Positions 1 through 55,364 of a stretch of DNA of 55,364 nt are shown in pieces. This DNA is from Leptolyngbyaceae cyanobacterium (GTDB lineage: Bacteria; Cyanobacteriota; Cyanobacteriia; Phormidesmidales; Phormidesmidaceae). Below the pieces are notes generated by a model. It had not been told where the DNA came from and ran no database searches. It saw nothing but the letters and a program-made list of their open reading frames with translations. The first letter of the stretch is position 1, and the number at the start of each line of letters is the position of its first letter. The translations under genes were made by a program, and so were the position numbers. The stretch lies in contig CBDHHL010000013.1 in the NCBI GenBank assembly GCA_965263355.1, forward strand, positions 1 through 55,364, given 5' to 3'.

Positions 1-715
1 GTTCTTCGTATTGCTGACGTAGTTCTTCGTATGGACGCTGGAAGTAACCAGGGAATGAGTCTTGGAGGGTTTTGTATAACTCAGTCGTTGGTAATTCCCA
101 TTGGTGACTAATACCAAAATAATGCGAGGCCATGCCCCCACCTTTTACAGACTTCCCTAAGGCTAAATTAATTTGTTTGTTTGAGATATTAGCGGCTGCT
201 TTTTGCCCCTGGAACCATGCTCGCAACGGTTCAAACACAAACCCGCGCAACTCATCACACTTTGCCTGATATCCTGCTGCGCCTTTAGCTGCGTTATCTG
301 CGCCGTAATGTTCACAAAAGATAATTGATTCCGATGCAGGAAAATAGCCTCTAAGAATTTCTTTGCATGATCCTTTATGAAATCCTTGTTCCTTTCGCCA
401 TCGAATATTGTTCAGCACATTAAACCGATCGCTCAACAACACCTCAACTTGTGCTGACATTTTTGTGCTCGCGAAACAATACAAGCTGCCATTAGGTTTT
501 AATATGCGTTGCCATTGCGCGGCTAGCTGGTCAATCCATCTCAAGAATTCTGCTGAATTATCCCAGGCGCGATCCCACCATTCGAATTTACCTTTAGAAC
601 CGCCCCCTTTTACCTTAAAAAAAGGTGGGTCAGTTGCTATTAGATCAATGCTGCTATCAGGGATGCCGTTCATCACTTCCAAGCAATCGCCCTGAATAAC
701 TTGATTTAATTCCAT
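1..715 (-). CDS. DNA methyltransferase, N6A/N4C beta class; 3' end runs off the window
   Basis: Not in the ORF track. Manual translation from ATG 715: MELNQVIQGDCLEVMNGIPDSSIDLIATDPPFF...WQRILKPNGSLYCF; open to position 2. Confidence 0.9.
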   Translation of the reverse strand, partial: MELNQVIQGDCLEVMNGIPDSSIDLIATDPPFFKVKGGGSKGKFEWWDRAWDNSAEFLRWIDQLAAQWQRILKPNGSLYCFASTKMSAQVEVLLSDRFNVLNNIRWRKEQGFHKGSCKEILRGYFPASESIIFCEHYGADNAAKGAAGYQAKCDELRGFVFEPLRAWFQGQKAAANISNKQINLALGKSVKGGGMASHYFGISHQWELPTTELYKTLQDSFPGYFQRPYEELRQQYEE

Positions 716-802
716 AGCAAAACTCAGCACGATCGCACTAGTACATTATCCCCTGAAAGTGCCAGAATAGACCTAAGCTGTCAACTTTGGATATGCCGTG
801 AG
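709..802. repeat. 94-bp direct repeat, copy 1 (MTase upstream region)
   Basis: Matches 1656-1749 with 5 mismatches. Confidence 0.92.
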
Positions 803-809
803 ATTCCGT

Positions 810-1639
810 TCAGCTTGCCAATGCATCCCAGATATCTAGCTGCTCTTTTTCTGCAATAGGTTTCTTGTCGCTAGGCTCTGTTTGCCCCGGTGCCCATACT
901 TCATTAATACGATTTTTAGCGATCTCAAAATAATCAGTATCTAGTTCAATCCCAATAAACTTACGACCTAGTTTTTTGGCCGCGACTCCGGTACTACCAC
1001 TGCCCATAGTAAAGTCTAGGACGGTTTCATTGGGCAGCGTGTAGGTCTTGATCAGATACTCCATCAGGGCGACGGGCTTTTGGGTGGGGTGGAGTCTGCC
1101 CGAAGACGCTCTCTCGTCACCTTTTATTGAGACAATATTTTTAGGGTAGAAAAGCCCTATGTTTATAGTTTTTACGTTGTCTGATTGATCGCCAAAAATA
1201 CTGCTTTTATTGCCCTTGCTGATTGCCGTATAACTTTTTCCTTTCTTCATGCATGGGTAATAATTAGTTTGCCCTTGGCCAAAGACCAAAACGTCTTCAG
1301 TTATTTTCAATGGTTGTTTCTTGGCATTCAAATGACCAGCGAACTTATTTACTTTGTCCCACGTCCAGCAATACTTGAACCACCTCGGATTACTCATCAC
1401 TAAGGCACTGGTAAACGGCTGGGAGCCAAATAAAACTATTGCCCCATTAGGCTTAACTAGTTTCTTTAATCTCATCCACATTTCATCAAACGGGATCACA
1501 CTATCCCATTTGCAAGCGGTCGTGCTCAACCGTAAGGTGGATCTGTAATAATAGCGTCTACAGTTATTTTGTCAGCTATTAGTTGGCCCATTACATCAAG
1601 GCATTCGCCTTGAAATAGTTGAACTAGATCTTCCTTCAC
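810..1639 (-). pseudogene. Second N6A/N4C DNA methyltransferase, split by a 5-nt insert with TGA (pseudogene or recoded gene)
   Basis: RBS AAGGAGGTGA then GTG 1639: MKEDLVQLFQGECLDVMG...AIITDPPYG* (1526-1639); next frame TTACKWDSVIPF...HPTQKPVAL...VLDFTMGSGSTG...FIGIELD to stop at 810. Confidence 0.85.
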
Positions 1640-1655
1640 TAATGATCACCTCCTT

Positions 1656-1749
1656 ATTCCATAGCAAAACTCGGCACGATCGCACTAGTACATTATCCCC
1701 TGAAAATGCCAGAATAGATCTAAGCTGTCAACTTTGGATATACTGTGAG
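1656..1749. repeat. 94-bp direct repeat, copy 2
   Basis: Matches 709-802; retains ATG GAA followed by TAA on the minus strand. Confidence 0.92.
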
Positions 1750-1751
1750 CG

Positions 1752-2162
1752 GTGATGAACGTAACTGATAGCGATGATTATGTAGCTTTGATGATTGCTG
1801 CGGGTTCTCTAGCCTTAGGCGCGATCACAATTGTTGCATCGGCTGTATCTGACAAAATGGGCGCTGCTGAGACGACTGGGGGCTATGCCGTAGCTACAAC
1901 CGGGTTAAGTGGCGCTGCGGGCTTAGCGCAAGGTGGTGGAAAAAAGAAAGATGAAAAAGACATCCCTGATCCTGAGCCTACAGTCCCCACACCTGAACCT
2001 ACGCCACCGACATTCAGCAGCCCAGTAGAACCCGTGAGTATCGATCCCCCTGGTGGTGACACTGACTATGCTCATATGGGATTTCAATTGCCGTCGTCAG
2101 CTGGAGATACGGGCTGTCTTAAGGCGACACTTTACGGAATGGAGGTAAATTTTATCCCTTAA
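1752..2162 (+). CDS. Small membrane protein with Pro-rich tail
   Basis: Hydrophobic N-terminal helix, second Gly/Ala-rich segment, KKK then PEPT repeats. Confidence 0.65.
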   Translation: MMNVTDSDDYVALMIAAGSLALGAITIVASAVSDKMGAAETTGGYAVATTGLSGAAGLAQGGGKKKDEKDIPDPEPTVPTPEPTPPTFSSPVEPVSIDPPGGDTDYAHMGFQLPSSAGDTGCLKATLYGMEVNFIP

Positions 2163-2165
2163 ACG

Positions 2166-2205
2166 ACAAAAACGCTCAAGCTTCTCAGTCTAAGAGCGTT
2201 TTTGT
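2166..2205. terminator. Probable bidirectional intrinsic terminator
   Basis: ACAAAAACGCTC...GAGCGTTTTTGT hairpin between convergent genes. Confidence 0.7.
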
Positions 2206-2246
2206 CAGTGGTGACCATGCCAGACGGCTAGGGGATTTAATGTGCT

Positions 2247-2774
2247 CTAGTCTAGCACATCTAATTTTGTTTGCCATACAAAAGACGGCAGTAGTCCTTG
2301 AGCACCGTTTAAGATTTGCATGGATTCAACCAAAGTTTTGAATGTTTTAAGATAAATATCTGGATTCTTTTCCGAAAGCCGATTACCTGCGATGTTCACC
2401 TTTTCAACATCATTACTACAAATATAATCGGCTAATTCTTCGGCGCTAGGATTTATTAGCAATAATTTTTTTAGATTTTTTGCAGTTCCTATTGTGAGCC
2501 TTCCACCTGGGCTATTTTGACGACCGAACCATACAGTTAAGTCTGTGTCAAAAACATTTGCTTTTGTCCTAGGTGGATATCCAGCCTCAGGATACTCTTT
2601 GAGGCCGAACATTTTAAGTGAGTAATCCGATATATTTTCTCCTGACCAAGTTTGAATCATGTAACCTTTGGCGGCCCATCCACCAGTTTTGAATCCGCAA
2701 TACCTAGCAGCATCTAAACCCGCTCTATCTGCTCCGGTCTGGCCACCAGAATGAAACTTTAATTGTTTGAACAT
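2247..2774 (-). CDS. Circularly permuted YpsA SLOG family (putative molybdenum carrier-like) protein
   Basis: HSGGQTGADRAGLD, YPPRTKANV.DTD.T and VNIAGNR motifs; start taken at MFKQLKF. Confidence 0.85.
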   Translation of the reverse strand: MFKQLKFHSGGQTGADRAGLDAARYCGFKTGGWAAKGYMIQTWSGENISDYSLKMFGLKEYPEAGYPPRTKANVFDTDLTVWFGRQNSPGGRLTIGTAKNLKKLLLINPSAEELADYICSNDVEKVNIAGNRLSEKNPDIYLKTFKTLVESMQILNGAQGLLPSFVWQTKLDVLD

Positions 2775-2811
2775 TTTTTTGTGCTGTGCTAATCCTTTAT
2801 TTTTTAAGTCT

Positions 2812-3174
2812 CTAATAAGAAATACGATCAGGTAAATTAGCATTTAATGGCAATGCAGATTGAGCGTATTGAGGCAGTCGTTTAACCACCCTCCATCCTT
2901 TTGTTTTCAATGAACCTGCTAAATAATATCCTTTCCCAAAAGCCCAGTCTTCTCTGTACTCAACACCTTCTAATCTTAAAAACTTAGTTCTTTCATCTAG
3001 CGATGCAGCTAACCGCATTTCCTTAAACAACCGACGTGAATGATTTGAATACGCAAGCACAAAGCCTTCCTCAACTCGCAAAGAATCAAAATCTTCCATA
3101 GGGTGCCTATCATTGATAATTTTCTGAGCAATGATGACACCATGGGCAGTTTTTCTTGTAGTTACAAACGCCAT
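2812..3174 (-). CDS. Hypothetical protein
   Basis: 120-aa ATG ORF directly upstream of the SLOG gene. Confidence 0.65.
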   Translation of the reverse strand: MAFVTTRKTAHGVIIAQKIINDRHPMEDFDSLRVEEGFVLAYSNHSRRLFKEMRLAASLDERTKFLRLEGVEYREDWAFGKGYYLAGSLKTKGWRVVKRLPQYAQSALPLNANLPDRISY

Positions 3175-3247
3175 TGCTTTTTAACATCTATTGACATCTC
3201 CTAATTTACACGCTACATTTTTGAGTGTCAACACAAATATTGAATTG

Positions 3248-3490
3248 ATGCCAGACGTAAACATAGAGATTACGCTGGAGCTAGCCGAAAAAGTTCTTGA
3301 CGCCTTGCCTGAACTACTTAAAGTAGAAACCCATGGCTTGACTCAAGAAGACTTAGGCTTAAAGCTAGGCTTAACAAAGTCTTCAGCTAGCACTACGATT
3401 TCTAGATACGAAAAAAGTTCATACCATGGTGTTAAACTGTGGAGGCTGAGAGAGGTTGTAAAAGCCCTTTCAGATCTAGTCCAAAAGTAG
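3248..3490 (+). CDS. XRE/Cro-like HTH regulator
   Basis: GLTQEDLGLKLGL...TTISRYEK. Confidence 0.8.
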   Translation: MPDVNIEITLELAEKVLDALPELLKVETHGLTQEDLGLKLGLTKSSASTTISRYEKSSYHGVKLWRLREVVKALSDLVQK

Positions 3491-3598
3491 TCCAGAACAA
3501 AAAACGCTTTCAACAGAAGTATTGAATAACAAGGGTTGTAGCGTAGTTGATTAGTTGCGGTTGCAGCAGCAAGTCAAAGTAATTTAGGAATAAAAACT

Positions 3599-3859
3599 AT
3601 GAGTTTAGGTTTCGGCCTTGATCCAGACATTTGGACAGACGATCTCGATAAGCTAACGGCAAGCGACAGTAAAGGCGTTTTGTATGCTGGCTTTTCCAAA
3701 AGCAATACGCTTTTCTTTTTCATTTCTATGGACCGGTTTGGAGAATTTAATTTGTGCAAGGTGACTCTTGGTAAAGGAAAGTCTGGGAGTTTAACTGCGC
3801 TTAAAACGCTGCCTAAATATTGGACAGAAGCGAAGAATTTAGGCGTTAATTGGAGATAA
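3599..3859 (+). CDS. Hypothetical protein
   Basis: 86-aa ORF with AGGA upstream. Confidence 0.55.
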   Translation: MSLGFGLDPDIWTDDLDKLTASDSKGVLYAGFSKSNTLFFFISMDRFGEFNLCKVTLGKGKSGSLTALKTLPKYWTEAKNLGVNWR

Positions 3860-4014
3860 GGTAGGTTAAATCGCTTGCTGTAACGTCGTACTCATCCCAG
3901 GGGCGATAAACGGGGTTATTGTATCAGTCTTCATTGTCTCGCCTTGGTCTGTCCCTGGCACTGGTGAAGCTGTCCCCTGGTAAACGATCGCTATCATTTC
4001 AACTTCAGTTTCTT

Positions 4015-4398
4015 TTAGCCCAGACAATGGCTCGGATACACAGGGGGCTGTCTTGTGTCAATTAATAGGTCATGCAGGCGAAAAAAGATCCTAGGGTCCG
4101 TTGGCGTTTGCCATAACTTATAGATATCTGGCCCAGACCCTAGCCCTACCTGAATATTTTGAGTTCGATACGCCGTTTGCATAAAGACTTTGAAAATTAT
4201 GCCCGTTGCATTAATGGGATTGTCTAATAAAAGTTCAATATAATTGCTATTCCCATTGGTCGCAGTGCCCGCGATGCGAGCCCCATCATTCGAAACATCA
4301 AAACCCGTCGTCACTAAATCAGTTCTGATCGTATTGGCCAGGGTGCGACCTGTAAATGTGGGATAGAACTGGGTTAGACTTAGGCTTGGTGCGACCAT
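4015..4398 (-). CDS. Hypothetical protein, possibly frameshifted at the 3' end
   Basis: 127-aa ORF; an alternative frame continues to 3866. Confidence 0.55.
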   Translation of the reverse strand: MVAPSLSLTQFYPTFTGRTLANTIRTDLVTTGFDVSNDGARIAGTATNGNSNYIELLLDNPINATGIIFKVFMQTAYRTQNIQVGLGSGPDIYKLWQTPTDPRIFFRLHDLLIDTRQPPVYPSHCLG

Positions 4399-4463
4399 GG
4401 ACTGTTAGGGTGCTGCCCGTATTGTATCAATTAGTCAATACTGTCAGCAAACGACCAAGGATT

Positions 4464-4787
4464 TCAGCTGCGGTCATTTTTGGCAAAAGAAATTACTGAC
4501 TCACGAATGACGCGTGATTTATTCAAAAAAGCTTTTCCTGCATCAGTCAGAGAGTAATATTTACGTCGTGCCCCTTCCCTGCTTTCTGTAGCATCGCCCC
4601 ATTCAGACGAGACAAAACCTCTATTTTCTAAGCGTTTTAATATCGGATATAAAGACCCAACAGGGATTTTGCGTTGGCCTTGCGTTGCTTTGTCGATTGA
4701 TTCAGATATCTCTAACCCATACAAACGCTGATGCTCAATAACAGTCATTAATAATTCTTGCGTGTTCGTCAGGTCTAGCTCTGCCAT
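4464..4787 (-). CDS. PadR-family transcriptional regulator
   Basis: LYGLEI...GSLYPILKRLE..GFVSSEW...RRKYYSLTDAG. Confidence 0.93.
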   Translation of the reverse strand: MAELDLTNTQELLMTVIEHQRLYGLEISESIDKATQGQRKIPVGSLYPILKRLENRGFVSSEWGDATESREGARRKYYSLTDAGKAFLNKSRVIRESVISFAKNDRS

Positions 4788-4849
4788 GGAATAGCCCCAT
4801 AATTACTACCTTACGATTGTAAGGTATTTTGTGGGCAGTCATGCCCAAT

Positions 4850-4926
4850 GTACGGATAAATGACAGGGGGTTGTATTGTGACAAAGGGTGAGGGTATATT
4901 AGAAGAGTAGCAAGCGAGAGAAAAAG
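4850..4926 (+). promoter_or_regulatory. Duplicated sigma70-like promoter/leader, copy 1
   Basis: TTGTAT-18-TATATT; near-identical to 7621-7699. Confidence 0.75.
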
Positions 4927-4929
4927 CAA

Positions 4930-5139
4930 ATGAAAAGCCTTTATGATTTACCCGTCAAAAGCCTAGGCCATAACGAAGATTACCAAAGTCGTCTCGAAGA
5001 TCTGCGTTATCGGGCTAAATTTCCAAATTTGTCTAATTACATGATTGGAGTAAATGATTTAGTCGTTCGGTTTATTTTTGACTCAGACTTACTGTCTAAA
5101 TTAATTGATTTGCATGTCACCAATACCAAAAACGCTTAA
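4930..5139 (+). CDS. Hypothetical protein
   Basis: 69-aa ORF directly after the promoter. Confidence 0.65.
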   Translation: MKSLYDLPVKSLGHNEDYQSRLEDLRYRAKFPNLSNYMIGVNDLVVRFIFDSDLLSKLIDLHVTNTKNA

Positions 5140-5403
5140 CCCACAGTGCCCACACTGTCAGGGAAAGACCCAAAAAAACAAAGTGCTGAAATCAGGCAGA
5201 CAGCAATATAAATGCACCGTCTGCAAGCGCTGCCATACCCCAGGGAAAACCGTAGGTGGTAGGCCCCCAGTCGATGCCCCGTCAGCAGCAACGCTTAGAC
5301 AGCGGAGAAGTAGGGGTTGTAGCTGTTCGGTAATTTCTACCCATACCTAGACAAAACTATCCGATTGTCCACATAATCATTATGTAGTCAGTAGGATAGT
5401 TTT

Positions 5404-6027
5404 ATGACATCTGAAGAAATGCCTATCAGTATTGGTGAAGCAGCCGATCTATTGGGTGTTAGCGTTAAGACTGTTAGGAGATACGCTGATAAAGGTAAAA
5501 TCCCATTTGAACGTGCTCCCAGTGGCCATAGACGCTTCTACCGTTCACAGCTTCAAGCTAAATCTAAAACCTTTGATACTGACCGCGTAACGGTTAACTA
5601 TGGTCGAGTATCAAGCCATGACCAAAAGAAAGACCTAGAACGTCAGGTAACCCGACTAGAAGAGTTCAGCAACTCTCATGGATGGCATTACACCACGATT
5701 CAAGATTTAGGTTCGGGACTCAATTACAAGAAAAAAGGACTAAAGAAGTTAGTCAAAATGATACTCAATGGTGAAGTTGAGCGTCTTGTTATAACCCATA
5801 AGGACAGGCTTCTAAGGTTTGGCGCTGAACTCATATTTATGATGTGTGATGAGTTTAATGTTGAGGTTGTCATAGTCAACAAATCACCTAAAGAACGTGA
5901 TTTTGAATCTGAGCTAGTAGCTGACATGATCGAATTAATTACACTGTTCAGTGCAAAACTTTACGGGTCAAGGTCTCACAAGAATAAAAAGGTAGTTGAG
6001 TCTGTGGTCAAAGCTACCCAAGAATAA
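5404..6027 (+). CDS. tnpA: IS607 transposase (MerR-like HTH + serine recombinase)
   Basis: SIGEAADLLGVSVKTVRRY; YGRVSSHDQKKDLERQ; DLGSGLN; HKDRLLRFG; FSAKLYGSRS. Confidence 0.95.
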   Translation: MTSEEMPISIGEAADLLGVSVKTVRRYADKGKIPFERAPSGHRRFYRSQLQAKSKTFDTDRVTVNYGRVSSHDQKKDLERQVTRLEEFSNSHGWHYTTIQDLGSGLNYKKKGLKKLVKMILNGEVERLVITHKDRLLRFGAELIFMMCDEFNVEVVIVNKSPKERDFESELVADMIELITLFSAKLYGSRSHKNKKVVESVVKATQE

Positions 6028-6097
6028 GCCATTATGCTTATAGACATTTTGGGTAGGTATGGGTATATTTTAATTATGTCGTTTACAGGTCGATACG

Positions 6098-7504
6098 ATG
6101 CCTACACTAACCTATTGCAAAGGTTTACCTACTCCAGCTGATGAGCTAAATGCTATTGGCTTTACTGAGTTTGAAATGTTCCTAACAGCCTATGCACCTA
6201 TATTTCATAAGGCTGTTTGTGAAACTGTTGCTCAGTTGCTATCAGACAGTTTCAATAAATCAAAATGGAATACTCACCTACAACAAACCTATGGCATTTC
6301 TAAACGTCATGCTAACGGAGTGATCTCCAGTGCAAAGGGTAGTGTAGATAGCGCTAAAGAGTGCCGTAAACTTCATGTAAAGCAGCTTGAGGGCAAGCTT
6401 AAATCTACTAAGCAGTGGGTGAAAAAGTCACTTAAACGGATTAAGCGTAAAGACTTTTACCCAGCCTGTAACCTACATACCCGTAGAACTCGATTACAAG
6501 ACTTACGGTTTGCTATCCACCATAAACAACGGCGTATAGCTGTTTTAGAGAGCCAGATTGACAACCTTAAAACTAAGCCTATCCAGGTTACTGTTCCCCG
6601 GTCTCAATGCTTTGTAGTGGGCTCTAAGGATGAAAGCTATGGTAACCAAACAGTTCAGTGGGCTGGTAACACAATTAAATTTCGTGTTCCCTATTGCCTA
6701 GAATCTAAATTTGGTAAACATGTTGAAACTAAGCTAGGTGGGTTTGAGCGCAACATTAACCGGATACCCTCAGATGGTGCTAAGACTTGGCATTTTTACC
6801 GTAAGGATGGCAAGTGGGTAGCAGCTGTTCAGTTCACCCCTAGCGCTGTTAAAAGGGTCTCTAAGCACTCAATGTATGGGTGCATCGGTATTGACCTCAA
6901 CCCAGGCTCTATAGGGTGGGCTTATGCCGATACTGATGGAAACCTAAAAGCTCATGGCCAGATCCCCTTACAAATGGGTTTACCCACAGGTAAACAGGAT
7001 GCTCAGATTGTTGATGCAGTTATGCAACTTGTCACCCTAGCTAAAACTTATAAATGCCCTATCGTTGCTGAGAAATTAGACTTTAGTAATAAGAAAACAT
7101 CACTCAAGGAACAAGGTAAAAAGTATGCTCGGATGCTGTCAGGGTGGGCTTATAGTCGGTTTAATGAGTTGCTAGATAGTATTTGTCAAAACCGTGGTAT
7201 CCGAGTTCTACGAGTAAACCCAGCTTATACCTCAGTTATAGGTCTGGTTAAGTACTCTAAACAATATGGTTTAGCCTCTGATGAGTCAGCAGCGCTAGCA
7301 ATTGCTAGACGTGCTATGAGGCTATCCGAAAGACTCCCAAGCTCCATAAATGCCTATCTAGAGGTGAACTCTGGAAAGCACATCTGGAGCCACTGGTCAC
7401 AACTGAATAAACAACTGAAAACCAAACGAGTAAGGCGACATACCTTTTACTCTATCTCTAACTGGGAATTCCTGGACAAGCGCAGTAAGTTACACAGCTG
7501 CTGA
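6098..7504 (+). CDS. tnpB: TnpB RNA-guided endonuclease-related protein
   Basis: RuvC motifs IGIDLN, IVAEKLDF, VNPAYTS, DESAALAIARR; downstream of IS607 tnpA. Confidence 0.9.
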   Translation: MPTLTYCKGLPTPADELNAIGFTEFEMFLTAYAPIFHKAVCETVAQLLSDSFNKSKWNTHLQQTYGISKRHANGVISSAKGSVDSAKECRKLHVKQLEGKLKSTKQWVKKSLKRIKRKDFYPACNLHTRRTRLQDLRFAIHHKQRRIAVLESQIDNLKTKPIQVTVPRSQCFVVGSKDESYGNQTVQWAGNTIKFRVPYCLESKFGKHVETKLGGFERNINRIPSDGAKTWHFYRKDGKWVAAVQFTPSAVKRVSKHSMYGCIGIDLNPGSIGWAYADTDGNLKAHGQIPLQMGLPTGKQDAQIVDAVMQLVTLAKTYKCPIVAEKLDFSNKKTSLKEQGKKYARMLSGWAYSRFNELLDSICQNRGIRVLRVNPAYTSVIGLVKYSKQYGLASDESAALAIARRAMRLSERLPSSINAYLEVNSGKHIWSHWSQLNKQLKTKRVRRHTFYSISNWEFLDKRSKLHSC

Positions 7505-7620
7505 CGCAAGCGAAAGCACTAGGAGTAGGTTTTCTGAAAATACACCGTGGATTTTCTGGCTAGGTAGATATGGTAATACTTGACCACATTTGTCTAGTTA
7601 TTTAGAAGCGGCAGCAAAAC

Positions 7621-7699
7621 GTACGGATAAATGGCAGGGGGTTGCATCGTGACAAAGGGTGAGGGTATATTAGAAGAGTAGCAAGCGAGAGAGAAAAAG
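7621..7699 (+). promoter_or_regulatory. Duplicated promoter/leader, copy 2
   Basis: TTGCAT-18-TATATT; matches 4850-4926. Confidence 0.75.
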
Positions 7700-7702
7700 A
7701 TT

Positions 7703-7963
7703 ATGTTGACTGGCAACTATTGCATTGACAAAGCCGCTAAAAACGTTCTAGAGGAACAAGTAAAAGCAGCTAGCAAAAAACTTAACGAATATCCAAGAGA
7801 AGCCAATGGGTTAACACCCGCATCTACAAAGGCCATGGTCGGCTGGCAGGAAGCTAAAATCGCTTATGGTAATGCATTTAACTCTCTTCGTAAGTTTAAC
7901 GGGGCATTTTGTAAGCGATATAAAAAAGAAATTCGCGCTGAACGTAAAGTTAAGGCAGCATAA
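7703..7963 (+). CDS. Hypothetical phage protein
   Basis: Basic 86-aa ORF between promoter and terminator. Confidence 0.75.
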   Translation: MLTGNYCIDKAAKNVLEEQVKAASKKLNEYPREANGLTPASTKAMVGWQEAKIAYGNAFNSLRKFNGAFCKRYKKEIRAERKVKAA

Positions 7964-8010
7964 AATAAACCCCCTGTTAGCCAAGCAAATGCTAACAGGG
8001 GGTTTGTTTT
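7963..8010. terminator. Bidirectional intrinsic terminator
   Basis: AAACCCCCTGTTAGC...GCTAACAGGGGGTTT between convergent genes. Confidence 0.85.
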
Positions 8011-8028
8011 ATATTTGGCCGTTAAGCT

Positions 8029-8475
8029 CTAAAGCTTAAACTGCTCTAACACGCCTGAATCAATTTGTTCTTCCGATAAGCCCATATCAAGCAAAACTTG
8101 CCTTGGAAGATTGCTTAAGTCTTGCGTCCGCTCGATTTTTACCCATGGGTTCTCTTCGTCTGGCAATGGGGCATAGCTAAACTTAAACGTATAGACTGCG
8201 TTGTATGCGTGAGTAGGGATATCAGGAATATATTCTTCATAGTCATCATCAATTAGCCATGGACCCAAACGTTGATGAGTAACTGCGCCGGGAAATCTAG
8301 GATCTGCGCTGTCAGGGTCTATTTTCTTTTCAGTCCCCATGCGTTCTTGATCGTTAATCTTTGCCCTGCCGCTGTAATCAACTAAAACGCAAGTCATGTC
8401 TTGAGCTTCATCGTAAAGCTCGTCAGGGATTCGATCCATGTCAGGGATGCAAACAATTAAATCTGGCTTATTCAT
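8029..8475 (-). CDS. Hypothetical protein
   Basis: Start MNKPD after GAGGAG. Confidence 0.7.
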   Translation of the reverse strand: MNKPDLIVCIPDMDRIPDELYDEAQDMTCVLVDYSGRAKINDQERMGTEKKIDPDSADPRFPGAVTHQRLGPWLIDDDYEEYIPDIPTHAYNAVYTFKFSYAPLPDEENPWVKIERTQDLSNLPRQVLLDMGLSEEQIDSGVLEQFKL

Positions 8476-8477
8476 AA

Positions 8478-8711
8478 TTACTCCTCCTCTTCGCTGTATA
8501 TGTCGCCTTGACTTTGATCCATTGAACTGGCTGGAAACTGGCAATCGCCTATGAAAATACAGTCTATCGGCAAGATAGGATCTCTTGTCTGTTCATAACG
8601 ATTTTCAGTCTCTTTATATTGTTTCCAGCCGTATCTTTTTGCCATGTCATCACAATGTTGTTTTGACGCGGCAGAGTATCGAGTCTCTTTTTTGTTGTTG
8701 AAAAAATTCAT
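8478..8711 (-). CDS. Hypothetical protein
   Basis: Start MNFF after AAGGA; operon-like spacing. Confidence 0.7.
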   Translation of the reverse strand: MNFFNNKKETRYSAASKQHCDDMAKRYGWKQYKETENRYEQTRDPILPIDCIFIGDCQFPASSMDQSQGDIYSEEEE

Positions 8712-8716
8712 TTTCC

Positions 8717-9100
8717 TTATTGTTGGGGATGATTGAGGACCCATGCTTTGATTGCCAAGTTTTCAGTAGGCTGAATTAAAGTCTTGAGTGCGGCTTTAGC
8801 TTTTGAAAGTGCTTGAACTAATTCAATTTTGCAATCTACTGCTTGATCTGTATTTCTACTTAAAGTCATCACAAAAAGTGCTTGAGCTTCATTAAGTAAG
8901 CAGTATTTAAGCTGTCTCCCAAAGTCGTTGGCTTTTTCTGACTTCCGAACGATAGGCCCGAACTCAGCAACATATGCCTCATGCTTTCTGATATTTCTAA
9001 GGAAGCTAGCGTGTTTTATGCCTAGTTTTTTTGAGATTACTCTAGAATCAACTACTATGTTGCCGTCATCATCAAACATGACAATATTTGATTCAGTCAT
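8717..9100 (-). CDS. Rha-family phage regulatory protein
   Basis: VVDSRVISKKLGIKH..FLRNI; LNEAQALFVMTLSRNT...KIELV. Confidence 0.88.
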   Translation of the reverse strand: MTESNIVMFDDDGNIVVDSRVISKKLGIKHASFLRNIRKHEAYVAEFGPIVRKSEKANDFGRQLKYCLLNEAQALFVMTLSRNTDQAVDCKIELVQALSKAKAALKTLIQPTENLAIKAWVLNHPQQ

Positions 9101-9891
9101 GATTGAGCTGCCTCCCCTAATTTCTTGGCTAAATACTCATCGATAGCGGAGTCAATCAAGTCAACGTCTGACGACATATAGACAGTGCATTTGCGTTGTT
9201 TGCCGTTAAAGATGCGATGACCTTTTAACGGTTCTTTGTTGTGAGTTTCGCGATATTTTTTAGCGGCTAGCTTACCTATTTGAGACTCGTAGTTTTCGCA
9301 ACCTCTAATCTCTCGGTACTCCATACGGTCTCGAATAGTCCACTCTGTTTTGTCTTCAGTAGTGACTAATTGTTTTTGACTACTTGAAATAACTAAAAGG
9401 TTGCCGATGTAGTCTTCTAGTTTTTGTAGCAATACAGGGCTTGGGTCACGCATCCCGTGAACTAACGCACTTAACTTTTCTGCCCTGGCAATTTTTTTGT
9501 CTTCAATATCGATAGGATCATTCGATTTAGCAAATGGAAGTTTGCCCATTGCCTCTGCATGGATTGCAACAAGGCCCACTCCCCCGATAGATTCAACCAG
9601 TGATTCTGCTTGCTTGCTGGTTTTTCTAGCTTTATAGGCGTAATAGGTTAAACAAACTATTGCCCCTTGAATATGCCACCCATTTTTAGCTATGTCCCCA
9701 GGCTCTAAGCCTTTGTCTGCAAGGGATTTCGCCAATGACTTGCTTTTTATGTCCCCAGATGAGACTAAGGTACTATGGTCTGGCAACCCAGCAAGTCTTG
9801 CCATGCCTCGGTGTGACATAGTCCCATCGATTCGGCATTCTTGCCTAAAAAGATTTAGGATGTCGATTTTTGATACGATTTCATTAGCCAT
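9097..9891 (-). CDS. Putative phage antirepressor-like DNA-binding protein
   Basis: N-terminal MSHRGMARLAG HTH-like; C-terminal QIGKLAAKKYRE.H...VY; ATGA overlap with the Rha gene. Confidence 0.6.
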   Translation of the reverse strand: MANEIVSKIDILNLFRQECRIDGTMSHRGMARLAGLPDHSTLVSSGDIKSKSLAKSLADKGLEPGDIAKNGWHIQGAIVCLTYYAYKARKTSKQAESLVESIGGVGLVAIHAEAMGKLPFAKSNDPIDIEDKKIARAEKLSALVHGMRDPSPVLLQKLEDYIGNLLVISSSQKQLVTTEDKTEWTIRDRMEYREIRGCENYESQIGKLAAKKYRETHNKEPLKGHRIFNGKQRKCTVYMSSDVDLIDSAIDEYLAKKLGEAAQS

Positions 9892-9970
9892 AGTTTAGCT
9901 GTTCTCTAAATTGTGGTTAAGCAGCTGCCAGCACTTCCAATACTGTCAGCTGCTGCCAATCATAGCATTT

Positions 9971-11137
9971 TTACTGATGCTCAACTAGCTCAATATGAGC
10001 CATATGATCAGGCTGGCTGTCCGCTATCAATTTCGCTTGTTGCTCAATAAAGTCAGCATCAACAGATATGGGGCACGGCTCAATCTTGACATCAAAGTTA
10101 TTTATCAGCGCTTCATAAACCATCGGATTTATGCCCGCCTCAGCATTAATTAGTTCATCCAGCAAGACAAAGCTATCGAGATATTGATTGCCTTGATAGT
10201 GGCTGCCGCAATCGCCCATAGTCTTTATATGGCGATCCCCAGCCATTACATTGCGGACCACTTGAGCGGTCGTGTCTTTTTCTGTATACTCGCCCGCGTC
10301 ACAGGTGCGGGCATTGCTAGCAAATGTGTTGTTCTTTACGGTATTAATTCGGCTGTCATTCCCCTTAACAGTATTCAGGCCAACTCCAGATTTGCCATTA
10401 AACATACTGAGATTGTCTTTAATCAGTAGATTGCCCCGATAGATGCCCGTATCGTTTTGAAAATGAATGCCGTTCCCTTCATCTAAGGCCATGGTTGCGA
10501 AACCCTTAGAGAACACTCGTGAAATTACATTGCATTGGTTTCCAAAAACCAGATTCTCAGAGATTTCATACAACGTTTCCGGCGGCCCTTTTGGCTGGCT
10601 ATTGGCGATACCATGACTGCCAGAGATCGAATACCAGCAATTATGGTAAATTGCGTTACCTTTAATCAGATGAGAGTGTCCATCCTTGTTAGTAATACCC
10701 CCACCGGGGAAATGATGGATTTTACATCCCTGAATTCTGATATTTGAGCAATCGTTTAATGCGATGCCCCGTCCTGTTATTTGGATCGACGCATCTTCCC
10801 ACCATAGAGATAACGCATAATCTAGGTCTAAATCTTGACTGTGGCCTGCAAACTCTATATCAGTGATATAAACGTGATTGGAGTTTTTCATCGCTAAGCC
10901 ATTTGTGTCAGAAAGTATAGTCACTGGACCATCCCCAAACGGCATTATCTTGATTGGTGCTTCGGCTGTTCCTTTTAGCCCACTAGCAAAAAAAGCATTT
11001 CCACGGGTCCGTGTTTCCCATGAAGTGTTGTATTCTTCATGTTGATAAACGCCAGACTTTAGCAGGATACGATCGCTTGCCTCAACAACTTTAAGCGCAC
11101 TTTGAAATTGATCTGATGTCTCGATGATGTATTTCAT
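9971..11137 (-). CDS. Right-handed parallel beta-helix protein (pectate-lyase-like / depolymerase)
   Basis: ILLKSGVY, GTAEAPIKI, repeated IxGNxIYHN / IKDNLS.FNG / VKNNTF. Confidence 0.85.
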   Translation of the reverse strand: MKYIIETSDQFQSALKVVEASDRILLKSGVYQHEEYNTSWETRTRGNAFFASGLKGTAEAPIKIMPFGDGPVTILSDTNGLAMKNSNHVYITDIEFAGHSQDLDLDYALSLWWEDASIQITGRGIALNDCSNIRIQGCKIHHFPGGGITNKDGHSHLIKGNAIYHNCWYSISGSHGIANSQPKGPPETLYEISENLVFGNQCNVISRVFSKGFATMALDEGNGIHFQNDTGIYRGNLLIKDNLSMFNGKSGVGLNTVKGNDSRINTVKNNTFASNARTCDAGEYTEKDTTAQVVRNVMAGDRHIKTMGDCGSHYQGNQYLDSFVLLDELINAEAGINPMVYEALINNFDVKIEPCPISVDADFIEQQAKLIADSQPDHMAHIELVEHQ

Positions 11138-11140
11138 TGA

Positions 11141-11776
11141 TTAATTCCCGAAAAAGCCTGCATTACTTGCATCAAAAGCGAAGATAGGACTTGCCCTGAT
11201 AGACTCCGCAACGGTCTCTTTGTTTGCCATGACCCGGTCGAAGCCAAAGGCTACATATCCAAATGTATCGCCATTTTGAGCCAGTATGGGGCAAGAAATA
11301 GTTAGCTGGATATTATTTGGTTCTAGCTGCTGTCTCAATAGACCCTCTGGGAGATCCTTGGTAGGCTTGACCCAGCATTGACCTAACTTATGATAATCGA
11401 GCTGTTCTAGGTATATATCTTCTTGTTGGATGTCCAGCCATCCGTAAGTTGCCGATACTGGCACTCCGATTCGTGCGATCGCAAAACTAAAGCGCCGACG
11501 CTGGTCCTCGTCGTACAAAAATGACCCTACCCATTGAGCGTTCAAACGATCACCCATAGAAGTTATGACATCTTCGATGCTTTGTTGGTAGATAAGCCCC
11601 CTAGCGATGCCCTGTGCTATAGAACCAGGCGTTTTGATTTGCAAGCAAGCCTCGCTAAACTGAGTATGACTCGTCCAGAAAAGAACTAGGCCAAAAAATA
11701 ACCCAATCGATGCGATTATGAACGCCCGACCCAATTGTGTTCTAAGGAATGGAAACAATGCTCTATCGTTTCGCAT
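11141..11776 (-). CDS. Single-TM + GAF-like protein with T4 holin T-like architecture
   Basis: One TM helix (about aa 18-35) and a GAF-type C-terminus IQLTISCPILAQNGDTFGYVAFGF; 211 aa. Confidence 0.6.
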   Translation of the reverse strand: MRNDRALFPFLRTQLGRAFIIASIGLFFGLVLFWTSHTQFSEACLQIKTPGSIAQGIARGLIYQQSIEDVITSMGDRLNAQWVGSFLYDEDQRRRFSFAIARIGVPVSATYGWLDIQQEDIYLEQLDYHKLGQCWVKPTKDLPEGLLRQQLEPNNIQLTISCPILAQNGDTFGYVAFGFDRVMANKETVAESIRASPIFAFDASNAGFFGN

Positions 11777-12509
11777 TAGGAGTTTTGCTATCTATTGACT
11801 TTTCATTAGCCATGTCTTTAGCCTTTGATACGATACCAACAGCTGCACCGGTTGCATTAACGAGCGCCCCGATTACTAGGATCGTAGCGTCTCTGCCAAA
11901 AGACATCAGTTCCGTTGGCACTCGCCTAAAAATACTTAATAAAAATGGGGTTAGATAGAAAAAAACACCCGCATAGATCAGCCACTTAACGACGAGTTCT
12001 TGTAGCTCAGACTGGCGCAATTGTACTTGCATATCCTTGTTGGACGCTTTCAGTTCTTTATTGGATTTCTCCAATTGCAAGATCAAATCTCGTTCCTGTT
12101 GCTCTTGCTCCTTTATTTGTTCTTCTTGGCGTAAATATTCTGTGCGGTCTCGAACGACTTCGCCTACATAGGTTTCACCTTCGTGATTGACAATAAATAG
12201 TCGTAGCCAGATAGGGATCTGTCGTCCCATTCGTGTTTTGCCAAAAAGCGGAGCTTCAGAACCCATATCACGGGTCCTCTGCCCACGTAGAAACGCATCA
12301 TACATTCTGTCATGAGCGCTTTCTGATATAAGAGATTCAGGAACCAAACTGTAGACTTTCAAGCCAACCATTGCCGTTGGATTTTCGTACTCAAAAAGTC
12401 TAGCCGCTGCTGGGTTAGCAAGGACTATTTTGCGTTGTGAATTCCCAAAGATAACGGGATCAGGATTGAATTCAAATCCAGCTCTTGCTAACGCTGCGTC
12501 AGGCATCAA
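11763..12509 (-). CDS. PAS-domain (FixL-like) coiled-coil membrane protein
   Basis: IVLANPAAARLFEY..MVG..VYSLVP...AHDR...GKTRMGRQIPI.L...VRDRTE; coiled coil; two C-terminal hydrophobic helices; no kinase or cyclase output. Confidence 0.85.
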   Translation of the reverse strand: MMPDAALARAGFEFNPDPVIFGNSQRKIVLANPAAARLFEYENPTAMVGLKVYSLVPESLISESAHDRMYDAFLRGQRTRDMGSEAPLFGKTRMGRQIPIWLRLFIVNHEGETYVGEVVRDRTEYLRQEEQIKEQEQQERDLILQLEKSNKELKASNKDMQVQLRQSELQELVVKWLIYAGVFFYLTPFLLSIFRRVPTELMSFGRDATILVIGALVNATGAAVGIVSKAKDMANEKSIDSKTPNAKR

Positions 12510-12576
12510 ATTAAACCATTTTCAATTCAATAATCCATGGTCTCTCTATTTTTACAACACCGTGTTTTACAGAAGA

Positions 12577-14571
12577 TTAAGCAACTAGAACAATCAGGAC
12601 ATAGCCCTCGCCGCCGTTACCTCCTGACGCATCTACAGTACCATCCGAGCCGGTACCACCGCCGCCACCGGCACCTGGTCCCGAACCATCACTAGCCGGA
12701 TTCGTAGTGCCTCCGAAATTGCCCCCCTTACCTCCGGTTCCAAAGGCGTTAGGGTTATCTTTATCAGGGATCACGACGCCATTACCTGCGCCACCGCTGG
12801 GGATACCAAACGCCGTTGGACCGGTTCCCGCACTGGCTGATCCTCCCCCACTACCGGAACCCGGCCCCCCGTTATTTGTGCCCCCTTGAGACTGAGTAGC
12901 CCCCAGCTGTCCATTAGGTAACGCACTAGCACCGTCGCCCCCTTGTGCACCATTACGATAGACGATGCCAGGAATACTAGAGCTGCCGTTCCCTCCTGGG
13001 CCACCTAACCCCCCGGCTATGTCTACAGTATCTACGGTGGAGATCTGGCCAGCACCGCCACCGATGCCGCCCCTAAGCGTTATGGCATCAAACGGCCCTA
13101 CAGCATCTATGGTTACTTGGCCTCCAGATGAACCGTTAGAGTTTGCAGATCCACCAAGGCCAGGATTGCCGATAGTCCCGGTTATCGTTTGCCCTTGCAG
13201 TGATAGCGGAAACGCCTGCACCAGTTCTAAAGAATCTCCTGAGCCACCACCTCCGCCACCCGATTTCCCGTTACTATAGTCACTTTGAGCGCCGCCGCCA
13301 CCTCCGCCACCAGGGGCCGAGGCATATAATCTAAATTCGCTATAAAGGTTGGTCGGTACTGTGAAACTGAATGGCCCTGGAGTGTTAAATAGTATAACTT
13401 CATCAGCTGTCGCTGGAGCACTGAGGGTCAAGTCTTCAAAAACAAAAAAGACATATCCTCTAGTCCCCGATCCTCCCCTGGGAGATATGCCCGTATTGCC
13501 GGGTGCCCCTGGACCTCCGCCACCACCGCCCCCTCGTAATTCTCCTGATTGAGCGCTCAAGAACAACCGAGCATTGCCCCCATCGCCACCATCGCCATAG
13601 ACTCTCGGGTTGTCTTGCGTTATCTCCTGAGCACTATTAAAACCGGATGCCCCGGTTGCAACGTTAGCCGGAAATAAATTTCCCGATGAGTGAGCGCCCC
13701 CACCACCGCCCGCAGTACCCCCGGAAGATTCCCCATTGCCAGGGGTGTTGTTAGTGTTGGTTATCCCCCGAGCGCCATTACCACCCCTACCACCGGGAAT
13801 AGTGACTAGTGAGGCGAACCCCTCGGTAACTTGGCCCCCGGCTCCCCCTTGAGGGTTTGTCAGGCTAGCGTGCTGTCCACCACGGCCCCCTTGAGCAACG
13901 ATCCTCGGAAAATTGCCCCAGGCATTAATAATAGTGCTTCTCCCGCTGCCCCCTGGAGTAGGGCCACCATCACCTCCGGACCCTGCGCTCCCCCCAGACC
14001 CTACAGAACCGGTAACACTCTGTCCTCTTAGATCAGTCCCGTAGGACAAGCGTACAATCTCAAAAGCAGCGCCACCGCCGCCGCCTCCGCCGCCTGAGAG
14101 AATAGCAAAAGAGAACGTGTTGAACTGGCCGCCGCCGCCGCCCCCTCCGCCGCCTACCCCGTATATCGACATATGGCTATAAGGATAGGTAGGCGTTGTG
14201 AAGGAAAAGCTTCCGGCTGCCTCGAATAAGAAAAGCTCAGTCCGGGCTTCGATCTCTATCACCGGTAACGGCTGAGTGAAACTAGATCCATCGGATAACG
14301 TAATCACATAAGACGGATAGTATGTCCCTGGAGAGTAAATATGCGATATCGCATAGGGAGAGATAACTGGTTTAAGTCCGCTAGAATCCCCTGGGTTAAA
14401 CTGTATAGCAGTTGCCGAGACACTAACCCCTATGTTATTTAATTGTAGATTATACTCTCTAACGGAATCTGCAGACTGGTCAAATGCATGATAGACATGG
14501 GTTTGAGCAACATCAGACTCACTGAGATTAGGATACTCCGCAAGGCCTTGAAGATAGCGAACGATGCCCAT
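12577..14571 (-). CDS. Glycine-rich virion fibre/adhesin with two Gly-rich domains
   Basis: Two copies of F..[AP]G.FSFT.P...GGGGGGG...G.G.G.V. Confidence 0.8.
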   Translation of the reverse strand: MGIVRYLQGLAEYPNLSESDVAQTHVYHAFDQSADSVREYNLQLNNIGVSVSATAIQFNPGDSSGLKPVISPYAISHIYSPGTYYPSYVITLSDGSSFTQPLPVIEIEARTELFLFEAAGSFSFTTPTYPYSHMSIYGVGGGGGGGGGQFNTFSFAILSGGGGGGGGAAFEIVRLSYGTDLRGQSVTGSVGSGGSAGSGGDGGPTPGGSGRSTIINAWGNFPRIVAQGGRGGQHASLTNPQGGAGGQVTEGFASLVTIPGGRGGNGARGITNTNNTPGNGESSGGTAGGGGGAHSSGNLFPANVATGASGFNSAQEITQDNPRVYGDGGDGGNARLFLSAQSGELRGGGGGGGPGAPGNTGISPRGGSGTRGYVFFVFEDLTLSAPATADEVILFNTPGPFSFTVPTNLYSEFRLYASAPGGGGGGGAQSDYSNGKSGGGGGGSGDSLELVQAFPLSLQGQTITGTIGNPGLGGSANSNGSSGGQVTIDAVGPFDAITLRGGIGGGAGQISTVDTVDIAGGLGGPGGNGSSSIPGIVYRNGAQGGDGASALPNGQLGATQSQGGTNNGGPGSGSGGGSASAGTGPTAFGIPSGGAGNGVVIPDKDNPNAFGTGGKGGNFGGTTNPASDGSGPGAGGGGGTGSDGTVDASGGNGGEGYVLIVLVA

Positions 14572-16011
14572 TTATATTGCTTCCTGCTCTAGCCTAATTG
14601 TTCTATCTGAGGCAGTGACAACGCTAATTATTCCTAAGTCATAATCTCGTATAGTCACTCCTGGCGCCGGGTTAGGGTTCGCTAACGCTAATCTAAATCC
14701 AGGGTCCAGGGTTGCCGCGATCTCGGCAAACTTCATATCATAGAGATTAACAAAGGTCTGACCGTTTAGAAACGTTTTAACACTTCCCGCTTGGTCTAAA
14801 GAGACTACATGGGTAGTAGGGGCCGTTAATCCGGTCTCAACCAGTGTGAAAAACTCGGCCTTTACTAAAATTACCCCATAAGATCCCCCTCGCCTAAAAA
14901 CGATATCTCCCACCGAGAGATCGGTTTCCGAACGGTCGTACTCTACGTCTATATGCCCGTTGTTATAGATCACCGATAGATACGGAGTACTGGGATCTGC
15001 AGTAAGATCCTGAAAATCACTAAAGAGATAGGGATTGTTAGCCGATAGAAACGCCTTATAGGTAAACAAGACATGGGTAGCTAGAGACAGGTCAACCGCC
15101 GTCCCATTGCCCATGCTGATAGGTGACTCAGTTCCTGATGTGCCTAGAGTCACATTTCCAGTCCACTGAAAAAACGATGTCAGGCCTTGGAAGCTGAGGT
15201 TGCTTGATGGCTCTTCAGCGCCCGCCGACTCTCTAACCCAGCCTGTACCATCGTTGTATAACTTCAGCCCTTGAGATTCAGTTAAGCTTGCGTTTGTGTA
15301 AAGCGTTCCGTCGACAGTGACGGCGCTATTTGGAGGAATGATCGCGTCAACTTTTTTAGCTGTATTTATATTTGTTGTTAGCGGATAAGTCCCACCAGCT
15401 GACAGATAGCCAATGGACGCATAGCCCAGCGTTGCACCGTCCAGCTGCTGAGTGATCTCTTTTCCGTCGTCCTCAGTAACAAATGTGTCCCAATCTGCCG
15501 CCACAAAAGGCCCCGGTGGATCAAGACTCGCCTTATTTGCTGTGTAAAGCGTGCCTCCTTGAAAAACCTGAGTGCCCGCGAGATAGCCACCCACTAGCGC
15601 TGGATCATATCCGCTAGGAATCTCTGGCAAAAGTATTGCCAGTTTGTCCTCTTGGGCATCAGGAACCTCGTTTGCAGTAAATGCGTCAGAATGCCATCTG
15701 TTATCCTCTGTACTCCAGCTTGCAAATGTCCGGGCAGTGACGCTTTCATTGTTTACAACATAACGCCTCTGTCCGTCTGTAGTTGGGTCTGCTTCAATTG
15801 TCCAGATCGTTCCATTACTGCTGACTACATAATCTCGATCTGTTGCTGCAATTATCAGCGTATTGCCGTTATTGGCTGTCGCTGGATAGGTAGCAGATAT
15901 CGCAGATATCGCAGCAGCGCTACCCGTGGCTGCAACCACCGTGCGATCTTGTGCCGTGGCTACGAGTGTATCCGTGGACGAGGTTGGGGTTTGTCGTCTG
16001 ATGATAGGCAT
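14572..16011 (-). CDS. Putative virion structural/fibre protein
   Basis: 479 aa, Thr/Ala-rich beta protein, contiguous operon. Confidence 0.7.
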   Translation of the reverse strand: MPIIRRQTPTSSTDTLVATAQDRTVVAATGSAAAISAISATYPATANNGNTLIIAATDRDYVVSSNGTIWTIEADPTTDGQRRYVVNNESVTARTFASWSTEDNRWHSDAFTANEVPDAQEDKLAILLPEIPSGYDPALVGGYLAGTQVFQGGTLYTANKASLDPPGPFVAADWDTFVTEDDGKEITQQLDGATLGYASIGYLSAGGTYPLTTNINTAKKVDAIIPPNSAVTVDGTLYTNASLTESQGLKLYNDGTGWVRESAGAEEPSSNLSFQGLTSFFQWTGNVTLGTSGTESPISMGNGTAVDLSLATHVLFTYKAFLSANNPYLFSDFQDLTADPSTPYLSVIYNNGHIDVEYDRSETDLSVGDIVFRRGGSYGVILVKAEFFTLVETGLTAPTTHVVSLDQAGSVKTFLNGQTFVNLYDMKFAEIAATLDPGFRLALANPNPAPGVTIRDYDLGIISVVTASDRTIRLEQEAI

Positions 16012-16015
16012 TGTT

Positions 16016-18301
16016 TTATAGTGTGAACGCTGTCAACCCTGTCACTTTTGCGTATCTCAACTCGGAAATAGCTGACCCAGCCCCGCGTATACGGAATCCG
16101 ACTTGTTTGTCAAGCGGATTCCCATTGTGGAAAAGCGCAACCACAGGCTCTGAGTTTATCTGCCACCGAATCTCATTTGCACTGTACTGGAGCTTTCCTG
16201 TGTAGATGTTGTCTCCTGCAAGTGTACCGGGAGTTATATTAAAAACTGCAATTCCAGGCTGAGTACTCCTATGCCAAGCTGTAGAAAGCTGTGCCTCTAT
16301 GTGCTTGACTTGCAAATTGTAATAAGACCCATTGGCATTCCTTCGGAAAATGGGTCCGTGAATAGCTCCGCTATTTGTTGAGAAACAAATAAAGTCAACT
16401 TCTATGACTTCTCCAACAGGAATTTCATTTATCAAGAACAACCATCTGTCGGGGTCAGCTTGCGGAACTCCAGCGGCAGTCAAACCCGATCCAGAAGCGC
16501 CAATCACAATTTCCCCTTGCACTGGGGTTATTGTTCCTGTTGTATGGGTAGCAGTTGTAATACTCGCGCCTGCTGCCCCTGTGAATGTCGACTCAAACAC
16601 AACACCACCTCCTGTCACTATTGGTGGGGGTGCAACTGCTGCGCTCGCTGCTGTCAGCACTAAATTATTACTGTTAATTAGCGATATGACCCTGTCGTTA
16701 GCCGCGTCATATGTTGGTTGGCCACTAAACTGTGTGGTCAAATAGTGATAACCGTCGGCGTCTAATGTAAAATCATCAATCGCCATTAAATGAAAACGGC
16801 TGTCACTGGCGATAAACGCGTCTGTTTGGCTGATTATTTCTGCTGCTGCAACTATACCACTAGAGTTATTTAGACGAATTACCAACCAATTTAGTTGCAA
16901 TCCGGTTTCTCGTTGAACATAAAAATCTAAATTGATTAGTTGATCGGCAAACCCAGGCCCGTACGCCACATTTGTTCCGTCTGTTTCTCCCATCCAAACA
17001 ACGATAGGGCCATAGTGAGTAGTTGTGCCTTTTGAAGCGTTCAACCCCGATATTAGGTTTGTGACGTTTGGATCATCAATATTCCAAGCGCCGATCCCCC
17101 CCTGGAAACCTGTGCCACTAGTTGCAGCCAGTGTACTGTTTACTGTCCCTTGGTATGCTGCAGCGAAAGAAGTCTCAAATCGAGAAGTTCCTAAATAGAC
17201 TGCGTTAGATTGGCCTATTAGAGTGTTATGGAAAACATCGCTAGAGGTTAGTGAGACCAGATCTCCCCCTGCTGATGCTGCGCTTGCAGTCATCGTTCCT
17301 AAGTTAACCAGTGATCCTTGGTTACCCGCTGTATCAGCATAACTATTAACTGGGACAGTGACTGTGTAACTGCCATCCACAGGGGCTGTTACGTCAAAAT
17401 CAACCCTTACACCGTTGTTGCCAATAGCTGTAGTGTTTGAGATCGCGATTGTCGCCACACTAGCGCCGTCAATAGCGCTGAGTGAAGCAACTGTTACAGA
17501 TGAGGGGTTAAAGCTTGTTTCGTCGTCAAAATCAACTGTAACAGTTGCGGCGACTCCCGTTGTTGCAGTGGGAAGAACCCCAACTAACACAGCTGTTGGC
17601 GCTGTAGTGTCTGTGACTCCAGCGATATTGTTGGTTACTGCAAAATTACTAAATGCCCCAGCTGTGGCCGTATTAGTGCCCGTAATCGGGTTGCCCCCCG
17701 GTGTGTGAGAAACTGTGATCGTATCAGAGTTTATATAAGCAGAATCTACGGTTAGGGTGATTGCTGAGCCTGCAATGGCAACATTATTTACAGTCTTTCC
17801 ACCTGATACTGTGAAGTCAGTTGTTGCGGGGACGCTAGCACCATCTAATGCGCTGCTAAACGTCAGCACAATCTGATCAGGGTTCGCGTCCTCTACACTG
17901 GCTGATGCTAGTGATAAAGTTGGCCCGCCCGTTACAGGTGACATATCTCTAGCGTAATATGTCACATCTACTGTAATAATTGACCCTGCCGAAGCAACTA
18001 GCGATGGATTCGTTACTAACCCTGATATCAAGTCCTCTAGCGCTGTCGTATTGCCAGGGGCATAGCCAAATCCGATAGAGCTACCAAGTGGTAGGGGAAT
18101 GGAATCATTAATTGATATCGTCGCATTGCTAGGGACAGCAGACGACACATAAAAAGTGACCCCAGTTATATCATTTGGCACATTGCCAACTGTTCTAAGA
18201 AAAACTTGCGTATCCGTAATATTTGGGATTTGTTCAGTAGCACCTGCCTCAGGCTGAGCAGATAGTTTAAGTTGTGCAATAAAACTGTTAATTACGCTCA
18301 T
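16016..18301 (-). CDS. Multidomain virion appendage: SwmB/Ig-like domains + SGNH esterase-like + beta-sandwich
   Basis: IVLTFSSALD..SVPATTDFTV; DTTAPT...DTAGN; IGQSNA, VWMGETD, DGYHY. Confidence 0.75.
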   Translation of the reverse strand: MSVINSFIAQLKLSAQPEAGATEQIPNITDTQVFLRTVGNVPNDITGVTFYVSSAVPSNATISINDSIPLPLGSSIGFGYAPGNTTALEDLISGLVTNPSLVASAGSIITVDVTYYARDMSPVTGGPTLSLASASVEDANPDQIVLTFSSALDGASVPATTDFTVSGGKTVNNVAIAGSAITLTVDSAYINSDTITVSHTPGGNPITGTNTATAGAFSNFAVTNNIAGVTDTTAPTAVLVGVLPTATTGVAATVTVDFDDETSFNPSSVTVASLSAIDGASVATIAISNTTAIGNNGVRVDFDVTAPVDGSYTVTVPVNSYADTAGNQGSLVNLGTMTASAASAGGDLVSLTSSDVFHNTLIGQSNAVYLGTSRFETSFAAAYQGTVNSTLAATSGTGFQGGIGAWNIDDPNVTNLISGLNASKGTTTHYGPIVVWMGETDGTNVAYGPGFADQLINLDFYVQRETGLQLNWLVIRLNNSSGIVAAAEIISQTDAFIASDSRFHLMAIDDFTLDADGYHYLTTQFSGQPTYDAANDRVISLINSNNLVLTAASAAVAPPPIVTGGGVVFESTFTGAAGASITTATHTTGTITPVQGEIVIGASGSGLTAAGVPQADPDRWLFLINEIPVGEVIEVDFICFSTNSGAIHGPIFRRNANGSYYNLQVKHIEAQLSTAWHRSTQPGIAVFNITPGTLAGDNIYTGKLQYSANEIRWQINSEPVVALFHNGNPLDKQVGFRIRGAGSAISELRYAKVTGLTAFTL

Positions 18302-18303
18302 GA

Positions 18304-18918
18304 CTATCTCAGAGTAAGGATCAATCTACAGTCAACTGTCGCTGTTATATCTGCTGTGCTATCTTCTCGACGCAACCTGACGGCATATGCGCCCTCCAAT
18401 GCTCCTGAATCTGAACCCGTATGCCCGACCGTATCCCCCTGGGCTGGGGCTGCTGAATCTGCCTCAATCAGTTCAAATTCATCAGCTGCCGCCGTCTGGA
18501 AAAAAGAAATTTCTGGATAGAAAACAAGTGGCCCATTGAGGGCAGAACTATAGTTGGTAACTTTGATCGCTGCTAGAACAGAAATTATTTTTTTACCCGT
18601 TGGAACCGCTACCGGGGTTGATATTTCATTTTGAGTGCTTAACGTAAAGGTTGTTCGGCTAAATTCTGTTGCCCTTTCTCCTGATATTCCCTCGATACTA
18701 TTTAATATGGCTTCGGTTGGTCCTGCCCCAATCGTAACTGAGTTAGTGCTATTAACATCTGAAAATAATGCTTGAGTGCCTTGGTTAAACCAGCCACGGT
18801 CAAGCGTCCCATCATTCAGTTGATACTGAACAGGAGTTAACTGAATCGTTGTATTGGCAGAGCCAGCTGTCAAGGTACTAGCTGGTTTTGATATTTGTCC
18901 ACTAGTTAGTAAGGTCAT
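18304..18918 (-). CDS. Putative virion protein
   Basis: 204-aa beta-rich ORF in the structural operon. Confidence 0.7.
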   Translation of the reverse strand: MTLLTSGQISKPASTLTAGSANTTIQLTPVQYQLNDGTLDRGWFNQGTQALFSDVNSTNSVTIGAGPTEAILNSIEGISGERATEFSRTTFTLSTQNEISTPVAVPTGKKIISVLAAIKVTNYSSALNGPLVFYPEISFFQTAAADEFELIEADSAAPAQGDTVGHTGSDSGALEGAYAVRLRREDSTADITATVDCRLILTLR

Positions 18919-18991
18919 ACACCAACTTCCTTAAGAGCTTCTTTGAACAACAAAAATTAAAGTCCGTCCCTACCCTTTCCTGTGCACAGCA

Positions 18992-19633
18992 CTAAAAAGA
19001 CCTCCGAATATTAATTTCAAACGCACAATGTTGAACAGTGAAAGTTGAAATAACGACTCCGTTTGAACGAACCTCTATCAGTGATGCTGTTGGGTCGTCG
19101 ACCTGTGGTGAATTGGGATAGAAAAACCAATTGCCGTCAGTATCAACAGTCACACTGTTGTTCCCATCGAGATGGGTCAACGCAGCGCCGTTCAAGGTAG
19201 CTGTGATCGACTCGCCTGGTGTCCCTGTGCCGGTTAGGCCGAAGCCCACTTGCCAAGTTATCCCTTGAGTGAAGTTGTCGCCGTCAAGCGATCCAAGCTG
19301 CGGCGTCGGCCCTTCAACGCCTGACGCATTGACTCCAGTCGTGTAATTTACCCCCTGATACCAGAGTTGCGAGCCATTATCGTTGCCAGTTGAGGGGACA
19401 ACATATATCGCCTCGATGTTTGCAAGATCGGCAGACGGGATTGAAAAATCACTGCCGTCTGTTCCCGTCGCAGCCCCAGGGCCACCACTGGTAGCAACGC
19501 GATTCACTGTTGCAGTGGTCGCAACCGCAAACTCAGAATTCAAGCGTATCGTTTCTTCATAAATATTCTTAGGTGTTTCTGTAGAGCTGCTAGACAGCTG
19601 GACCGCTGGGAGGAAAGCACCGATAACTGGCAT
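18992..19633 (-). CDS. Putative virion protein with Ig-like domain
   Basis: LTGTGTPGESITATLNG...VTVDTDGNW. Confidence 0.7.
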   Translation of the reverse strand: MPVIGAFLPAVQLSSSSTETPKNIYEETIRLNSEFAVATTATVNRVATSGGPGAATGTDGSDFSIPSADLANIEAIYVVPSTGNDNGSQLWYQGVNYTTGVNASGVEGPTPQLGSLDGDNFTQGITWQVGFGLTGTGTPGESITATLNGAALTHLDGNNSVTVDTDGNWFFYPNSPQVDDPTASLIEVRSNGVVISTFTVQHCAFEINIRRSF

Positions 19634-19635
19634 TA

Positions 19636-19833
19636 TTAATCCTCCTCCTCTGTTGATTCAAGATAGGCCCCGGCATAGTACAAATCGTCATCGCCTTTAT
19701 TGAAAACAACGAGCTGATTAGCTGCATTAAAAAATAGTTCAACCATGCTTTTATCAGCCAGTTCAATAGTCACTGATTGACCAGCGGCCAACTTCCCGAT
19801 AGGGATAGCTCTTAATACTTCAGCACCGCTCAT
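19636..19833 (-). CDS. Small putative virion protein
   Basis: Start MSGAEV overlapping the upstream stop (ATGA), GAGGTG RBS. Confidence 0.65.
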   Translation of the reverse strand: MSGAEVLRAIPIGKLAAGQSVTIELADKSMVELFFNAANQLVVFNKGDDDLYYAGAYLESTEEED

Positions 19834-20483
19834 GCCATCACCTCGTAGATAAACAAAGACATATGCCACCAAGCTATACCCTTGGTGCTGTTCGAACCAC
19901 CATCAGCGTTATAAGCCCCTAAACACAACTTTTTAGGGCTTGTTTCTCCTGATAGGTCCAAATAGAATTCTCCAGACAATAGCCGCAACGTGCCTGTGTT
20001 GTCGTTCTCCCCAGTGCCGTCCGCTTGATAATTCAATAGGCCCGCTGCGTGCGGGCCCGGATCTGAGGCAATGACTTGAGCCTCAAATAGATCAGCGTCC
20101 ATTAGCCCGATATCGATATACTCGCCATTGCTCCAATTTTGGAAGCCAAAATTGTAGTGGCCCCTATAGAAAAAGCCGTTTTGTAATTCGAAGTCCTTGC
20201 CAACGGTACTAGACCCTTCAGGGATTTCAGCCCCGCTAGAGTCCAGTAGCTTAATTTTTGGTCCTTTAATTCTGGCCTGTGAAACTCTCGCGGCTCCGCC
20301 CGTGCCAAACGTGAAGGTTGTTCTAATTAGTGGGACTTTTGCGTCCTCAGGGTCGTTACTGTTTGGCCTAAACGTGATATTCGTTGGCTGAGCTGACCCT
20401 GGCGCGCCATTAGCAGGCATCGCAAACCAGGCCATACTATCAGGGAATCTGGATGAAATGAATTTTCCACCAATAGGGGCCAT
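19830..20483 (-). CDS. Putative virion protein
   Basis: 217 aa, coupled to neighbours. Confidence 0.7.
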   Translation of the reverse strand: MAPIGGKFISSRFPDSMAWFAMPANGAPGSAQPTNITFRPNSNDPEDAKVPLIRTTFTFGTGGAARVSQARIKGPKIKLLDSSGAEIPEGSSTVGKDFELQNGFFYRGHYNFGFQNWSNGEYIDIGLMDADLFEAQVIASDPGPHAAGLLNYQADGTGENDNTGTLRLLSGEFYLDLSGETSPKKLCLGAYNADGGSNSTKGIAWWHMSLFIYEVMA

Positions 20484-21766
20484 TACTGCACAACCTCTCT
20501 TGCGACAATCTCACCAGTTGCCGCCGCTTCTGCGATTACTCGAATCTCTCCATTAAAATCATCCGTTTCAAATCGACCAGCCGGAATCGTGTAAACGTAA
20601 TTTCCCCCGGTCGTTTGGGCAGCAGTAGAGCCGTATTGGACATAAACGATTTGATTTGTACTATTTCGAATGACTACGTTTACTCTACTTGGATTCGCAG
20701 GCACTAACTGTTGATCAGTGTTGAGATTGGCACTAAGTACGACCGGAACCGATGCGCTCTGTTGGACTGCCGTATTGGCCCCCGTAACCCCACCCGTCAA
20801 GAACCAAGATAAATCAGGTTTATTCCTAGAAACCCTAGGACCAGGGAACGCCCCTTGATATTGACGGATCGTCATTCGCGAGCGACTAAATGCTGTAGCT
20901 GCACCCGCAATATCTTGGTTGCCGAATACTCGCAATGCCTCCAATGCACTACGGCTAATCGTTATCGTGGTCCCGTTGCTTGCCCATTGCCCTAACTCTG
21001 ATGCGATCGTGGGGTTCGGCGTAGTGCCATCGGTCGTGTAAATTAACAGCCATTCATTTTCTGTCGCAACTGCCGCCGTCTCACTTTCAGTGTTGATTTG
21101 AGCAAGCCTATCGTGAGCGATTTCAAACGTTATAGTCGCAAACGTCGTCACAGGCGACACGGTGAAACCAGTTGCGCCCGTAATAAGCCCGCCTGCAATT
21201 GGCCTGTCCGCTGTGGCCACTGTGTCGCCTGTGGCCGGGATTTCGAGAACAGATTCAGAAACTAACAGTATCGGGTCGTTAGTGCTCGAAGCTCCAACTA
21301 CTGCCGTAACGATCGCGTTCCCGTTAACCGTTCCAATCGTAATTCCGTTCTCATCGGCAAACGCGTCATTCGCCGTTGGATAAACAAGATCGTCGCGACC
21401 AATGACCGCAAAGCCACTGTTCCCCGTGCTAGTAGTGCCACCGGCCCCATCACTAATATCGTAAGTGACAGATTCAAGCGAGCCTAAACCGCCAGTGGAG
21501 GAGCTTGCTGTCAGTTGGGCTTCTGTTGGTCCAGTGCCAATTGTTACGGTTGCCCCTGAAGGGATATTAGCTAGGGTCGTTCCATCGGCTGATAGGATGC
21601 CAAATAGTATCGGCCCAGTGCCATTAATTTGGTAGGGCGTTGCGGTTGGCGAGCCAGACGACGAACTGGCAAATTGTTGTATAAATGGATCCGGATCTGT
21701 CCCAGTACCGGTCGCACTCAGAAAGATAATATTATTGTTACCGTCTCTAGCCCTAATATTTGCCAT
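20483..21766 (-). CDS. Putative virion/decoration protein
   Basis: GTGTDPDPF N-terminus; C-terminal ANPSRVNVVIRN...VYV.YG beta domain. Confidence 0.7.
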   Translation of the reverse strand: MANIRARDGNNNIIFLSATGTGTDPDPFIQQFASSSSGSPTATPYQINGTGPILFGILSADGTTLANIPSGATVTIGTGPTEAQLTASSSTGGLGSLESVTYDISDGAGGTTSTGNSGFAVIGRDDLVYPTANDAFADENGITIGTVNGNAIVTAVVGASSTNDPILLVSESVLEIPATGDTVATADRPIAGGLITGATGFTVSPVTTFATITFEIAHDRLAQINTESETAAVATENEWLLIYTTDGTTPNPTIASELGQWASNGTTITISRSALEALRVFGNQDIAGAATAFSRSRMTIRQYQGAFPGPRVSRNKPDLSWFLTGGVTGANTAVQQSASVPVVLSANLNTDQQLVPANPSRVNVVIRNSTNQIVYVQYGSTAAQTTGGNYVYTIPAGRFETDDFNGEIRVIAEAAATGEIVAREVVQ

Positions 21767-21769
21767 CTA

Positions 21770-22219
21770 TTACGCTGCCACTGTATGGAATGATGGTTGG
21801 CCGTTCCAATTAAACGAAATATTTATAAATGCATTAATAGTAGAACTTTCTACCCACTCACTAGGCCCAGACCCGTGTAAAGTTCTAACCCTAACCCTAT
21901 AGACTCCCTCAGGCAAATTAATAAATGTATTTGTCAGGCCGGTCACAACTTCAGTGCCTGTCCATGCAACTGTAGGAGCCTCAACCTGTTCATACTCAAT
22001 CTCGTAACCAGTAATTATGATGTCAGGATCACTAGGGACTAGCCATGTTGCCCTGACGTTGAACGTTCCATTGGCTTGGATTTCTCCTATGCCATTAACC
22101 ACCCTAGGTTCGTCACTAACAGATTTGCCACGGGTTACTAAAAGGTTATGGCTCCCCAGGTTGCGAGAACTGCCACCGATTAGTACCCGATTATGTCTCC
22201 TGTAGCCACGACGAACCAT
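21770..22219 (-). CDS. Fibronectin type III domain protein
   Basis: ATWLVP...ITGYEIEY...NLPEGVYRVRVRT...GPSEW. Confidence 0.85.
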   Translation of the reverse strand: MVRRGYRRHNRVLIGGSSRNLGSHNLLVTRGKSVSDEPRVVNGIGEIQANGTFNVRATWLVPSDPDIIITGYEIEYEQVEAPTVAWTGTEVVTGLTNTFINLPEGVYRVRVRTLHGSGPSEWVESSTINAFINISFNWNGQPSFHTVAA

Positions 22220-22222
22220 TGA

Positions 22223-22333
22223 TTACATACCGCCGTTATAACGTCGAGAGTAATCAACTGTACGGCGGTTGCCGCCAGTCTTTTTAATTCGGTTATAAGG
22301 TGTTGCGGTGGTGGTCGCTTGCCTTTCAGTCAT
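22223..22333 (-). CDS. 36-aa basic protein (below track cutoff)
   Basis: MTERQATTTATPYNRIKKTGGNRRTVDYSRRYNGGM*, fills the gap between neighbours. Confidence 0.6.
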   Translation of the reverse strand: MTERQATTTATPYNRIKKTGGNRRTVDYSRRYNGGM

Positions 22334-22589
22334 TGGATTGCGCATTGCCATCCGTGCTATTTTGGCCATCCGTTGCATTTGTGCTGGGCTCATGATCCTT
22401 TACCTCGTGTTGATAGATTTGAGTCGCGATCGTCTCTTCTTTAGCCCTACCCCCTACTGTCAAGCCAAGCCCTTTGGCTATCTCACGCAGCTCTGCAACT
22501 GTGTGAGCCTCCATTAACTCTTTAACGCGATTCGCTGGTTCATTAGCCTTTTTACGGGCTGCTGTTTGATCAGCTTGCGTTGTTGGCAT
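22326..22589 (-). CDS. Rho-N/HeH-like small protein downstream of the capsid gene
   Basis: HTVAELREIAKGLGL...KEETIATQI. Confidence 0.75.
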   Translation of the reverse strand: MPTTQADQTAARKKANEPANRVKELMEAHTVAELREIAKGLGLTVGGRAKEETIATQIYQHEVKDHEPSTNATDGQNSTDGNAQSND

Positions 22590-22639
22590 CGCGCCATTCT
22601 TGCCAATTTTCTGGGGATAGTGCAAAGAATAAATCATGA

Positions 22640-23602
22640 TTACTGACTAGTAATAGCAGCCGCTAGACGTACATTTTTGCGTTCATAAACACGGGTCCAG
22701 CTAGCGCCTACCGCTAGTTCAGCATTGGTTGCAGCAGAACCCGCAGGAGTACCACCCCAACGAACACCAAATGGATGAAGGATAAAGATTCGACGGTTCA
22801 CTAAAAATTCAGTGCCCGCCAAAATGTCTTCATCTGTTTTAACTGCGTCCCCTGGGTCCATCCGAGCTTCACCATAGCCAATCGCACCAGCACCGGCAAA
22901 ATACGTTGTATATGGCCCAGCTCCGCCATTCGATGGGACTGAATCATCGACAATGACAATCTTGCCCATGTAAGTTGGGATTTGACCGTCAGGCCCGCCT
23001 AGTGTGGTGTCGATTTCTGATGGGACGATGAAGTTGATTTGTTCTTGTGCAACCAGATTCCAATAAACCGTGGAGTGACAGAACATGAAACCAAGTGCGT
23101 TGATTTCATCCCCTAGCAATGCCAGTGTATTCACTGCAATTGTTCGGTTCATTGGTGTGGCATTTTGATCATTAACATGCTGAGCCAGCATTGTTGCACT
23201 AGCAAAAACACCTGTTAATGTGCTAATTAATGCCGTTTGCATCCGTCTAGCCCAATAATCAGCCACTAAGTCAGCAATTTCACCCATGGGATCGTCACCA
23301 GACTTATATTTAGCCAATTGGCTAGAAGTCCATGCTTTTTTCCGATATAGGATAGTTGCTACGTCCTGAGCCGTTTGGATACGGCCAGGGACTTCCGCAG
23401 TTTCATCCCATACAAGATCATCACCAGTTAGATCGGTGAAGAACGGCATATTTATATTATTGCCACCTCCACTAGCCAGACGGTCTAATTCATTATTGCG
23501 CTCAACCATAGCAGAGGAAAGCAACAACGACTTTTGCGCTGTTCTTTCAACTGCATATGGGACAAAGATTTCAGGTACAATTATGTCCGCTAGAAATGCC
23601 AT
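22640..23602 (-). CDS. Major capsid protein (SPP1 gp13-like)
   Basis: LADIIVPEIFVPY, GGNNINMPFF.DL, GDDPM..IA..VA.YW, ILHPFG..W, W.RVY..KN. Confidence 0.92.
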   Translation of the reverse strand: MAFLADIIVPEIFVPYAVERTAQKSLLLSSAMVERNNELDRLASGGGNNINMPFFTDLTGDDLVWDETAEVPGRIQTAQDVATILYRKKAWTSSQLAKYKSGDDPMGEIADLVADYWARRMQTALISTLTGVFASATMLAQHVNDQNATPMNRTIAVNTLALLGDEINALGFMFCHSTVYWNLVAQEQINFIVPSEIDTTLGGPDGQIPTYMGKIVIVDDSVPSNGGAGPYTTYFAGAGAIGYGEARMDPGDAVKTDEDILAGTEFLVNRRIFILHPFGVRWGGTPAGSAATNAELAVGASWTRVYERKNVRLAAAITSQ

Positions 23603-23618
23603 TATTCAAAAGGATGGG

Positions 23619-24473
23619 TTAACCGATCTTTTTCCCCGCTTGTGCTGCCATTTGTTGAGCTAATGCCCGATTCTGCCTTAGCAAATTTCCTTGAGCCGTT
23701 ACATTCCAATGCTGTTCAGTGAATGGGTTTTTAATGCCAGATTCGCCAGTAGCACCTTGGTAAAAACCATCACCACTAGCTGCATTAAATTCATTGAAAG
23801 ATGCTTTCAATGGGTTCCCGTAAACACCTTTATTGGCCTGTTGGAATAATTGGTTGATTGATAGCTCAACGCCTGACTCATCAGTGACTGGAGTGCCATC
23901 AACTTTTACAAATCGTTTGACTTGCTTACGTATTCCACCAGGGGCAAAACGGTCTTCAATGTCAACAAATTCAGCTTTCCAATATTGGGGGAATAAAGAT
24001 TTGAAAGCGTAAAAATCAGATCCATTATTTGTAGAGAAAACTTGGCTTAATGCCTGGTCTTCTAAAAATGATTGGATCGTTTGCGCCTGAGCTAAATTTG
24101 ATTGCTCTAATTGCATAATCTGAGGTTTAAAAATTTCCTCTTGTTTCGCAATTGTCGATGTAATCAAACGTTGCTCAGTCTGTTCTTTCTCAGACTTCAA
24201 GCGTTCCGCCTCTGCAATCTGCTGTTTAATTTGCTCAGCTTGATTCGCGTCAAGCTGGCCAAAGACACTTTCAATTACGCCTACTTTCTTCTGCAAAGCT
24301 TCGAGCGTGGCTTTTAGCTCTACATTTTCTGCCTTGACGCGTTCGTGAGCGTTGACCAAGGCATTAGGGTTCTTGATTTCTACAGTTGGCTGATTGTCAG
24401 CCGTTGCGTTTGGAGGAGTTGCTTTTTCCTGAGATTCCAGGTTAGTCTCCATCCCTTGGGGATTGCCGGACAT
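23619..24473 (-). CDS. Capsid scaffolding protein
   Basis: Coiled coil; C-terminal KNPF....WNVTAQ; directly upstream of MCP. Confidence 0.8.
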   Translation of the reverse strand: MSGNPQGMETNLESQEKATPPNATADNQPTVEIKNPNALVNAHERVKAENVELKATLEALQKKVGVIESVFGQLDANQAEQIKQQIAEAERLKSEKEQTEQRLITSTIAKQEEIFKPQIMQLEQSNLAQAQTIQSFLEDQALSQVFSTNNGSDFYAFKSLFPQYWKAEFVDIEDRFAPGGIRKQVKRFVKVDGTPVTDESGVELSINQLFQQANKGVYGNPLKASFNEFNAASGDGFYQGATGESGIKNPFTEQHWNVTAQGNLLRQNRALAQQMAAQAGKKIG

Positions 24474-24580
24474 AGAATGCTATTCCTAAAAGACTTATAT
24501 CCTCAAATATAAGCTGCCAAAAATGGCCGTAATTGCTAAAATTGGGAAAATGAGAACAATTAACCCATTGCGGGTAAAAT

Positions 24581-24790
24581 ATGGACGACTATAAACGCTT
24601 TGGCAATATCTTATGGGAGACACGACGGAAAGACTCTAGACGGGTGTCTCTCCAAGCTGTCTCTGAAATTGCTAAATGCAGTCGTAAAACATGGCGCAAG
24701 TATGAACGTGGTGAGGGTGCGCCGGACGCAATAATGCTGTTTAGAGTTGAGAATTATTTCGGCTGGAAATTAAGGCTAAAAAATGATTAG
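24581..24790 (+). CDS. XRE-family HTH protein
   Basis: FGNILWETRR...SLQAVSEIA.CSRKTWRKYERGEGAPD. Confidence 0.85.
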   Translation: MDDYKRFGNILWETRRKDSRRVSLQAVSEIAKCSRKTWRKYERGEGAPDAIMLFRVENYFGWKLRLKND

Positions 24791-24921
24791 TATAAAATTA
24801 TTATTATGTGTGATTATTTGCTTGCAGTGTTTGGCGCTTTTGCCGGAAGCTTCAAATATTTTGCGGAGTAGTATTCTCATCAATGCTTTAGTTGCTGGTT
24901 TTTTGGCCGTGTTTTATCATT

Positions 24922-25617
24922 TCAGGGGGAAATGACGGCATCAACTAATGAGGCTTCCCCGATTATTCCAATCGCTCTAGCTGGATTAAATCGAGTAATT
25001 ACGGTACATCTGCAGTTAGGGCCGCAAGTACAGGCCACCGTAGCAGGCACTACATCATCTATTGCTAACCATTGCCCTCCTGTGTCGTAGGCTGGGCATT
25101 CTGGACAATGAATCACAAACGGGTCTAGCATTCTTAATGCCTCATTGTGGCTAAGGATGCTTTTTTGTGTTAGCCGTTCAGTTCTATGAAACGTCCTGAA
25201 TACTTTTTTGGATTGCAGCTTAAGCCAGCCTCTTATTTGCCCTGGTGTTTTCTGCCCTGCCAGCATTGCTAAAGTGAATGCGGCTAAGGCTGCTGCAATG
25301 CCGGTCAGATCATCTCGAAGCTGTTCAAAATATTGCCGGTTTTGCCGGTTTGCATTTAGCGCGATATGCCCGCCCGCTGCCAATATAAGAATTATGATAT
25401 TAGATTCTTTTATTTCAGCCATTATCAAGCGTTGCCACTCTTCTGTCGTTAGCTCGCCTGATAAATATCGTTCAGTAATAGTTAATAGTCTGCCTTCGAG
25501 CTTTAATCTTTCCCCATTAACAACTAACCTGAGTTCAGCCGTTGATATTCGTCGACCGTCACTAAAGCGATAACGGCCAATAGTTGAGTCAAAATAAACG
25601 CCTTCAAGTTCAATCAA
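24922..25617 (-). CDS. Minor head / MuF-like protein
   Basis: C-terminal HCPEC...CTCGPNCRC; TTG start overlaps the upstream TGA. Confidence 0.75.
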   Translation of the reverse strand: MIELEGVYFDSTIGRYRFSDGRRISTAELRLVVNGERLKLEGRLLTITERYLSGELTTEEWQRLIMAEIKESNIIILILAAGGHIALNANRQNRQYFEQLRDDLTGIAAALAAFTLAMLAGQKTPGQIRGWLKLQSKKVFRTFHRTERLTQKSILSHNEALRMLDPFVIHCPECPAYDTGGQWLAIDDVVPATVACTCGPNCRCTVITRFNPARAIGIIGEASLVDAVISP

Positions 25618-25769
25618 TTAGGCTTAGTGCTAGTCTTTACTGCTCCAGTAACCCCTCTAAGATCCCAATAGACTACCTTTTTGTCTGGGATGACTAGCGG
25701 GTTTAACCTCCATCGCTGTCCTTTACGAGTAATGCCGTCTCTATCCAATGGGTTGCGTTGAATCGTCAT
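25614..25769 (-). CDS. 51-aa hypothetical protein (below track cutoff)
   Basis: MTIQRNPLDRDGITRKGQRWRLNPLVIPDKKVVYWDLRGVTGAVKTSTKPN*. Confidence 0.6.
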   Translation of the reverse strand: MTIQRNPLDRDGITRKGQRWRLNPLVIPDKKVVYWDLRGVTGAVKTSTKPN

Positions 25770-25917
25770 AAGTCGGTGCCTCTATTAATTGTTTACGTTC
25801 TTTTTTTGCCCGCCGTCGAGCCTTCTTATAGTCAATTAATCGTAGCTCAGTTAATAAATTCAATTGGCTAATACTTAGCCCTTCCCCCTGGCTTTCAGCT
25901 GGAATAAACCTATCCAT
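25741..25917 (-). CDS. Hypothetical protein
   Basis: Start MDRF overlapping the upstream gene. Confidence 0.55.
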   Translation of the reverse strand: MDRFIPAESQGEGLSISQLNLLTELRLIDYKKARRRAKKERKQLIEAPTYDDSTQPIG

Positions 25918-26332
25918 CAATGGCACGGCCCACACCTCTATAACGATTCAAGTAACCATATGGGTCTAATAACCGTTTTATTCGTTGGCGCATATTATTT
26001 AATCGCTCAATCTTCATCCCCTCAGTTGTTTGGCCTCCACCGCTGCCGCTGCCATATTGCCGGGTATAGTGATCAACAACAGTTTCTTCCGTGATTGGAC
26101 CTTTCTGAGTCTCAGTCAAAACAGCATCGTCAATCGAATCAAGGCTATCTTGAGCTGATTCAATCTTATCTACGAGCAATCTTATTTGACCCGCTCTGTC
26201 AGTCGAATTCGTTGTATCTCTTAGCTCAACATCAATCATTAGTGTAGCTAACAGGCTAATAGGGTCATCCTGCGTTACTACTAACTGCAGTGCATCAACC
26301 AATCGTGAGCGGTCACCAAGTAAAAATGGCAT
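25910..26332 (-). CDS. Putative head-tail adaptor
   Basis: Helical 140 aa after portal, ITEETV..YTRQY hairpin, LLDPY end. Confidence 0.55.
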   Translation of the reverse strand: MPFLLGDRSRLVDALQLVVTQDDPISLLATLMIDVELRDTTNSTDRAGQIRLLVDKIESAQDSLDSIDDAVLTETQKGPITEETVVDHYTRQYGSGSGGGQTTEGMKIERLNNMRQRIKRLLDPYGYLNRYRGVGRAIDG

Positions 26333-26338
26333 AGCACA

Positions 26339-27814
26339 TTAACCTAAAACTAATTGGTCGCCCCGGTCCATCAGCATTGGAGGGGTTGCATCGTCATCTG
26401 AATTTTCTCGCTTAAGTTCGGCTTTCATTTCCATCTCTTTAGTCCAGAAATTAATCGCTTCTAAATATGCTCTAACCTCGAATGTATCCTTGAAGCCACC
26501 CGTTTCAAGCAATAAGGGGATTAACTGCAATTCTTGAGGGGATGCTGCTGGTTTTAAGAATTTAAGGCTAATCTTTATCCCACCCGCTGATTCCTCAGGG
26601 TTATAACTGCGATCGCTTAACAACGCCCATAACTTAAACAACTCCTCAAATCCAGATTCAATCGCATTTGCAAACCACTGCATCGTCATTTGAGTTTGAC
26701 CAGCCTCTAATAATGCCGCCGTTGCTGTCTGGCTAATATTTATATACTTTTCTTTCTCTTCTCTGATCTCGTTTTTCAATGTTTGAATCCGCTGGTCGCT
26801 AATCATCATGCCAGTCCCTGCGGGCTCTACAAATTTAACGTCACCACCTTGCACATAATGCCAAACAAAATCACGACTCATTGGAATTTCAGGCGGTTCA
26901 TTTGGGATTTTGTTAGGCCATCCTTGAGCAGGAATAGGAATATTAACAGCCCGCTGAATTGCGTCTAACTCAGATTCCATATTAAATAACCGAATCAACT
27001 TATCGGTTAAGCTCATGAATGGAGGAATAACCGGCTGGCCTACCTTAGCCGTTGGATCTAATGAAAACCATATAAACGGTAACCGTCCTAACGGCTCGCC
27101 TGCTGCATTAGTGATCACCTCAGGTGGTCCCATGATGGCTAATTTGCCATGGCTTTGGGTCGTTTCAGCCTTTCTGCGTTCCCAGCGTTCTTTTGTGACA
27201 ACATCATCTTCCCCGTGCCGATATACCCAATAGGTTTCAACCTTTTGTACAGAAAATCCGTTATCGCTAGGTCTGTCCTCATACGACCGGATCGCAATTC
27301 GAGTTAATACATTCCTGTATTGTCCTGATTGCCTATCATAACGACGCTGGACTAATGGAGCTGACAAATCGCCTGGAGAAACTACGCTAAAGTAAGGCAC
27401 CCTTCCGTCTGGGTCTTCAGACTGTGGCGCAATATGGCAACCGCATAACACGACTCCATACTTGAATGCACCATGTAAAACCTTGCCTTGATACGTTTTT
27501 AGGTTGTCATTCTCAATTGTGACACTGGTTGCTTCGCCTTGTAACTCGTCTGGCGAATTTTCGCTTACCTCAAATTCATTTAACAATCCAGCATTCGCAG
27601 CAATCGCTTTTTTTAGCGACTCATCCATAGTCGCCAGTTCAACCCGAGATTGATAACTAATGTCAGTCTCTGCCTTGGCTTGCTCTAAGTAAGCCCTTCT
27701 TAAATCGGAAGTACATAAAGCCTGATACACATCATTAATGCGCTGCCATAAGATCGTATACTTTCCTATCCAGGATGCTGGCTTCCAATCTGGCCCGACT
27801 GCATCGCTTACCAT
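26339..27814 (-). CDS. Portal protein (DUF4055-like)
   Basis: YL....AET..SY..R; PL..LPFIW; PPF..L; FVEPAG; follows TerL. Confidence 0.85.
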   Translation of the reverse strand: MVSDAVGPDWKPASWIGKYTILWQRINDVYQALCTSDLRRAYLEQAKAETDISYQSRVELATMDESLKKAIAANAGLLNEFEVSENSPDELQGEATSVTIENDNLKTYQGKVLHGAFKYGVVLCGCHIAPQSEDPDGRVPYFSVVSPGDLSAPLVQRRYDRQSGQYRNVLTRIAIRSYEDRPSDNGFSVQKVETYWVYRHGEDDVVTKERWERRKAETTQSHGKLAIMGPPEVITNAAGEPLGRLPFIWFSLDPTAKVGQPVIPPFMSLTDKLIRLFNMESELDAIQRAVNIPIPAQGWPNKIPNEPPEIPMSRDFVWHYVQGGDVKFVEPAGTGMMISDQRIQTLKNEIREEKEKYINISQTATAALLEAGQTQMTMQWFANAIESGFEELFKLWALLSDRSYNPEESAGGIKISLKFLKPAASPQELQLIPLLLETGGFKDTFEVRAYLEAINFWTKEMEMKAELKRENSDDDATPPMLMDRGDQLVLG

Positions 27815-29727
27815 TTAGCCCTGCCTACAACAAAAACACTTGTATTCTTCTCATCCAACCATAACCTAAAGGCTAATTTCAAAAACATGGCCGCGAAAAA
27901 CTGATCGTCAACATGATCATCCGGCCTGACCCATTTACCCAGCTCCCCATCTTTTTGCATTGCGCATAGGTGCCTAACAGGTGAGCGCTCATCATTCCTT
28001 AGCTGCAACCATTTATGGAAACTCTCTGGTAGCCTCCATAACGGATATCCATCTGAGGCAATCAAATCAAACGACGCGGCTACCTGGTCTTGGAAGTCTT
28101 CTTGTCTAAAACTATACAAACAATAATTCTCACCATCGTGAATTTTATTCTCTGACCTAATGTCATACTCTGGCAAACTCATTTGCTTTCCTAAGAACAC
28201 GCCATGGTTGCGGGCTAGCGCGATGCCGTCAGCAACCTCAGGCTTAGAGTCATAGGCAATAGCATCAATATTATATTTTTGGATAATCGCCCCTACCTCT
28301 GAACGCTGGATTGGTCCGTAAAAAACAACCTCCATCACCGTCTTATCCGCAATCTCAGACGACAACATCTGACCATATCCACTAGGTAACCAGCATCTAG
28401 CTACCCATAGCCAGTCTTGATTAACTCCTTGATCTCCCCCTGCAACTACACAATCAGGCTCACGTTCAGGGATAGGTAGTTCGATGCACCGTTGGATCAT
28501 CTCTTCTGTAATGACCCCGCTGCCTGCCTCTGACGGAATACCCAGCACCTGTTGATGTGCATCAGCAATATCTTTGGACCCAAGCAACTGGCGTATCATT
28601 GTCGCTGCTGTATCTGAATCCCTGAGTAATGGCGAAATAATCAACGCACTACTAATTTGCTCTTTTGGCTCGCCATCAGGTAACCCTTGGAGAAACTGAG
28701 ACAACGTAATATCTTTTACTGACTCAATATCAAATTTAATATTAAACCTTACTCCCTGGAACCAAGCCCCGATCCTCACTTCGTCAGGCAACTTAGCCCC
28801 ACATTCAGAACATCCAATATAGGCAGACGATTCTATTTTGTCTGGGTCTGAATGCCACCATTCTAACGGCTTGCCCGATGGTGAAAACCACCGTTGTATT
28901 TCTTCCCCACGCTCAAACAACGTCACCGGTTTTAATAAGCATCCTTTTGGATGAAGGGGTTTAACAGCGCCACATTCAGGACATTTATAAAACGGATAAA
29001 AATGATGATCGTATTGCTGAAAATCTAACTCAATCCCTAACCCACCCCCCGGTGTTCCTAGATTGATATGCGGTGGATATGGCTTAAGTTTAGACTCAGC
29101 TAATCGTCTATAAAAAGCATCTCTTGCACCCGGCGGCGACTGAGAACGTTCTTCATCAATCAATCCATCAGCCTGAAAGCCCACGTTAACACCCCCCGCA
29201 GCCGCTAAGCCCTTTCTCTGCCCTACATTGCGATTAACACTCGAATAAACATATTTAGCAAAACCGCCTGATAATGATTTCCATATCTCAGTGTTGCGAT
29301 CTAAATTATTTCCATTCAATTCTTTGGCCTCTTCCCAAGCATTCAGAATCGGCCTAAGGTTCAAAGTCACCTGAGAGTTACGAGCCGCCTGAGAATCATA
29401 GGAATAAATCATTTTTAAGCCTAGTTCCTGTACCGCATAGGCTAAAAACAACGTGCATCCTAACGACTTGCCAGACTGCTGAGCGCCACTGATAGCTTTC
29501 TTAGGAATTCGTAATTCTCCCAACCATTTTAGATATTCAATAAACCATGGCCTTAAACGAATCGGGTCACCGTTCTCATTGCAGCCAAATGATTTAACGG
29601 CTTCTATAAACTGCTCGCCAGTCGTATAGTAGCGTTGAGCCTCCGTTGCTTGTCCCTCACGCTCACGCTCTCTTCGTCGCCTGCGCCTCTCCCTTTCAGC
29701 TAATGCACGTTGCCTAAGCGTCACCAT
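27808..29727 (-). CDS. terL: Terminase large subunit
   Basis: Walker A GAQQSGKS, Walker B LIDEE, GTP coupling motif, CPEC/CSEC zinc ribbon, nuclease GGDQG...DHVDD. Confidence 0.9.
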   Translation of the reverse strand: MVTLRQRALAERERRRRRREREREGQATEAQRYYTTGEQFIEAVKSFGCNENGDPIRLRPWFIEYLKWLGELRIPKKAISGAQQSGKSLGCTLFLAYAVQELGLKMIYSYDSQAARNSQVTLNLRPILNAWEEAKELNGNNLDRNTEIWKSLSGGFAKYVYSSVNRNVGQRKGLAAAGGVNVGFQADGLIDEERSQSPPGARDAFYRRLAESKLKPYPPHINLGTPGGGLGIELDFQQYDHHFYPFYKCPECGAVKPLHPKGCLLKPVTLFERGEEIQRWFSPSGKPLEWWHSDPDKIESSAYIGCSECGAKLPDEVRIGAWFQGVRFNIKFDIESVKDITLSQFLQGLPDGEPKEQISSALIISPLLRDSDTAATMIRQLLGSKDIADAHQQVLGIPSEAGSGVITEEMIQRCIELPIPEREPDCVVAGGDQGVNQDWLWVARCWLPSGYGQMLSSEIADKTVMEVVFYGPIQRSEVGAIIQKYNIDAIAYDSKPEVADGIALARNHGVFLGKQMSLPEYDIRSENKIHDGENYCLYSFRQEDFQDQVAASFDLIASDGYPLWRLPESFHKWLQLRNDERSPVRHLCAMQKDGELGKWVRPDDHVDDQFFAAMFLKLAFRLWLDEKNTSVFVVGRAKW

Positions 29728-30232
29728 TAATAAATGCGTCCAAATCCGTATCAGACATATTTACAAAATCAATCTCTGTCTTACTGGTAGCTAGCCCTTC
29801 GGTCGTACGCTGAATATCGATCCCTTTCAAAATAAAATTCATCGCCTCATTCGGCTTCATCTTTTTAGCTTTTTCATAATCATTCTTCTTTAATTCCGCT
29901 ATACTCGCAGCTCCAACAGCAATCAACGCCTTAGCTAACTTATTATGCTGAGTTAGCATTTCAGCCGCATCGATAATCTTATTCGTTTGATCGATGACAT
30001 GCGCTACTTCTGGCTTTATCTCTTGTTTGCCAAAGTCATAAGCACCTAAATTCCCTAATTCCCGCCTATATCGCTTCCGCTGGTCGTCCCAGTCCTCCTC
30101 TGCCGATCTATTCTTAAGTGTCTGCAACGCTGGTGAATTTGAACGTTCAGATAAACTCCTCAGGGTAACGTCAAACCCGCCCTGAACATACTCTTTACGC
30201 CAATAATCCCAGTCTACAGCCCGTCCGCCCAC
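29714..30232 (-). CDS. terS: Terminase small subunit
   Basis: VDW...RKEYVQG..TLRSLS...TLKNRS..EDW; ends MSDTDLDAFING; upstream of terL. Confidence 0.8.
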   Translation of the reverse strand: MGGRAVDWDYWRKEYVQGGFDVTLRSLSERSNSPALQTLKNRSAEEDWDDQRKRYRRELGNLGAYDFGKQEIKPEVAHVIDQTNKIIDAAEMLTQHNKLAKALIAVGAASIAELKKNDYEKAKKMKPNEAMNFILKGIDIQRTTEGLATSKTEIDFVNMSDTDLDAFINGDA

Positions 30233-30312
30233 AGCAAAGTACCTGAAAGTACAACAAAAGTACCAAGGTACTTTCCTACTATATTAGTAGCAATAAAACA
30301 ACCTGCCTACTA

Positions 30313-31023
30313 ATGGAAATTCAAGATATTGATATTGATCTGCTCATCCCCTACGAAAATAACGCCAAGCTTCACCCAGATTGGCAAGTCAAATCAATTG
30401 CTCGTTCTATTGAACAAACGGGCTTCGATGTGCCGCTGGTCGTTGTCCCTGATGGCGATAAGTTTCTAATCGTTAAAGGCCATGGCAGACGGTTAGCTGG
30501 CCTTATGCTTGGAATGCCCAAACTACCTTGCTATGTGTCGTCACTGTCAGGCGATGTCGCTATAAAAGCCGCTAGATTGCTTGATAACAAAACCCAAGAC
30601 TCAGGCTATGAACTAGAGGCGTTAATCAGTGAGCTAGAGGCAATCTCAGCTATTGATGAAGACATATACACTGGTTACGATGAGCAAGAAATTAGTGATT
30701 TAATTTCACGGTTCAATGATGAAGATTTAGACGAATTAATAGAAGAATCCATCGACAGCGATCGCGAACCTCAACAAAACCCTGAACCCCAGCAAAACCT
30801 CGAACCTCAGCAAAACCTCGAACCCCAGCAAAACCTCGAACCTCAGCAAAACCTCGAGCTTGAGCAAATGCCTCCATTAGGCGATAGCGATAAAGTGCCG
30901 TTAGCGATCGTATTGACTCAGGATGAAATGTTTGAATGGAATCAGGACAAAGAGCGGTTGGGATATGCTACGGATGGGAAGGCATTTAAGGAGATGTGGC
31001 GGCAGTGGAAAGACAATCACTAA
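30313..31023 (+). CDS. ParB/Srx N-terminal domain protein
   Basis: LIPYENNAKLH..QV..IARSI...GF..P.VV....IVKGHGRRLA. Confidence 0.92.
   Translation: MEIQDIDIDLLIPYENNAKLHPDWQVKSIARSIEQTGFDVPLVVVPDGDKFLIVKGHGRRLAGLMLGMPKLPCYVSSLSGDVAIKAARLLDNKTQDSGYELEALISELEAISAIDEDIYTGYDEQEISDLISRFNDEDLDELIEESIDSDREPQQNPEPQQNLEPQQNLEPQQNLEPQQNLELEQMPPLGDSDKVPLAIVLTQDEMFEWNQDKERLGYATDGKAFKEMWRQWKDNH
30766..30855 (+). repeat. 18-bp coding tandem repeat x5 (EPQQNL/P)
   Basis: GAACCYCARCAAAACCYY units. Confidence 0.9.
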
Positions 31024-32279
31024 CCACATACTATGGAGGCTTTTTACTAAATGCCCCATGTCCACTAGAGCTAAGCCTGAATGTGTGCAGTCACCATTGC
31101 CCATTCTGCTTTGCCAACCTGAATAAACCCGATCGCACCGCTAACACTAGCCAGATATTCGGCCTACTCAAAAATGCTTTTTCCCCTGGCAAACTAACCC
31201 TAGAAAAACATTTACTGCGGTCTGGATACCCGATCCAATTTAGTAATCACATAGACCCGTTTGCAGGCAATAACTACGAGCTAAGCCTACGAATCTTAGA
31301 GACACTATCAGAATTAGATGTCCCCTGTTCCCTTCAAACTAAAGGGGGCCATGGCCTGCTCAAAAAGCCAAACAAATATCACTGTTCAGCATTAGACCTA
31401 ATCAAGCCGACAGTGTTCTATGTGAGCTTAGAGACGCTAGACGATGATATTGGCAAGAAAGTATCTGCCCCTGGTGCGCCTAGGCCATCGTTACGGCTAG
31501 AGATGATTGAAACACTAATCGCTCATGGCCATCGTGTTTGTGTTGGCGTTAATCCAGTCGTGCCTCAATGGTTGCCTGATCCTGAATTGATGGTCACAAC
31601 ATTGCATCGCATCGGTGTTGAGGGCATGTGGATTCAGCCCTTGCACTTAAGCCACAAGCAAATTTCAAAAATGTCTGTAGCTGACAAAAAGCGGTTGGGG
31701 GATGAGATCCTTGATATGGCGCTACCAAGGAATCATAAAAATTATCCTGCGATCGCTGAGACGTTATCAGCCCTTAGAACTAAAGCCGACGAGATTGGAT
31801 TGGCTGTTTACGATAATCAGCAGCCGCAACGAACAGAGTACTTTAAGCCTTATATAGAAACTTATCCCACTCGATATCCAATGATGCAGGAGTTCGTCAA
31901 TTGGTGCCATGATTCCCATGAACCTGGCGATCTTATTTATTTTGAGGCTTGGTTAGACCTGATGCTGCCTAGCCTTCCTAAGGGTGTATGGCCGATTGGG
32001 CAACATATTGGTGCGGTGGCTGGCCCTGGATTTTGGTCTAAGACTCGCGACTTGGGAATTACTAATCAAATGACGTATCAAGAATTGTTAGGCTTAATAT
32101 GGGATTGGTTAGATTCTGTCCTGTGCCCTGCTAATGTTGGCTGCTTCCAGTGGGCTGGCGATTATGAACGGCAGTCTGACGGGACTGTAGGCTGGTCTCG
32201 TTGGACGGATAAAGACGGGCATCCTATATTAGTGTTTAATCCTGAGGCAAACGGATTATGGAGCCAGCAATATCTATAA
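30996..32279 (+). CDS. Radical SAM protein
   Basis: CSHHCPFCFA (CxxxCxxC), DPF, LQTKG, APRPSLRL. Confidence 0.9.
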   Translation: MAAVERQSLTTYYGGFLLNAPCPLELSLNVCSHHCPFCFANLNKPDRTANTSQIFGLLKNAFSPGKLTLEKHLLRSGYPIQFSNHIDPFAGNNYELSLRILETLSELDVPCSLQTKGGHGLLKKPNKYHCSALDLIKPTVFYVSLETLDDDIGKKVSAPGAPRPSLRLEMIETLIAHGHRVCVGVNPVVPQWLPDPELMVTTLHRIGVEGMWIQPLHLSHKQISKMSVADKKRLGDEILDMALPRNHKNYPAIAETLSALRTKADEIGLAVYDNQQPQRTEYFKPYIETYPTRYPMMQEFVNWCHDSHEPGDLIYFEAWLDLMLPSLPKGVWPIGQHIGAVAGPGFWSKTRDLGITNQMTYQELLGLIWDWLDSVLCPANVGCFQWAGDYERQSDGTVGWSRWTDKDGHPILVFNPEANGLWSQQYL

Positions 32280-32839
32280 TTCAAGTTGGCAATGGCGGTT
32301 CTGCCGTAAAGGCAGGAAATCATAGCAGTCAGAAAGTTGCTGGTAGTGGCTCCGGTGGTGGAGGAGTGTCTGATTCAACTTTTTTGGCTGCTGAATCCGA
32401 AAAAAAATTAGAACCAATTGCCGCTAATGCAGAAATAACTTTAACCTCTGCTCTACCCAACGATGCAGCCGCAACAACCATGAGCGAGATAGTCTCAGCT
32501 CAAAACTTGCGTGTATTTGACAACGACGGCACCATGGCCCGCATGGATTGGAACTCTAGCTATGCCAAGCCAACGCGATCTCAAATGATTGACACTTCCG
32601 GTGGTGGATTTCTGGCTACTCTAACTTTCGCTAACAACCTTAAAAATGATATTGCCCGTGGTCGTGGAGAAAGTATCGGATCTCTATCTGTAGCAACTGC
32701 TAAGCAGGCCTACGAGGTAGGCAAATATAAGTTAAATAAAATGTGGTCAGGAGCTAGCAATGCTGACCGTGCAGCAGCGCTCAAGGCTAGTTCCAGTACA
32801 CCTAAGCAGTTAAGAGAGTTAGGACTCAATATCCGATGA
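32258..32839 (+). CDS. Hypothetical protein with N-terminal QVGNGG motif
   Basis: MEPAISIIQVGNGGSAVKA then Gly/Ser linker. Confidence 0.75.
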   Translation: MEPAISIIQVGNGGSAVKAGNHSSQKVAGSGSGGGGVSDSTFLAAESEKKLEPIAANAEITLTSALPNDAAATTMSEIVSAQNLRVFDNDGTMARMDWNSSYAKPTRSQMIDTSGGGFLATLTFANNLKNDIARGRGESIGSLSVATAKQAYEVGKYKLNKMWSGASNADRAAALKASSSTPKQLRELGLNIR

Positions 32840-33465
32840 ATTTAATATTTTTAACTCAAGTTGGTAATGGCGGAATTTACAAGGCAAGGCAAGCCGCTGC
32901 TGCCGCTGCTGCTGCTAAAGATAAGGCAACTGATAGTGGAGGCAGTTCGCTTTCTGGAATTACTAAAACAGTTAATGAAGATGGTGATACCTTCTATGAA
33001 TTTAATCAAGGTCGTAATTCTATTGAATTCGAAGTAGTCAATCAAAGCTATATCGGTGATAAATCAAACGAAGTTAATTTCAGAGTAAATGGCCGCTATT
33101 ATGCAGCGGGAAACATATCACCTCAGGATGGTGCTGCGATCGCGTCAAGAGTATCCAGCATAATGAAATCCGATGCAGCCACCAGACCTGACGGGTTCTT
33201 GTACTCTACTACTGCAGCTGTAGGGGACGGTAGAGGTTCGTCAAGGACTGCACTCTATAGTAGAGCTGGATTTTCATTGCCTAGCGCAACCAGCCAAGAC
33301 AAGACTCAATATGCAGTTGTAAAAAATGGTAAGCTTGTCCCCTCTACAAAGGATGGCAAAGCATATAACGCTACTCAACTAGCTAAGCATCGCCAGCAAG
33401 TTAGAGACTCAATTCGTCAGGCTGCTAAAGAGAGGCGAGCCGCTAGACAGCAAAATGCTGCCTAA
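32836..33465 (+). CDS. Hypothetical protein with N-terminal QVGNGG motif; possible GNAT-like fold
   Basis: MNLIFLTQVGNGGIYKA, Ala linker, RTALYSRAGF. Confidence 0.75.
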   Translation: MNLIFLTQVGNGGIYKARQAAAAAAAAKDKATDSGGSSLSGITKTVNEDGDTFYEFNQGRNSIEFEVVNQSYIGDKSNEVNFRVNGRYYAAGNISPQDGAAIASRVSSIMKSDAATRPDGFLYSTTAAVGDGRGSSRTALYSRAGFSLPSATSQDKTQYAVVKNGKLVPSTKDGKAYNATQLAKHRQQVRDSIRQAAKERRAARQQNAA

Positions 33466-33704
33466 ATTCCATCTGCCATAACAGCGTCAACATCCTCTAT
33501 AAATTCCTTTATCGCTGCTAACACTATCTTGGCCTTATCTTCGCCAAGTTCAATGATTAGATTGTTAAATATTTTAGCCAGTTCAGTCTCTTTGTCTTCA
33601 TCTGAAAAGCCCTGAAGTCTTTCTTGCTGATCTATTGAGAAATTCTCCCCAGCTCGGGTCAACTCGTTATTTTTATACAGTCGGTGGTTAATATTCATAA
33701 TCAA
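33462..33704 (-). CDS. Hypothetical acidic protein
   Basis: 80-aa ORF convergent with the QVGNGG genes. Confidence 0.55.
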   Translation of the reverse strand: MIMNINHRLYKNNELTRAGENFSIDQQERLQGFSDEDKETELAKIFNNLIIELGEDKAKIVLAAIKEFIEDVDAVMADGI

Positions 33705-33723
33705 AAAGGGGCCGAGGCCCCTA
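33704..33723 (-). terminator. Possible intrinsic terminator
   Basis: GGGGCC-TC-GGCCCC-TTTTT on the minus strand after the 33732 gene. Confidence 0.55.
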
Positions 33724-33731
33724 GCGTTGGT

Positions 33732-34067
33732 TTATTGGAATGGGTCGTAAGCGGCAGCCGCTGGTCTCATTATCTGTTCTACTTGGTTAGAGCTTAGCTT
33801 ATAGTTCTCTAATTGCCAGTCGGCCAGGGCAGCTTTATATGTGTTGGTATCGTTGCTAGAGTCGCAAACCGTAGCCTGCAATTCCGCTCTGATTCGCTCA
33901 GGATTGAAAGTTAATTGCTCCAGCATCGCCTCAAGACAGTCTCTTTGGTCGTCGTCTAGCTGGGCGTTTGCAATGTGCTGGGCCATTAGTTCTAGGCTGC
34001 TCTGAGTAGGCTGGCTGCCGGTTGCGATCGCGTTGCTCAAGATGTTTAAGAGATTATCGAAGTTCAT
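33732..34067 (-). CDS. Hypothetical protein
   Basis: Start MNFDNL after GAGG; driven by the promoter at 34097-34125. Confidence 0.7.
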   Translation of the reverse strand: MNFDNLLNILSNAIATGSQPTQSSLELMAQHIANAQLDDDQRDCLEAMLEQLTFNPERIRAELQATVCDSSNDTNTYKAALADWQLENYKLSSNQVEQIMRPAAAAYDPFQ

Positions 34068-34086
34068 TTTTGCTTGCCTCAATCGG

Positions 34087-34139
34087 TGTTACTAACAGTA
34101 TTGCTTTTTTTATTTCATCTGTCAAGTCTTTTCTTGACA
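34087..34139 (-). promoter_or_regulatory. Early promoter with TGTCAA-N8-TTGACA operator
   Basis: TTGACA-17-AATACT then TGTTAGTAACA; same family as 36665, 37074, 37641, 38055. Confidence 0.8.
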
Positions 34140-34354
34140 TTTTCTGAGGCAGTTTGATTATGGCTTAGAGTGCGATCGCGCTCACCGCTCAGCCCGTTGT
34201 CTTTAATGAGAATCGCACACAAAGCAGACCAACTGTCACACAAAAGGCTAAAAAACCCGTTTTTGCTTCATATTCTTAACTCAGACACCTGTCGTAAGTC
34301 CATGGATACATAAATACTATCAAAAATGTATCTGAATATACAAACTGAGAAGTC

Positions 34355-34493
34355 TGTGCAGGCCATGCAGGCCATGCAGGCCTCAAAACTTGAAGATCTA
34401 ACGTGTGTGCGGTCGCGGGTCGATTTTTGGCAAAACCACACACACGTTGTTTTTCCAAGAAAAGTGGCCTGCATGGCCTGCATGGCCTGCACA
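34355..34493. repeat. Perfect 28-bp inverted repeat built of 9-bp units, 83-bp spacer
   Basis: TGTGCAGGCCATGCAGGCCATGCAGGCC (34355-34382) and its reverse complement (34466-34493). Confidence 0.95.
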
Positions 34494-34713
34494 ACGGACA
34501 TAGGGAAATTTTTGGCTTATTGAGATTGGCACACTAAAAAACCGCCAAGTTTTTAGACTCGACGGTTTTTGAGGTTTTTCAAGATAAAAAGATTCCCTGG
34601 CTTGGCTTATACGGTCGACTAGGCGCATCCACCTAGTTCAACCAAGCAGGCTTGAACGCTAAGGATTCTCCAAACCTTTCCTTGGTGAAGTACTTTGCAT
34701 CCTTGGTTTATTT

Positions 34714-34989
34714 TTATTGGTCGTAACTCCATCCATTCTTTGGTGTTGAGCGATCGCGGCATTCCCACAGGGTAAACTCATACCCTGCATATCGCGTACT
34801 TAGTTGATTGGCACTGAAATTAAGATGCCAGCAACTAGGAATGCCGTGTTCGTCTACTGGATTGTTGAAAGCGCTATCGCCTGAGAATTTTACTCGTCTG
34901 TCAGAATAGTTGTTTGGGTCGCCTAGGCTTGTCATTCGCAAGATGACTACTTGTCCTTGGCGCAAGATACTAGGGTGTAGTTGCTTCAT
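34714..34989 (-). CDS. Hypothetical protein
   Basis: 91-aa ATG ORF in the leftward early operon. Confidence 0.6.
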   Translation of the reverse strand: MKQLHPSILRQGQVVILRMTSLGDPNNYSDRRVKFSGDSAFNNPVDEHGIPSCWHLNFSANQLSTRYAGYEFTLWECRDRSTPKNGWSYDQ

Positions 34990-35092
34990 TGTTCATTTGT
35001 TCCATGACTATGTGCGGGTGACCAGCGGTCGCGATCGCTCTTTCAGGAATCTCAGGGTCGACCACAATGGGTTATGCATTGTTTTTCTCTCC

Positions 35093-35383
35093 TTAATCTG
35101 CGTCTAACACGGTGTATCCGTTTAATTGCTCTTTTTCATGGTCAGTCAGGAAACCGCCAAGTTTTTGATAAGCCTTTTGAGTCAAAAACACCCACCTAGT
35201 CGACACATGGCCGTAGTGATCCACTGCATAAACCCCTGTGTTGCCATCGAGAAAGGTTGTCAGATTGCAGTTTGCCGCCTTGATATCGTATTTAAGCTGC
35301 TGTAAATCACTGAGTGTTTTTACGGCTTTACAATGCTCTTTAACGGCTTCCTGGCTATTAAATACGTAGAATTTTCTTTTCAT
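35093..35383 (-). CDS. Hypothetical protein
   Basis: 96-aa ATG ORF. Confidence 0.65.
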   Translation of the reverse strand: MKRKFYVFNSQEAVKEHCKAVKTLSDLQQLKYDIKAANCNLTTFLDGNTGVYAVDHYGHVSTRWVFLTQKAYQKLGGFLTDHEKEQLNGYTVLDAD

Positions 35384-35407
35384 CGTTGTTTTGCGCGATC
35401 GCGTACT

Positions 35408-35635
35408 TCAGTCATTCATTGCCGTCAGGGCGTCCAAAGCTGATATTAGCTTGTCAGCTTTTCGAACACCCAATTTAGCAGCCTGCTTATAAGTAATCTT
35501 TGGGGTTGAATCAATCGCTTCTTGCATAAACACCATTGCAAAATAATCACGCCTACTTAATGGTGTAGCATGGCCACTTTGGTCTGTTGGCATAGACCAT
35601 AATGGCTTTTCTTCTGGCAATTCCGGCCTAAACAT
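35408..35635 (-). CDS. Small phage protein with LSRRDYFA motif
   Basis: RRDYFA...A...ADKLI..L pattern common in phage early genes; GGAGGT RBS. Confidence 0.75.
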   Translation of the reverse strand: MFRPELPEEKPLWSMPTDQSGHATPLSRRDYFAMVFMQEAIDSTPKITYKQAAKLGVRKADKLISALDALTAMND

Positions 35636-35930
35636 ACTTAAACCACCTCCGAACAACTTCTCTCTTAATTAATGCAGAATGTCTAACACAGCCAAAATCT
35701 TCAGCAGTAAACAGTTCTGCATAGTACTCTGAACCATCGACCAAGCCGAACCCCGAAACACCTAAGGGCAGCTCCGCAAACGTTTTCTCAGGGTGCTGAC
35801 AAGACCTTATTTCGTACCCAATATCCATAGGCGTTAAATCGGGGTTCATTGGCTTCCACATAGATGAATGTATCGATGGGAGATCTTTGAGTGTCCAATA
35901 ATCGCAGGTTTTACATCTAGGAAATTTCAT
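35628..35930 (-). CDS. Cys-rich hypothetical phage protein
   Basis: CKTCDYW...C...TAEDFGCVRH. Confidence 0.75.
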   Translation of the reverse strand: MKFPRCKTCDYWTLKDLPSIHSSMWKPMNPDLTPMDIGYEIRSCQHPEKTFAELPLGVSGFGLVDGSEYYAELFTAEDFGCVRHSALIKREVVRRWFKYV

Positions 35931-36000
35931 TTTTTCTCCTAAGTATTTTTTCTTGACTAGTTGTGATCGCGTATTTCAGCTTTTAATTTTGGCCTGTCAT

Positions 36001-36291
36001 TTAAGCCTCCATCAGGCCGTCCCTATACTTTTCAGGTGGCGTTTCTTTAGTCCAGCCCAATACTTTTACATCACTGGCATAGACCCAGCCGCAATCAGTC
36101 GCGTTGACTGCACCATCAGCAACCAATAATTTATTAACCATAAAAATATTGGTGTTTTCATTGTGGTGTGAAGCATAAATACCTAAAAATCGACGGTTCA
36201 AATATCCAGATTCGTACCAAGATTTTTCAGGCCCGCTTTTAACAATCTTGAAAATGCATTCATATGATTGGTCACTGGGCAATTTGTTCAT
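36001..36291 (-). CDS. Hypothetical protein
   Basis: Start MNKLPS after AGGAG within a 30-bp repeated leader. Confidence 0.7.
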   Translation of the reverse strand: MNKLPSDQSYECIFKIVKSGPEKSWYESGYLNRRFLGIYASHHNENTNIFMVNKLLVADGAVNATDCGWVYASDVKVLGWTKETPPEKYRDGLMEA

Positions 36292-36339
36292 CTTGAATTC
36301 TCCTAAGTATTTTTTCTTGACTAGTTGCGTCCAGGGCAA

Positions 36340-36609
36340 CTAATCAACGTCGCTAGAGCCCTTTTCTGTCAAGCTTTTTATTGGCACTATGATGATTGTT
36401 GGACTATTTTTGGACTCTTTTTCGATCATCTTTACATACTCCAATATAGAGCCAAGTTGAGCGTTAGGGAGTTTCTTCTCCCTCTCGTCAATTCCTTGTC
36501 TGTTCTTTAGCCCCAGTGCTCTAGCGGCTTGCGCTTTGACGGGGACTTCTGCCCTTCTCCATTCAATCAAAAGATCTGGCAGCGCTTCGATAAACTCGCT
36601 TAATTTCAT
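36340..36609 (-). CDS. Putative HTH repressor
   Basis: KAQAARALGLKNRQGI..RE; divergent from the operator-bearing promoters; operator-like site over its start. Confidence 0.6.
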   Translation of the reverse strand: MKLSEFIEALPDLLIEWRRAEVPVKAQAARALGLKNRQGIDEREKKLPNAQLGSILEYVKMIEKESKNSPTIIIVPIKSLTEKGSSDVD

Positions 36610-36664
36610 GTCAAGTCTAGTATTTACATCTGGACTATAGCAAAGCAAAATTAATTTTGCAAAT

Positions 36665-36719
36665 AGTCAATAAATTACTTGACATCTGAAAATAAAAAAA
36701 GGTATATTTGTTAGTAACA
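36665..36719 (+). promoter_or_regulatory. Early promoter + operator
   Basis: AGTCAA-N8-TTGACA, -10 TATATT, TGTTAGTAACA. Confidence 0.85.
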
Positions 36720-36741
36720 AAGCGAAACGGAGTTACTTAAG

Positions 36742-37017
36742 ATGGACATTAAGTTCTTAGGGCATGAGTCAAAAACAGGTAAAAATCAAGTTTTGATCAA
36801 CGATTTCAGGTTTGAATTTAAGCTAACTCCCAAAGGGGCTGCATCCTTCAAGGATCTAGATGGAATGTTCCCTGAGAAGAAAGGAAAAGTTGTAGCCAGA
36901 ACATACAGATCTTTTAGAACCTTGCTAGGCATTCAGCCTGGTTCCCCTTTGGCGAATAGCTTAGTTACGTGTACATCGTGCGCAAGAATTCACTACCCTT
37001 GGATGTTTAGCAATTAA
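36742..37017 (+). CDS. Hypothetical protein
   Basis: GGAG RBS; lies between promoter and terminator. Confidence 0.75.
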   Translation: MDIKFLGHESKTGKNQVLINDFRFEFKLTPKGAASFKDLDGMFPEKKGKVVARTYRSFRTLLGIQPGSPLANSLVTCTSCARIHYPWMFSN

Positions 37018-37030
37018 GCGACACCATCTA

Positions 37031-37074
37031 AACCCCGCTAACCACAACACCCCGGTTAGCGGGGTTCTTTTTTT
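37031..37074 (+). terminator. Intrinsic terminator (repeated at 38015)
   Basis: AACCCCGCTAACC...GGTTAGCGGGGTT + T tract. Confidence 0.9.
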
Positions 37075-37116
37075 GTCAATAAATTACTTGACACTTGAAA
37101 AGCTATCGTTTAGTAT
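37074..37116 (+). promoter_or_regulatory. Early promoter + operator
   Basis: TGTCAA-N8-TTGACA-17-TAGTAT. Confidence 0.8.
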
Positions 37117-37140
37117 TTGAAGTGTAATTGAGGTCGAGTA

Positions 37141-37635
37141 ATGGCAAAAGTATTTAAAGTCAAAACACAAATCCCACCTAGACAACTTGGGCTAGTGGGA
37201 GATAGATCGTGGGAAGAATCCGAAAATCTTTTCTATGCGCAAGAGCTTATCCAAGCTAAAGACCAAAAAGAAGCCATGGCGATCGCGGCTAAGTATGGAG
37301 CGATAGTTTCAGTGGAGGAAACAACCATCAAGCCGAAATCAAAAAGGCAGCAAGCCATAGAAAGCCTACTGTCTGTCAATTCGGCACAAGAAAAAACATG
37401 GCACGAATTTGTATGTGAGTACCTAGTCCTTGTGACTGGGCTTAAGAAAAATAGAGATCTTGTAAGTGGCTACCAGCTGAAGAAAAATAAGAAAGGATAT
37501 TCAATCCGTTGGGGCGGAAGAGACATCATGCTAAATGACATGACTCCTGATGTTGCTTATTCTTTTTGTTTGCGCCATGGACTATCGTACTTTGTCAGGG
37601 AAGCCGAAAATTACAGGATGGATTTATTAGCCTGA
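37141..37635 (+). CDS. Hypothetical protein
   Basis: GAGG RBS; 164 aa. Confidence 0.75.
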   Translation: MAKVFKVKTQIPPRQLGLVGDRSWEESENLFYAQELIQAKDQKEAMAIAAKYGAIVSVEETTIKPKSKRQQAIESLLSVNSAQEKTWHEFVCEYLVLVTGLKKNRDLVSGYQLKKNKKGYSIRWGGRDIMLNDMTPDVAYSFCLRHGLSYFVREAENYRMDLLA

Positions 37636-37640
37636 TTTTT

Positions 37641-37695
37641 TGTCAAGAAATTACTTGACACCTGAAAATAAAAAAGGCATACTTGTTAGTAACAA
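37641..37695 (+). promoter_or_regulatory. Early promoter + operator
   Basis: TGTCAA-N8-TTGACA-17-CATACT, TGTTAGTAACA. Confidence 0.85.
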
Positions 37696-37773
37696 AGCAA
37701 GCAGGGCATATCGGCTCCCCCGAAAGGACATAGCCGAAAAAGCCTGAACAGTATAACTAAAAAGGAGAGTCAA

Positions 37774-38016
37774 ATGTCTGTATTAACTGGCGCTAGTTGC
37801 AATCTTCCAAAGTTTGCACACCTTGAGACCGTCATTGTTGAACGTGGTTATCCTGCCTTTTATGAGGTGTGGAGCATCGAGGAGGTTTTCCCCATTCCCA
37901 TAATCAAAAAAGGGACATCCCAAATCATCGGTTATACGTTCAATTACGCTTTAACTCAAAGTAACGAACTTAAAGTAATTACAAGCTCATGTTCTGAATC
38001 TGAGATTGTTGCCTAA
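37774..38016 (+). CDS. Hypothetical protein
   Basis: AAGGAG RBS; 80 aa. Confidence 0.75.
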   Translation: MSVLTGASCNLPKFAHLETVIVERGYPAFYEVWSIEEVFPIPIIKKGTSQIIGYTFNYALTQSNELKVITSSCSESEIVA

Positions 38017-38055
38017 CCCCGCTAACCATACCCCGGTTAGCGGGGTTCTTTTTTT
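38015..38055 (+). terminator. Intrinsic terminator
   Basis: Same 13-bp stem as 37031 + T tract. Confidence 0.9.
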
Positions 38056-38097
38056 GTCAAGAAAATGCTTGACACTTAAAAAGAGATTCGCTATCTT
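38055..38097 (+). promoter_or_regulatory. Early promoter + operator driving the non-coding region
   Basis: TGTCAA-N8-TTGACA-17-TATCTT. Confidence 0.85.
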
Positions 38098-38103
38098 AGA
38101 AAT

Positions 38104-38491
38104 GTGAGAGACGGGATGCAACCCCGCAGTCAAAGCCACTGACGAGGGGAGATACGCATTTTAACTCTTGGGGTTAGTCAAGATAAACGACGGGTTTTTA
38201 CCCTGATATAGCGGAAGTAACCGCCTACTCATCGCGGTACCACACCAAACGACGGTGTCGGTCGTAAAGTTCGAAAGAAGCCGAAGGTGGGAGGACAAAC
38301 AAAATGACTAACTAAAAGAACAGCAAGCCCAAAGCATACCCGTTGAGCGCTTCGGTGCAATAGGCGACACATGTTAGGGCGAACTAGGAACCCATTAGCG
38401 GGCACACCGAGCTATACAATCGCGTGTCATCCTGGCGAGCTGAGATGTAATCAGTAAGGGCTTTAGCGGTGTTGAGCCTTATCAATGCCGC
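38104..38491 (+). ncRNA. Putative large multi-domain structured RNA, family not recognised
   Basis: No ORF >=60 aa; own promoter; nested helices 38166-38180/38305-38319, 38325-38330/38458-38463, 38366-38370/38424-38428; UUCG and GAAA tetraloops; 3' hairpin. Confidence 0.7.
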
Positions 38492-38615
38492 CTAGAATCT
38501 TTGAGGAAAACCAATGGATAATCTTTATATCATTGGCTACCTTTTGTTTCTCTTCACGGCAAATGTAGCCTTAATGTAGTTTGTTTTCAAAAAAAAGGAA
38601 AAAGGAGAAAAAATC

Positions 38616-38798
38616 ATGAATTGGATTAGTGTTGATGACCACAAGCCCGATGAATGGGAACCAGTGCTGGTATATTCGCCTCACCATGGTTACTTTGTTG
38701 CCACCTACATTGATGGGCGCTGGGAAGATGCCAATACAATGAGAAGTTTGGATGACATGGGAATAACCGATTGGGCAGAATTAACGGTGCCTCAATAG
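38616..38798 (+). CDS. DUF551-like phage protein
   Basis: MNWISVDDHKP...VLVY...ITDW. Confidence 0.85.
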   Translation: MNWISVDDHKPDEWEPVLVYSPHHGYFVATYIDGRWEDANTMRSLDDMGITDWAELTVPQ

Positions 38799-38865
38799 CT
38801 TTCAAATCGCCCCAGGCATGGCGTTAAACTGCCTTTGATGTTTTGTTTTATTAACGGAGAATGAA

Positions 38866-39072
38866 ATGAATAGAAACGATGTGACCAGGGAGGAGTATCT
38901 GGCCCTCGCTGGTCAGGTTGCTAACGGATTGCATGCATGCACTGGGTTTCTCAATGAGCCTGAGGACATAGCCGAATCCGTTCTAGAACGGACTGATGCG
39001 TTGGTTCAAAAGCTCAATGAGCGGTTTGCTCAAGAAGACTTTGAACCAAGTAGTGGCTATTATCAGCTTTAG
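38866..39072 (+). CDS. Hypothetical protein
   Basis: GGAG RBS; 68 aa. Confidence 0.7.
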   Translation: MNRNDVTREEYLALAGQVANGLHACTGFLNEPEDIAESVLERTDALVQKLNERFAQEDFEPSSGYYQL

Positions 39073-39085
39073 GCATGGAGGAGTT

Positions 39086-39367
39086 ATGTTTATCAAACAA
39101 CGAAAGTTTAGAGAGTTTTACTATGAACAGCATTTTGGCCCAACGAGGGGAAGTGCTGCTCATCGTTCTATGCTAGGTCGTAAATATCTCAAGGATGATT
39201 TATTAGCCTTTGCTCGCATGCAGGGGTGTGCTGTACACGAAGGTCTGACTAAGCCTCAGATAGCTGAGCTTCTTATGCAACATGCTCACGCAGGCAGGCC
39301 ATACAGAGATGTCTCTATAGAAGAACTTGCTGATGAATTACTTAAAGAGGCGTTCAGACAACCATGA
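39086..39367 (+). CDS. Hypothetical protein with HeH-like segment
   Basis: GGAGGAG RBS; KDDLLAFAR..G....GLTKPQIA. Confidence 0.7.
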   Translation: MFIKQRKFREFYYEQHFGPTRGSAAHRSMLGRKYLKDDLLAFARMQGCAVHEGLTKPQIAELLMQHAHAGRPYRDVSIEELADELLKEAFRQP

Positions 39368-39594
39368 AAACATATAAAGTTGATGCCACAGGCGACTACA
39401 AAAACGATCGCGCCGCTTTAGACCAGCTAAAGCAAAGAGGTTTTGAGTGCGGCATTGACGTTGGAGGCTTATGGTTTTTGACTGAGCCGGATCAACTTTG
39501 GCGGGCTAAAAACGTTCTGAGTGAATACGGATTGCAGGTTGTCGAGGAAACAACCGCGAGGCTGTTAGCAATGGATCGGCTTGATCAAGTCTGA
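39364..39594 (+). CDS. Hypothetical protein
   Basis: ATGA-coupled 76-aa ORF. Confidence 0.7.
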   Translation: MKTYKVDATGDYKNDRAALDQLKQRGFECGIDVGGLWFLTEPDQLWRAKNVLSEYGLQVVEETTARLLAMDRLDQV

Positions 39595-39642
39595 TTTCAC
39601 GTAATCCTGATCGTATAAATACTTACACCACCGAAAAGAAAA

Positions 39643-40080
39643 ATGAAAAAACTAATCACAGCGATCGCTTTCACCCTTTCTATGGCCACCACGGCCAACG
39701 CGTTACCCGTCTGCTACAGCATGACTGAAGACGGTTCAATCACCGACCTGTCCCATATGTGCCCAGCATCTGAGCAGCCAGTAACGATCGCGGCCAGACG
39801 ATCACCTGAACTACCCGCAGTGGAAGTTGCCACAGAATCGCCTAAAGCCACCTTCCAAGTCCGTCGCATTAACAGAACCAATTGGACAGCTACTGGGACG
39901 GTTAATTTTTCAAGGGCTGCTGAACCAGGCGATCGCGTAGTTCCGTATTTACAGTATGAAGATGGACGGCAGGCATCATTGCCCGCAGTAACATATGAGC
40001 GTGGGAACCGCAGAACGGAGATTACGTTTAATGTGACTCCTGGCACTAGCACTAGTGAGGTAGACGGCGGTGTACGGTAG
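39643..40080 (+). CDS. Secreted protein with signal peptide
   Basis: MKKLITAIAFTLSMATTANA then PVCYSMTEDGSITDLSHMC. Confidence 0.8.
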   Translation: MKKLITAIAFTLSMATTANALPVCYSMTEDGSITDLSHMCPASEQPVTIAARRSPELPAVEVATESPKATFQVRRINRTNWTATGTVNFSRAAEPGDRVVPYLQYEDGRQASLPAVTYERGNRRTEITFNVTPGTSTSEVDGGVR

Positions 40081-40105
40081 TTTTGATTAATTTTTTAAGG
40101 AGATA

Positions 40106-40510
40106 ATGGCAATCACTAACTTCGGCCTATACCCAACTTCTATTATTTTCCAACTACCCACTGGCATAACTGATGATTTTGAGGGTGGCTCCGCTGATGG
40201 CCTAACTGCTGTTACGGTGCCATGCCGGGTAAAAGTCGCGGCTCAAAATAGAGCAAGCCAGTTCAACACTGCCGCGTTCGAAGGCCCCAATAATAATAGT
40301 GTGATGCTACTTGGTTGGTGCGGCACTGAAGCTGCGCCAACTGAGTATTTATTCCCTAATAACCTTAGAGGCTGGCCTGAGCCACCGACTGGGACGATGG
40401 AATTAAACGGCATTAGCGGCAAAGTTGAAGTGCTCATTCAACCGTTCGCGATCGCTGATGCGGCCCCTGGCATTGGCGAACGGTTTATCGCACGATGGAC
40501 AGCTAGCTGA
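40106..40510 (+). CDS. Putative head-closure / head-tail joining protein
   Basis: AAGGAG RBS; beta-rich 134 aa; first gene of the neck/tail cluster. Confidence 0.55.
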   Translation: MAITNFGLYPTSIIFQLPTGITDDFEGGSADGLTAVTVPCRVKVAAQNRASQFNTAAFEGPNNNSVMLLGWCGTEAAPTEYLFPNNLRGWPEPPTGTMELNGISGKVEVLIQPFAIADAAPGIGERFIARWTAS

Positions 40511-40913
40511 GCATACAAATTTTTTGACCTAGTTCACGCAATGGGGTGCTATCAAATCGACTTGCAAATGTTAACGATTCAAACGTCATCACCAAATGAT
40601 CCCCCTCGTATTGACCAAGCTCCCTCATCACTCCAGATGGGCCATAGTTAGTAGCCAGTCGAATCTCATAGCTCGGTAGTAAAATGCTTGGATCGGTGTC
40701 CAGCTCACAGTGATCAGCGCCGCCATTAAAGATTCCGGTTATACATCGGTACATTCCATATGCCGAATAAAGCCCCCACCCTGTTAAGAAAGGGAGTCTA
40801 ACCCCATTAATATAGAATTGAACATTTTTCCCATCGACCACTGTGTCTGGACCTGCACAGATATTCAATGGGATTTTTAATGTGCTAATTTTTGAGGTAC
40901 TTAATTTAATCAT
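40503..40913 (-). CDS. Hypothetical protein (inverted insert)
   Basis: 136 aa overlapping the 40906 gene. Confidence 0.6.
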   Translation of the reverse strand: MIKLSTSKISTLKIPLNICAGPDTVVDGKNVQFYINGVRLPFLTGWGLYSAYGMYRCITGIFNGGADHCELDTDPSILLPSYEIRLATNYGPSGVMRELGQYEGDHLVMTFESLTFASRFDSTPLRELGQKICMLS

Positions 40914-41259
40914 TTATTCCTTGCTCCCAAACTTCCTCAGAGATTTTATACGGTTCGCCTTGGTGCCTAGCCCACACAAGCACTAAACCTTTTTGAATAG
41001 AAACCCGTTGTACTTCACTAGGCTGCAATTCCCGGTTTAATCGCTCATTGGCACTGACTAACTTGGCAGCTTTTCTAAACAACGCTACACGACTGCTGCC
41101 TAATAAATGCAGATGCAAGATATTGACCATGAGATCCATGGTTCCGGTTTGAGTATTGACCCCAAAGTAATCTTTTAATTCTGAAAACCGCTTCAAAGTT
41201 TTTTTAGACAAATGACCGGCTCTTATTTCGCCAGTTTTTTCAGGCAAGTTGCCAGCCAT
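40906..41259 (-). CDS. Hypothetical protein, possible ribbon-helix-helix
   Basis: IRAGHLSKKTLKRFSELKDYFGVNTQTGTMDLMV; start MAGNL. Confidence 0.6.
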   Translation of the reverse strand: MAGNLPEKTGEIRAGHLSKKTLKRFSELKDYFGVNTQTGTMDLMVNILHLHLLGSSRVALFRKAAKLVSANERLNRELQPSEVQRVSIQKGLVLVWARHQGEPYKISEEVWEQGIND

Positions 41260-41324
41260 GAAAAAAAATTCCAAGTATCTTGGAAATTTTAACATATTGC
41301 CAAAAATGACTGTAGGCTGCAGTT

Positions 41325-41717
41325 ATGGCAGTCCTAAATTTTGACAGAACAGCGTTTAATCGTGGCCTTGATAGGGGGCTACGAGGTTTTGCTGTAGATA
41401 TGGATAGGTTGCTAACTGAATCGATTGAGCAACCGTTGTATCCATGGCCAGGGTTCACCAAACGGAAGTCTGGCGAGGAAGTTTTTAGCCCTAGAAATAT
41501 TGTAGACTTGGGAGAATTTAGAGATTCGCAGCAATATAGTTTTCCTTCCCAATTGACTATTTTATTTGAATGGACTGCTCAACATTCAGTATTTGTATTT
41601 AACGGGTTCACGACTCGTAGCGGCTCAACATATCCCGCTCGCAATCCAGTATTACAGACAGTAGAACAATATGACTTGGCTGCTGTCCTGGCCCAGCAAT
41701 TACGGGAGGTGTTCTGA
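41325..41717 (+). CDS. Neck / tail completion protein (HK97 gp10-like)
   Basis: YPWP..T.R.SG....PRNIVDLG..RDSQ...W...HS..V..G....G...PAR. Confidence 0.75.
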   Translation: MAVLNFDRTAFNRGLDRGLRGFAVDMDRLLTESIEQPLYPWPGFTKRKSGEEVFSPRNIVDLGEFRDSQQYSFPSQLTILFEWTAQHSVFVFNGFTTRSGSTYPARNPVLQTVEQYDLAAVLAQQLREVF

Positions 41718-42160
41718 TGCCTGTAATTAGCATTGCCCAGATTAGAGACCAAGTTCAGACGTTGATGACTCCCTATCTGGGAACTCGTACGTATGTTACA
41801 GCTACGGGTACTCAGACATTGCCGTCGTTGGTGTTGGACTATGGCAAAACTCAAGACGTTGGTGGCATTCAATGGCAGAGGCAACCTAAGAGTTTAGAAG
41901 GCTTGGAGGTTGTTATTACGCCTCAGCAGCAAGCGACGCTTACACAGTTTTATTCTCGACAGCTTGGCCTGGAATATACGACTATTATCACGCTGAAACA
42001 GTGGGACGAAGCGGGCACTGTAGCGGCTGCTGCTGCTGCGTTGATTAGCGGCATGGGCTATCTTTTTCAGGCTGGAGTGTCGGTTAAGACGCCAAGGGAT
42101 TCAAGGCTCGACACGATTGAATCTGAAAGTTTTCGAATTGTCCATCAAATCAGGAGTTAA
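41717..42160 (+). CDS. Putative tail terminator
   Basis: Position before the tail tube; GLEVVI...I.LKQWD. Confidence 0.65.
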   Translation: MPVISIAQIRDQVQTLMTPYLGTRTYVTATGTQTLPSLVLDYGKTQDVGGIQWQRQPKSLEGLEVVITPQQQATLTQFYSRQLGLEYTTIITLKQWDEAGTVAAAAAALISGMGYLFQAGVSVKTPRDSRLDTIESESFRIVHQIRS

Positions 42161-42165
42161 TCACT

Positions 42166-42876
42166 ATGCCAGGTGCTGGTAATAATCCACTGTTAATGCC
42201 CGATTCACGGGAGACAAAAATCTTTGCAGCTTTAGTAACAAATAATACGAGCGTGCCCGGTCGGATTGCGCCGATCACTTTAACACTGGGTGCTGCTTTT
42301 ACGGCTACAACTACGGGAACCGCATCAACGATGACTGCGAGCGCTGCTCCTACAGTGCCGATTATCGCGGGAACAGTGTTGCGGTTTGTCGATGCAGCTG
42401 GATCTTATATGGCCATTGTCACAACTGACAGCAACGATGGCAGCAATATTGAGCTGACGGCTAATGAAGATATCCCCAACGGCGCAGTTGCCAATTGGCC
42501 CGGTGAGGTTGATTTGATTACGTCTCACAACCTGGGGGTCCAGACCACGCTGAATAATGTTTCGACATATCAGCACATTGGTTCTGGTGAATCTTCACGT
42601 CAGGATACGACTAGAACTTTCACGATCGCGGCTAACTTATCTGAGTATTCCAGCGGCCAACGGATTTTACGCTATGCCGTGAATGCTGAGAACGATGTTT
42701 ACCTTGAAGTTCAAGACCCGAACCCTGATGCCGTGACGTTTAGTACTCCACCGTTATCGTTTGGCGTTGCTCGAATGTCGGATGGTTCTAAGGATGGCCA
42801 GAACGGCAACAAACTTGCCCTATCTCTTAATGGCACGTTCTCAGGTGCTGTGACTGAACTTGAGGCTGCCGCTTAG
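42166..42876 (+). CDS. Major tail tube protein
   Basis: 236 aa beta-rich; GQRILRYA; located before chaperones and tape measure. Confidence 0.75.
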   Translation: MPGAGNNPLLMPDSRETKIFAALVTNNTSVPGRIAPITLTLGAAFTATTTGTASTMTASAAPTVPIIAGTVLRFVDAAGSYMAIVTTDSNDGSNIELTANEDIPNGAVANWPGEVDLITSHNLGVQTTLNNVSTYQHIGSGESSRQDTTRTFTIAANLSEYSSGQRILRYAVNAENDVYLEVQDPNPDAVTFSTPPLSFGVARMSDGSKDGQNGNKLALSLNGTFSGAVTELEAAA

Positions 42877-42880
42877 TTTA

Positions 42881-43138
42881 GTGAAGATTGAAGCCTTGCA
42901 AAACCAGCATATTTTCATGCTTGGCTGCACAGTTGAGGGGTCAAGGCTAAGGGCATTACTTAGCTTTACTAAACCTAAAATGTGTGCTGGTTTTGCAGGG
43001 CAAGAGGCGTTACTGGTTGAACCGTATCGGCAGAACAATACTGAAATTGTTGTTGTGATGCCGTTTGACTTAGAAGCAATTTACACATACTTAGACTTGG
43101 AGGTTGTTCGTTGTGACTCAGACCTTATGGGAAATTAA
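42881..43138 (+). CDS. Hypothetical tail-region protein
   Basis: GTG start just after the tail tube stop. Confidence 0.55.
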   Translation: MKIEALQNQHIFMLGCTVEGSRLRALLSFTKPKMCAGFAGQEALLVEPYRQNNTEIVVVMPFDLEAIYTYLDLEVVRCDSDLMGN

Positions 43139-43616
43139 ATCAGTCGATCGCGTGGTTCGGGTGCCTGGGATGCCCTCAGTTACTGTTCCGGTTTATCCGT
43201 CCTTATTAGTGGCAGAGGAAGAATATTTCCAGAGTCTTAGGGATAACGAAGAGATTAGCGATAAGCGATTGATGGACCTGTTAGTTGCGTTTTGCCTTAA
43301 ACATCGTGGCGTACTTGGCGATGATGTCCCTACTGAAAAGATTATTGCAAATACTCCCAGGCCATTGGCTGAAGCTTTGTTTAGCTTATTTATCTATGGC
43401 TTACCAGGGAAGCGAGTAAATCCAACTGAGTATATTTACGATCCTGAAACTGAGTTGGGAAACGACGAAACTCAGAGCCAATCGACTGGGGGAAACTCTG
43501 CTGGCAACTCCAGCGCTGGTATCCAGGCTGCGAATATTTCAGACCTTCCCAGTTTAGAAACTGTCCGTCAAAACTCGCCTTGGATGCCGCCAGAGTCTGG
43601 CGCGATGACCGCATAG
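43113..43616 (+). CDS. Tail assembly chaperone (gpG-like)
   Basis: GGAGG RBS + GTG; in-frame slippery G GGA AAC at 43457-43463. Confidence 0.8.
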   Translation: MTQTLWEIKSVDRVVRVPGMPSVTVPVYPSLLVAEEEYFQSLRDNEEISDKRLMDLLVAFCLKHRGVLGDDVPTEKIIANTPRPLAEALFSLFIYGLPGKRVNPTEYIYDPETELGNDETQSQSTGGNSAGNSSAGIQAANISDLPSLETVRQNSPWMPPESGAMTA

Positions 43617-43879
43617 CTGAGCTAGCCGAGGAAGCCACGGCGACTAGTGAGGTTGCGGCATTAATCGCACGGGCGAATTTTAAGAACGCTGAAGACGCCA
43701 GCGCGACTGATTTTAATCGTTGGGGATTAACCCAACGCAGGAATGAGCTTGCTAAGACTATCCCTCCTGAGGCCGCAAAAATCTATGTGAAGTTGCTGAA
43801 GAAAAGCCGAGTGCCAGATTGGGCGAGGGCGATTATGTCTGAACGCGATATGACGTTATTAGCAGGAAAGGTTGAATAG
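43457..43879 (+). CDS. Tail assembly chaperone gpT-like part reached by -1 frameshift
   Basis: -1 frame open from 43457: GKRRNSEPIDWGKLCWQLQRWYP...LDAARVWRD...GKVE*. Confidence 0.8.
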   Translation, partial: GKRRNSEPIDWGKLCWQLQRWYPGCEYFRPSQFRNCPSKLALDAARVWRDDRIAELAEEATATSEVAALIARANFKNAEDASATDFNRWGLTQRRNELAKTIPPEAAKIYVKLLKKSRVPDWARAIMSERDMTLLAGKVE

Positions 43880-46800
43880 TGGTTCAAGCTGGTTCGGTTG
43901 AATTCGCAGTTGAATTTTCGGAGTCGAGTATTACGGCTGCGATCGCTGACTTGCGGACACGGTTCAACCGGGTTGATGACCTTGCTATTGATGTCAGACT
44001 GAATGATGAGACTGTTATTCGTGGCATCAGTGATATTAGACAGCAGCTTAGTAATGCTGATAATGTTCGGCTGGATGTTAATCTTGACGATTCAATTACT
44101 AGAGAGATAACCCAGCTTAGACAACAGTTAGAAGCTATCAACAGAACTCAGGCAAGTGTTGACTTTGGGCGCAGTGCTGCTCAGGCTGACGCGATCGCTC
44201 AGTCACTGACTCAGTTAAGAGCCCAGTCAAATATTCCAGTAACTGTCAATACGAATGCTGCCCAGCGTAATGTTCAGGAGTTAAGGCGTGGATTTGCAAC
44301 GGTTCAACAGGCTGTTGATGGATTGAGTCGTGAGAGGATCAACCTAGAAGTTAATGCTCGAAATATTCAAAATCAGATTGCGGCGGTTGATGCCAGAATT
44401 CAACAACTGCGTGACAAAGAGATTCAGATTCGAGCAAATTCTAGAGCAGCTGAAGCAACAATTCGAAATTTAGACGCTCAAGTTACTGAACTTCAGCGTA
44501 ATCGTTCTGATATTCAGCTAAAGATTGATGCTCGCACTGAAGAAATAAATACTATCGAGCAAACGATAGAACGGCTTAGAAATACTCGAATAAATTTAGA
44601 GCTAAACCCATCCACCAGTAACCAAGCACTTAATTTGTTGGATCAGCGAATCCAGCAATTAAGCAATGAGCGAATTAAGCTAGAAACCGATAGCACGTTA
44701 CAGAATCAAATTCTGCAGATAGAAGATAGGATCGGCAGAATTCAATCACGACGACTTCGGCTAGAGGCTGATACACGCCAAGCTGAACCACGCATTAGGC
44801 AGATTCAGACTCAGCTCGGTACGCTTGACGATAAACGAGTTCGATTGAATGTCGATGCCGACAACGCAACTGAACAGATTCGCACTCTCGATAGACGGTT
44901 AGAGGCATTAGGGGGCGGGAACGCTAGGCAGGCATTACGGCAAATTAACAGGGAACTAAGACAATTAAGCTCTCCCACAATATCGCCCAATCTAGATCTT
45001 AGTGGCATCCGGAATAGTAGCGGAATTGTTCAAGGAATTTTCCAGGGGATTGGCCAAAGAGTTTTTGATACTCTAGCTAACGCTATTGGAGGGGGCATCA
45101 GAGCAGGGCTTTCAACTGTTCAAAATGCAGTTGGTTTTGAGCAGGCATTAGTTACGTTTAGCGCTCGTGCGGGTGGAGCTGAGGAAGCGATCGCGGCGGT
45201 CACCGAAGAGTCCAGGCGATTAGGAATTGAAACCAGTAAAACGCCTGAAGAAGTGGCGCGCATCGCTACTCGAATGGTCGAATTAGGTGGTGAAGTCACT
45301 GAAGTTGGGGATAATGTTGCAGGCGTTGTAGCTGCACTAGAAGGAACTGGTTTTACTAATATTGATGCGACCGCCAAAGCCATTCAGGCGGGAACAAATA
45401 TTTTTAACGAGTCTGCCGATGCTTTGGCCGATAAAATCACGCTACTTGCCAATACAACAGCAGTTACATCAGCTGAAGGCATTTTGCAGGCATTTGGTAA
45501 AGCGGGCGGTTCGTTTGTCGATGCCGATGTTAGCGCGTCAACATTATTGGCAACATTTGCTAAATTCTCCGAGACAGCCACTCCTGAAGTGGCCGCGACT
45601 GCAACCAGGAATGCCCTGGATGGTTTAAGAGGCAGGACTGATGTAGCAAGAGAAGCATTAGACAGGCTAAACGTTTCATTCTTTGACAATCAAGGCCCGA
45701 CCGCATTTACAGATACATTAATAGATCTTAGGGATGCACTTGAACCGCTAAGTGAAGAAGATCGATTTACAGCTTTACAAGATATTTTTGGCGGCAGAAG
45801 TGCTTCACAGATAGGATTGTTATTGCAAGGTTTAGACGATGTAATCGCAAAAACTGATGAACTTGAACAGGGCTTCGGCGCATCCGGTGAAGCTGCAGAC
45901 AATCTAAATCAGGGCGTTGCTGCGGCGGTTAATCGACTGCAAGGAACCCTGACCACTGCGGGAACCGATCTTGGCTTAGCACTGACACCAGGTATAGAGG
46001 CGGGCGTTAGAACATTGACCGCGTCAATTAATGCTGCCATTGAAGACGGTGATGCTTTTGGGGACACAGCGGCTTCAGTCGAGGCACTATTGGAGGCTGT
46101 TGACGGCTCTGAGGTTGTCGACGTTTTATCGGCTAGTCTTCGCAGCTTATTTGATTCGGTTGATGCGGGGGCAGCTAGCCTGATTGATTCGCTATCTAAT
46201 ATATTGAGTGATCCTGAAAATCTTGATAGGTTTGGCCAATCAATTGAAAATCTTGGAACTGTCCTGGGTGGGACTTTAAGAATTGCGGGCGTTGCTGCTG
46301 AGGCGTTTACTGTACTATCAGCAGCATATTCTGACACGATAGGCGATGGCCCAGCTGAAGCAATTGGGCAATTTTCATTAATTCTTGAAGGGATTGTCCC
46401 GGTTGCAATTCAGGTTAGAGATTCAATATCCGGTTTAGTAAATCCGGTCACTGAATTTTTAGATCGCTTTTCCTTGGTTGGCGATTTAATAAATCAGTTC
46501 GGCACTTTAGGCCCAGCTATTGGCGCGATAGGCCTAGCCTTTACCGGGGTCACTAATACAGTTCAATTATTGCGGGAACAGTTAGGGTTTTTAACAGCTG
46601 AGGCAGTCCAGCCAGCTGTAATTACCGATGCTGGGGCTGAGGGCGTCCAGGCGTTAGTGAATGCCGGAAGTAGATTATCTTCTGATGCTGGCCAAAATAG
46701 CAGAGAGGAACAGCTAGCAGCAGCACAAGCATTGGCTGGCCAGTTGGGAGATATTGAAGCCAATGGCGTTGAATTATCTGAACGGAGAAAAGAACAGCTC

Positions 46801-48351
46801 AGGGAAGAATCGTTGCAGGCATTAGAGGATACTCAGTCTGCTGCCCTGGCAAGATTAGCAGCTCAAGAAGCTGAACAGATTAATGATATTCGTCAGGCTC
46901 AATTGGCAGCTGGCCCTGAAGATCCAACAGCCGAAAGCAATGCAGATTCGGCTATTCGTGATATTCAAGCTGACTTTGCCCAGCAACGGATCCAGATCGC
47001 TCAAGATGAAATCGATCAAATCAATCAACTAAGAGCCGATGGCATTATTACAGCTGAGGAAGCTGAGCAACGGTTGGTCACTGCTAAACAGGAGTCTGCC
47101 GAATTGTCAGTGCAGGCGATTGAGCAGCAGATCGCAGCTGAACAAGCCGCTGCTGATGCTGTTAGAGAACGGATTGAAGAAGAGCTATCAGCCAGAGAGC
47201 GGTTAAATGCCCTGGCATCCGAACAAACAAATTTGCAGTTTGAGGTTGATAATTCTGGTTTAGAAAATCAATTATCAATATCCCAGGCTTTAGCTAATGT
47301 TGATGCTGCGAGAATTGATTCAGCGGCTCAATTAATTAGTGCTCAATTGGCTCAAGCAGAGGCAACTGAAAACTTTGCAGCAGTTGAGGAAGCCAGAGAT
47401 CGGCTATTACTTAATCAGTTGCAATCAATTCGAGCAGGTACCCAAGCCCAACAGCAACAGATTGCTATCCAACGGCAAATAGTAACGCTTGATGGCCAGA
47501 GACAAATAACGTTAGCTCAGATTGCCCGTGATGAAGCCCAGATTGCAGTAGATAGAGCCCGTTCGAGCCAGGGAATATCGACAGAGGAGCTTAATGGGCT
47601 TCAGTCGATTGTTGAACTCAGGGCGCAAGGAATTGAATCTGCTAGGGCAAATTTAGATGTTCAACTGAGTATTTTAGACGCTCAAGAAGAAGAACAAAGC
47701 ATCTTAGCTGAAACCGCTGAAGCTGAGGCAATCAGAGAGCGGAGATTGGAGGGCATTGAATCATTAATTGAACGCCAAACTGATTTACTAGACGAGCAAA
47801 AAGACTTAGAAAGTGATATTGCCGATGAGACAGAACGACGGCAGAGTGCTATTGATTCGATTGTTTCGTCATTAAGCGGCCTAGAAGATGTCGGTGCTGA
47901 GCAGGCATTAGAAGACTTGAACCAGCTTGAAGATAATTTACGTTCAGCCAGACGAGCAGGCGCAATTGATAGTGAAACTGCGTCACAGTTGCAGTCAGGA
48001 ATTAATCAGGCCCAGCGGTTAGCACGTTCCGGCGACGGATTTACAGTAGAGGAAGCTTTTAATTTTTCAGATAGTCAAAATCCATTTGCTCAAAGCATTT
48101 TGGATAGTTTAGGGCTGGGTGGGGTTAATGCATTTGCTGAAGCTCAGCAAGAAATTTTATTGGCCGATACTCAGATAGAACAGCTGACAACCAAGTTAGA
48201 GGAAGTTAGAGATGCTGTTGCTGCTTTGCCAGAGACCTTGCCCACTGGCATAGAAAACCTAACCGTATCGACTCCCGACCCGATCGCTGATGCTGCTCAA
48301 ATTACAGCCGATCTAACTCGGCAACAACAGATTGCGGAGGGAGTGATTTAA
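43879..48351 (+). CDS. Tail tape measure protein
   Basis: 1490 aa helical; FEQAL...SRRLG.ET..TPEEVA; A.TA.RNAL..L; follows the chaperones. Confidence 0.93.
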   Translation: MVQAGSVEFAVEFSESSITAAIADLRTRFNRVDDLAIDVRLNDETVIRGISDIRQQLSNADNVRLDVNLDDSITREITQLRQQLEAINRTQASVDFGRSAAQADAIAQSLTQLRAQSNIPVTVNTNAAQRNVQELRRGFATVQQAVDGLSRERINLEVNARNIQNQIAAVDARIQQLRDKEIQIRANSRAAEATIRNLDAQVTELQRNRSDIQLKIDARTEEINTIEQTIERLRNTRINLELNPSTSNQALNLLDQRIQQLSNERIKLETDSTLQNQILQIEDRIGRIQSRRLRLEADTRQAEPRIRQIQTQLGTLDDKRVRLNVDADNATEQIRTLDRRLEALGGGNARQALRQINRELRQLSSPTISPNLDLSGIRNSSGIVQGIFQGIGQRVFDTLANAIGGGIRAGLSTVQNAVGFEQALVTFSARAGGAEEAIAAVTEESRRLGIETSKTPEEVARIATRMVELGGEVTEVGDNVAGVVAALEGTGFTNIDATAKAIQAGTNIFNESADALADKITLLANTTAVTSAEGILQAFGKAGGSFVDADVSASTLLATFAKFSETATPEVAATATRNALDGLRGRTDVAREALDRLNVSFFDNQGPTAFTDTLIDLRDALEPLSEEDRFTALQDIFGGRSASQIGLLLQGLDDVIAKTDELEQGFGASGEAADNLNQGVAAAVNRLQGTLTTAGTDLGLALTPGIEAGVRTLTASINAAIEDGDAFGDTAASVEALLEAVDGSEVVDVLSASLRSLFDSVDAGAASLIDSLSNILSDPENLDRFGQSIENLGTVLGGTLRIAGVAAEAFTVLSAAYSDTIGDGPAEAIGQFSLILEGIVPVAIQVRDSISGLVNPVTEFLDRFSLVGDLINQFGTLGPAIGAIGLAFTGVTNTVQLLREQLGFLTAEAVQPAVITDAGAEGVQALVNAGSRLSSDAGQNSREEQLAAAQALAGQLGDIEANGVELSERRKEQLREESLQALEDTQSAALARLAAQEAEQINDIRQAQLAAGPEDPTAESNADSAIRDIQADFAQQRIQIAQDEIDQINQLRADGIITAEEAEQRLVTAKQESAELSVQAIEQQIAAEQAAADAVRERIEEELSARERLNALASEQTNLQFEVDNSGLENQLSISQALANVDAARIDSAAQLISAQLAQAEATENFAAVEEARDRLLLNQLQSIRAGTQAQQQQIAIQRQIVTLDGQRQITLAQIARDEAQIAVDRARSSQGISTEELNGLQSIVELRAQGIESARANLDVQLSILDAQEEEQSILAETAEAEAIRERRLEGIESLIERQTDLLDEQKDLESDIADETERRQSAIDSIVSSLSGLEDVGAEQALEDLNQLEDNLRSARRAGAIDSETASQLQSGINQAQRLARSGDGFTVEEAFNFSDSQNPFAQSILDSLGLGGVNAFAEAQQEILLADTQIEQLTTKLEEVRDAVAALPETLPTGIENLTVSTPDPIADAAQITADLTRQQQIAEGVI

Positions 48352-48842
48352 TGGCCTTGCCTACCACTACAGAACGGGGAATCGTTCTAAATCATGCCGA
48401 TTACAGCCTAGCTATCACTTTGTTTGGCCGTTACCCTGGTCAATTCCCACGGGTTGATGGTCGTTATAAAGGGATTGTTCGTAGTAAACGGGGGGCAGCA
48501 GCTAGGACGGGGGCTTTAACTAGATTTGCTATTTGGAATTTTGTTGGTTGTCTAACCCTTGACCAGCAAGAGATTTTAATCCGAATGGAAGGTGCTTATT
48601 GGGGCAACCCTGGCCCATGGATCATCTATGACTATACAAATTATTGGTCTGAAAATGGGACGACAAACACTAGAGCGATCGCACCCAATAGCACAGTAGC
48701 AGCTGACGCTAATACAATTTGCTACTATCCCCAATGGCAAGCTGAACCAACAAACCAACGAGGGTTTGAATACAGTGAAAAAGCTGATGGGGTTCGTGTA
48801 GCTCAGTTTCAGTTTACGGAATCGGGGGTTATCGTTGCATGA
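48351..48842 (+). CDS. Putative distal tail protein
   Basis: Immediately after tape measure; ends QFQFTE. Confidence 0.6.
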   Translation: MALPTTTERGIVLNHADYSLAITLFGRYPGQFPRVDGRYKGIVRSKRGAAARTGALTRFAIWNFVGCLTLDQQEILIRMEGAYWGNPGPWIIYDYTNYWSENGTTNTRAIAPNSTVAADANTICYYPQWQAEPTNQRGFEYSEKADGVRVAQFQFTESGVIVA

Positions 48843-51487
48843 CCTCGTTTACGATTGACGCTCAAGATAGAGATTGGACAGCAAGCCTCGAAATTTTAGA
48901 CGCTAATCGGGCTGTAATCAGTGGACCCTACGATATTTCTGATGCGCTAATTAGCGTCGATATCGATTTTTCCGAACTGAGATCGGGGAACAGGCTAAAC
49001 GGTTGGCTGGCATGGGAAGGCAGTATTGTATTAAGTCCAGAATTGTCCACAACAGTTAGTCTTGATAATCGCGATACTGCCTCTAACCCGTCAGGTGCTG
49101 AAGTGCTGGCTATGGGAAACCGGATCACACTGAGCATGTGGACGGGGGCAAATTATGAAAGATTTTGGCCGCCGTTTTATATCTTGAGGGAAGCTTCCCC
49201 TAGGATAGAAATCCCTACAAGTGAATCCCAAGCCCAGATTACGATTGACTTAGGGGATCTTGGCAAATCACTAGACCTGTTTACGCCAGAAAATAATTAC
49301 TCAGGGATCATCCAGGGAACAACCACAACGCCCACAACGTTAATTCGTAATATCGCGACTCAGATAGGCATCCCAACATCATCAGATACGATCTCGGGCG
49401 GTTATTCAGTCAATACAGCTGTCCAGAAAAAATCTACCCGGTCAACAGTGCGTGAGATTGGGGAAATAGCGGCGGCTCAAAAGTATGTTGTTTGGCTTGA
49501 TGCTGCTGAAGAATTAAAACTCACTTCAGCTGACTTTACGCTCAAAACAGCATCAGATTTTAGCCTAACTATCGGCATTGGAGGAGACGAAGTTGGCGAG
49601 AACGGATGGGAACCCGTCAATCTTGAAGAACGACCGCCGGGGGAATTAACAGTAACGGGCGGTTCCGACCTCGCTCAAGAAATTGAAAATCCTAGCGTAA
49701 TCGTTCGCACTGTTCCTGGTCCTGGCTACACATCTTTGACCAGCACTGAAACTAAAACGATAACGCCAGCCGGGGGCGCGCCTCAGACAGTAATTACATA
49801 TGAAGAGCGCCAAGCTGAATTGCAGATACAGCCTAGAGTTCTCACTATGGATAACTCTGGCGTTGTGCCGACGCTGCTGACAGATGTCGATAATACGAAT
49901 AATGGTCTGCAAGATTCTGAAGATAGTTCGATTACCCATCGATATAACGGAATCACTAAACGACTGACTGAAACAGTTGAGCTAATTCGCAAAGCACGGG
50001 GGCTTAGCGGTGGCGATGCGTTTAGTGAGGAAGAAAATAGCTCGGCACTGACACTACTTGACAACAGTCGAACGACCACGACCTACACTTACGACAATAT
50101 TTTAGGCGTAGTCAGCTCGAGAACTATCACAGAACGTCGGCCATGGTGCCTCTGGGAATGGGGCGAAAAAACACCTACCAACTATGATTTGAATCGCTTT
50201 TTAGAGCGTGATTATCTAACCCAAACGACCACTTGGACTAGAGTGCTTGACGTTAGCGGAGATCCTACGATTGAGGCATGGCGTGTTGAACAAGTTACTC
50301 AACAGCCTAGGGGTGTAATCTTCAAAAATTACACGGGGGCCAATCCTGAGACCCTGGTGAACAACCCAGATCCTGAATTAACCTTCACACTGCAAGCCAG
50401 TGACGGTTCAACGAGGCCACCGGATATCGAGTATCAAGAAAGTATTTATACAGAAGAACACCAAGAATTTACGGGGTCAGTGCAGATTGAACCAGTCTCA
50501 GGGAATGCCCATAAATGGAAAGAGGGAACAATCCGGGTTAATGCTGATGTGATTGTGAGCGATATTCAATGCAATGACTTAGCAGAATGGGCCGCAAAAT
50601 GGCAACACGGATTGAGCCTGGGTCGTTCATTTATTGGAGCAATCCCGACAGAATTGTTTACTGCATTTGACCCGGTATCGAGGGTTGATGTGACTGTCGA
50701 TGGAAATATTGAAGCTTATTTTTTGAACGGTTTTAGCATCTCGTCAAATTTAACTGAGACTTTATTTGGTTGTAATTTTGGGTTGATTGGTCAGGTTGGG
50801 GTTACTCCGGATGTAATAACCCCTCCAATAGAAATATCAGTCCCGATTAATATCATTGAAGACTTGCCAGCGATTCAAGATAACCCGGTAGCGGCTGCAG
50901 ATAGTGGCGTTGCTAGCAATGCAGAAGAATTGCCAGCAATTCAAGATAATCCGGTCGCTACAAGTACGGCACCAACACCGGTTAGTAATGCTGAAGACTT
51001 ACCAGCAATTCAAGACAATCCAGTCGCTGTTGATAATTCACCTATCCCGGTTAGCAACACTGAAAACTTACCAGCAATTCAAGACAACCCGTCAGTTGCC
51101 GAAGCCACAACCAACACTGAAAACTTACCAGCAATTCAAGATAACCCAGTTGCTGTCGATGCAAACGCTACAGGCTTAACGGCTATTGCATCAGGCGTAT
51201 TTACTGACGATGGAACGACCATCACTGAGTTATTCCTAGACGGGGTTAACGCTGGTGGCATTACTAGGGAGGCAACGGGTCGATGGTTAGTTACGTTGGC
51301 ATCGGCAATGCCATCAGCTGACTTTATCGCGATCGCGAGCGCTGATCCATCGTCAGGGGCTTCTATTAATTATTCTCATGGCGCGCAGTCAATAACGTCC
51401 ACAACATTGAGAGTTTGGCGAGAGTCAAGGTCAGGAGCTGGGGCAAATCCAAATATCCAAAAAGTTAGTTTTGCAGTTTGGGGGTAA
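48839..51487 (+). CDS. Tail hub / central fibre protein with repeat stalk and C-terminal tip domain
   Basis: 882 aa; five E[DEN]LPAIQDNP repeats; C-terminal ~100-aa domain. Confidence 0.75.
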   Translation: MTSFTIDAQDRDWTASLEILDANRAVISGPYDISDALISVDIDFSELRSGNRLNGWLAWEGSIVLSPELSTTVSLDNRDTASNPSGAEVLAMGNRITLSMWTGANYERFWPPFYILREASPRIEIPTSESQAQITIDLGDLGKSLDLFTPENNYSGIIQGTTTTPTTLIRNIATQIGIPTSSDTISGGYSVNTAVQKKSTRSTVREIGEIAAAQKYVVWLDAAEELKLTSADFTLKTASDFSLTIGIGGDEVGENGWEPVNLEERPPGELTVTGGSDLAQEIENPSVIVRTVPGPGYTSLTSTETKTITPAGGAPQTVITYEERQAELQIQPRVLTMDNSGVVPTLLTDVDNTNNGLQDSEDSSITHRYNGITKRLTETVELIRKARGLSGGDAFSEEENSSALTLLDNSRTTTTYTYDNILGVVSSRTITERRPWCLWEWGEKTPTNYDLNRFLERDYLTQTTTWTRVLDVSGDPTIEAWRVEQVTQQPRGVIFKNYTGANPETLVNNPDPELTFTLQASDGSTRPPDIEYQESIYTEEHQEFTGSVQIEPVSGNAHKWKEGTIRVNADVIVSDIQCNDLAEWAAKWQHGLSLGRSFIGAIPTELFTAFDPVSRVDVTVDGNIEAYFLNGFSISSNLTETLFGCNFGLIGQVGVTPDVITPPIEISVPINIIEDLPAIQDNPVAAADSGVASNAEELPAIQDNPVATSTAPTPVSNAEDLPAIQDNPVAVDNSPIPVSNTENLPAIQDNPSVAEATTNTENLPAIQDNPVAVDANATGLTAIASGVFTDDGTTITELFLDGVNAGGITREATGRWLVTLASAMPSADFIAIASADPSSGASINYSHGAQSITSTTLRVWRESRSGAGANPNIQKVSFAVWG
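50858..51151 (+). repeat. Five in-frame ~33-bp coding repeats (ExLPAIQDNP)
   Basis: Copies near 50858, 50924, 50993, 51062, 51119. Confidence 0.9.
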
Positions 51488-51489
51488 TT

Positions 51490-51807
51490 GTGGCGACAAC
51501 AGCAGTAGCATCATGCGTATTTACTGACGATGGAACGACCATCACTGAACTTTTCCTAAATGGCATCAGTTCAGGGGGCATCGTGAGGGAAGCGACGGGC
51601 AGATGGTTGATTACTTTGGCATCGGCAATGCCATCAGCTGATTATCCGTGCTTTGCTAATGCCGATCCATCGTCAGGAGCTTCGTTAAACTATGCTCATG
51701 GGGCTCAATCGATAACGTCCACAACATTCCGGGTTTGGCGAGAGTCAAGCGGGGGTGCAGGAGCAAACCCGAACGTCCAAAAAGTTAGTTGTATAGTTTT
51801 AGGTTAA
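51490..51807 (+). CDS. Stand-alone paralog of the preceding C-terminal tip domain
   Basis: VFTDDGTTITELFL...REATGRWL.TLASAMPSAD...GANPN.QKVS. Confidence 0.85.
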   Translation: MATTAVASCVFTDDGTTITELFLNGISSGGIVREATGRWLITLASAMPSADYPCFANADPSSGASLNYAHGAQSITSTTFRVWRESSGGAGANPNVQKVSCIVLG

Positions 51808-51810
51808 ATC

Positions 51811-52182
51811 ATGCCAACATCAGCGATTGATACGGACACTCGAAACGCTGCATTGCAAGCGGCAAATATTGAATTAAATGATGGGGCTGGGGCCAATGCT
51901 ACCTATGAATATGGGACGACGGGCTTTGGCACTGTGCTTGTAGTTTGGAATCTGGATGGAACGAACCCATTTACTACAGCTGGCAGCACAACAGCCGGAA
52001 CAGCCGAATTAACAGGGCAGCCGATTAGTGCAACAGCATCAGCTACTGGGACAGCTGCTGAGTATAGAATTAAAGATAAAGATGGAACCGTAAGAAGATC
52101 AGGCACTTTAGACGCTACCCAATCAATTACTAGTGGGATTAATTATCTCCTTTCTGCTACGTCTGTAATGCCAGCTAGTTAG
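51811..52182 (+). CDS. Putative tail protein
   Basis: RNAAL...ASATGTAAEYRIKDKDGTV. Confidence 0.75.
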   Translation: MPTSAIDTDTRNAALQAANIELNDGAGANATYEYGTTGFGTVLVVWNLDGTNPFTTAGSTTAGTAELTGQPISATASATGTAAEYRIKDKDGTVRRSGTLDATQSITSGINYLLSATSVMPAS

Positions 52183-52184
52183 CC

Positions 52185-53177
52185 ATGACCGTCCTAACCC
52201 AAAGATTAGCCAGCAAAAATAAACAGCGCACGACTCAACGCATTCAATCTCAAATGGTTGAAGCAAGAATCGGCGCTGCAACTATTACTGGCACGGTGTC
52301 GGGTAGCAGCGCTGAAGGAATCACGCTTAGAACAGAATCAGGCGGTTCTCTCACAGTCCCTAGATCTACTGTTCAAAAACTTTCACGGCAACCAGCGATC
52401 GGGCAGTCTCGGCAGTTATCGACCGGGGGGCAGCTAGAGCTATTAGGAAGCAGTACGGAAACGGTTAACCAGCCTGTCAGTCAAGCTCAACCGCAAGTTA
52501 GATATCCTCTCAGGCCGCCTACTCAGGGAGCAGATTTTGGGGCCAACGGTGATTTGTGGCTTGAACAAACTGGCATTCAAGGCAACTATAACGAAGCTAA
52601 TGCTTATGTTTGGATTCAAAAAATTGGCCAGTTTGTAAAGCTGGCTTCCGGCGGAGTAGTTGTCGCGTTTGAACCCAATGGCCCGATCTCGTCAGGAACA
52701 GTCAATGGCCAGCTGCACTACAACACGATTGATAATTCTTTATCTATTTATGACCAAGCTGCTGACGTATGGCGGCCTATTAGTAGTGGCGGCGGCGCAA
52801 CTATTAACTATGTCGCAGGGGCACCCCCTACGCCAGCTCCACCAGGCACTGTTAATGGGGAAGGGCATCACGATACTGTGGTTGATCGCTTGTGGACGTA
52901 TGATCTAGCTAATACGACCTGGCGGGCTTCCGGCTCAAAAACCTTCTTCCAGGGTGTTCCGTCATCTGATCCGAACTCTTTTATTAGGGGAGATCTCGTT
53001 ACTACTTATGAGGTCGTGGGAGGTGTTACGTCTCCCTGTGACTATATTTGGTCGGAAACACAATCAGATTGGTTGTTAGTGTCTTGTTGTCCGAATTGTC
53101 CGGATGACTTCTTTAATAGTCGATGCGACGATGACGAAGGTTCTGACGGCGGCAGTTGCACTCCACTTCCACCATAA
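52185..53177 (+). CDS. Putative tail fibre/spike protein
   Basis: Repeated P....NG.L[WH]Y.T....L..Y......W units; Cys-rich end. Confidence 0.7.
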   Translation: MTVLTQRLASKNKQRTTQRIQSQMVEARIGAATITGTVSGSSAEGITLRTESGGSLTVPRSTVQKLSRQPAIGQSRQLSTGGQLELLGSSTETVNQPVSQAQPQVRYPLRPPTQGADFGANGDLWLEQTGIQGNYNEANAYVWIQKIGQFVKLASGGVVVAFEPNGPISSGTVNGQLHYNTIDNSLSIYDQAADVWRPISSGGGATINYVAGAPPTPAPPGTVNGEGHHDTVVDRLWTYDLANTTWRASGSKTFFQGVPSSDPNSFIRGDLVTTYEVVGGVTSPCDYIWSETQSDWLLVSCCPNCPDDFFNSRCDDDEGSDGGSCTPLPP

Positions 53178-53181
53178 TCTT

Positions 53182-54081
53182 ATGCAAATTTATTCTCAAT
53201 TTCCTTCTGACAAAACAATAACTCAACAAGTAATCAGAAACAACGGCATCAAGCCTGTAATCTCTGCTGATCTCAGAAAGATCTATGGCCTTTCAATCGT
53301 TGCTGATGTTGGCGCTTTTGGCACTAATCCAGACTTCAGTGAGTTGGACAAACAACTTGACCAGGCTACGGGCTTAGACGTTCATATTCACCCAATTGTC
53401 TGTCGCTATCCTGAGCTAAAAGGCCGCGATTCGTTAACATTGAAAGGACATGTTAACAATCTAGCCAGACCAATTGTTGATCATTGCGTCAGTCGAGGGC
53501 TTAGAAAAATAACCTTGGCAGGCGAGCTAACCCTATGTGGTGACACCGATCTTTGGGCAGAGATAATTGCCTTTTACAAGGCCATCCATGCTGACTATCC
53601 AGAGCTTGAACTTTGGATTTCATCGCATAGAATCCGTCAGCAAAGCGATCGCGATAGTATCCTAACTCGGCTGGAAGACTTACAGGGCATTGCCTCAGGA
53701 TTTATCGGGGCTGACTATATTAGCCTGTATCAGGCAAAACCTGAAATCCCTGAGCAGGTTGGCCCTGTGCAATGGATGAAGATATCAGCCATGGGGTCAG
53801 TTTCGCTAATGCGATTGAGTTATTTGCCCCCATTCTGGCGAGAACTGCAAAGCGCTGGGCTTAAGGTTGCGCTTGAAACGTCAGCGCTGTCTACAGTTGA
53901 CTTGCCAATTGTCAGAAAGGCGCAAATACAGATATATAGAGAAATCAGCGCCAAATGTGAACATCATGGCGCTGATTTGTGGCTTTGGAATGCTTGCGAG
54001 CAAAGCTCTCGCGATCACCAGGGAAATCACAGTTATTCTGGGGTCTGGGATGAAGCTGGGAACATGAGACTGAGTATCTAG
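53182..54081 (+). CDS. Possible glycoside-hydrolase-like TIM barrel
   Basis: Alternating beta/alpha pattern; GLDVHIHP, AGEL, YPELELWI, GLKVALE; start taken at MQIYS. Confidence 0.45.
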   Translation: MQIYSQFPSDKTITQQVIRNNGIKPVISADLRKIYGLSIVADVGAFGTNPDFSELDKQLDQATGLDVHIHPIVCRYPELKGRDSLTLKGHVNNLARPIVDHCVSRGLRKITLAGELTLCGDTDLWAEIIAFYKAIHADYPELELWISSHRIRQQSDRDSILTRLEDLQGIASGFIGADYISLYQAKPEIPEQVGPVQWMKISAMGSVSLMRLSYLPPFWRELQSAGLKVALETSALSTVDLPIVRKAQIQIYREISAKCEHHGADLWLWNACEQSSRDHQGNHSYSGVWDEAGNMRLSI

Positions 54082-54087
54082 AAATAT

Positions 54088-54315
54088 CTAAAAATTGTAT
54101 CGCTGGATTGCTGTGCTTTCGTAGCTGCCAACAGAGAAATGTGATCCTTCGTAGACGGCTGTAAGCCGTCTTTCTGCTGGATCGCAGAACGAAACCAAAG
54201 TTGCGAACTCAGAGTCCGTAAGCTCCATAAAGTTCTCATAAAACACCCACCTCTTATCGAGCCCAGCCCGAGAGAGATAGGCTTGCTTGTCTGTTTCCCA
54301 TGATTGAGTAGTCAT
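54088..54315 (-). CDS. Hypothetical protein
   Basis: AAGGAG RBS. Confidence 0.7.
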   Translation of the reverse strand: MTTQSWETDKQAYLSRAGLDKRWVFYENFMELTDSEFATLVSFCDPAERRLTAVYEGSHFSVGSYESTAIQRYNF

Positions 54316-54336
54316 GCTTTTCGGCTCCTTATTTTT

Positions 54337-54549
54337 TTAATTCAACTCACTAAGTTCAAACGCGAAACCATCATTTACCCTATACTTGATTAGCTCGGGC
54401 TCTCCCGTTGTGCCTGCGGCCACGTCAGCAACGTACAAATACCATTCGCCATCACTATAGATAGCGTCAATCTGCCAAGATTGACAATGGAAGTAAGTGG
54501 CAGCTGCACGGGTGATGCAGTCTTTTAACTCAGGTGTATTATCCATCAT
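54337..54549 (-). CDS. Hypothetical protein
   Basis: Overlaps the upstream gene end. Confidence 0.65.
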   Translation of the reverse strand: MMDNTPELKDCITRAAATYFHCQSWQIDAIYSDGEWYLYVADVAAGTTGEPELIKYRVNDGFAFELSELN

Positions 54550-54817
54550 CCTTACAGGTATCTATAGGTTTTTGCAGTAATGCACCCAGGCGCGTTGGAG
54601 CAAGTGCAAAAACAACGACCGGCTCAGGCTCTAAATCCCCTGGCTGTCCATAGGACAGTTCAACCCAGGATTCATATCCATATTCGCCGTCTGTATCAGG
54701 TACATTTTCCCAGTCTTTATCGGCCACAAGCCGTTCAATACTGGAAATTATTGAATCGATATGACTTTCTGAAGAAAAATATTGTCTTGCTTCCAAGACT
54801 AATGATTGAGCAGTCAT
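54539..54817 (-). CDS. Hypothetical protein
   Basis: AAGGAG RBS. Confidence 0.7.
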   Translation of the reverse strand: MTAQSLVLEARQYFSSESHIDSIISSIERLVADKDWENVPDTDGEYGYESWVELSYGQPGDLEPEPVVVFALAPTRLGALLQKPIDTCKDDG

Positions 54818-54863
54818 GTTTTTTCGGCTCCTTGCCTTGCCTTAACTACTTTAACAATAACCT

Positions 54864-55067
54864 CTAGAGGTTATTGTCGTCAATGGGAACTTTAACTTTT
54901 TTTGAGATGACTAGCTCCCCTTTCCATATTTTCGTCAAGAAAACTCCTAGACTTGGCTGCCCATTGTAGAGGCAGCCAAGGTTTCTAAGTACTTCTTTTA
55001 AGTCTTCTCTAGCCTTAATTGGCAGTGAACACCCCCACTGCCCGACATCTAATCTTTTTCTTGGCAT
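54864..55067 (-). CDS. Small basic protein, possible ribbon-helix-helix
   Basis: MPRKRL....WGCSLPIKAREDLKEVL..LG. Confidence 0.6.
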   Translation of the reverse strand: MPRKRLDVGQWGCSLPIKAREDLKEVLRNLGCLYNGQPSLGVFLTKIWKGELVISKKVKVPIDDNNL

Positions 55068-55142
55068 TGGTCTTTATCTTCTAAAGGTTATAGCCCACCC
55101 TAGCACAGTTTAACTTGCGTTGTTGAAGACCCCTCTTCCAAC

Positions 55143-55173
55143 AAAAAACCGCTACTCGTGAAAGCAGCGGTTT
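55143..55173 (-). terminator. Intrinsic terminator
   Basis: AAACCGCT...AGCGGTTT with a T tract on the minus strand. Confidence 0.7.
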
Positions 55174-55191
55174 CGTGGTTTGTATTGTCAA

Positions 55192-55364
55192 TCAAGTTAA
55201 AACCTTAAGGTACCTCCCCGTTGGCTCTCCGCTTTTCAGTGTTCCCTCAGGGAAGTCTGGCAACGGCATTTCATCAGGGGGCTGAAACATGCCATTACGA
55301 CGCCTGCCGAGATATTCTCCTGTTTTAGGATCGAACTGATAACCCAGCTTACGAGCTAATTCGT
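55192..55364 (-). CDS. 3' end of a gene entering from the right edge
   Basis: Open frame ELARKLGYQFDPKTGEYLGRRRNG...YLKVLT*. Confidence 0.65.
   Translation of the reverse strand, partial: ELARKLGYQFDPKTGEYLGRRRNGMFQPPDEMPLPDFPEGTLKSGEPTGRYLKVLT

What the first reader, a model, noticed from the sequence alone, without database searches (positions are those of the whole stretch)
1517..1532. UGA inside a stem-loop right after the catalytic DPPYG: possible programmed bypass or split methyltransferase
Seen: the mRNA reads CCU UAC GGU UGA GC ACG ACC GCU UGC. Deleting exactly 5 nt (1526-1530) restores the canonical DPPYGTTACKWD. The insert creates the hairpin CGGUUG-AGCA-CGACCG containing the stop, and both gene halves look otherwise intact. 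Known: T4 gene 60 bypassing uses a Gly take-off codon followed by a stop in a hairpin. The same bases also form a TTGA stop/start overlap, which seems to be used at 25614-25617 too. Inference: a 5-nt hop, coupled re-initiation giving a two-chain enzyme, or an off switch rather than decay.
Basis: partly seen in the sequence, partly recalled or inferred. Interest (0 to 1): 0.75.

Follow-up and report, generated by a model that had tools for sequence, protein, structure and literature searches.

The report
Ribosome-hop gap in phage methylase
A cyanobacterial phage's DNA-methylase gene has a stop signal and five extra bases right after its catalytic motif, one of about a hundred such breaks left by a selfish DNA-cutting element, and ribosomes most likely hop over it, helped by a long-range pairing in the messenger RNA, a way of reading genes known from only a few natural cases.

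Summary
The gene (minus strand) reads DPPYG, stop, and resumes 5 nt later. Pattern scans gave 107 non-redundant genes broken at this codon by 4-14 nt in all three frames; a control site two codons away gave 0. Every gap runs Gly codon, stop, G-poor spacer, then almost always GGN or xGY, and both halves are under purifying selection. 46 of 83 gap genes follow an HNH endonuclease gene, 0 of 76 intact ones do: a MobA/gene 60-like cassette with its own N-terminus. What is conserved is a covarying duplex between an arm about 100 nt upstream and the DPPYG codons (60 of 81 gap, 2 of 69 intact). Best reading: a programmed short hop by peptidyl-tRNA-Gly, inferred, not shown. The window lacks the HNH, its duplex is weak, and a TTG restart is in frame. 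Cultured Geobacillus phage PK3.6 has the gap. Earlier notes of this scan saw the family on other DNA; my paper searches found no description.

The parts
1648..1655 (-). Shine-Dalgarno-like AAGGAGGT, 8 nt before the GTG start and directly 5' of the pairing arm; an SD-like stretch sits before the arm in most relatives
   Evidence: anti-SD pairing <= -6 kcal/mol in 71 of 91 relatives against 38, 10 and 32 of 91 in three shifted control windows
1526..1639 (-). N-part of a beta-class N6/N4 DNA methyltransferase, 37 aa, ending in DPPYG plus TGA; inferred to be the replacement N-terminus brought by the cassette
   Evidence: phrog_67, E 5e-9; aligns with N-parts of gap genes such as L105, L113, L136, L278, several beside an HNH gene
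1626..1639 (-). 5' arm of the predicted long-range duplex (includes the start codon)
   Evidence: closes the minimum-energy fold of 1529-1641 (z -2.82, 1 of 200 shuffles), pair probabilities 0.7-1.0 for most pairs; weak against synonymous shuffles (60 and 118 of 1000)
1532..1544 (-). 3' side of the duplex: the D-P-P-Y codons
   Evidence: family covariation
1529..1531 (-). Gly codon GGT, proposed take-off
   Evidence: GGY in 98 of 107 gap genes against 36 of 85 and 42 of 119 intact genes
1526..1528 (-). TGA stop directly after take-off; overlaps an in-frame TTG (1529-1527)
1524..1526 (-). AGC, proposed landing triplet (+5); would pair tRNA-Gly(GCC) at positions 2 and 3
   Evidence: xGY landing in 29 genes, xGR in 0, always after GGY take-off; same TG-AGY gap in L192, L224, L283, L284
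810..1523 (-). C-part of the methyltransferase, 237 aa from TTACKWD, with the SAM-binding motif
   Evidence: PF01555 102.9 bits, cut-off 26.7; 10 of 10 listed variants synonymous
709..802 (.). 94-nt direct repeat, copy before the second methyltransferase gene (open, runs off the window start)
   Evidence: PF01555 hit
1656..1749 (.). 94-nt direct repeat (95% identical), copy before the broken gene; the two copies bound a 947-bp unit
   Evidence: one contig joins 798 to 1747 (30-nt side, may be a repeat artefact)

Best explanation
The gap is the 3' end of a homing-endonuclease cassette and is crossed by a short programmed ribosomal bypass. Shown by sequence comparison: an HNH cassette enters phage methyltransferase genes at the DPPY codons, strands the old N-terminus upstream, and supplies a new N-terminus ending in Gly codon, stop, spacer; the new N-terminus carries an arm complementary to its own D-P-P-Y-G codons about 100 nt further on. 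Inferred: the insert destroys the nuclease's target without changing the protein; the ribosome stalls at the stop with peptidyl-tRNA-Gly in the P site; pairing of the arm with the codons leaving the ribosome pushes it forward; the tRNA re-pairs at the first GGN or xGY triplet 4-14 nt on (two of three bases suffice) and one full-length enzyme results, probably at low to moderate yield. The window is a derivative without the HNH that kept the gap (GGT to AGC, +5) and a weakened duplex; its enzyme is most likely an orphan anti-restriction methylase of a cyanobacterial phage (established role of such genes, not tested).
For: Recurrence: 186 hits, 107 non-redundant, gaps 4-14 nt, 40/35/32 in the three frames; control site 0. 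Landing: of 82 gaps of 6 nt or more, 70 end in GGN and 10 in xGY, while interiors hold 3% G; when the first base mismatches the third is always C/T (29 to 0, against 36 to 40 among GG landings), as re-pairing of tRNA-Gly(GCC) predicts. Selection: 27 disjoint gap pairs give dN/dS 0.16-0.17 (N-part), 0.08-0.13 (first 15 codons after landing), 0.09 (next 21); 23 intact pairs give 0.11-0.17, 0.04-0.10, 0.09; 85 of 85 C-parts with enough flank are open for 185 aa or more. Cassette: HNH-like gene upstream in 46 of 83 gap, 0 of 76 intact loci; stranded N-terminus in 18 of 35 examined; 14 pairs share N-part plus gap at 95-100% but only 76-94% downstream, differences starting 2-15 nt after landing in 13; the reverse pattern 0. 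Duplex: <= -20 kcal/mol in 68 of 102 gap, 0 of 84 and 1 of 119 intact; own arm beats swapped targets in 99 of 102 (intact 45 of 84); fixed register 60 of 81 against 2 of 69; 77 cells with compensatory changes against 25 shuffled. Also in a second methylase subfamily (9 genes) and cultured phage PK3.6.
Against: No product, ribosome or activity data. Take-off and landing are in the same wobble class in only 35 of 107 genes, whereas all gene 60 relatives use one tRNA; the window's pair is mismatched. The window has no HNH and its duplex energy (-11.4) equals the intact average (-10.5); 65% of swapped targets do better, and synonymous shuffles reach it in 60 and 118 of 1000. The duplex overlaps the take-off codon itself, much closer than T4's pushing stems, and could instead hide the start. 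Sense strand is only mildly favoured over antisense (65 to 35). SD spacing does not compensate gap length (rho 0.015). Extension of the duplex over the gap is barely above control (55 to 37). The GGN landing may partly be just the host's ancestral Gly codon. Scans required W-D downstream, so conservation of those residues is built in.
Confidence: 0.63

Rival explanations
1. Two-chain enzyme: the ribosome terminates at the stop and the C-part is made by re-initiation (here at the overlapping TTG), possibly using the upstream SD brought near by the closed duplex; the 37-aa peptide and the C-part then assemble.
For: In-frame TTG overlap in the window, also used at 25614-25617; split enzymes after nuclease insertion are described for MobA and MobE; GenBank annotates PK3.6 as two overlapping ORFs.
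Against: Only 26 of 107 genes have ATG/GTG/TTG at or before landing, none with a linear SD at -5 kcal/mol or better; 3 have an in-frame stop just before landing; close relatives with the same 4-nt gap differ in having ATG or ACG; it does not explain the landing constraint.
Confidence: 0.13
2. No single mechanism: each gene is rescued by leaky frameshifting (+1 or -1) or stop readthrough, adding one to four residues to the loop after DPPY.
For: 6 of 62 loci carry in-frame sense insertions of 1-2 residues at this point, so the loop tolerates extra residues; 40 of 107 gaps are in frame.
Against: Needs three different recoding events for one cassette whose gap length drifts freely from 4 to 14 nt; gives no reason for the GGN/xGY end or for G-free interiors; some gaps hold a second stop in the resumed frame.
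Confidence: 0.1
3. The family is recoded, but this copy is silenced or decaying: it lost the HNH, its duplex has weakened and now buries SD and start codon, and the neighbouring methyltransferase does the work.
For: Weak duplex; predicted extension pairs the SD region with the gap (P about 0.6-0.7); a second methyltransferase gene follows; a contig skips the unit.
Against: C-part open for 237 aa; 10 of 10 listed C-part variants synonymous and one I-to-V in the N-part (75 further rows not shown, some may come from paralogs); 4 HNH-less gap pairs still show dN/dS 0.07-0.10.
Confidence: 0.1
4. The extra bases are cut out of the mRNA (or DNA) by an unknown enzyme guided by the duplex, so that translation is ordinary.
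For: The duplex ends at the gap and in one clade covers it entirely; removal after the first G restores a Gly codon in nearly all cases (sequence).
Against: Excision would accept xGA or xGG ends; 0 of 29 seen. 4-14 nt is too short for self-splicing (established knowledge). No deletion allele listed in DNA contigs.
Confidence: 0.04

Closest known systems
Phage T4 gene 60 bypass and the MobA element (bioRxiv 10.1101/2022.08.31.505936: passages and sections 10, 12 read; 10.1101/2024.12.09.627546: abstract, introduction and passages read)
   Same: HNH cassette inserted in a conserved gene, supplying an N-terminal extension and a homologous replacement stretch that ends at the landing codon; Gly take-off, stop directly 3', AU-rich gap; nuclease often lost while the gap stays; model in which pairing of exiting mRNA drives the ribosome forward.
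   Different: Host gene is a DNA methyltransferase, not topoisomerase; gap 4-14 nt, not 20-50; landing often mismatched (72 of 107); no conserved take-off hairpin; the stimulator is one long-range duplex closing about 85 nt; the SD-like motif lies 5' of the arm, not 5-7 nt before landing; the old N-terminus is replaced rather than kept as a second subunit.
Streptomyces phage phiHau3 terminase bypass (PMC10732093: passages and section 19 read)
   Same: Short gaps (7-10 nt); proposed 5' stem-loop with a flanking Shine-Dalgarno; junction in a conserved protein stretch.
   Different: Triggered by the rare sense codon UUA, 3 of 100 genes; no nuclease cassette in the passages read; here a true stop and over 100 genes.
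Stop hops in synthetic constructs (PMC5009743, passages read)
   Same: Gly-stop-Gly with 9 nt giving one residue is the 6-nt class here (10 of 107).
   Different: That review passage knows no natural in-frame stop hop; those hops are low-level and unstimulated.
Beta-class N6/N4 DNA methyltransferases (PF01555, phrog_67; solved relatives DpnA-like 5hek, CcrM 6pbd, MboIIA 1g60)
   Same: DPPY near the N-terminus, SAM-binding motif near the C-terminus.
   Different: Interrupted directly after DPPYG; below the NCBIfam cut-offs for CcrM and the other named families; target sequence unknown.

Membership tests
T4 gene 60 / MobA-type programmed bypass | Stop (or hungry codon) directly 3' of a Gly/Asp take-off codon | tested here: met
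   window GGT TGA; 56 of 62 unselected insertion loci
T4 gene 60 / MobA-type programmed bypass | Take-off and landing codons read by the same tRNA | tested here: not met
   window GGT/AGC; same wobble class in 35 of 107, two of three bases in 71 more; gene 60 rule
T4 gene 60 / MobA-type programmed bypass | Part of a homing-endonuclease cassette with replacement N-terminal sequence | tested here: met
   family; the window itself has no HNH, as in some MobA derivatives
T4 gene 60 / MobA-type programmed bypass | Conserved take-off (A-site) stem-loop | tested here: not met
   12 of 98 at -4 kcal/mol or better; own versus swapped insert 45 to 36
T4 gene 60 / MobA-type programmed bypass | Mini-SD 5-7 nt before the landing codon | tested here: not met
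   gap interiors hold 3% G; an SD-like motif lies 5' of the upstream arm instead
T4 gene 60 / MobA-type programmed bypass | AU-rich gap | tested here: met
   80% A+T over 235 interior bases
T4 gene 60 / MobA-type programmed bypass | Nascent-peptide signal | not tested
   an N-terminal extension is common but its conserved V-G is explained by the RNA arm; the window lacks the extension
T4 gene 60 / MobA-type programmed bypass | Insertion in the large topoisomerase subunit gene | tested here: not met
   host gene is PF01555
T4 gene 60 / MobA-type programmed bypass | One polypeptide made across the gap from unspliced mRNA | not testable with these tools
   needs reporter, mass spectrometry and RT-PCR
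phiHau3-type UUA bypass | Rare UUA codon at the start of the gap | tested here: not met
   TGA 53, TAG 35, TAA 19
Beta-class N6/N4 DNA methyltransferase (PF01555) | Profile match above cut-off; DPPY before the SAM-binding motif | tested here: met
   102.9 bits against 26.7; translation
Beta-class N6/N4 DNA methyltransferase (PF01555) | Methylation activity and target | not testable with these tools
   needs expression and methylome sequencing

The most novel reading that the evidence does not exclude
A widespread, compact and portable bypass module: an SD-like motif and an arm that zips onto the codons leaving the ribosome make it hop 4-14 nt over a stop in any frame and land on an imperfectly matched triplet, across hosts from several phyla, without a take-off hairpin and perhaps without a nascent-peptide signal. 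It would be a second, independently evolved way for homing endonucleases to make their insertion invisible at the protein level, and would multiply the known natural bypass cases.
Probability: 0.5. Interest if true: 0.88.

Novelty: new variant of a known kind. Interest (0 to 1): 0.75.

Why it matters
Natural translational bypassing is documented for T4 gene 60 and relatives, a Streptomyces phage terminase and some yeast mitochondria (PMC10732093, passages). Over 100 natural variants with different gap lengths, landing triplets and duplex strengths give a ready mutational series for two open points: whether pairing of exiting mRNA drives the ribosome forward (the thesis of 10.1101/2024.12.09.627546) and how little codon-anticodon match landing needs. 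One carrier is a cultured phage of a harmless thermophile. Gene callers split these genes in two, so phage methyltransferases are miscounted as fragments.

Tried and rejected
No whole genome is held, so no own-genome search. Sequencing error or one-off decay: rejected by recurrence and the control site. Local take-off hairpin as stimulator: not conserved. SD-to-landing ruler through the closed stem: no compensation (rho 0.015, 64 genes). Duplex extension over the gap as a general feature: weak. DNA inversion between the inverted copies: would leave the stop in place (reasoning). Internal promoter for the C-part: one consensus-like site at 1575-1548 against 2.8 expected by chance. Rfam: no match in 1-8000 at E 1. 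No RNA holder listed. Plasmid collection: no match. Cultured phages with the HNH: 3 records, 2 phages; VnaP keeps a stranded N-terminus and the HNH but has lost the downstream gene, H101 shows no gap gene after it. GEP101's split lies elsewhere in the gene. Metagenome scan for the window's gap type gave 2 loci, neither a close relative. Of 19 genome-contig loci, 3 were not gap genes. Rows dropped: L201 and L275 (no resumption found); Trp-codon hits were counted as intact; 6 loci with off-register duplexes and those weaker than -12 (including the window) were left out. Structure and complex prediction were not run: they cannot tell a hop from a two-chain enzyme. Paper searches found no description; subscription journals are mostly missing, bioRxiv supplements were not seen, and only the first 300,000 of 449,034 characters of PMC5009743 are held.

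Full report
Setting. The window looks like a cyanobacterial tailed phage: major head protein and terminase hits and 20 copies of GCGATCGC where 0.6 are expected (the motif's name HIP1 and its link to cyanobacteria are recalled). No whole genome is held. On the minus strand a methyltransferase gene starts at GTG 1639 behind a strong SD, reads 37 codons to DPPYG, meets TGA at 1528-1526, and resumes 5 nt out of step at 1523 for 237 codons (PF01555). The gene lies in a 947-bp unit bounded by 94-nt direct repeats, directly before a second methyltransferase gene.

Recurrence. A scan of viral contigs for any 1-30 extra bases between DPPYG and TACKWD gave 62 loci: 56 with a stop directly after the Gly codon, 6 with in-frame sense insertions, none with 1 or 2 bases. 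The same scan moved two codons downstream gave 0. Gaps are 4-14 nt, spread evenly over the frames (40, 35, 32). Nine belong to a second subfamily that continues with L/Y-x-F-M-G-K. Intact alleles are commoner: 2 of the 80 loci nearest to the window's C-part held a gap gene under the strict pattern.

Anatomy of the gap. Take-off is GGT or GGC in 98 of 107, against 36 of 85 and 42 of 119 intact genes. The last three bases, which no pattern specified, are GGN in 77 (counting L212 as GGT) and xGY in 29; gap interiors hold 3% G. When the first base is not G the third is always C or T and take-off is always GGY (29 to 0), although GG landings end in a purine 40 times out of 76. These 29 are not independent; on the C-part tree they fall in roughly ten places (by eye). 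This is what two-of-three re-pairing of tRNA-Gly(GCC) predicts and what excision or re-initiation do not. Against a strict gene 60 analogy, only 35 of 107 pairs are in the same wobble class, and the window's GGT/AGC is not.

Function is kept. Disjoint pairs of gap genes show dN/dS 0.16-0.17 before the gap, 0.08-0.13 in the first 15 codons after it and 0.09 beyond, close to intact pairs; 4 pairs without HNH give 0.07-0.10; 85 of 85 C-parts with enough flank are open for 185 residues or more. C-part values can partly predate the insertion; the N-part values cannot, since that part travels with the cassette. For the window, the 11 variants listed in the gene from three runs of one study are 10 synonymous and one I-to-V (75 rows over the whole stretch not shown).

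Origin. An HNH-like gene lies within 1.2 kb in 46 of 83 gap loci and 0 of 76 intact loci (profile built from 38 of these proteins, Pfam HNH hits). In 18 of 35 HNH loci with enough flank, a stranded old N-terminus ending at or near D-P/L-P lies before the HNH (also in cultured VnaP). Fourteen pairs share N-part and gap at 95-100% but only 76-94% downstream, with differences from 2-15 nt after landing in 13; the reverse pattern never occurs. On a tree of 156 C-parts the gap label needs 24 changes, at least 9 forced by well-supported branches, and the window sits beside an intact gene. This is the layout published for MobA, where the gap protects against re-cutting; protection here is inferred. 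The window has no HNH.

The RNA element. Instead the N-part carries an arm complementary to its own D-P-P-Y-G codons. Best duplex between the 115 nt upstream and those codons is -20 kcal/mol or better in 68 of 102 gap genes, 0 of 84 and 1 of 119 intact genes; a gene's arm fits its own target better than others' in 99 of 102 (intact 45 of 84). With genes chosen by protein spacing alone and one fixed register, 60 of 81 gap and 2 of 69 intact genes keep 6 of 7 core pairs. In an alignment of 53 of these 81, picked by me mostly for sharing that register, 92% of cells pair, 6 of 13 pairs show compensatory change (77 cells against 25 shuffled), and one pair takes all four Watson-Crick types. An SD-like motif precedes the arm in 71 of 91 (controls 38, 10, 32), and the duplex reaches further into the take-off codon when the gap is longer (rho 0.52). 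What the SD does is unexplained. In the window the minimum-energy fold pairs 1639-1626 with 1544-1532, the family's placement, but the signal alone is weak: -11.4 kcal/mol, and 60 and 118 of 1000 synonymous shuffles do as well.

Mechanism. Most likely (0.63) the ribosome stalls at the stop, the arm zips onto the codons leaving it, and peptidyl-tRNA-Gly slides to the next GGN or xGY. The push by pairing of exiting mRNA is the model argued for gene 60; applying it here is inference, and the duplex lies much nearer the P site than in T4. Re-initiation is possible in the window through the TTG overlap but only 26 of 107 genes offer a start. Mixed frameshifting, silencing of this copy and RNA excision are the other rivals.

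Novelty. It works like gene 60/MobA but fails several defining features, so it is a variant, not a member. Eight paper searches found no description; the MobA preprint's main text never mentions methylation, and the PK3.6 paper lists its methyltransferases without the break in the one passage found. Earlier notes of this scan reported the family on other DNA. Added here: the covarying long-range duplex with controls, the xGY landing rule, the cassette boundary, and a cultured carrier, Geobacillus phage PK3.6 (OP341627, gp63/gp64), with a 7-nt gap, the arm at its start codon and no HNH, as in the window.

Noticed in passing
window 5404-7504: MerR-HTH serine recombinase plus TnpB-like gene (IS607-type by recalled architecture; Pfam) inside a stretch bounded by 79-nt direct repeats at 4847-4925 and 7618-7696 (94% identical), like the repeat-bounded methylase unit.
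   Followed up: no
window 1662-1654 (minus): The upstream repeat copy ends in a mini-ORF ATG-GAA-TAA that matches the start of the second methyltransferase gene and overlaps the SD of the broken gene.
   Followed up: partly
window 25614-25617 (minus): TTGA stop/start overlap between a 51-aa ORF and a 231-aa ORF.
   Followed up: yes
L087, L089, L090, L097, L112, L130: Six loci with in-frame sense insertions of 1-2 residues at the same point (three are one sequence); several look like 6-nt gaps whose stop became a sense codon.
   Followed up: no
L098, L105, L151, L188, L278: In this clade the duplex extends over stop and gap and ends at the landing codon, with the SD opposite.
   Followed up: partly
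L285 1595-2539 (Vibrio phage VnaP, ON212104): Cultured phage with stranded methylase N-terminus and intact HNH but no downstream methylase; a source of the nuclease for cleavage tests.
   Followed up: partly
window 11763-12509 and 9971-11137 (minus): PAS-domain protein and a beta-helix protein among phage structural genes.
   Followed up: no
window 30313-32279: Protein with tandem QQNLEP repeats followed by a radical SAM gene next to the terminase module.
   Followed up: no

Follow-up and report, generated by a model that had tools for sequence, protein, structure and literature searches.

PeSL (promoter-early stem-loop) cassettes of T4-type phages are reported to be small, repeated elements in which a strong sigma-70-like promoter is paired with a terminator stem-loop (PMC2839356; PMC4122927). 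They are reported to flank orphan genes, and related genomes to recombine there (PMC2839356, Arbiol et al. 2010). The window analyzed here, a complete 55,364-bp (55.4-kb) contig encoding a tailed phage, contains a five-copy set of operator/promoter cassettes which, judged by its sequence, is PeSL-like, as it consists of a repeated promoter together with a terminator stem-loop. As with the PeSL cassettes, promoters recur here in five cassettes, two of them fused to a terminator, and orphan genes are flanked by them; short variant contigs branch at them, which may reflect similar recombination. The window cassettes differ in adding an operator-like 8-6-8 palindrome over the -35 hexamer, in belonging to a siphovirus-like, temperate-looking cyanophage instead of a T4-type myovirus, and in that one of them bears non-coding cargo. 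We regard as the solid result of this analysis the five-copy operator/promoter/terminator cassette system itself, with one unit that has an unusually long gene-free leader.

The phage contig and its cassettes

The window phage is siphovirus-like and temperate-looking. On the - strand it encodes a large terminase (27808-29727), a DUF4055 portal-like protein (26339-27814), a capsid protein (22640-23602), and a Rha/Ant-like regulator (8717-9100); on the + strand are genes for a ParB-like protein (30313-31023) and a tape-measure protein (43879-48351). An IS607-type element at 5404-7504 pairs a 468-aa TnpB with a serine recombinase that has a MerR HTH. TnpB copies from Microseira, Scytonema, Calothrix, Brunnivagina, Dulcicalothrix, and Stigonema share 54-67% identity with this one, and the phage host is therefore probably a filamentous cyanobacterium. 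Phages of filamentous cyanobacteria are little studied, and the window phage appears to have distant relatives only. Its terminase was matched in 4 of 401 cyanobacterial genomes, the best two at 39% identity, and these two genomes showed no early-region synteny and nothing else in common with the window. The terminase had no match among phage records, and no related phages were found in IMG/VR when the terminase and a 164-aa protein were used as anchors. Almost all genes at 33.7-42.9 kb are orphans, and a cluster search with the 80-aa protein that neighbors the gene-free leader returned its own cluster only.

We searched the whole window with the operator pattern TTGTCAAGAAANNNCTTGACAC, allowing up to three mismatches, and found 6 matches representing 5 sites (one being counted on both strands) vs. 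0.02 expected by chance. One operator/promoter site is on the - strand (34119-34140) and the others are on the + strand (36664-36685, 37073-37094, 37640-37661, and 38054-38075), and TTGACA-17/18-TAnnnT is present at every one of the five. Together, the half-sites TTGTCAAG/CTTGACAA make up an 8-6-8 palindrome that spans the -35 hexamer. In cassette 4, whose site is TTGTCAAGAAAATGCTTGACAC (38054-38075), the palindrome reads TTGTCAAG-N6-CTTGACAC and overlaps the -35 hexamer of a sigma-70-type promoter, TTGACA-17-TATCTT (38069-38097, + strand), with the -35 TTGACA at 38069-38074 and the -10 TATCTT at 38092-38097. The promoter spacing would place the transcription start near 38104. The palindrome looks like an operator, to which a repressor may bind. 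The initial annotation had credited the leader with its own repressor-controlled promoter; the promoter part of this claim stands, with 10/12 positions matching the consensus, whereas “repressor-controlled” comes down to the 8-6-8 palindrome alone, as family searches recognized no repressor among the window proteins.

Ahead of the promoter of cassette 4 is a predicted intrinsic terminator (38015-38056, + strand), a 13-bp stem AACCCCGCTAACC/GGTTAGCGGGGTT followed by a T-run, which would end the preceding 80-aa gene unit. A common terminator, ACCCCGGTTAGCGGGGT plus a T-run, is located upstream of two of the five sites, and the 59-nt terminator-and-operator modules at 37044-37102 and 38025-38083 are 90% identical. 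Every cassette flanks an orphan gene. The leader of cassette 4 is exceptional within the phage because the other three rightward leaders, those of cassettes 1-3, extend for only ~20-85 nt before their ORFs.

The comparative data are short contigs, all from a single study with three runs, none of them on record as RNA. Depth in these variants is highest on the cassettes, where the contigs also branch, with loose ends and joints that go back at 37662, 37698, and 38087. One variant lineage carries a 5-nt deletion (38091-38095) that removes most of the cassette 4 -10 TATCTT, and the same lineage has ~11 substitutions in 38053-38203; the cassette 4 promoter is therefore not fixed in the population. 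No similarity between the cassettes and sequence outside the contig was found. The operator pattern occurred at 3 loci in IMG/VR and at 43 loci in metagenomes, in each case as a single chance match with dissimilar flanks.

Several further gene-free gaps of 450-600 nt occur elsewhere in the phage. In the leftward early region, the gene-free gap at 34141-34713 (- strand) contains a giant hairpin (34352-34497), whose 59-nt arms consist of three tandem GCAGGCCAT units plus an inner stem rich in GT. With a folding energy of -97.4 kcal/mol (z -12.6), it is far more striking than anything in 38104-38491; it may represent an RNA element, a terminator, or an origin or cruciform.

Coding capacity and folding of the leader

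Behind cassette 4 is a gene-free stretch of ~410 nt with many stop codons, of all three kinds, in all six frames. The initial annotation had noted that this cassette drives no protein for ~500 nt, and indeed the + strand has no ORF of at least 30 aa in 38108-38615, with the next such ORF starting at 38616. The largest spurious ORF (58 aa, - strand) has no product on record, and both a decayed gene and an alternative genetic code were rejected in view of the three stop codons present in every frame. The only Shine-Dalgarno-led ORFs in the region are one of 3 codons (MTN, 38304-38315) and one of 21 codons (38514-38579). GC content reaches 0.51 in 38104-38491, compared with 0.40-0.42 for the three genes upstream and 0.315 for 38492-38615. 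The gene-free stretch is probably transcribed into RNA.

To known RNA families the stretch has no recognizable relation. With the covariance models of Rfam 15 (including GOLLD, ROOL, HEARO, OLE, riboswitches, ribozymes, RNase P, 6S, and tmRNA), the whole window gave 0 matches at the gathering score. At E ≤ 10, 10 sub-threshold matches were obtained in 37900-38750, none of them inside 38104-38461; those to sok (19.4 bits, with a threshold of 59) and SNORD25 (14.1 bits) touch the 3′ hairpin only. ARAGORN likewise found 0 tRNA or tmRNA genes in the window, in agreement with the initial annotation, which saw no tRNA or tmRNA hallmarks. Several candidate elements were considered and dropped: a boxA-like GCAUUUUAAC (38153-38162), for which a Calothrix rrn leader has no recognizable counterpart; a hammerhead core (CUGACGA at 38139), which leaves no space for stem I; iterons or a replication origin, as direct repeats are absent inside the stretch; and an omega-RNA of IS607-type TnpB, as the stretch is dissimilar to TnpB loci.

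The leader begins with a 5′ segment (38104-38165, + strand, z -1.60) that contains a small GUCA/UGAC hairpin (38129-38143). Domain 1 (38166-38319, + strand, z -2.77) is drawn as a four-way junction with GGGU/ACCC, GCGG/CCGC, ACACC/GGUGU, and UUC-GAAA-GAA hairpins, and its closing helix, 38166-38180/38305-38319, has 13/15 pairs including one G-U. Domain 2, in the form given by the initial annotation (38325-38463, + strand, z -0.21), has a GC content of 0.53 and a GCGC-UUCG-GUGC hairpin, and its AAGCCC/GGGCUU helix corresponds to 38325-38330/38458-38463. Next to it is a 3′ hairpin of 10 bp (38467-38492, + strand, z -2.69), two of which are G-U, and behind it there is no T-run. All of the helices named initially are present in the sequence, although some of the coordinates given for them were off by 1-9 nt.

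In the predicted ensemble, three inner hairpins of domain 1 have pair probabilities of 0.51-0.97 and the closing helix has 0.68; the GGGU/ACCC helix, for which there is no valid pair probability, forms in minimum-energy folds. In domain 2, CUGA/UCAG reaches 0.93, while AAGCCC/GGGCUU and GACAC/GUGUC are at 0.01 and 0.00 respectively. In the form initially drawn, domain 2 is not favored thermodynamically.

Compared with shuffled sequences, the whole 388 nt folds on the + strand at -119.5 kcal/mol with z -1.79 (matched by 6/100 shuffles) and on the - strand with z +0.23, and domain 1 alone gives z -2.77 (0/200 shuffles) and -1.79 respectively. The + strand thus folds better in both cases, in agreement with the initial assignment of an RNA to this strand. 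For 38104-38331 z is -1.92, and for 38104-38640, which comprises the leader and the ORFs, it is -0.76. As a background control, we folded 554 arbitrary 154-nt windows of the contig (277 positions, both strands) with 25 shuffles each, and obtained a mean z of -0.56 with an sd of 1.34. Among these background windows, 35/554 were at z ≤ -2.77 and 85/554 at z ≤ -1.79, and two fixed-grid windows inside the stretch gave z +0.65 (38201-38354) and z -1.59 (38401-38554). Domain 1 is a plausible + strand fold by these predictions, yet no outlier for this contig.

The initial annotation had gone further and described a single multi-domain structured RNA of ~390 nt. This claim of a large structured RNA is unsupported by either the folding statistics or the comparative data: the fold signal is in domain 1 only and within the contig background, no terminator marks a 3′ end, and variants carry domain 1 without the sequence beyond 38329. 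The 3′ hairpin is followed by CUAGAAUCUUUGAGG, in contrast to the seven-T runs of the phage’s own terminators, and a terminator scan found no intrinsic terminator in 38100-38615. Transcription should therefore run on into the 21-codon ORF (38514-38579, + strand) and the DUF551 gene (38616-38798, + strand; PF04448, E 2.4e-4, 22.4 bits with a cutoff of 22), the latter being the first recognizable protein gene of the unit. The 21-codon ORF, MDNLYIIGYLLFLFTANVALM, is hydrophobic, with a GAGG Shine-Dalgarno ahead of it and the start codon inside a local hairpin; the 21-aa peptide has no family match. Opposite this ORF is a weak - strand promoter-like site (38590-38562, 9/12 consensus), and the terminator scan found no antisense terminator there.

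The second small ORF lies within domain 1 and consists of GGAGG, a 10-nt A-rich spacer, and AUG ACU AAC UAA (38289-38315, + strand, with the AUG from 38304). The initial annotation had this mini-ORF sequestered in the long helix, and the minimum-energy fold agrees: the AUG is within the closing helix of domain 1 and the Shine-Dalgarno pairs with CCUACUC (38225-38231), leaving the ORF half-buried. A 23-mer from this region, GGAGGACAAACAAAATGACTAAC (38290-38312), has five exact matches in IMG/VR. At the two loci that were read, both on low-GC phage contigs, it forms the ribosome-binding site and start (MTN...) of real genes; at all five, no flanking similarity to the window was found. Homology was accordingly rejected in favor of a convergent start region, the flanks being dissimilar. 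The matches show the 23-mer to be what should be a competent start region, and its translation in the leader is predicted at most. Toxic minigenes of 3-8 codons and the tRNA-sequestering lambda bar minigene are documented in an earlier report (PMC2490762). The mini-ORF is similar to these minigenes in having a Shine-Dalgarno and an ORF of few codons on a phage early transcript (predicted here), and differs from the lambda bar minigenes in its codons, AUG ACU AAC UAA, and in being half-buried in a helix.

Relatives and population variants

A distant-mode blastn search with 38040-38620 against phage records gave no homolog, and, apart from the 23-mer, exact patterns of the stretch led to no relative in IMG/VR, JGI metagenomes, or genome contigs. 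BLAST of 38098-38600 in three sets of cyanobacterial genomes (5, a phylum sample of 401, and an order sample of 401) returned only matches of 22-74 nt, the best of which (E 1.2e-5 per genome) is to an AT-rich coding-like stretch; these short matches are judged to be chance. BLAST of the larger region 36600-40600 in 20 and 389 family-level genomes gave no homolog either, the five genome sets (5, 401, 401, 20, and 389) being overlapping ones. A single-sequence covariance model of domain 1, run on 151 genomes and the window, found only its self-match.

Among 40 of the 123 differences in the variant contigs, four in 38104-38491 have the best support. In the GUCA/UGAC hairpin, A38142G leaves U-G where the window has U-A, and A38278G likewise makes U-G out of U-A. 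A38274G converts a GAAA loop to GGAA, so that it stays within the GNRA class, and the 7-nt loop of ACACC/GGUGU is shortened by a 3-nt deletion at 38249. The local hairpins are compatible with all four changes (4/4). They are not evidence of structure, because by our estimate ~0.75 of random events would be compatible and four such events would occur by chance about 1 time in 3. Among 24 of the 449 contig pieces, divergence is 1-3% in the stretch (~7% in one piece), 2.7-3.7% in the upstream genes, and 8-14% in the DUF551 gene. Since the divergence of the stretch is similar to that of the upstream genes, there is no sign of special constraint.

The variants also differ in what they contain. Variant contigs end or diverge at 38329, just inside the 5′ end of domain 2, continue into unrelated sequence, and rejoin at 39388; because of this break, domain 1 occurs without domain 2. 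At another joint (38115>38392), 24 nt are found in place of 38116-38391. This joint is weakly supported, with only 30 nt on one side, and suggests that 276 nt of the leader can be absent. In a further variant, 5 nt replace 38578-38800, which includes the DUF551 gene, and the 21-codon ORF remains intact with a TGA stop.

Readings of the leader and known systems

The reading we prefer, at about even odds, is that the early-right operon has in 38104-38513 a non-coding 5′ leader of modular build. In this model, the operator-bearing promoter would fire and RNA polymerase would transcribe 38104-38513 as the leader of the fourth early-right unit, and would then continue through the 21-codon ORF and DUF551 into the genes that reach to ~40510. 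The leader would comprise at least two separable modules, namely 38104-38329 (domain 1 and the 5′ segment) and the remainder, and domain 1, either in cis or once processed, may influence how stable the downstream message is or how it is translated. The leader’s anatomy, its lack of coding capacity, the consensus matches of the promoter and terminator, and the modularity in the variants are observations; transcription, read-through, and a regulatory effect are what we infer for it.

It is rather unlikely, in our assessment, that the stretch is a functionless spacer, i.e., leftover or shuffled DNA between a mobile cassette and the next gene module, generated as a by-product of cassette-mediated recombination and containing helices by chance only. 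Such a spacer would be consistent with fold statistics that stay within the contig background, with variant breakpoints at 38115, 38329, 38392, and 38577, with the very high depth on the cassettes, and with the neighboring genes all being orphans and the other 450-600-nt gaps being gene-free. However, phage genomes tend to be densely packed with genes, the stretch exceeds its neighbors by 10 GC points and contains a perfect strong ribosome-binding site, and the strand asymmetry of its folding fits an RNA.

More doubtful still is the view taken in the initial annotation, a free-standing trans-acting ncRNA of ~390 nt (or ~225 nt, if domain 1 alone) that would serve as a decoy, scaffold, or regulator. 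Its 3′ end would arise either by processing at the 10-bp hairpin or through protection by that hairpin, which lacks the T-run of the phage’s own terminators; domain 2 is without a fold signal, with drawn helices at probabilities of 0.00-0.01; the unit is split at 38329 in the variants; and no relatives came from phage records, IMG/VR, JGI metagenomes, genome contigs, or the overlapping cyanobacterial genome sets. What speaks for such an RNA is the promoter of its own (a consensus match), a GC-rich island with stable tetraloops (cUUCGg and GAAA), A-rich linkers, and a preference for the + strand, together with the z of -2.69 of the 3′ hairpin. It would be a new RNA, because no known family matches.

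We give little credence to the leader being that of a type I toxin-style message, whose folded 5′ UTR would silence the 21-codon hydrophobic ORF for as long as it is unprocessed, perhaps together with an antisense RNA that starts at the - strand site at 38590-38562: the Shine-Dalgarno, the start codon in a hairpin, the promoter-like site, and the fact that the variant without DUF551 retains the ORF and gives it a new stop codon are in its favor, but the peptide has no family match, no antisense terminator was found, the sok-like Rfam match is far below its threshold, and the complementarity between 38291-38304 and 38542-38555 (12/14, A/T-rich) may be chance. In a variant of the same idea, the MTN mini-ORF, with its consensus start region, would act on host translation in the manner of the lambda bar minigene. 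Equally much of a long shot is that 38104-38329 (~225 nt) constitutes a new portable phage ncRNA module, shuffled by the cassettes, whose helix-gated consensus ribosome-binding site and three-codon ORF would, soon after induction, tie up ribosomes or tRNA of the host; if this were true, the module would be an RNA-level device for host take-over.

The stretch can be set beside several described systems. It shares the size class of several hundred nt and the phage context with GOLLD, ROOL, and HEARO. What defines those families is strong covariation among numerous homologs, whereas the searches gave no homolog of the stretch, and the window has no gathering-score match to them. The lambdoid nut/boxA and HK022 put sites are antitermination leaders, and, similarly, the stretch would be a promoter-proximal structured leader before an early operon. 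Unlike in those systems, no N, Q, or Nun homolog was recognized in the window, and the unit has no downstream terminator to read through.

DicF is a non-coding RNA module in the dicBF operon of Qin, an early prophage operon. The stretch has no sequence or Rfam relation to DicF, and relatives of it were not found; the similarity is one of organization, as both have a repressor-type early promoter followed by a long non-coding folded stretch and then small genes. As with DicF, the window RNA may be processed from a polycistronic transcript. Should domain 1 turn out to be a stable and functional RNA, it would exemplify how PeSL-like cassettes move non-coding cargo in a phage whose hosts are filamentous cyanobacteria.
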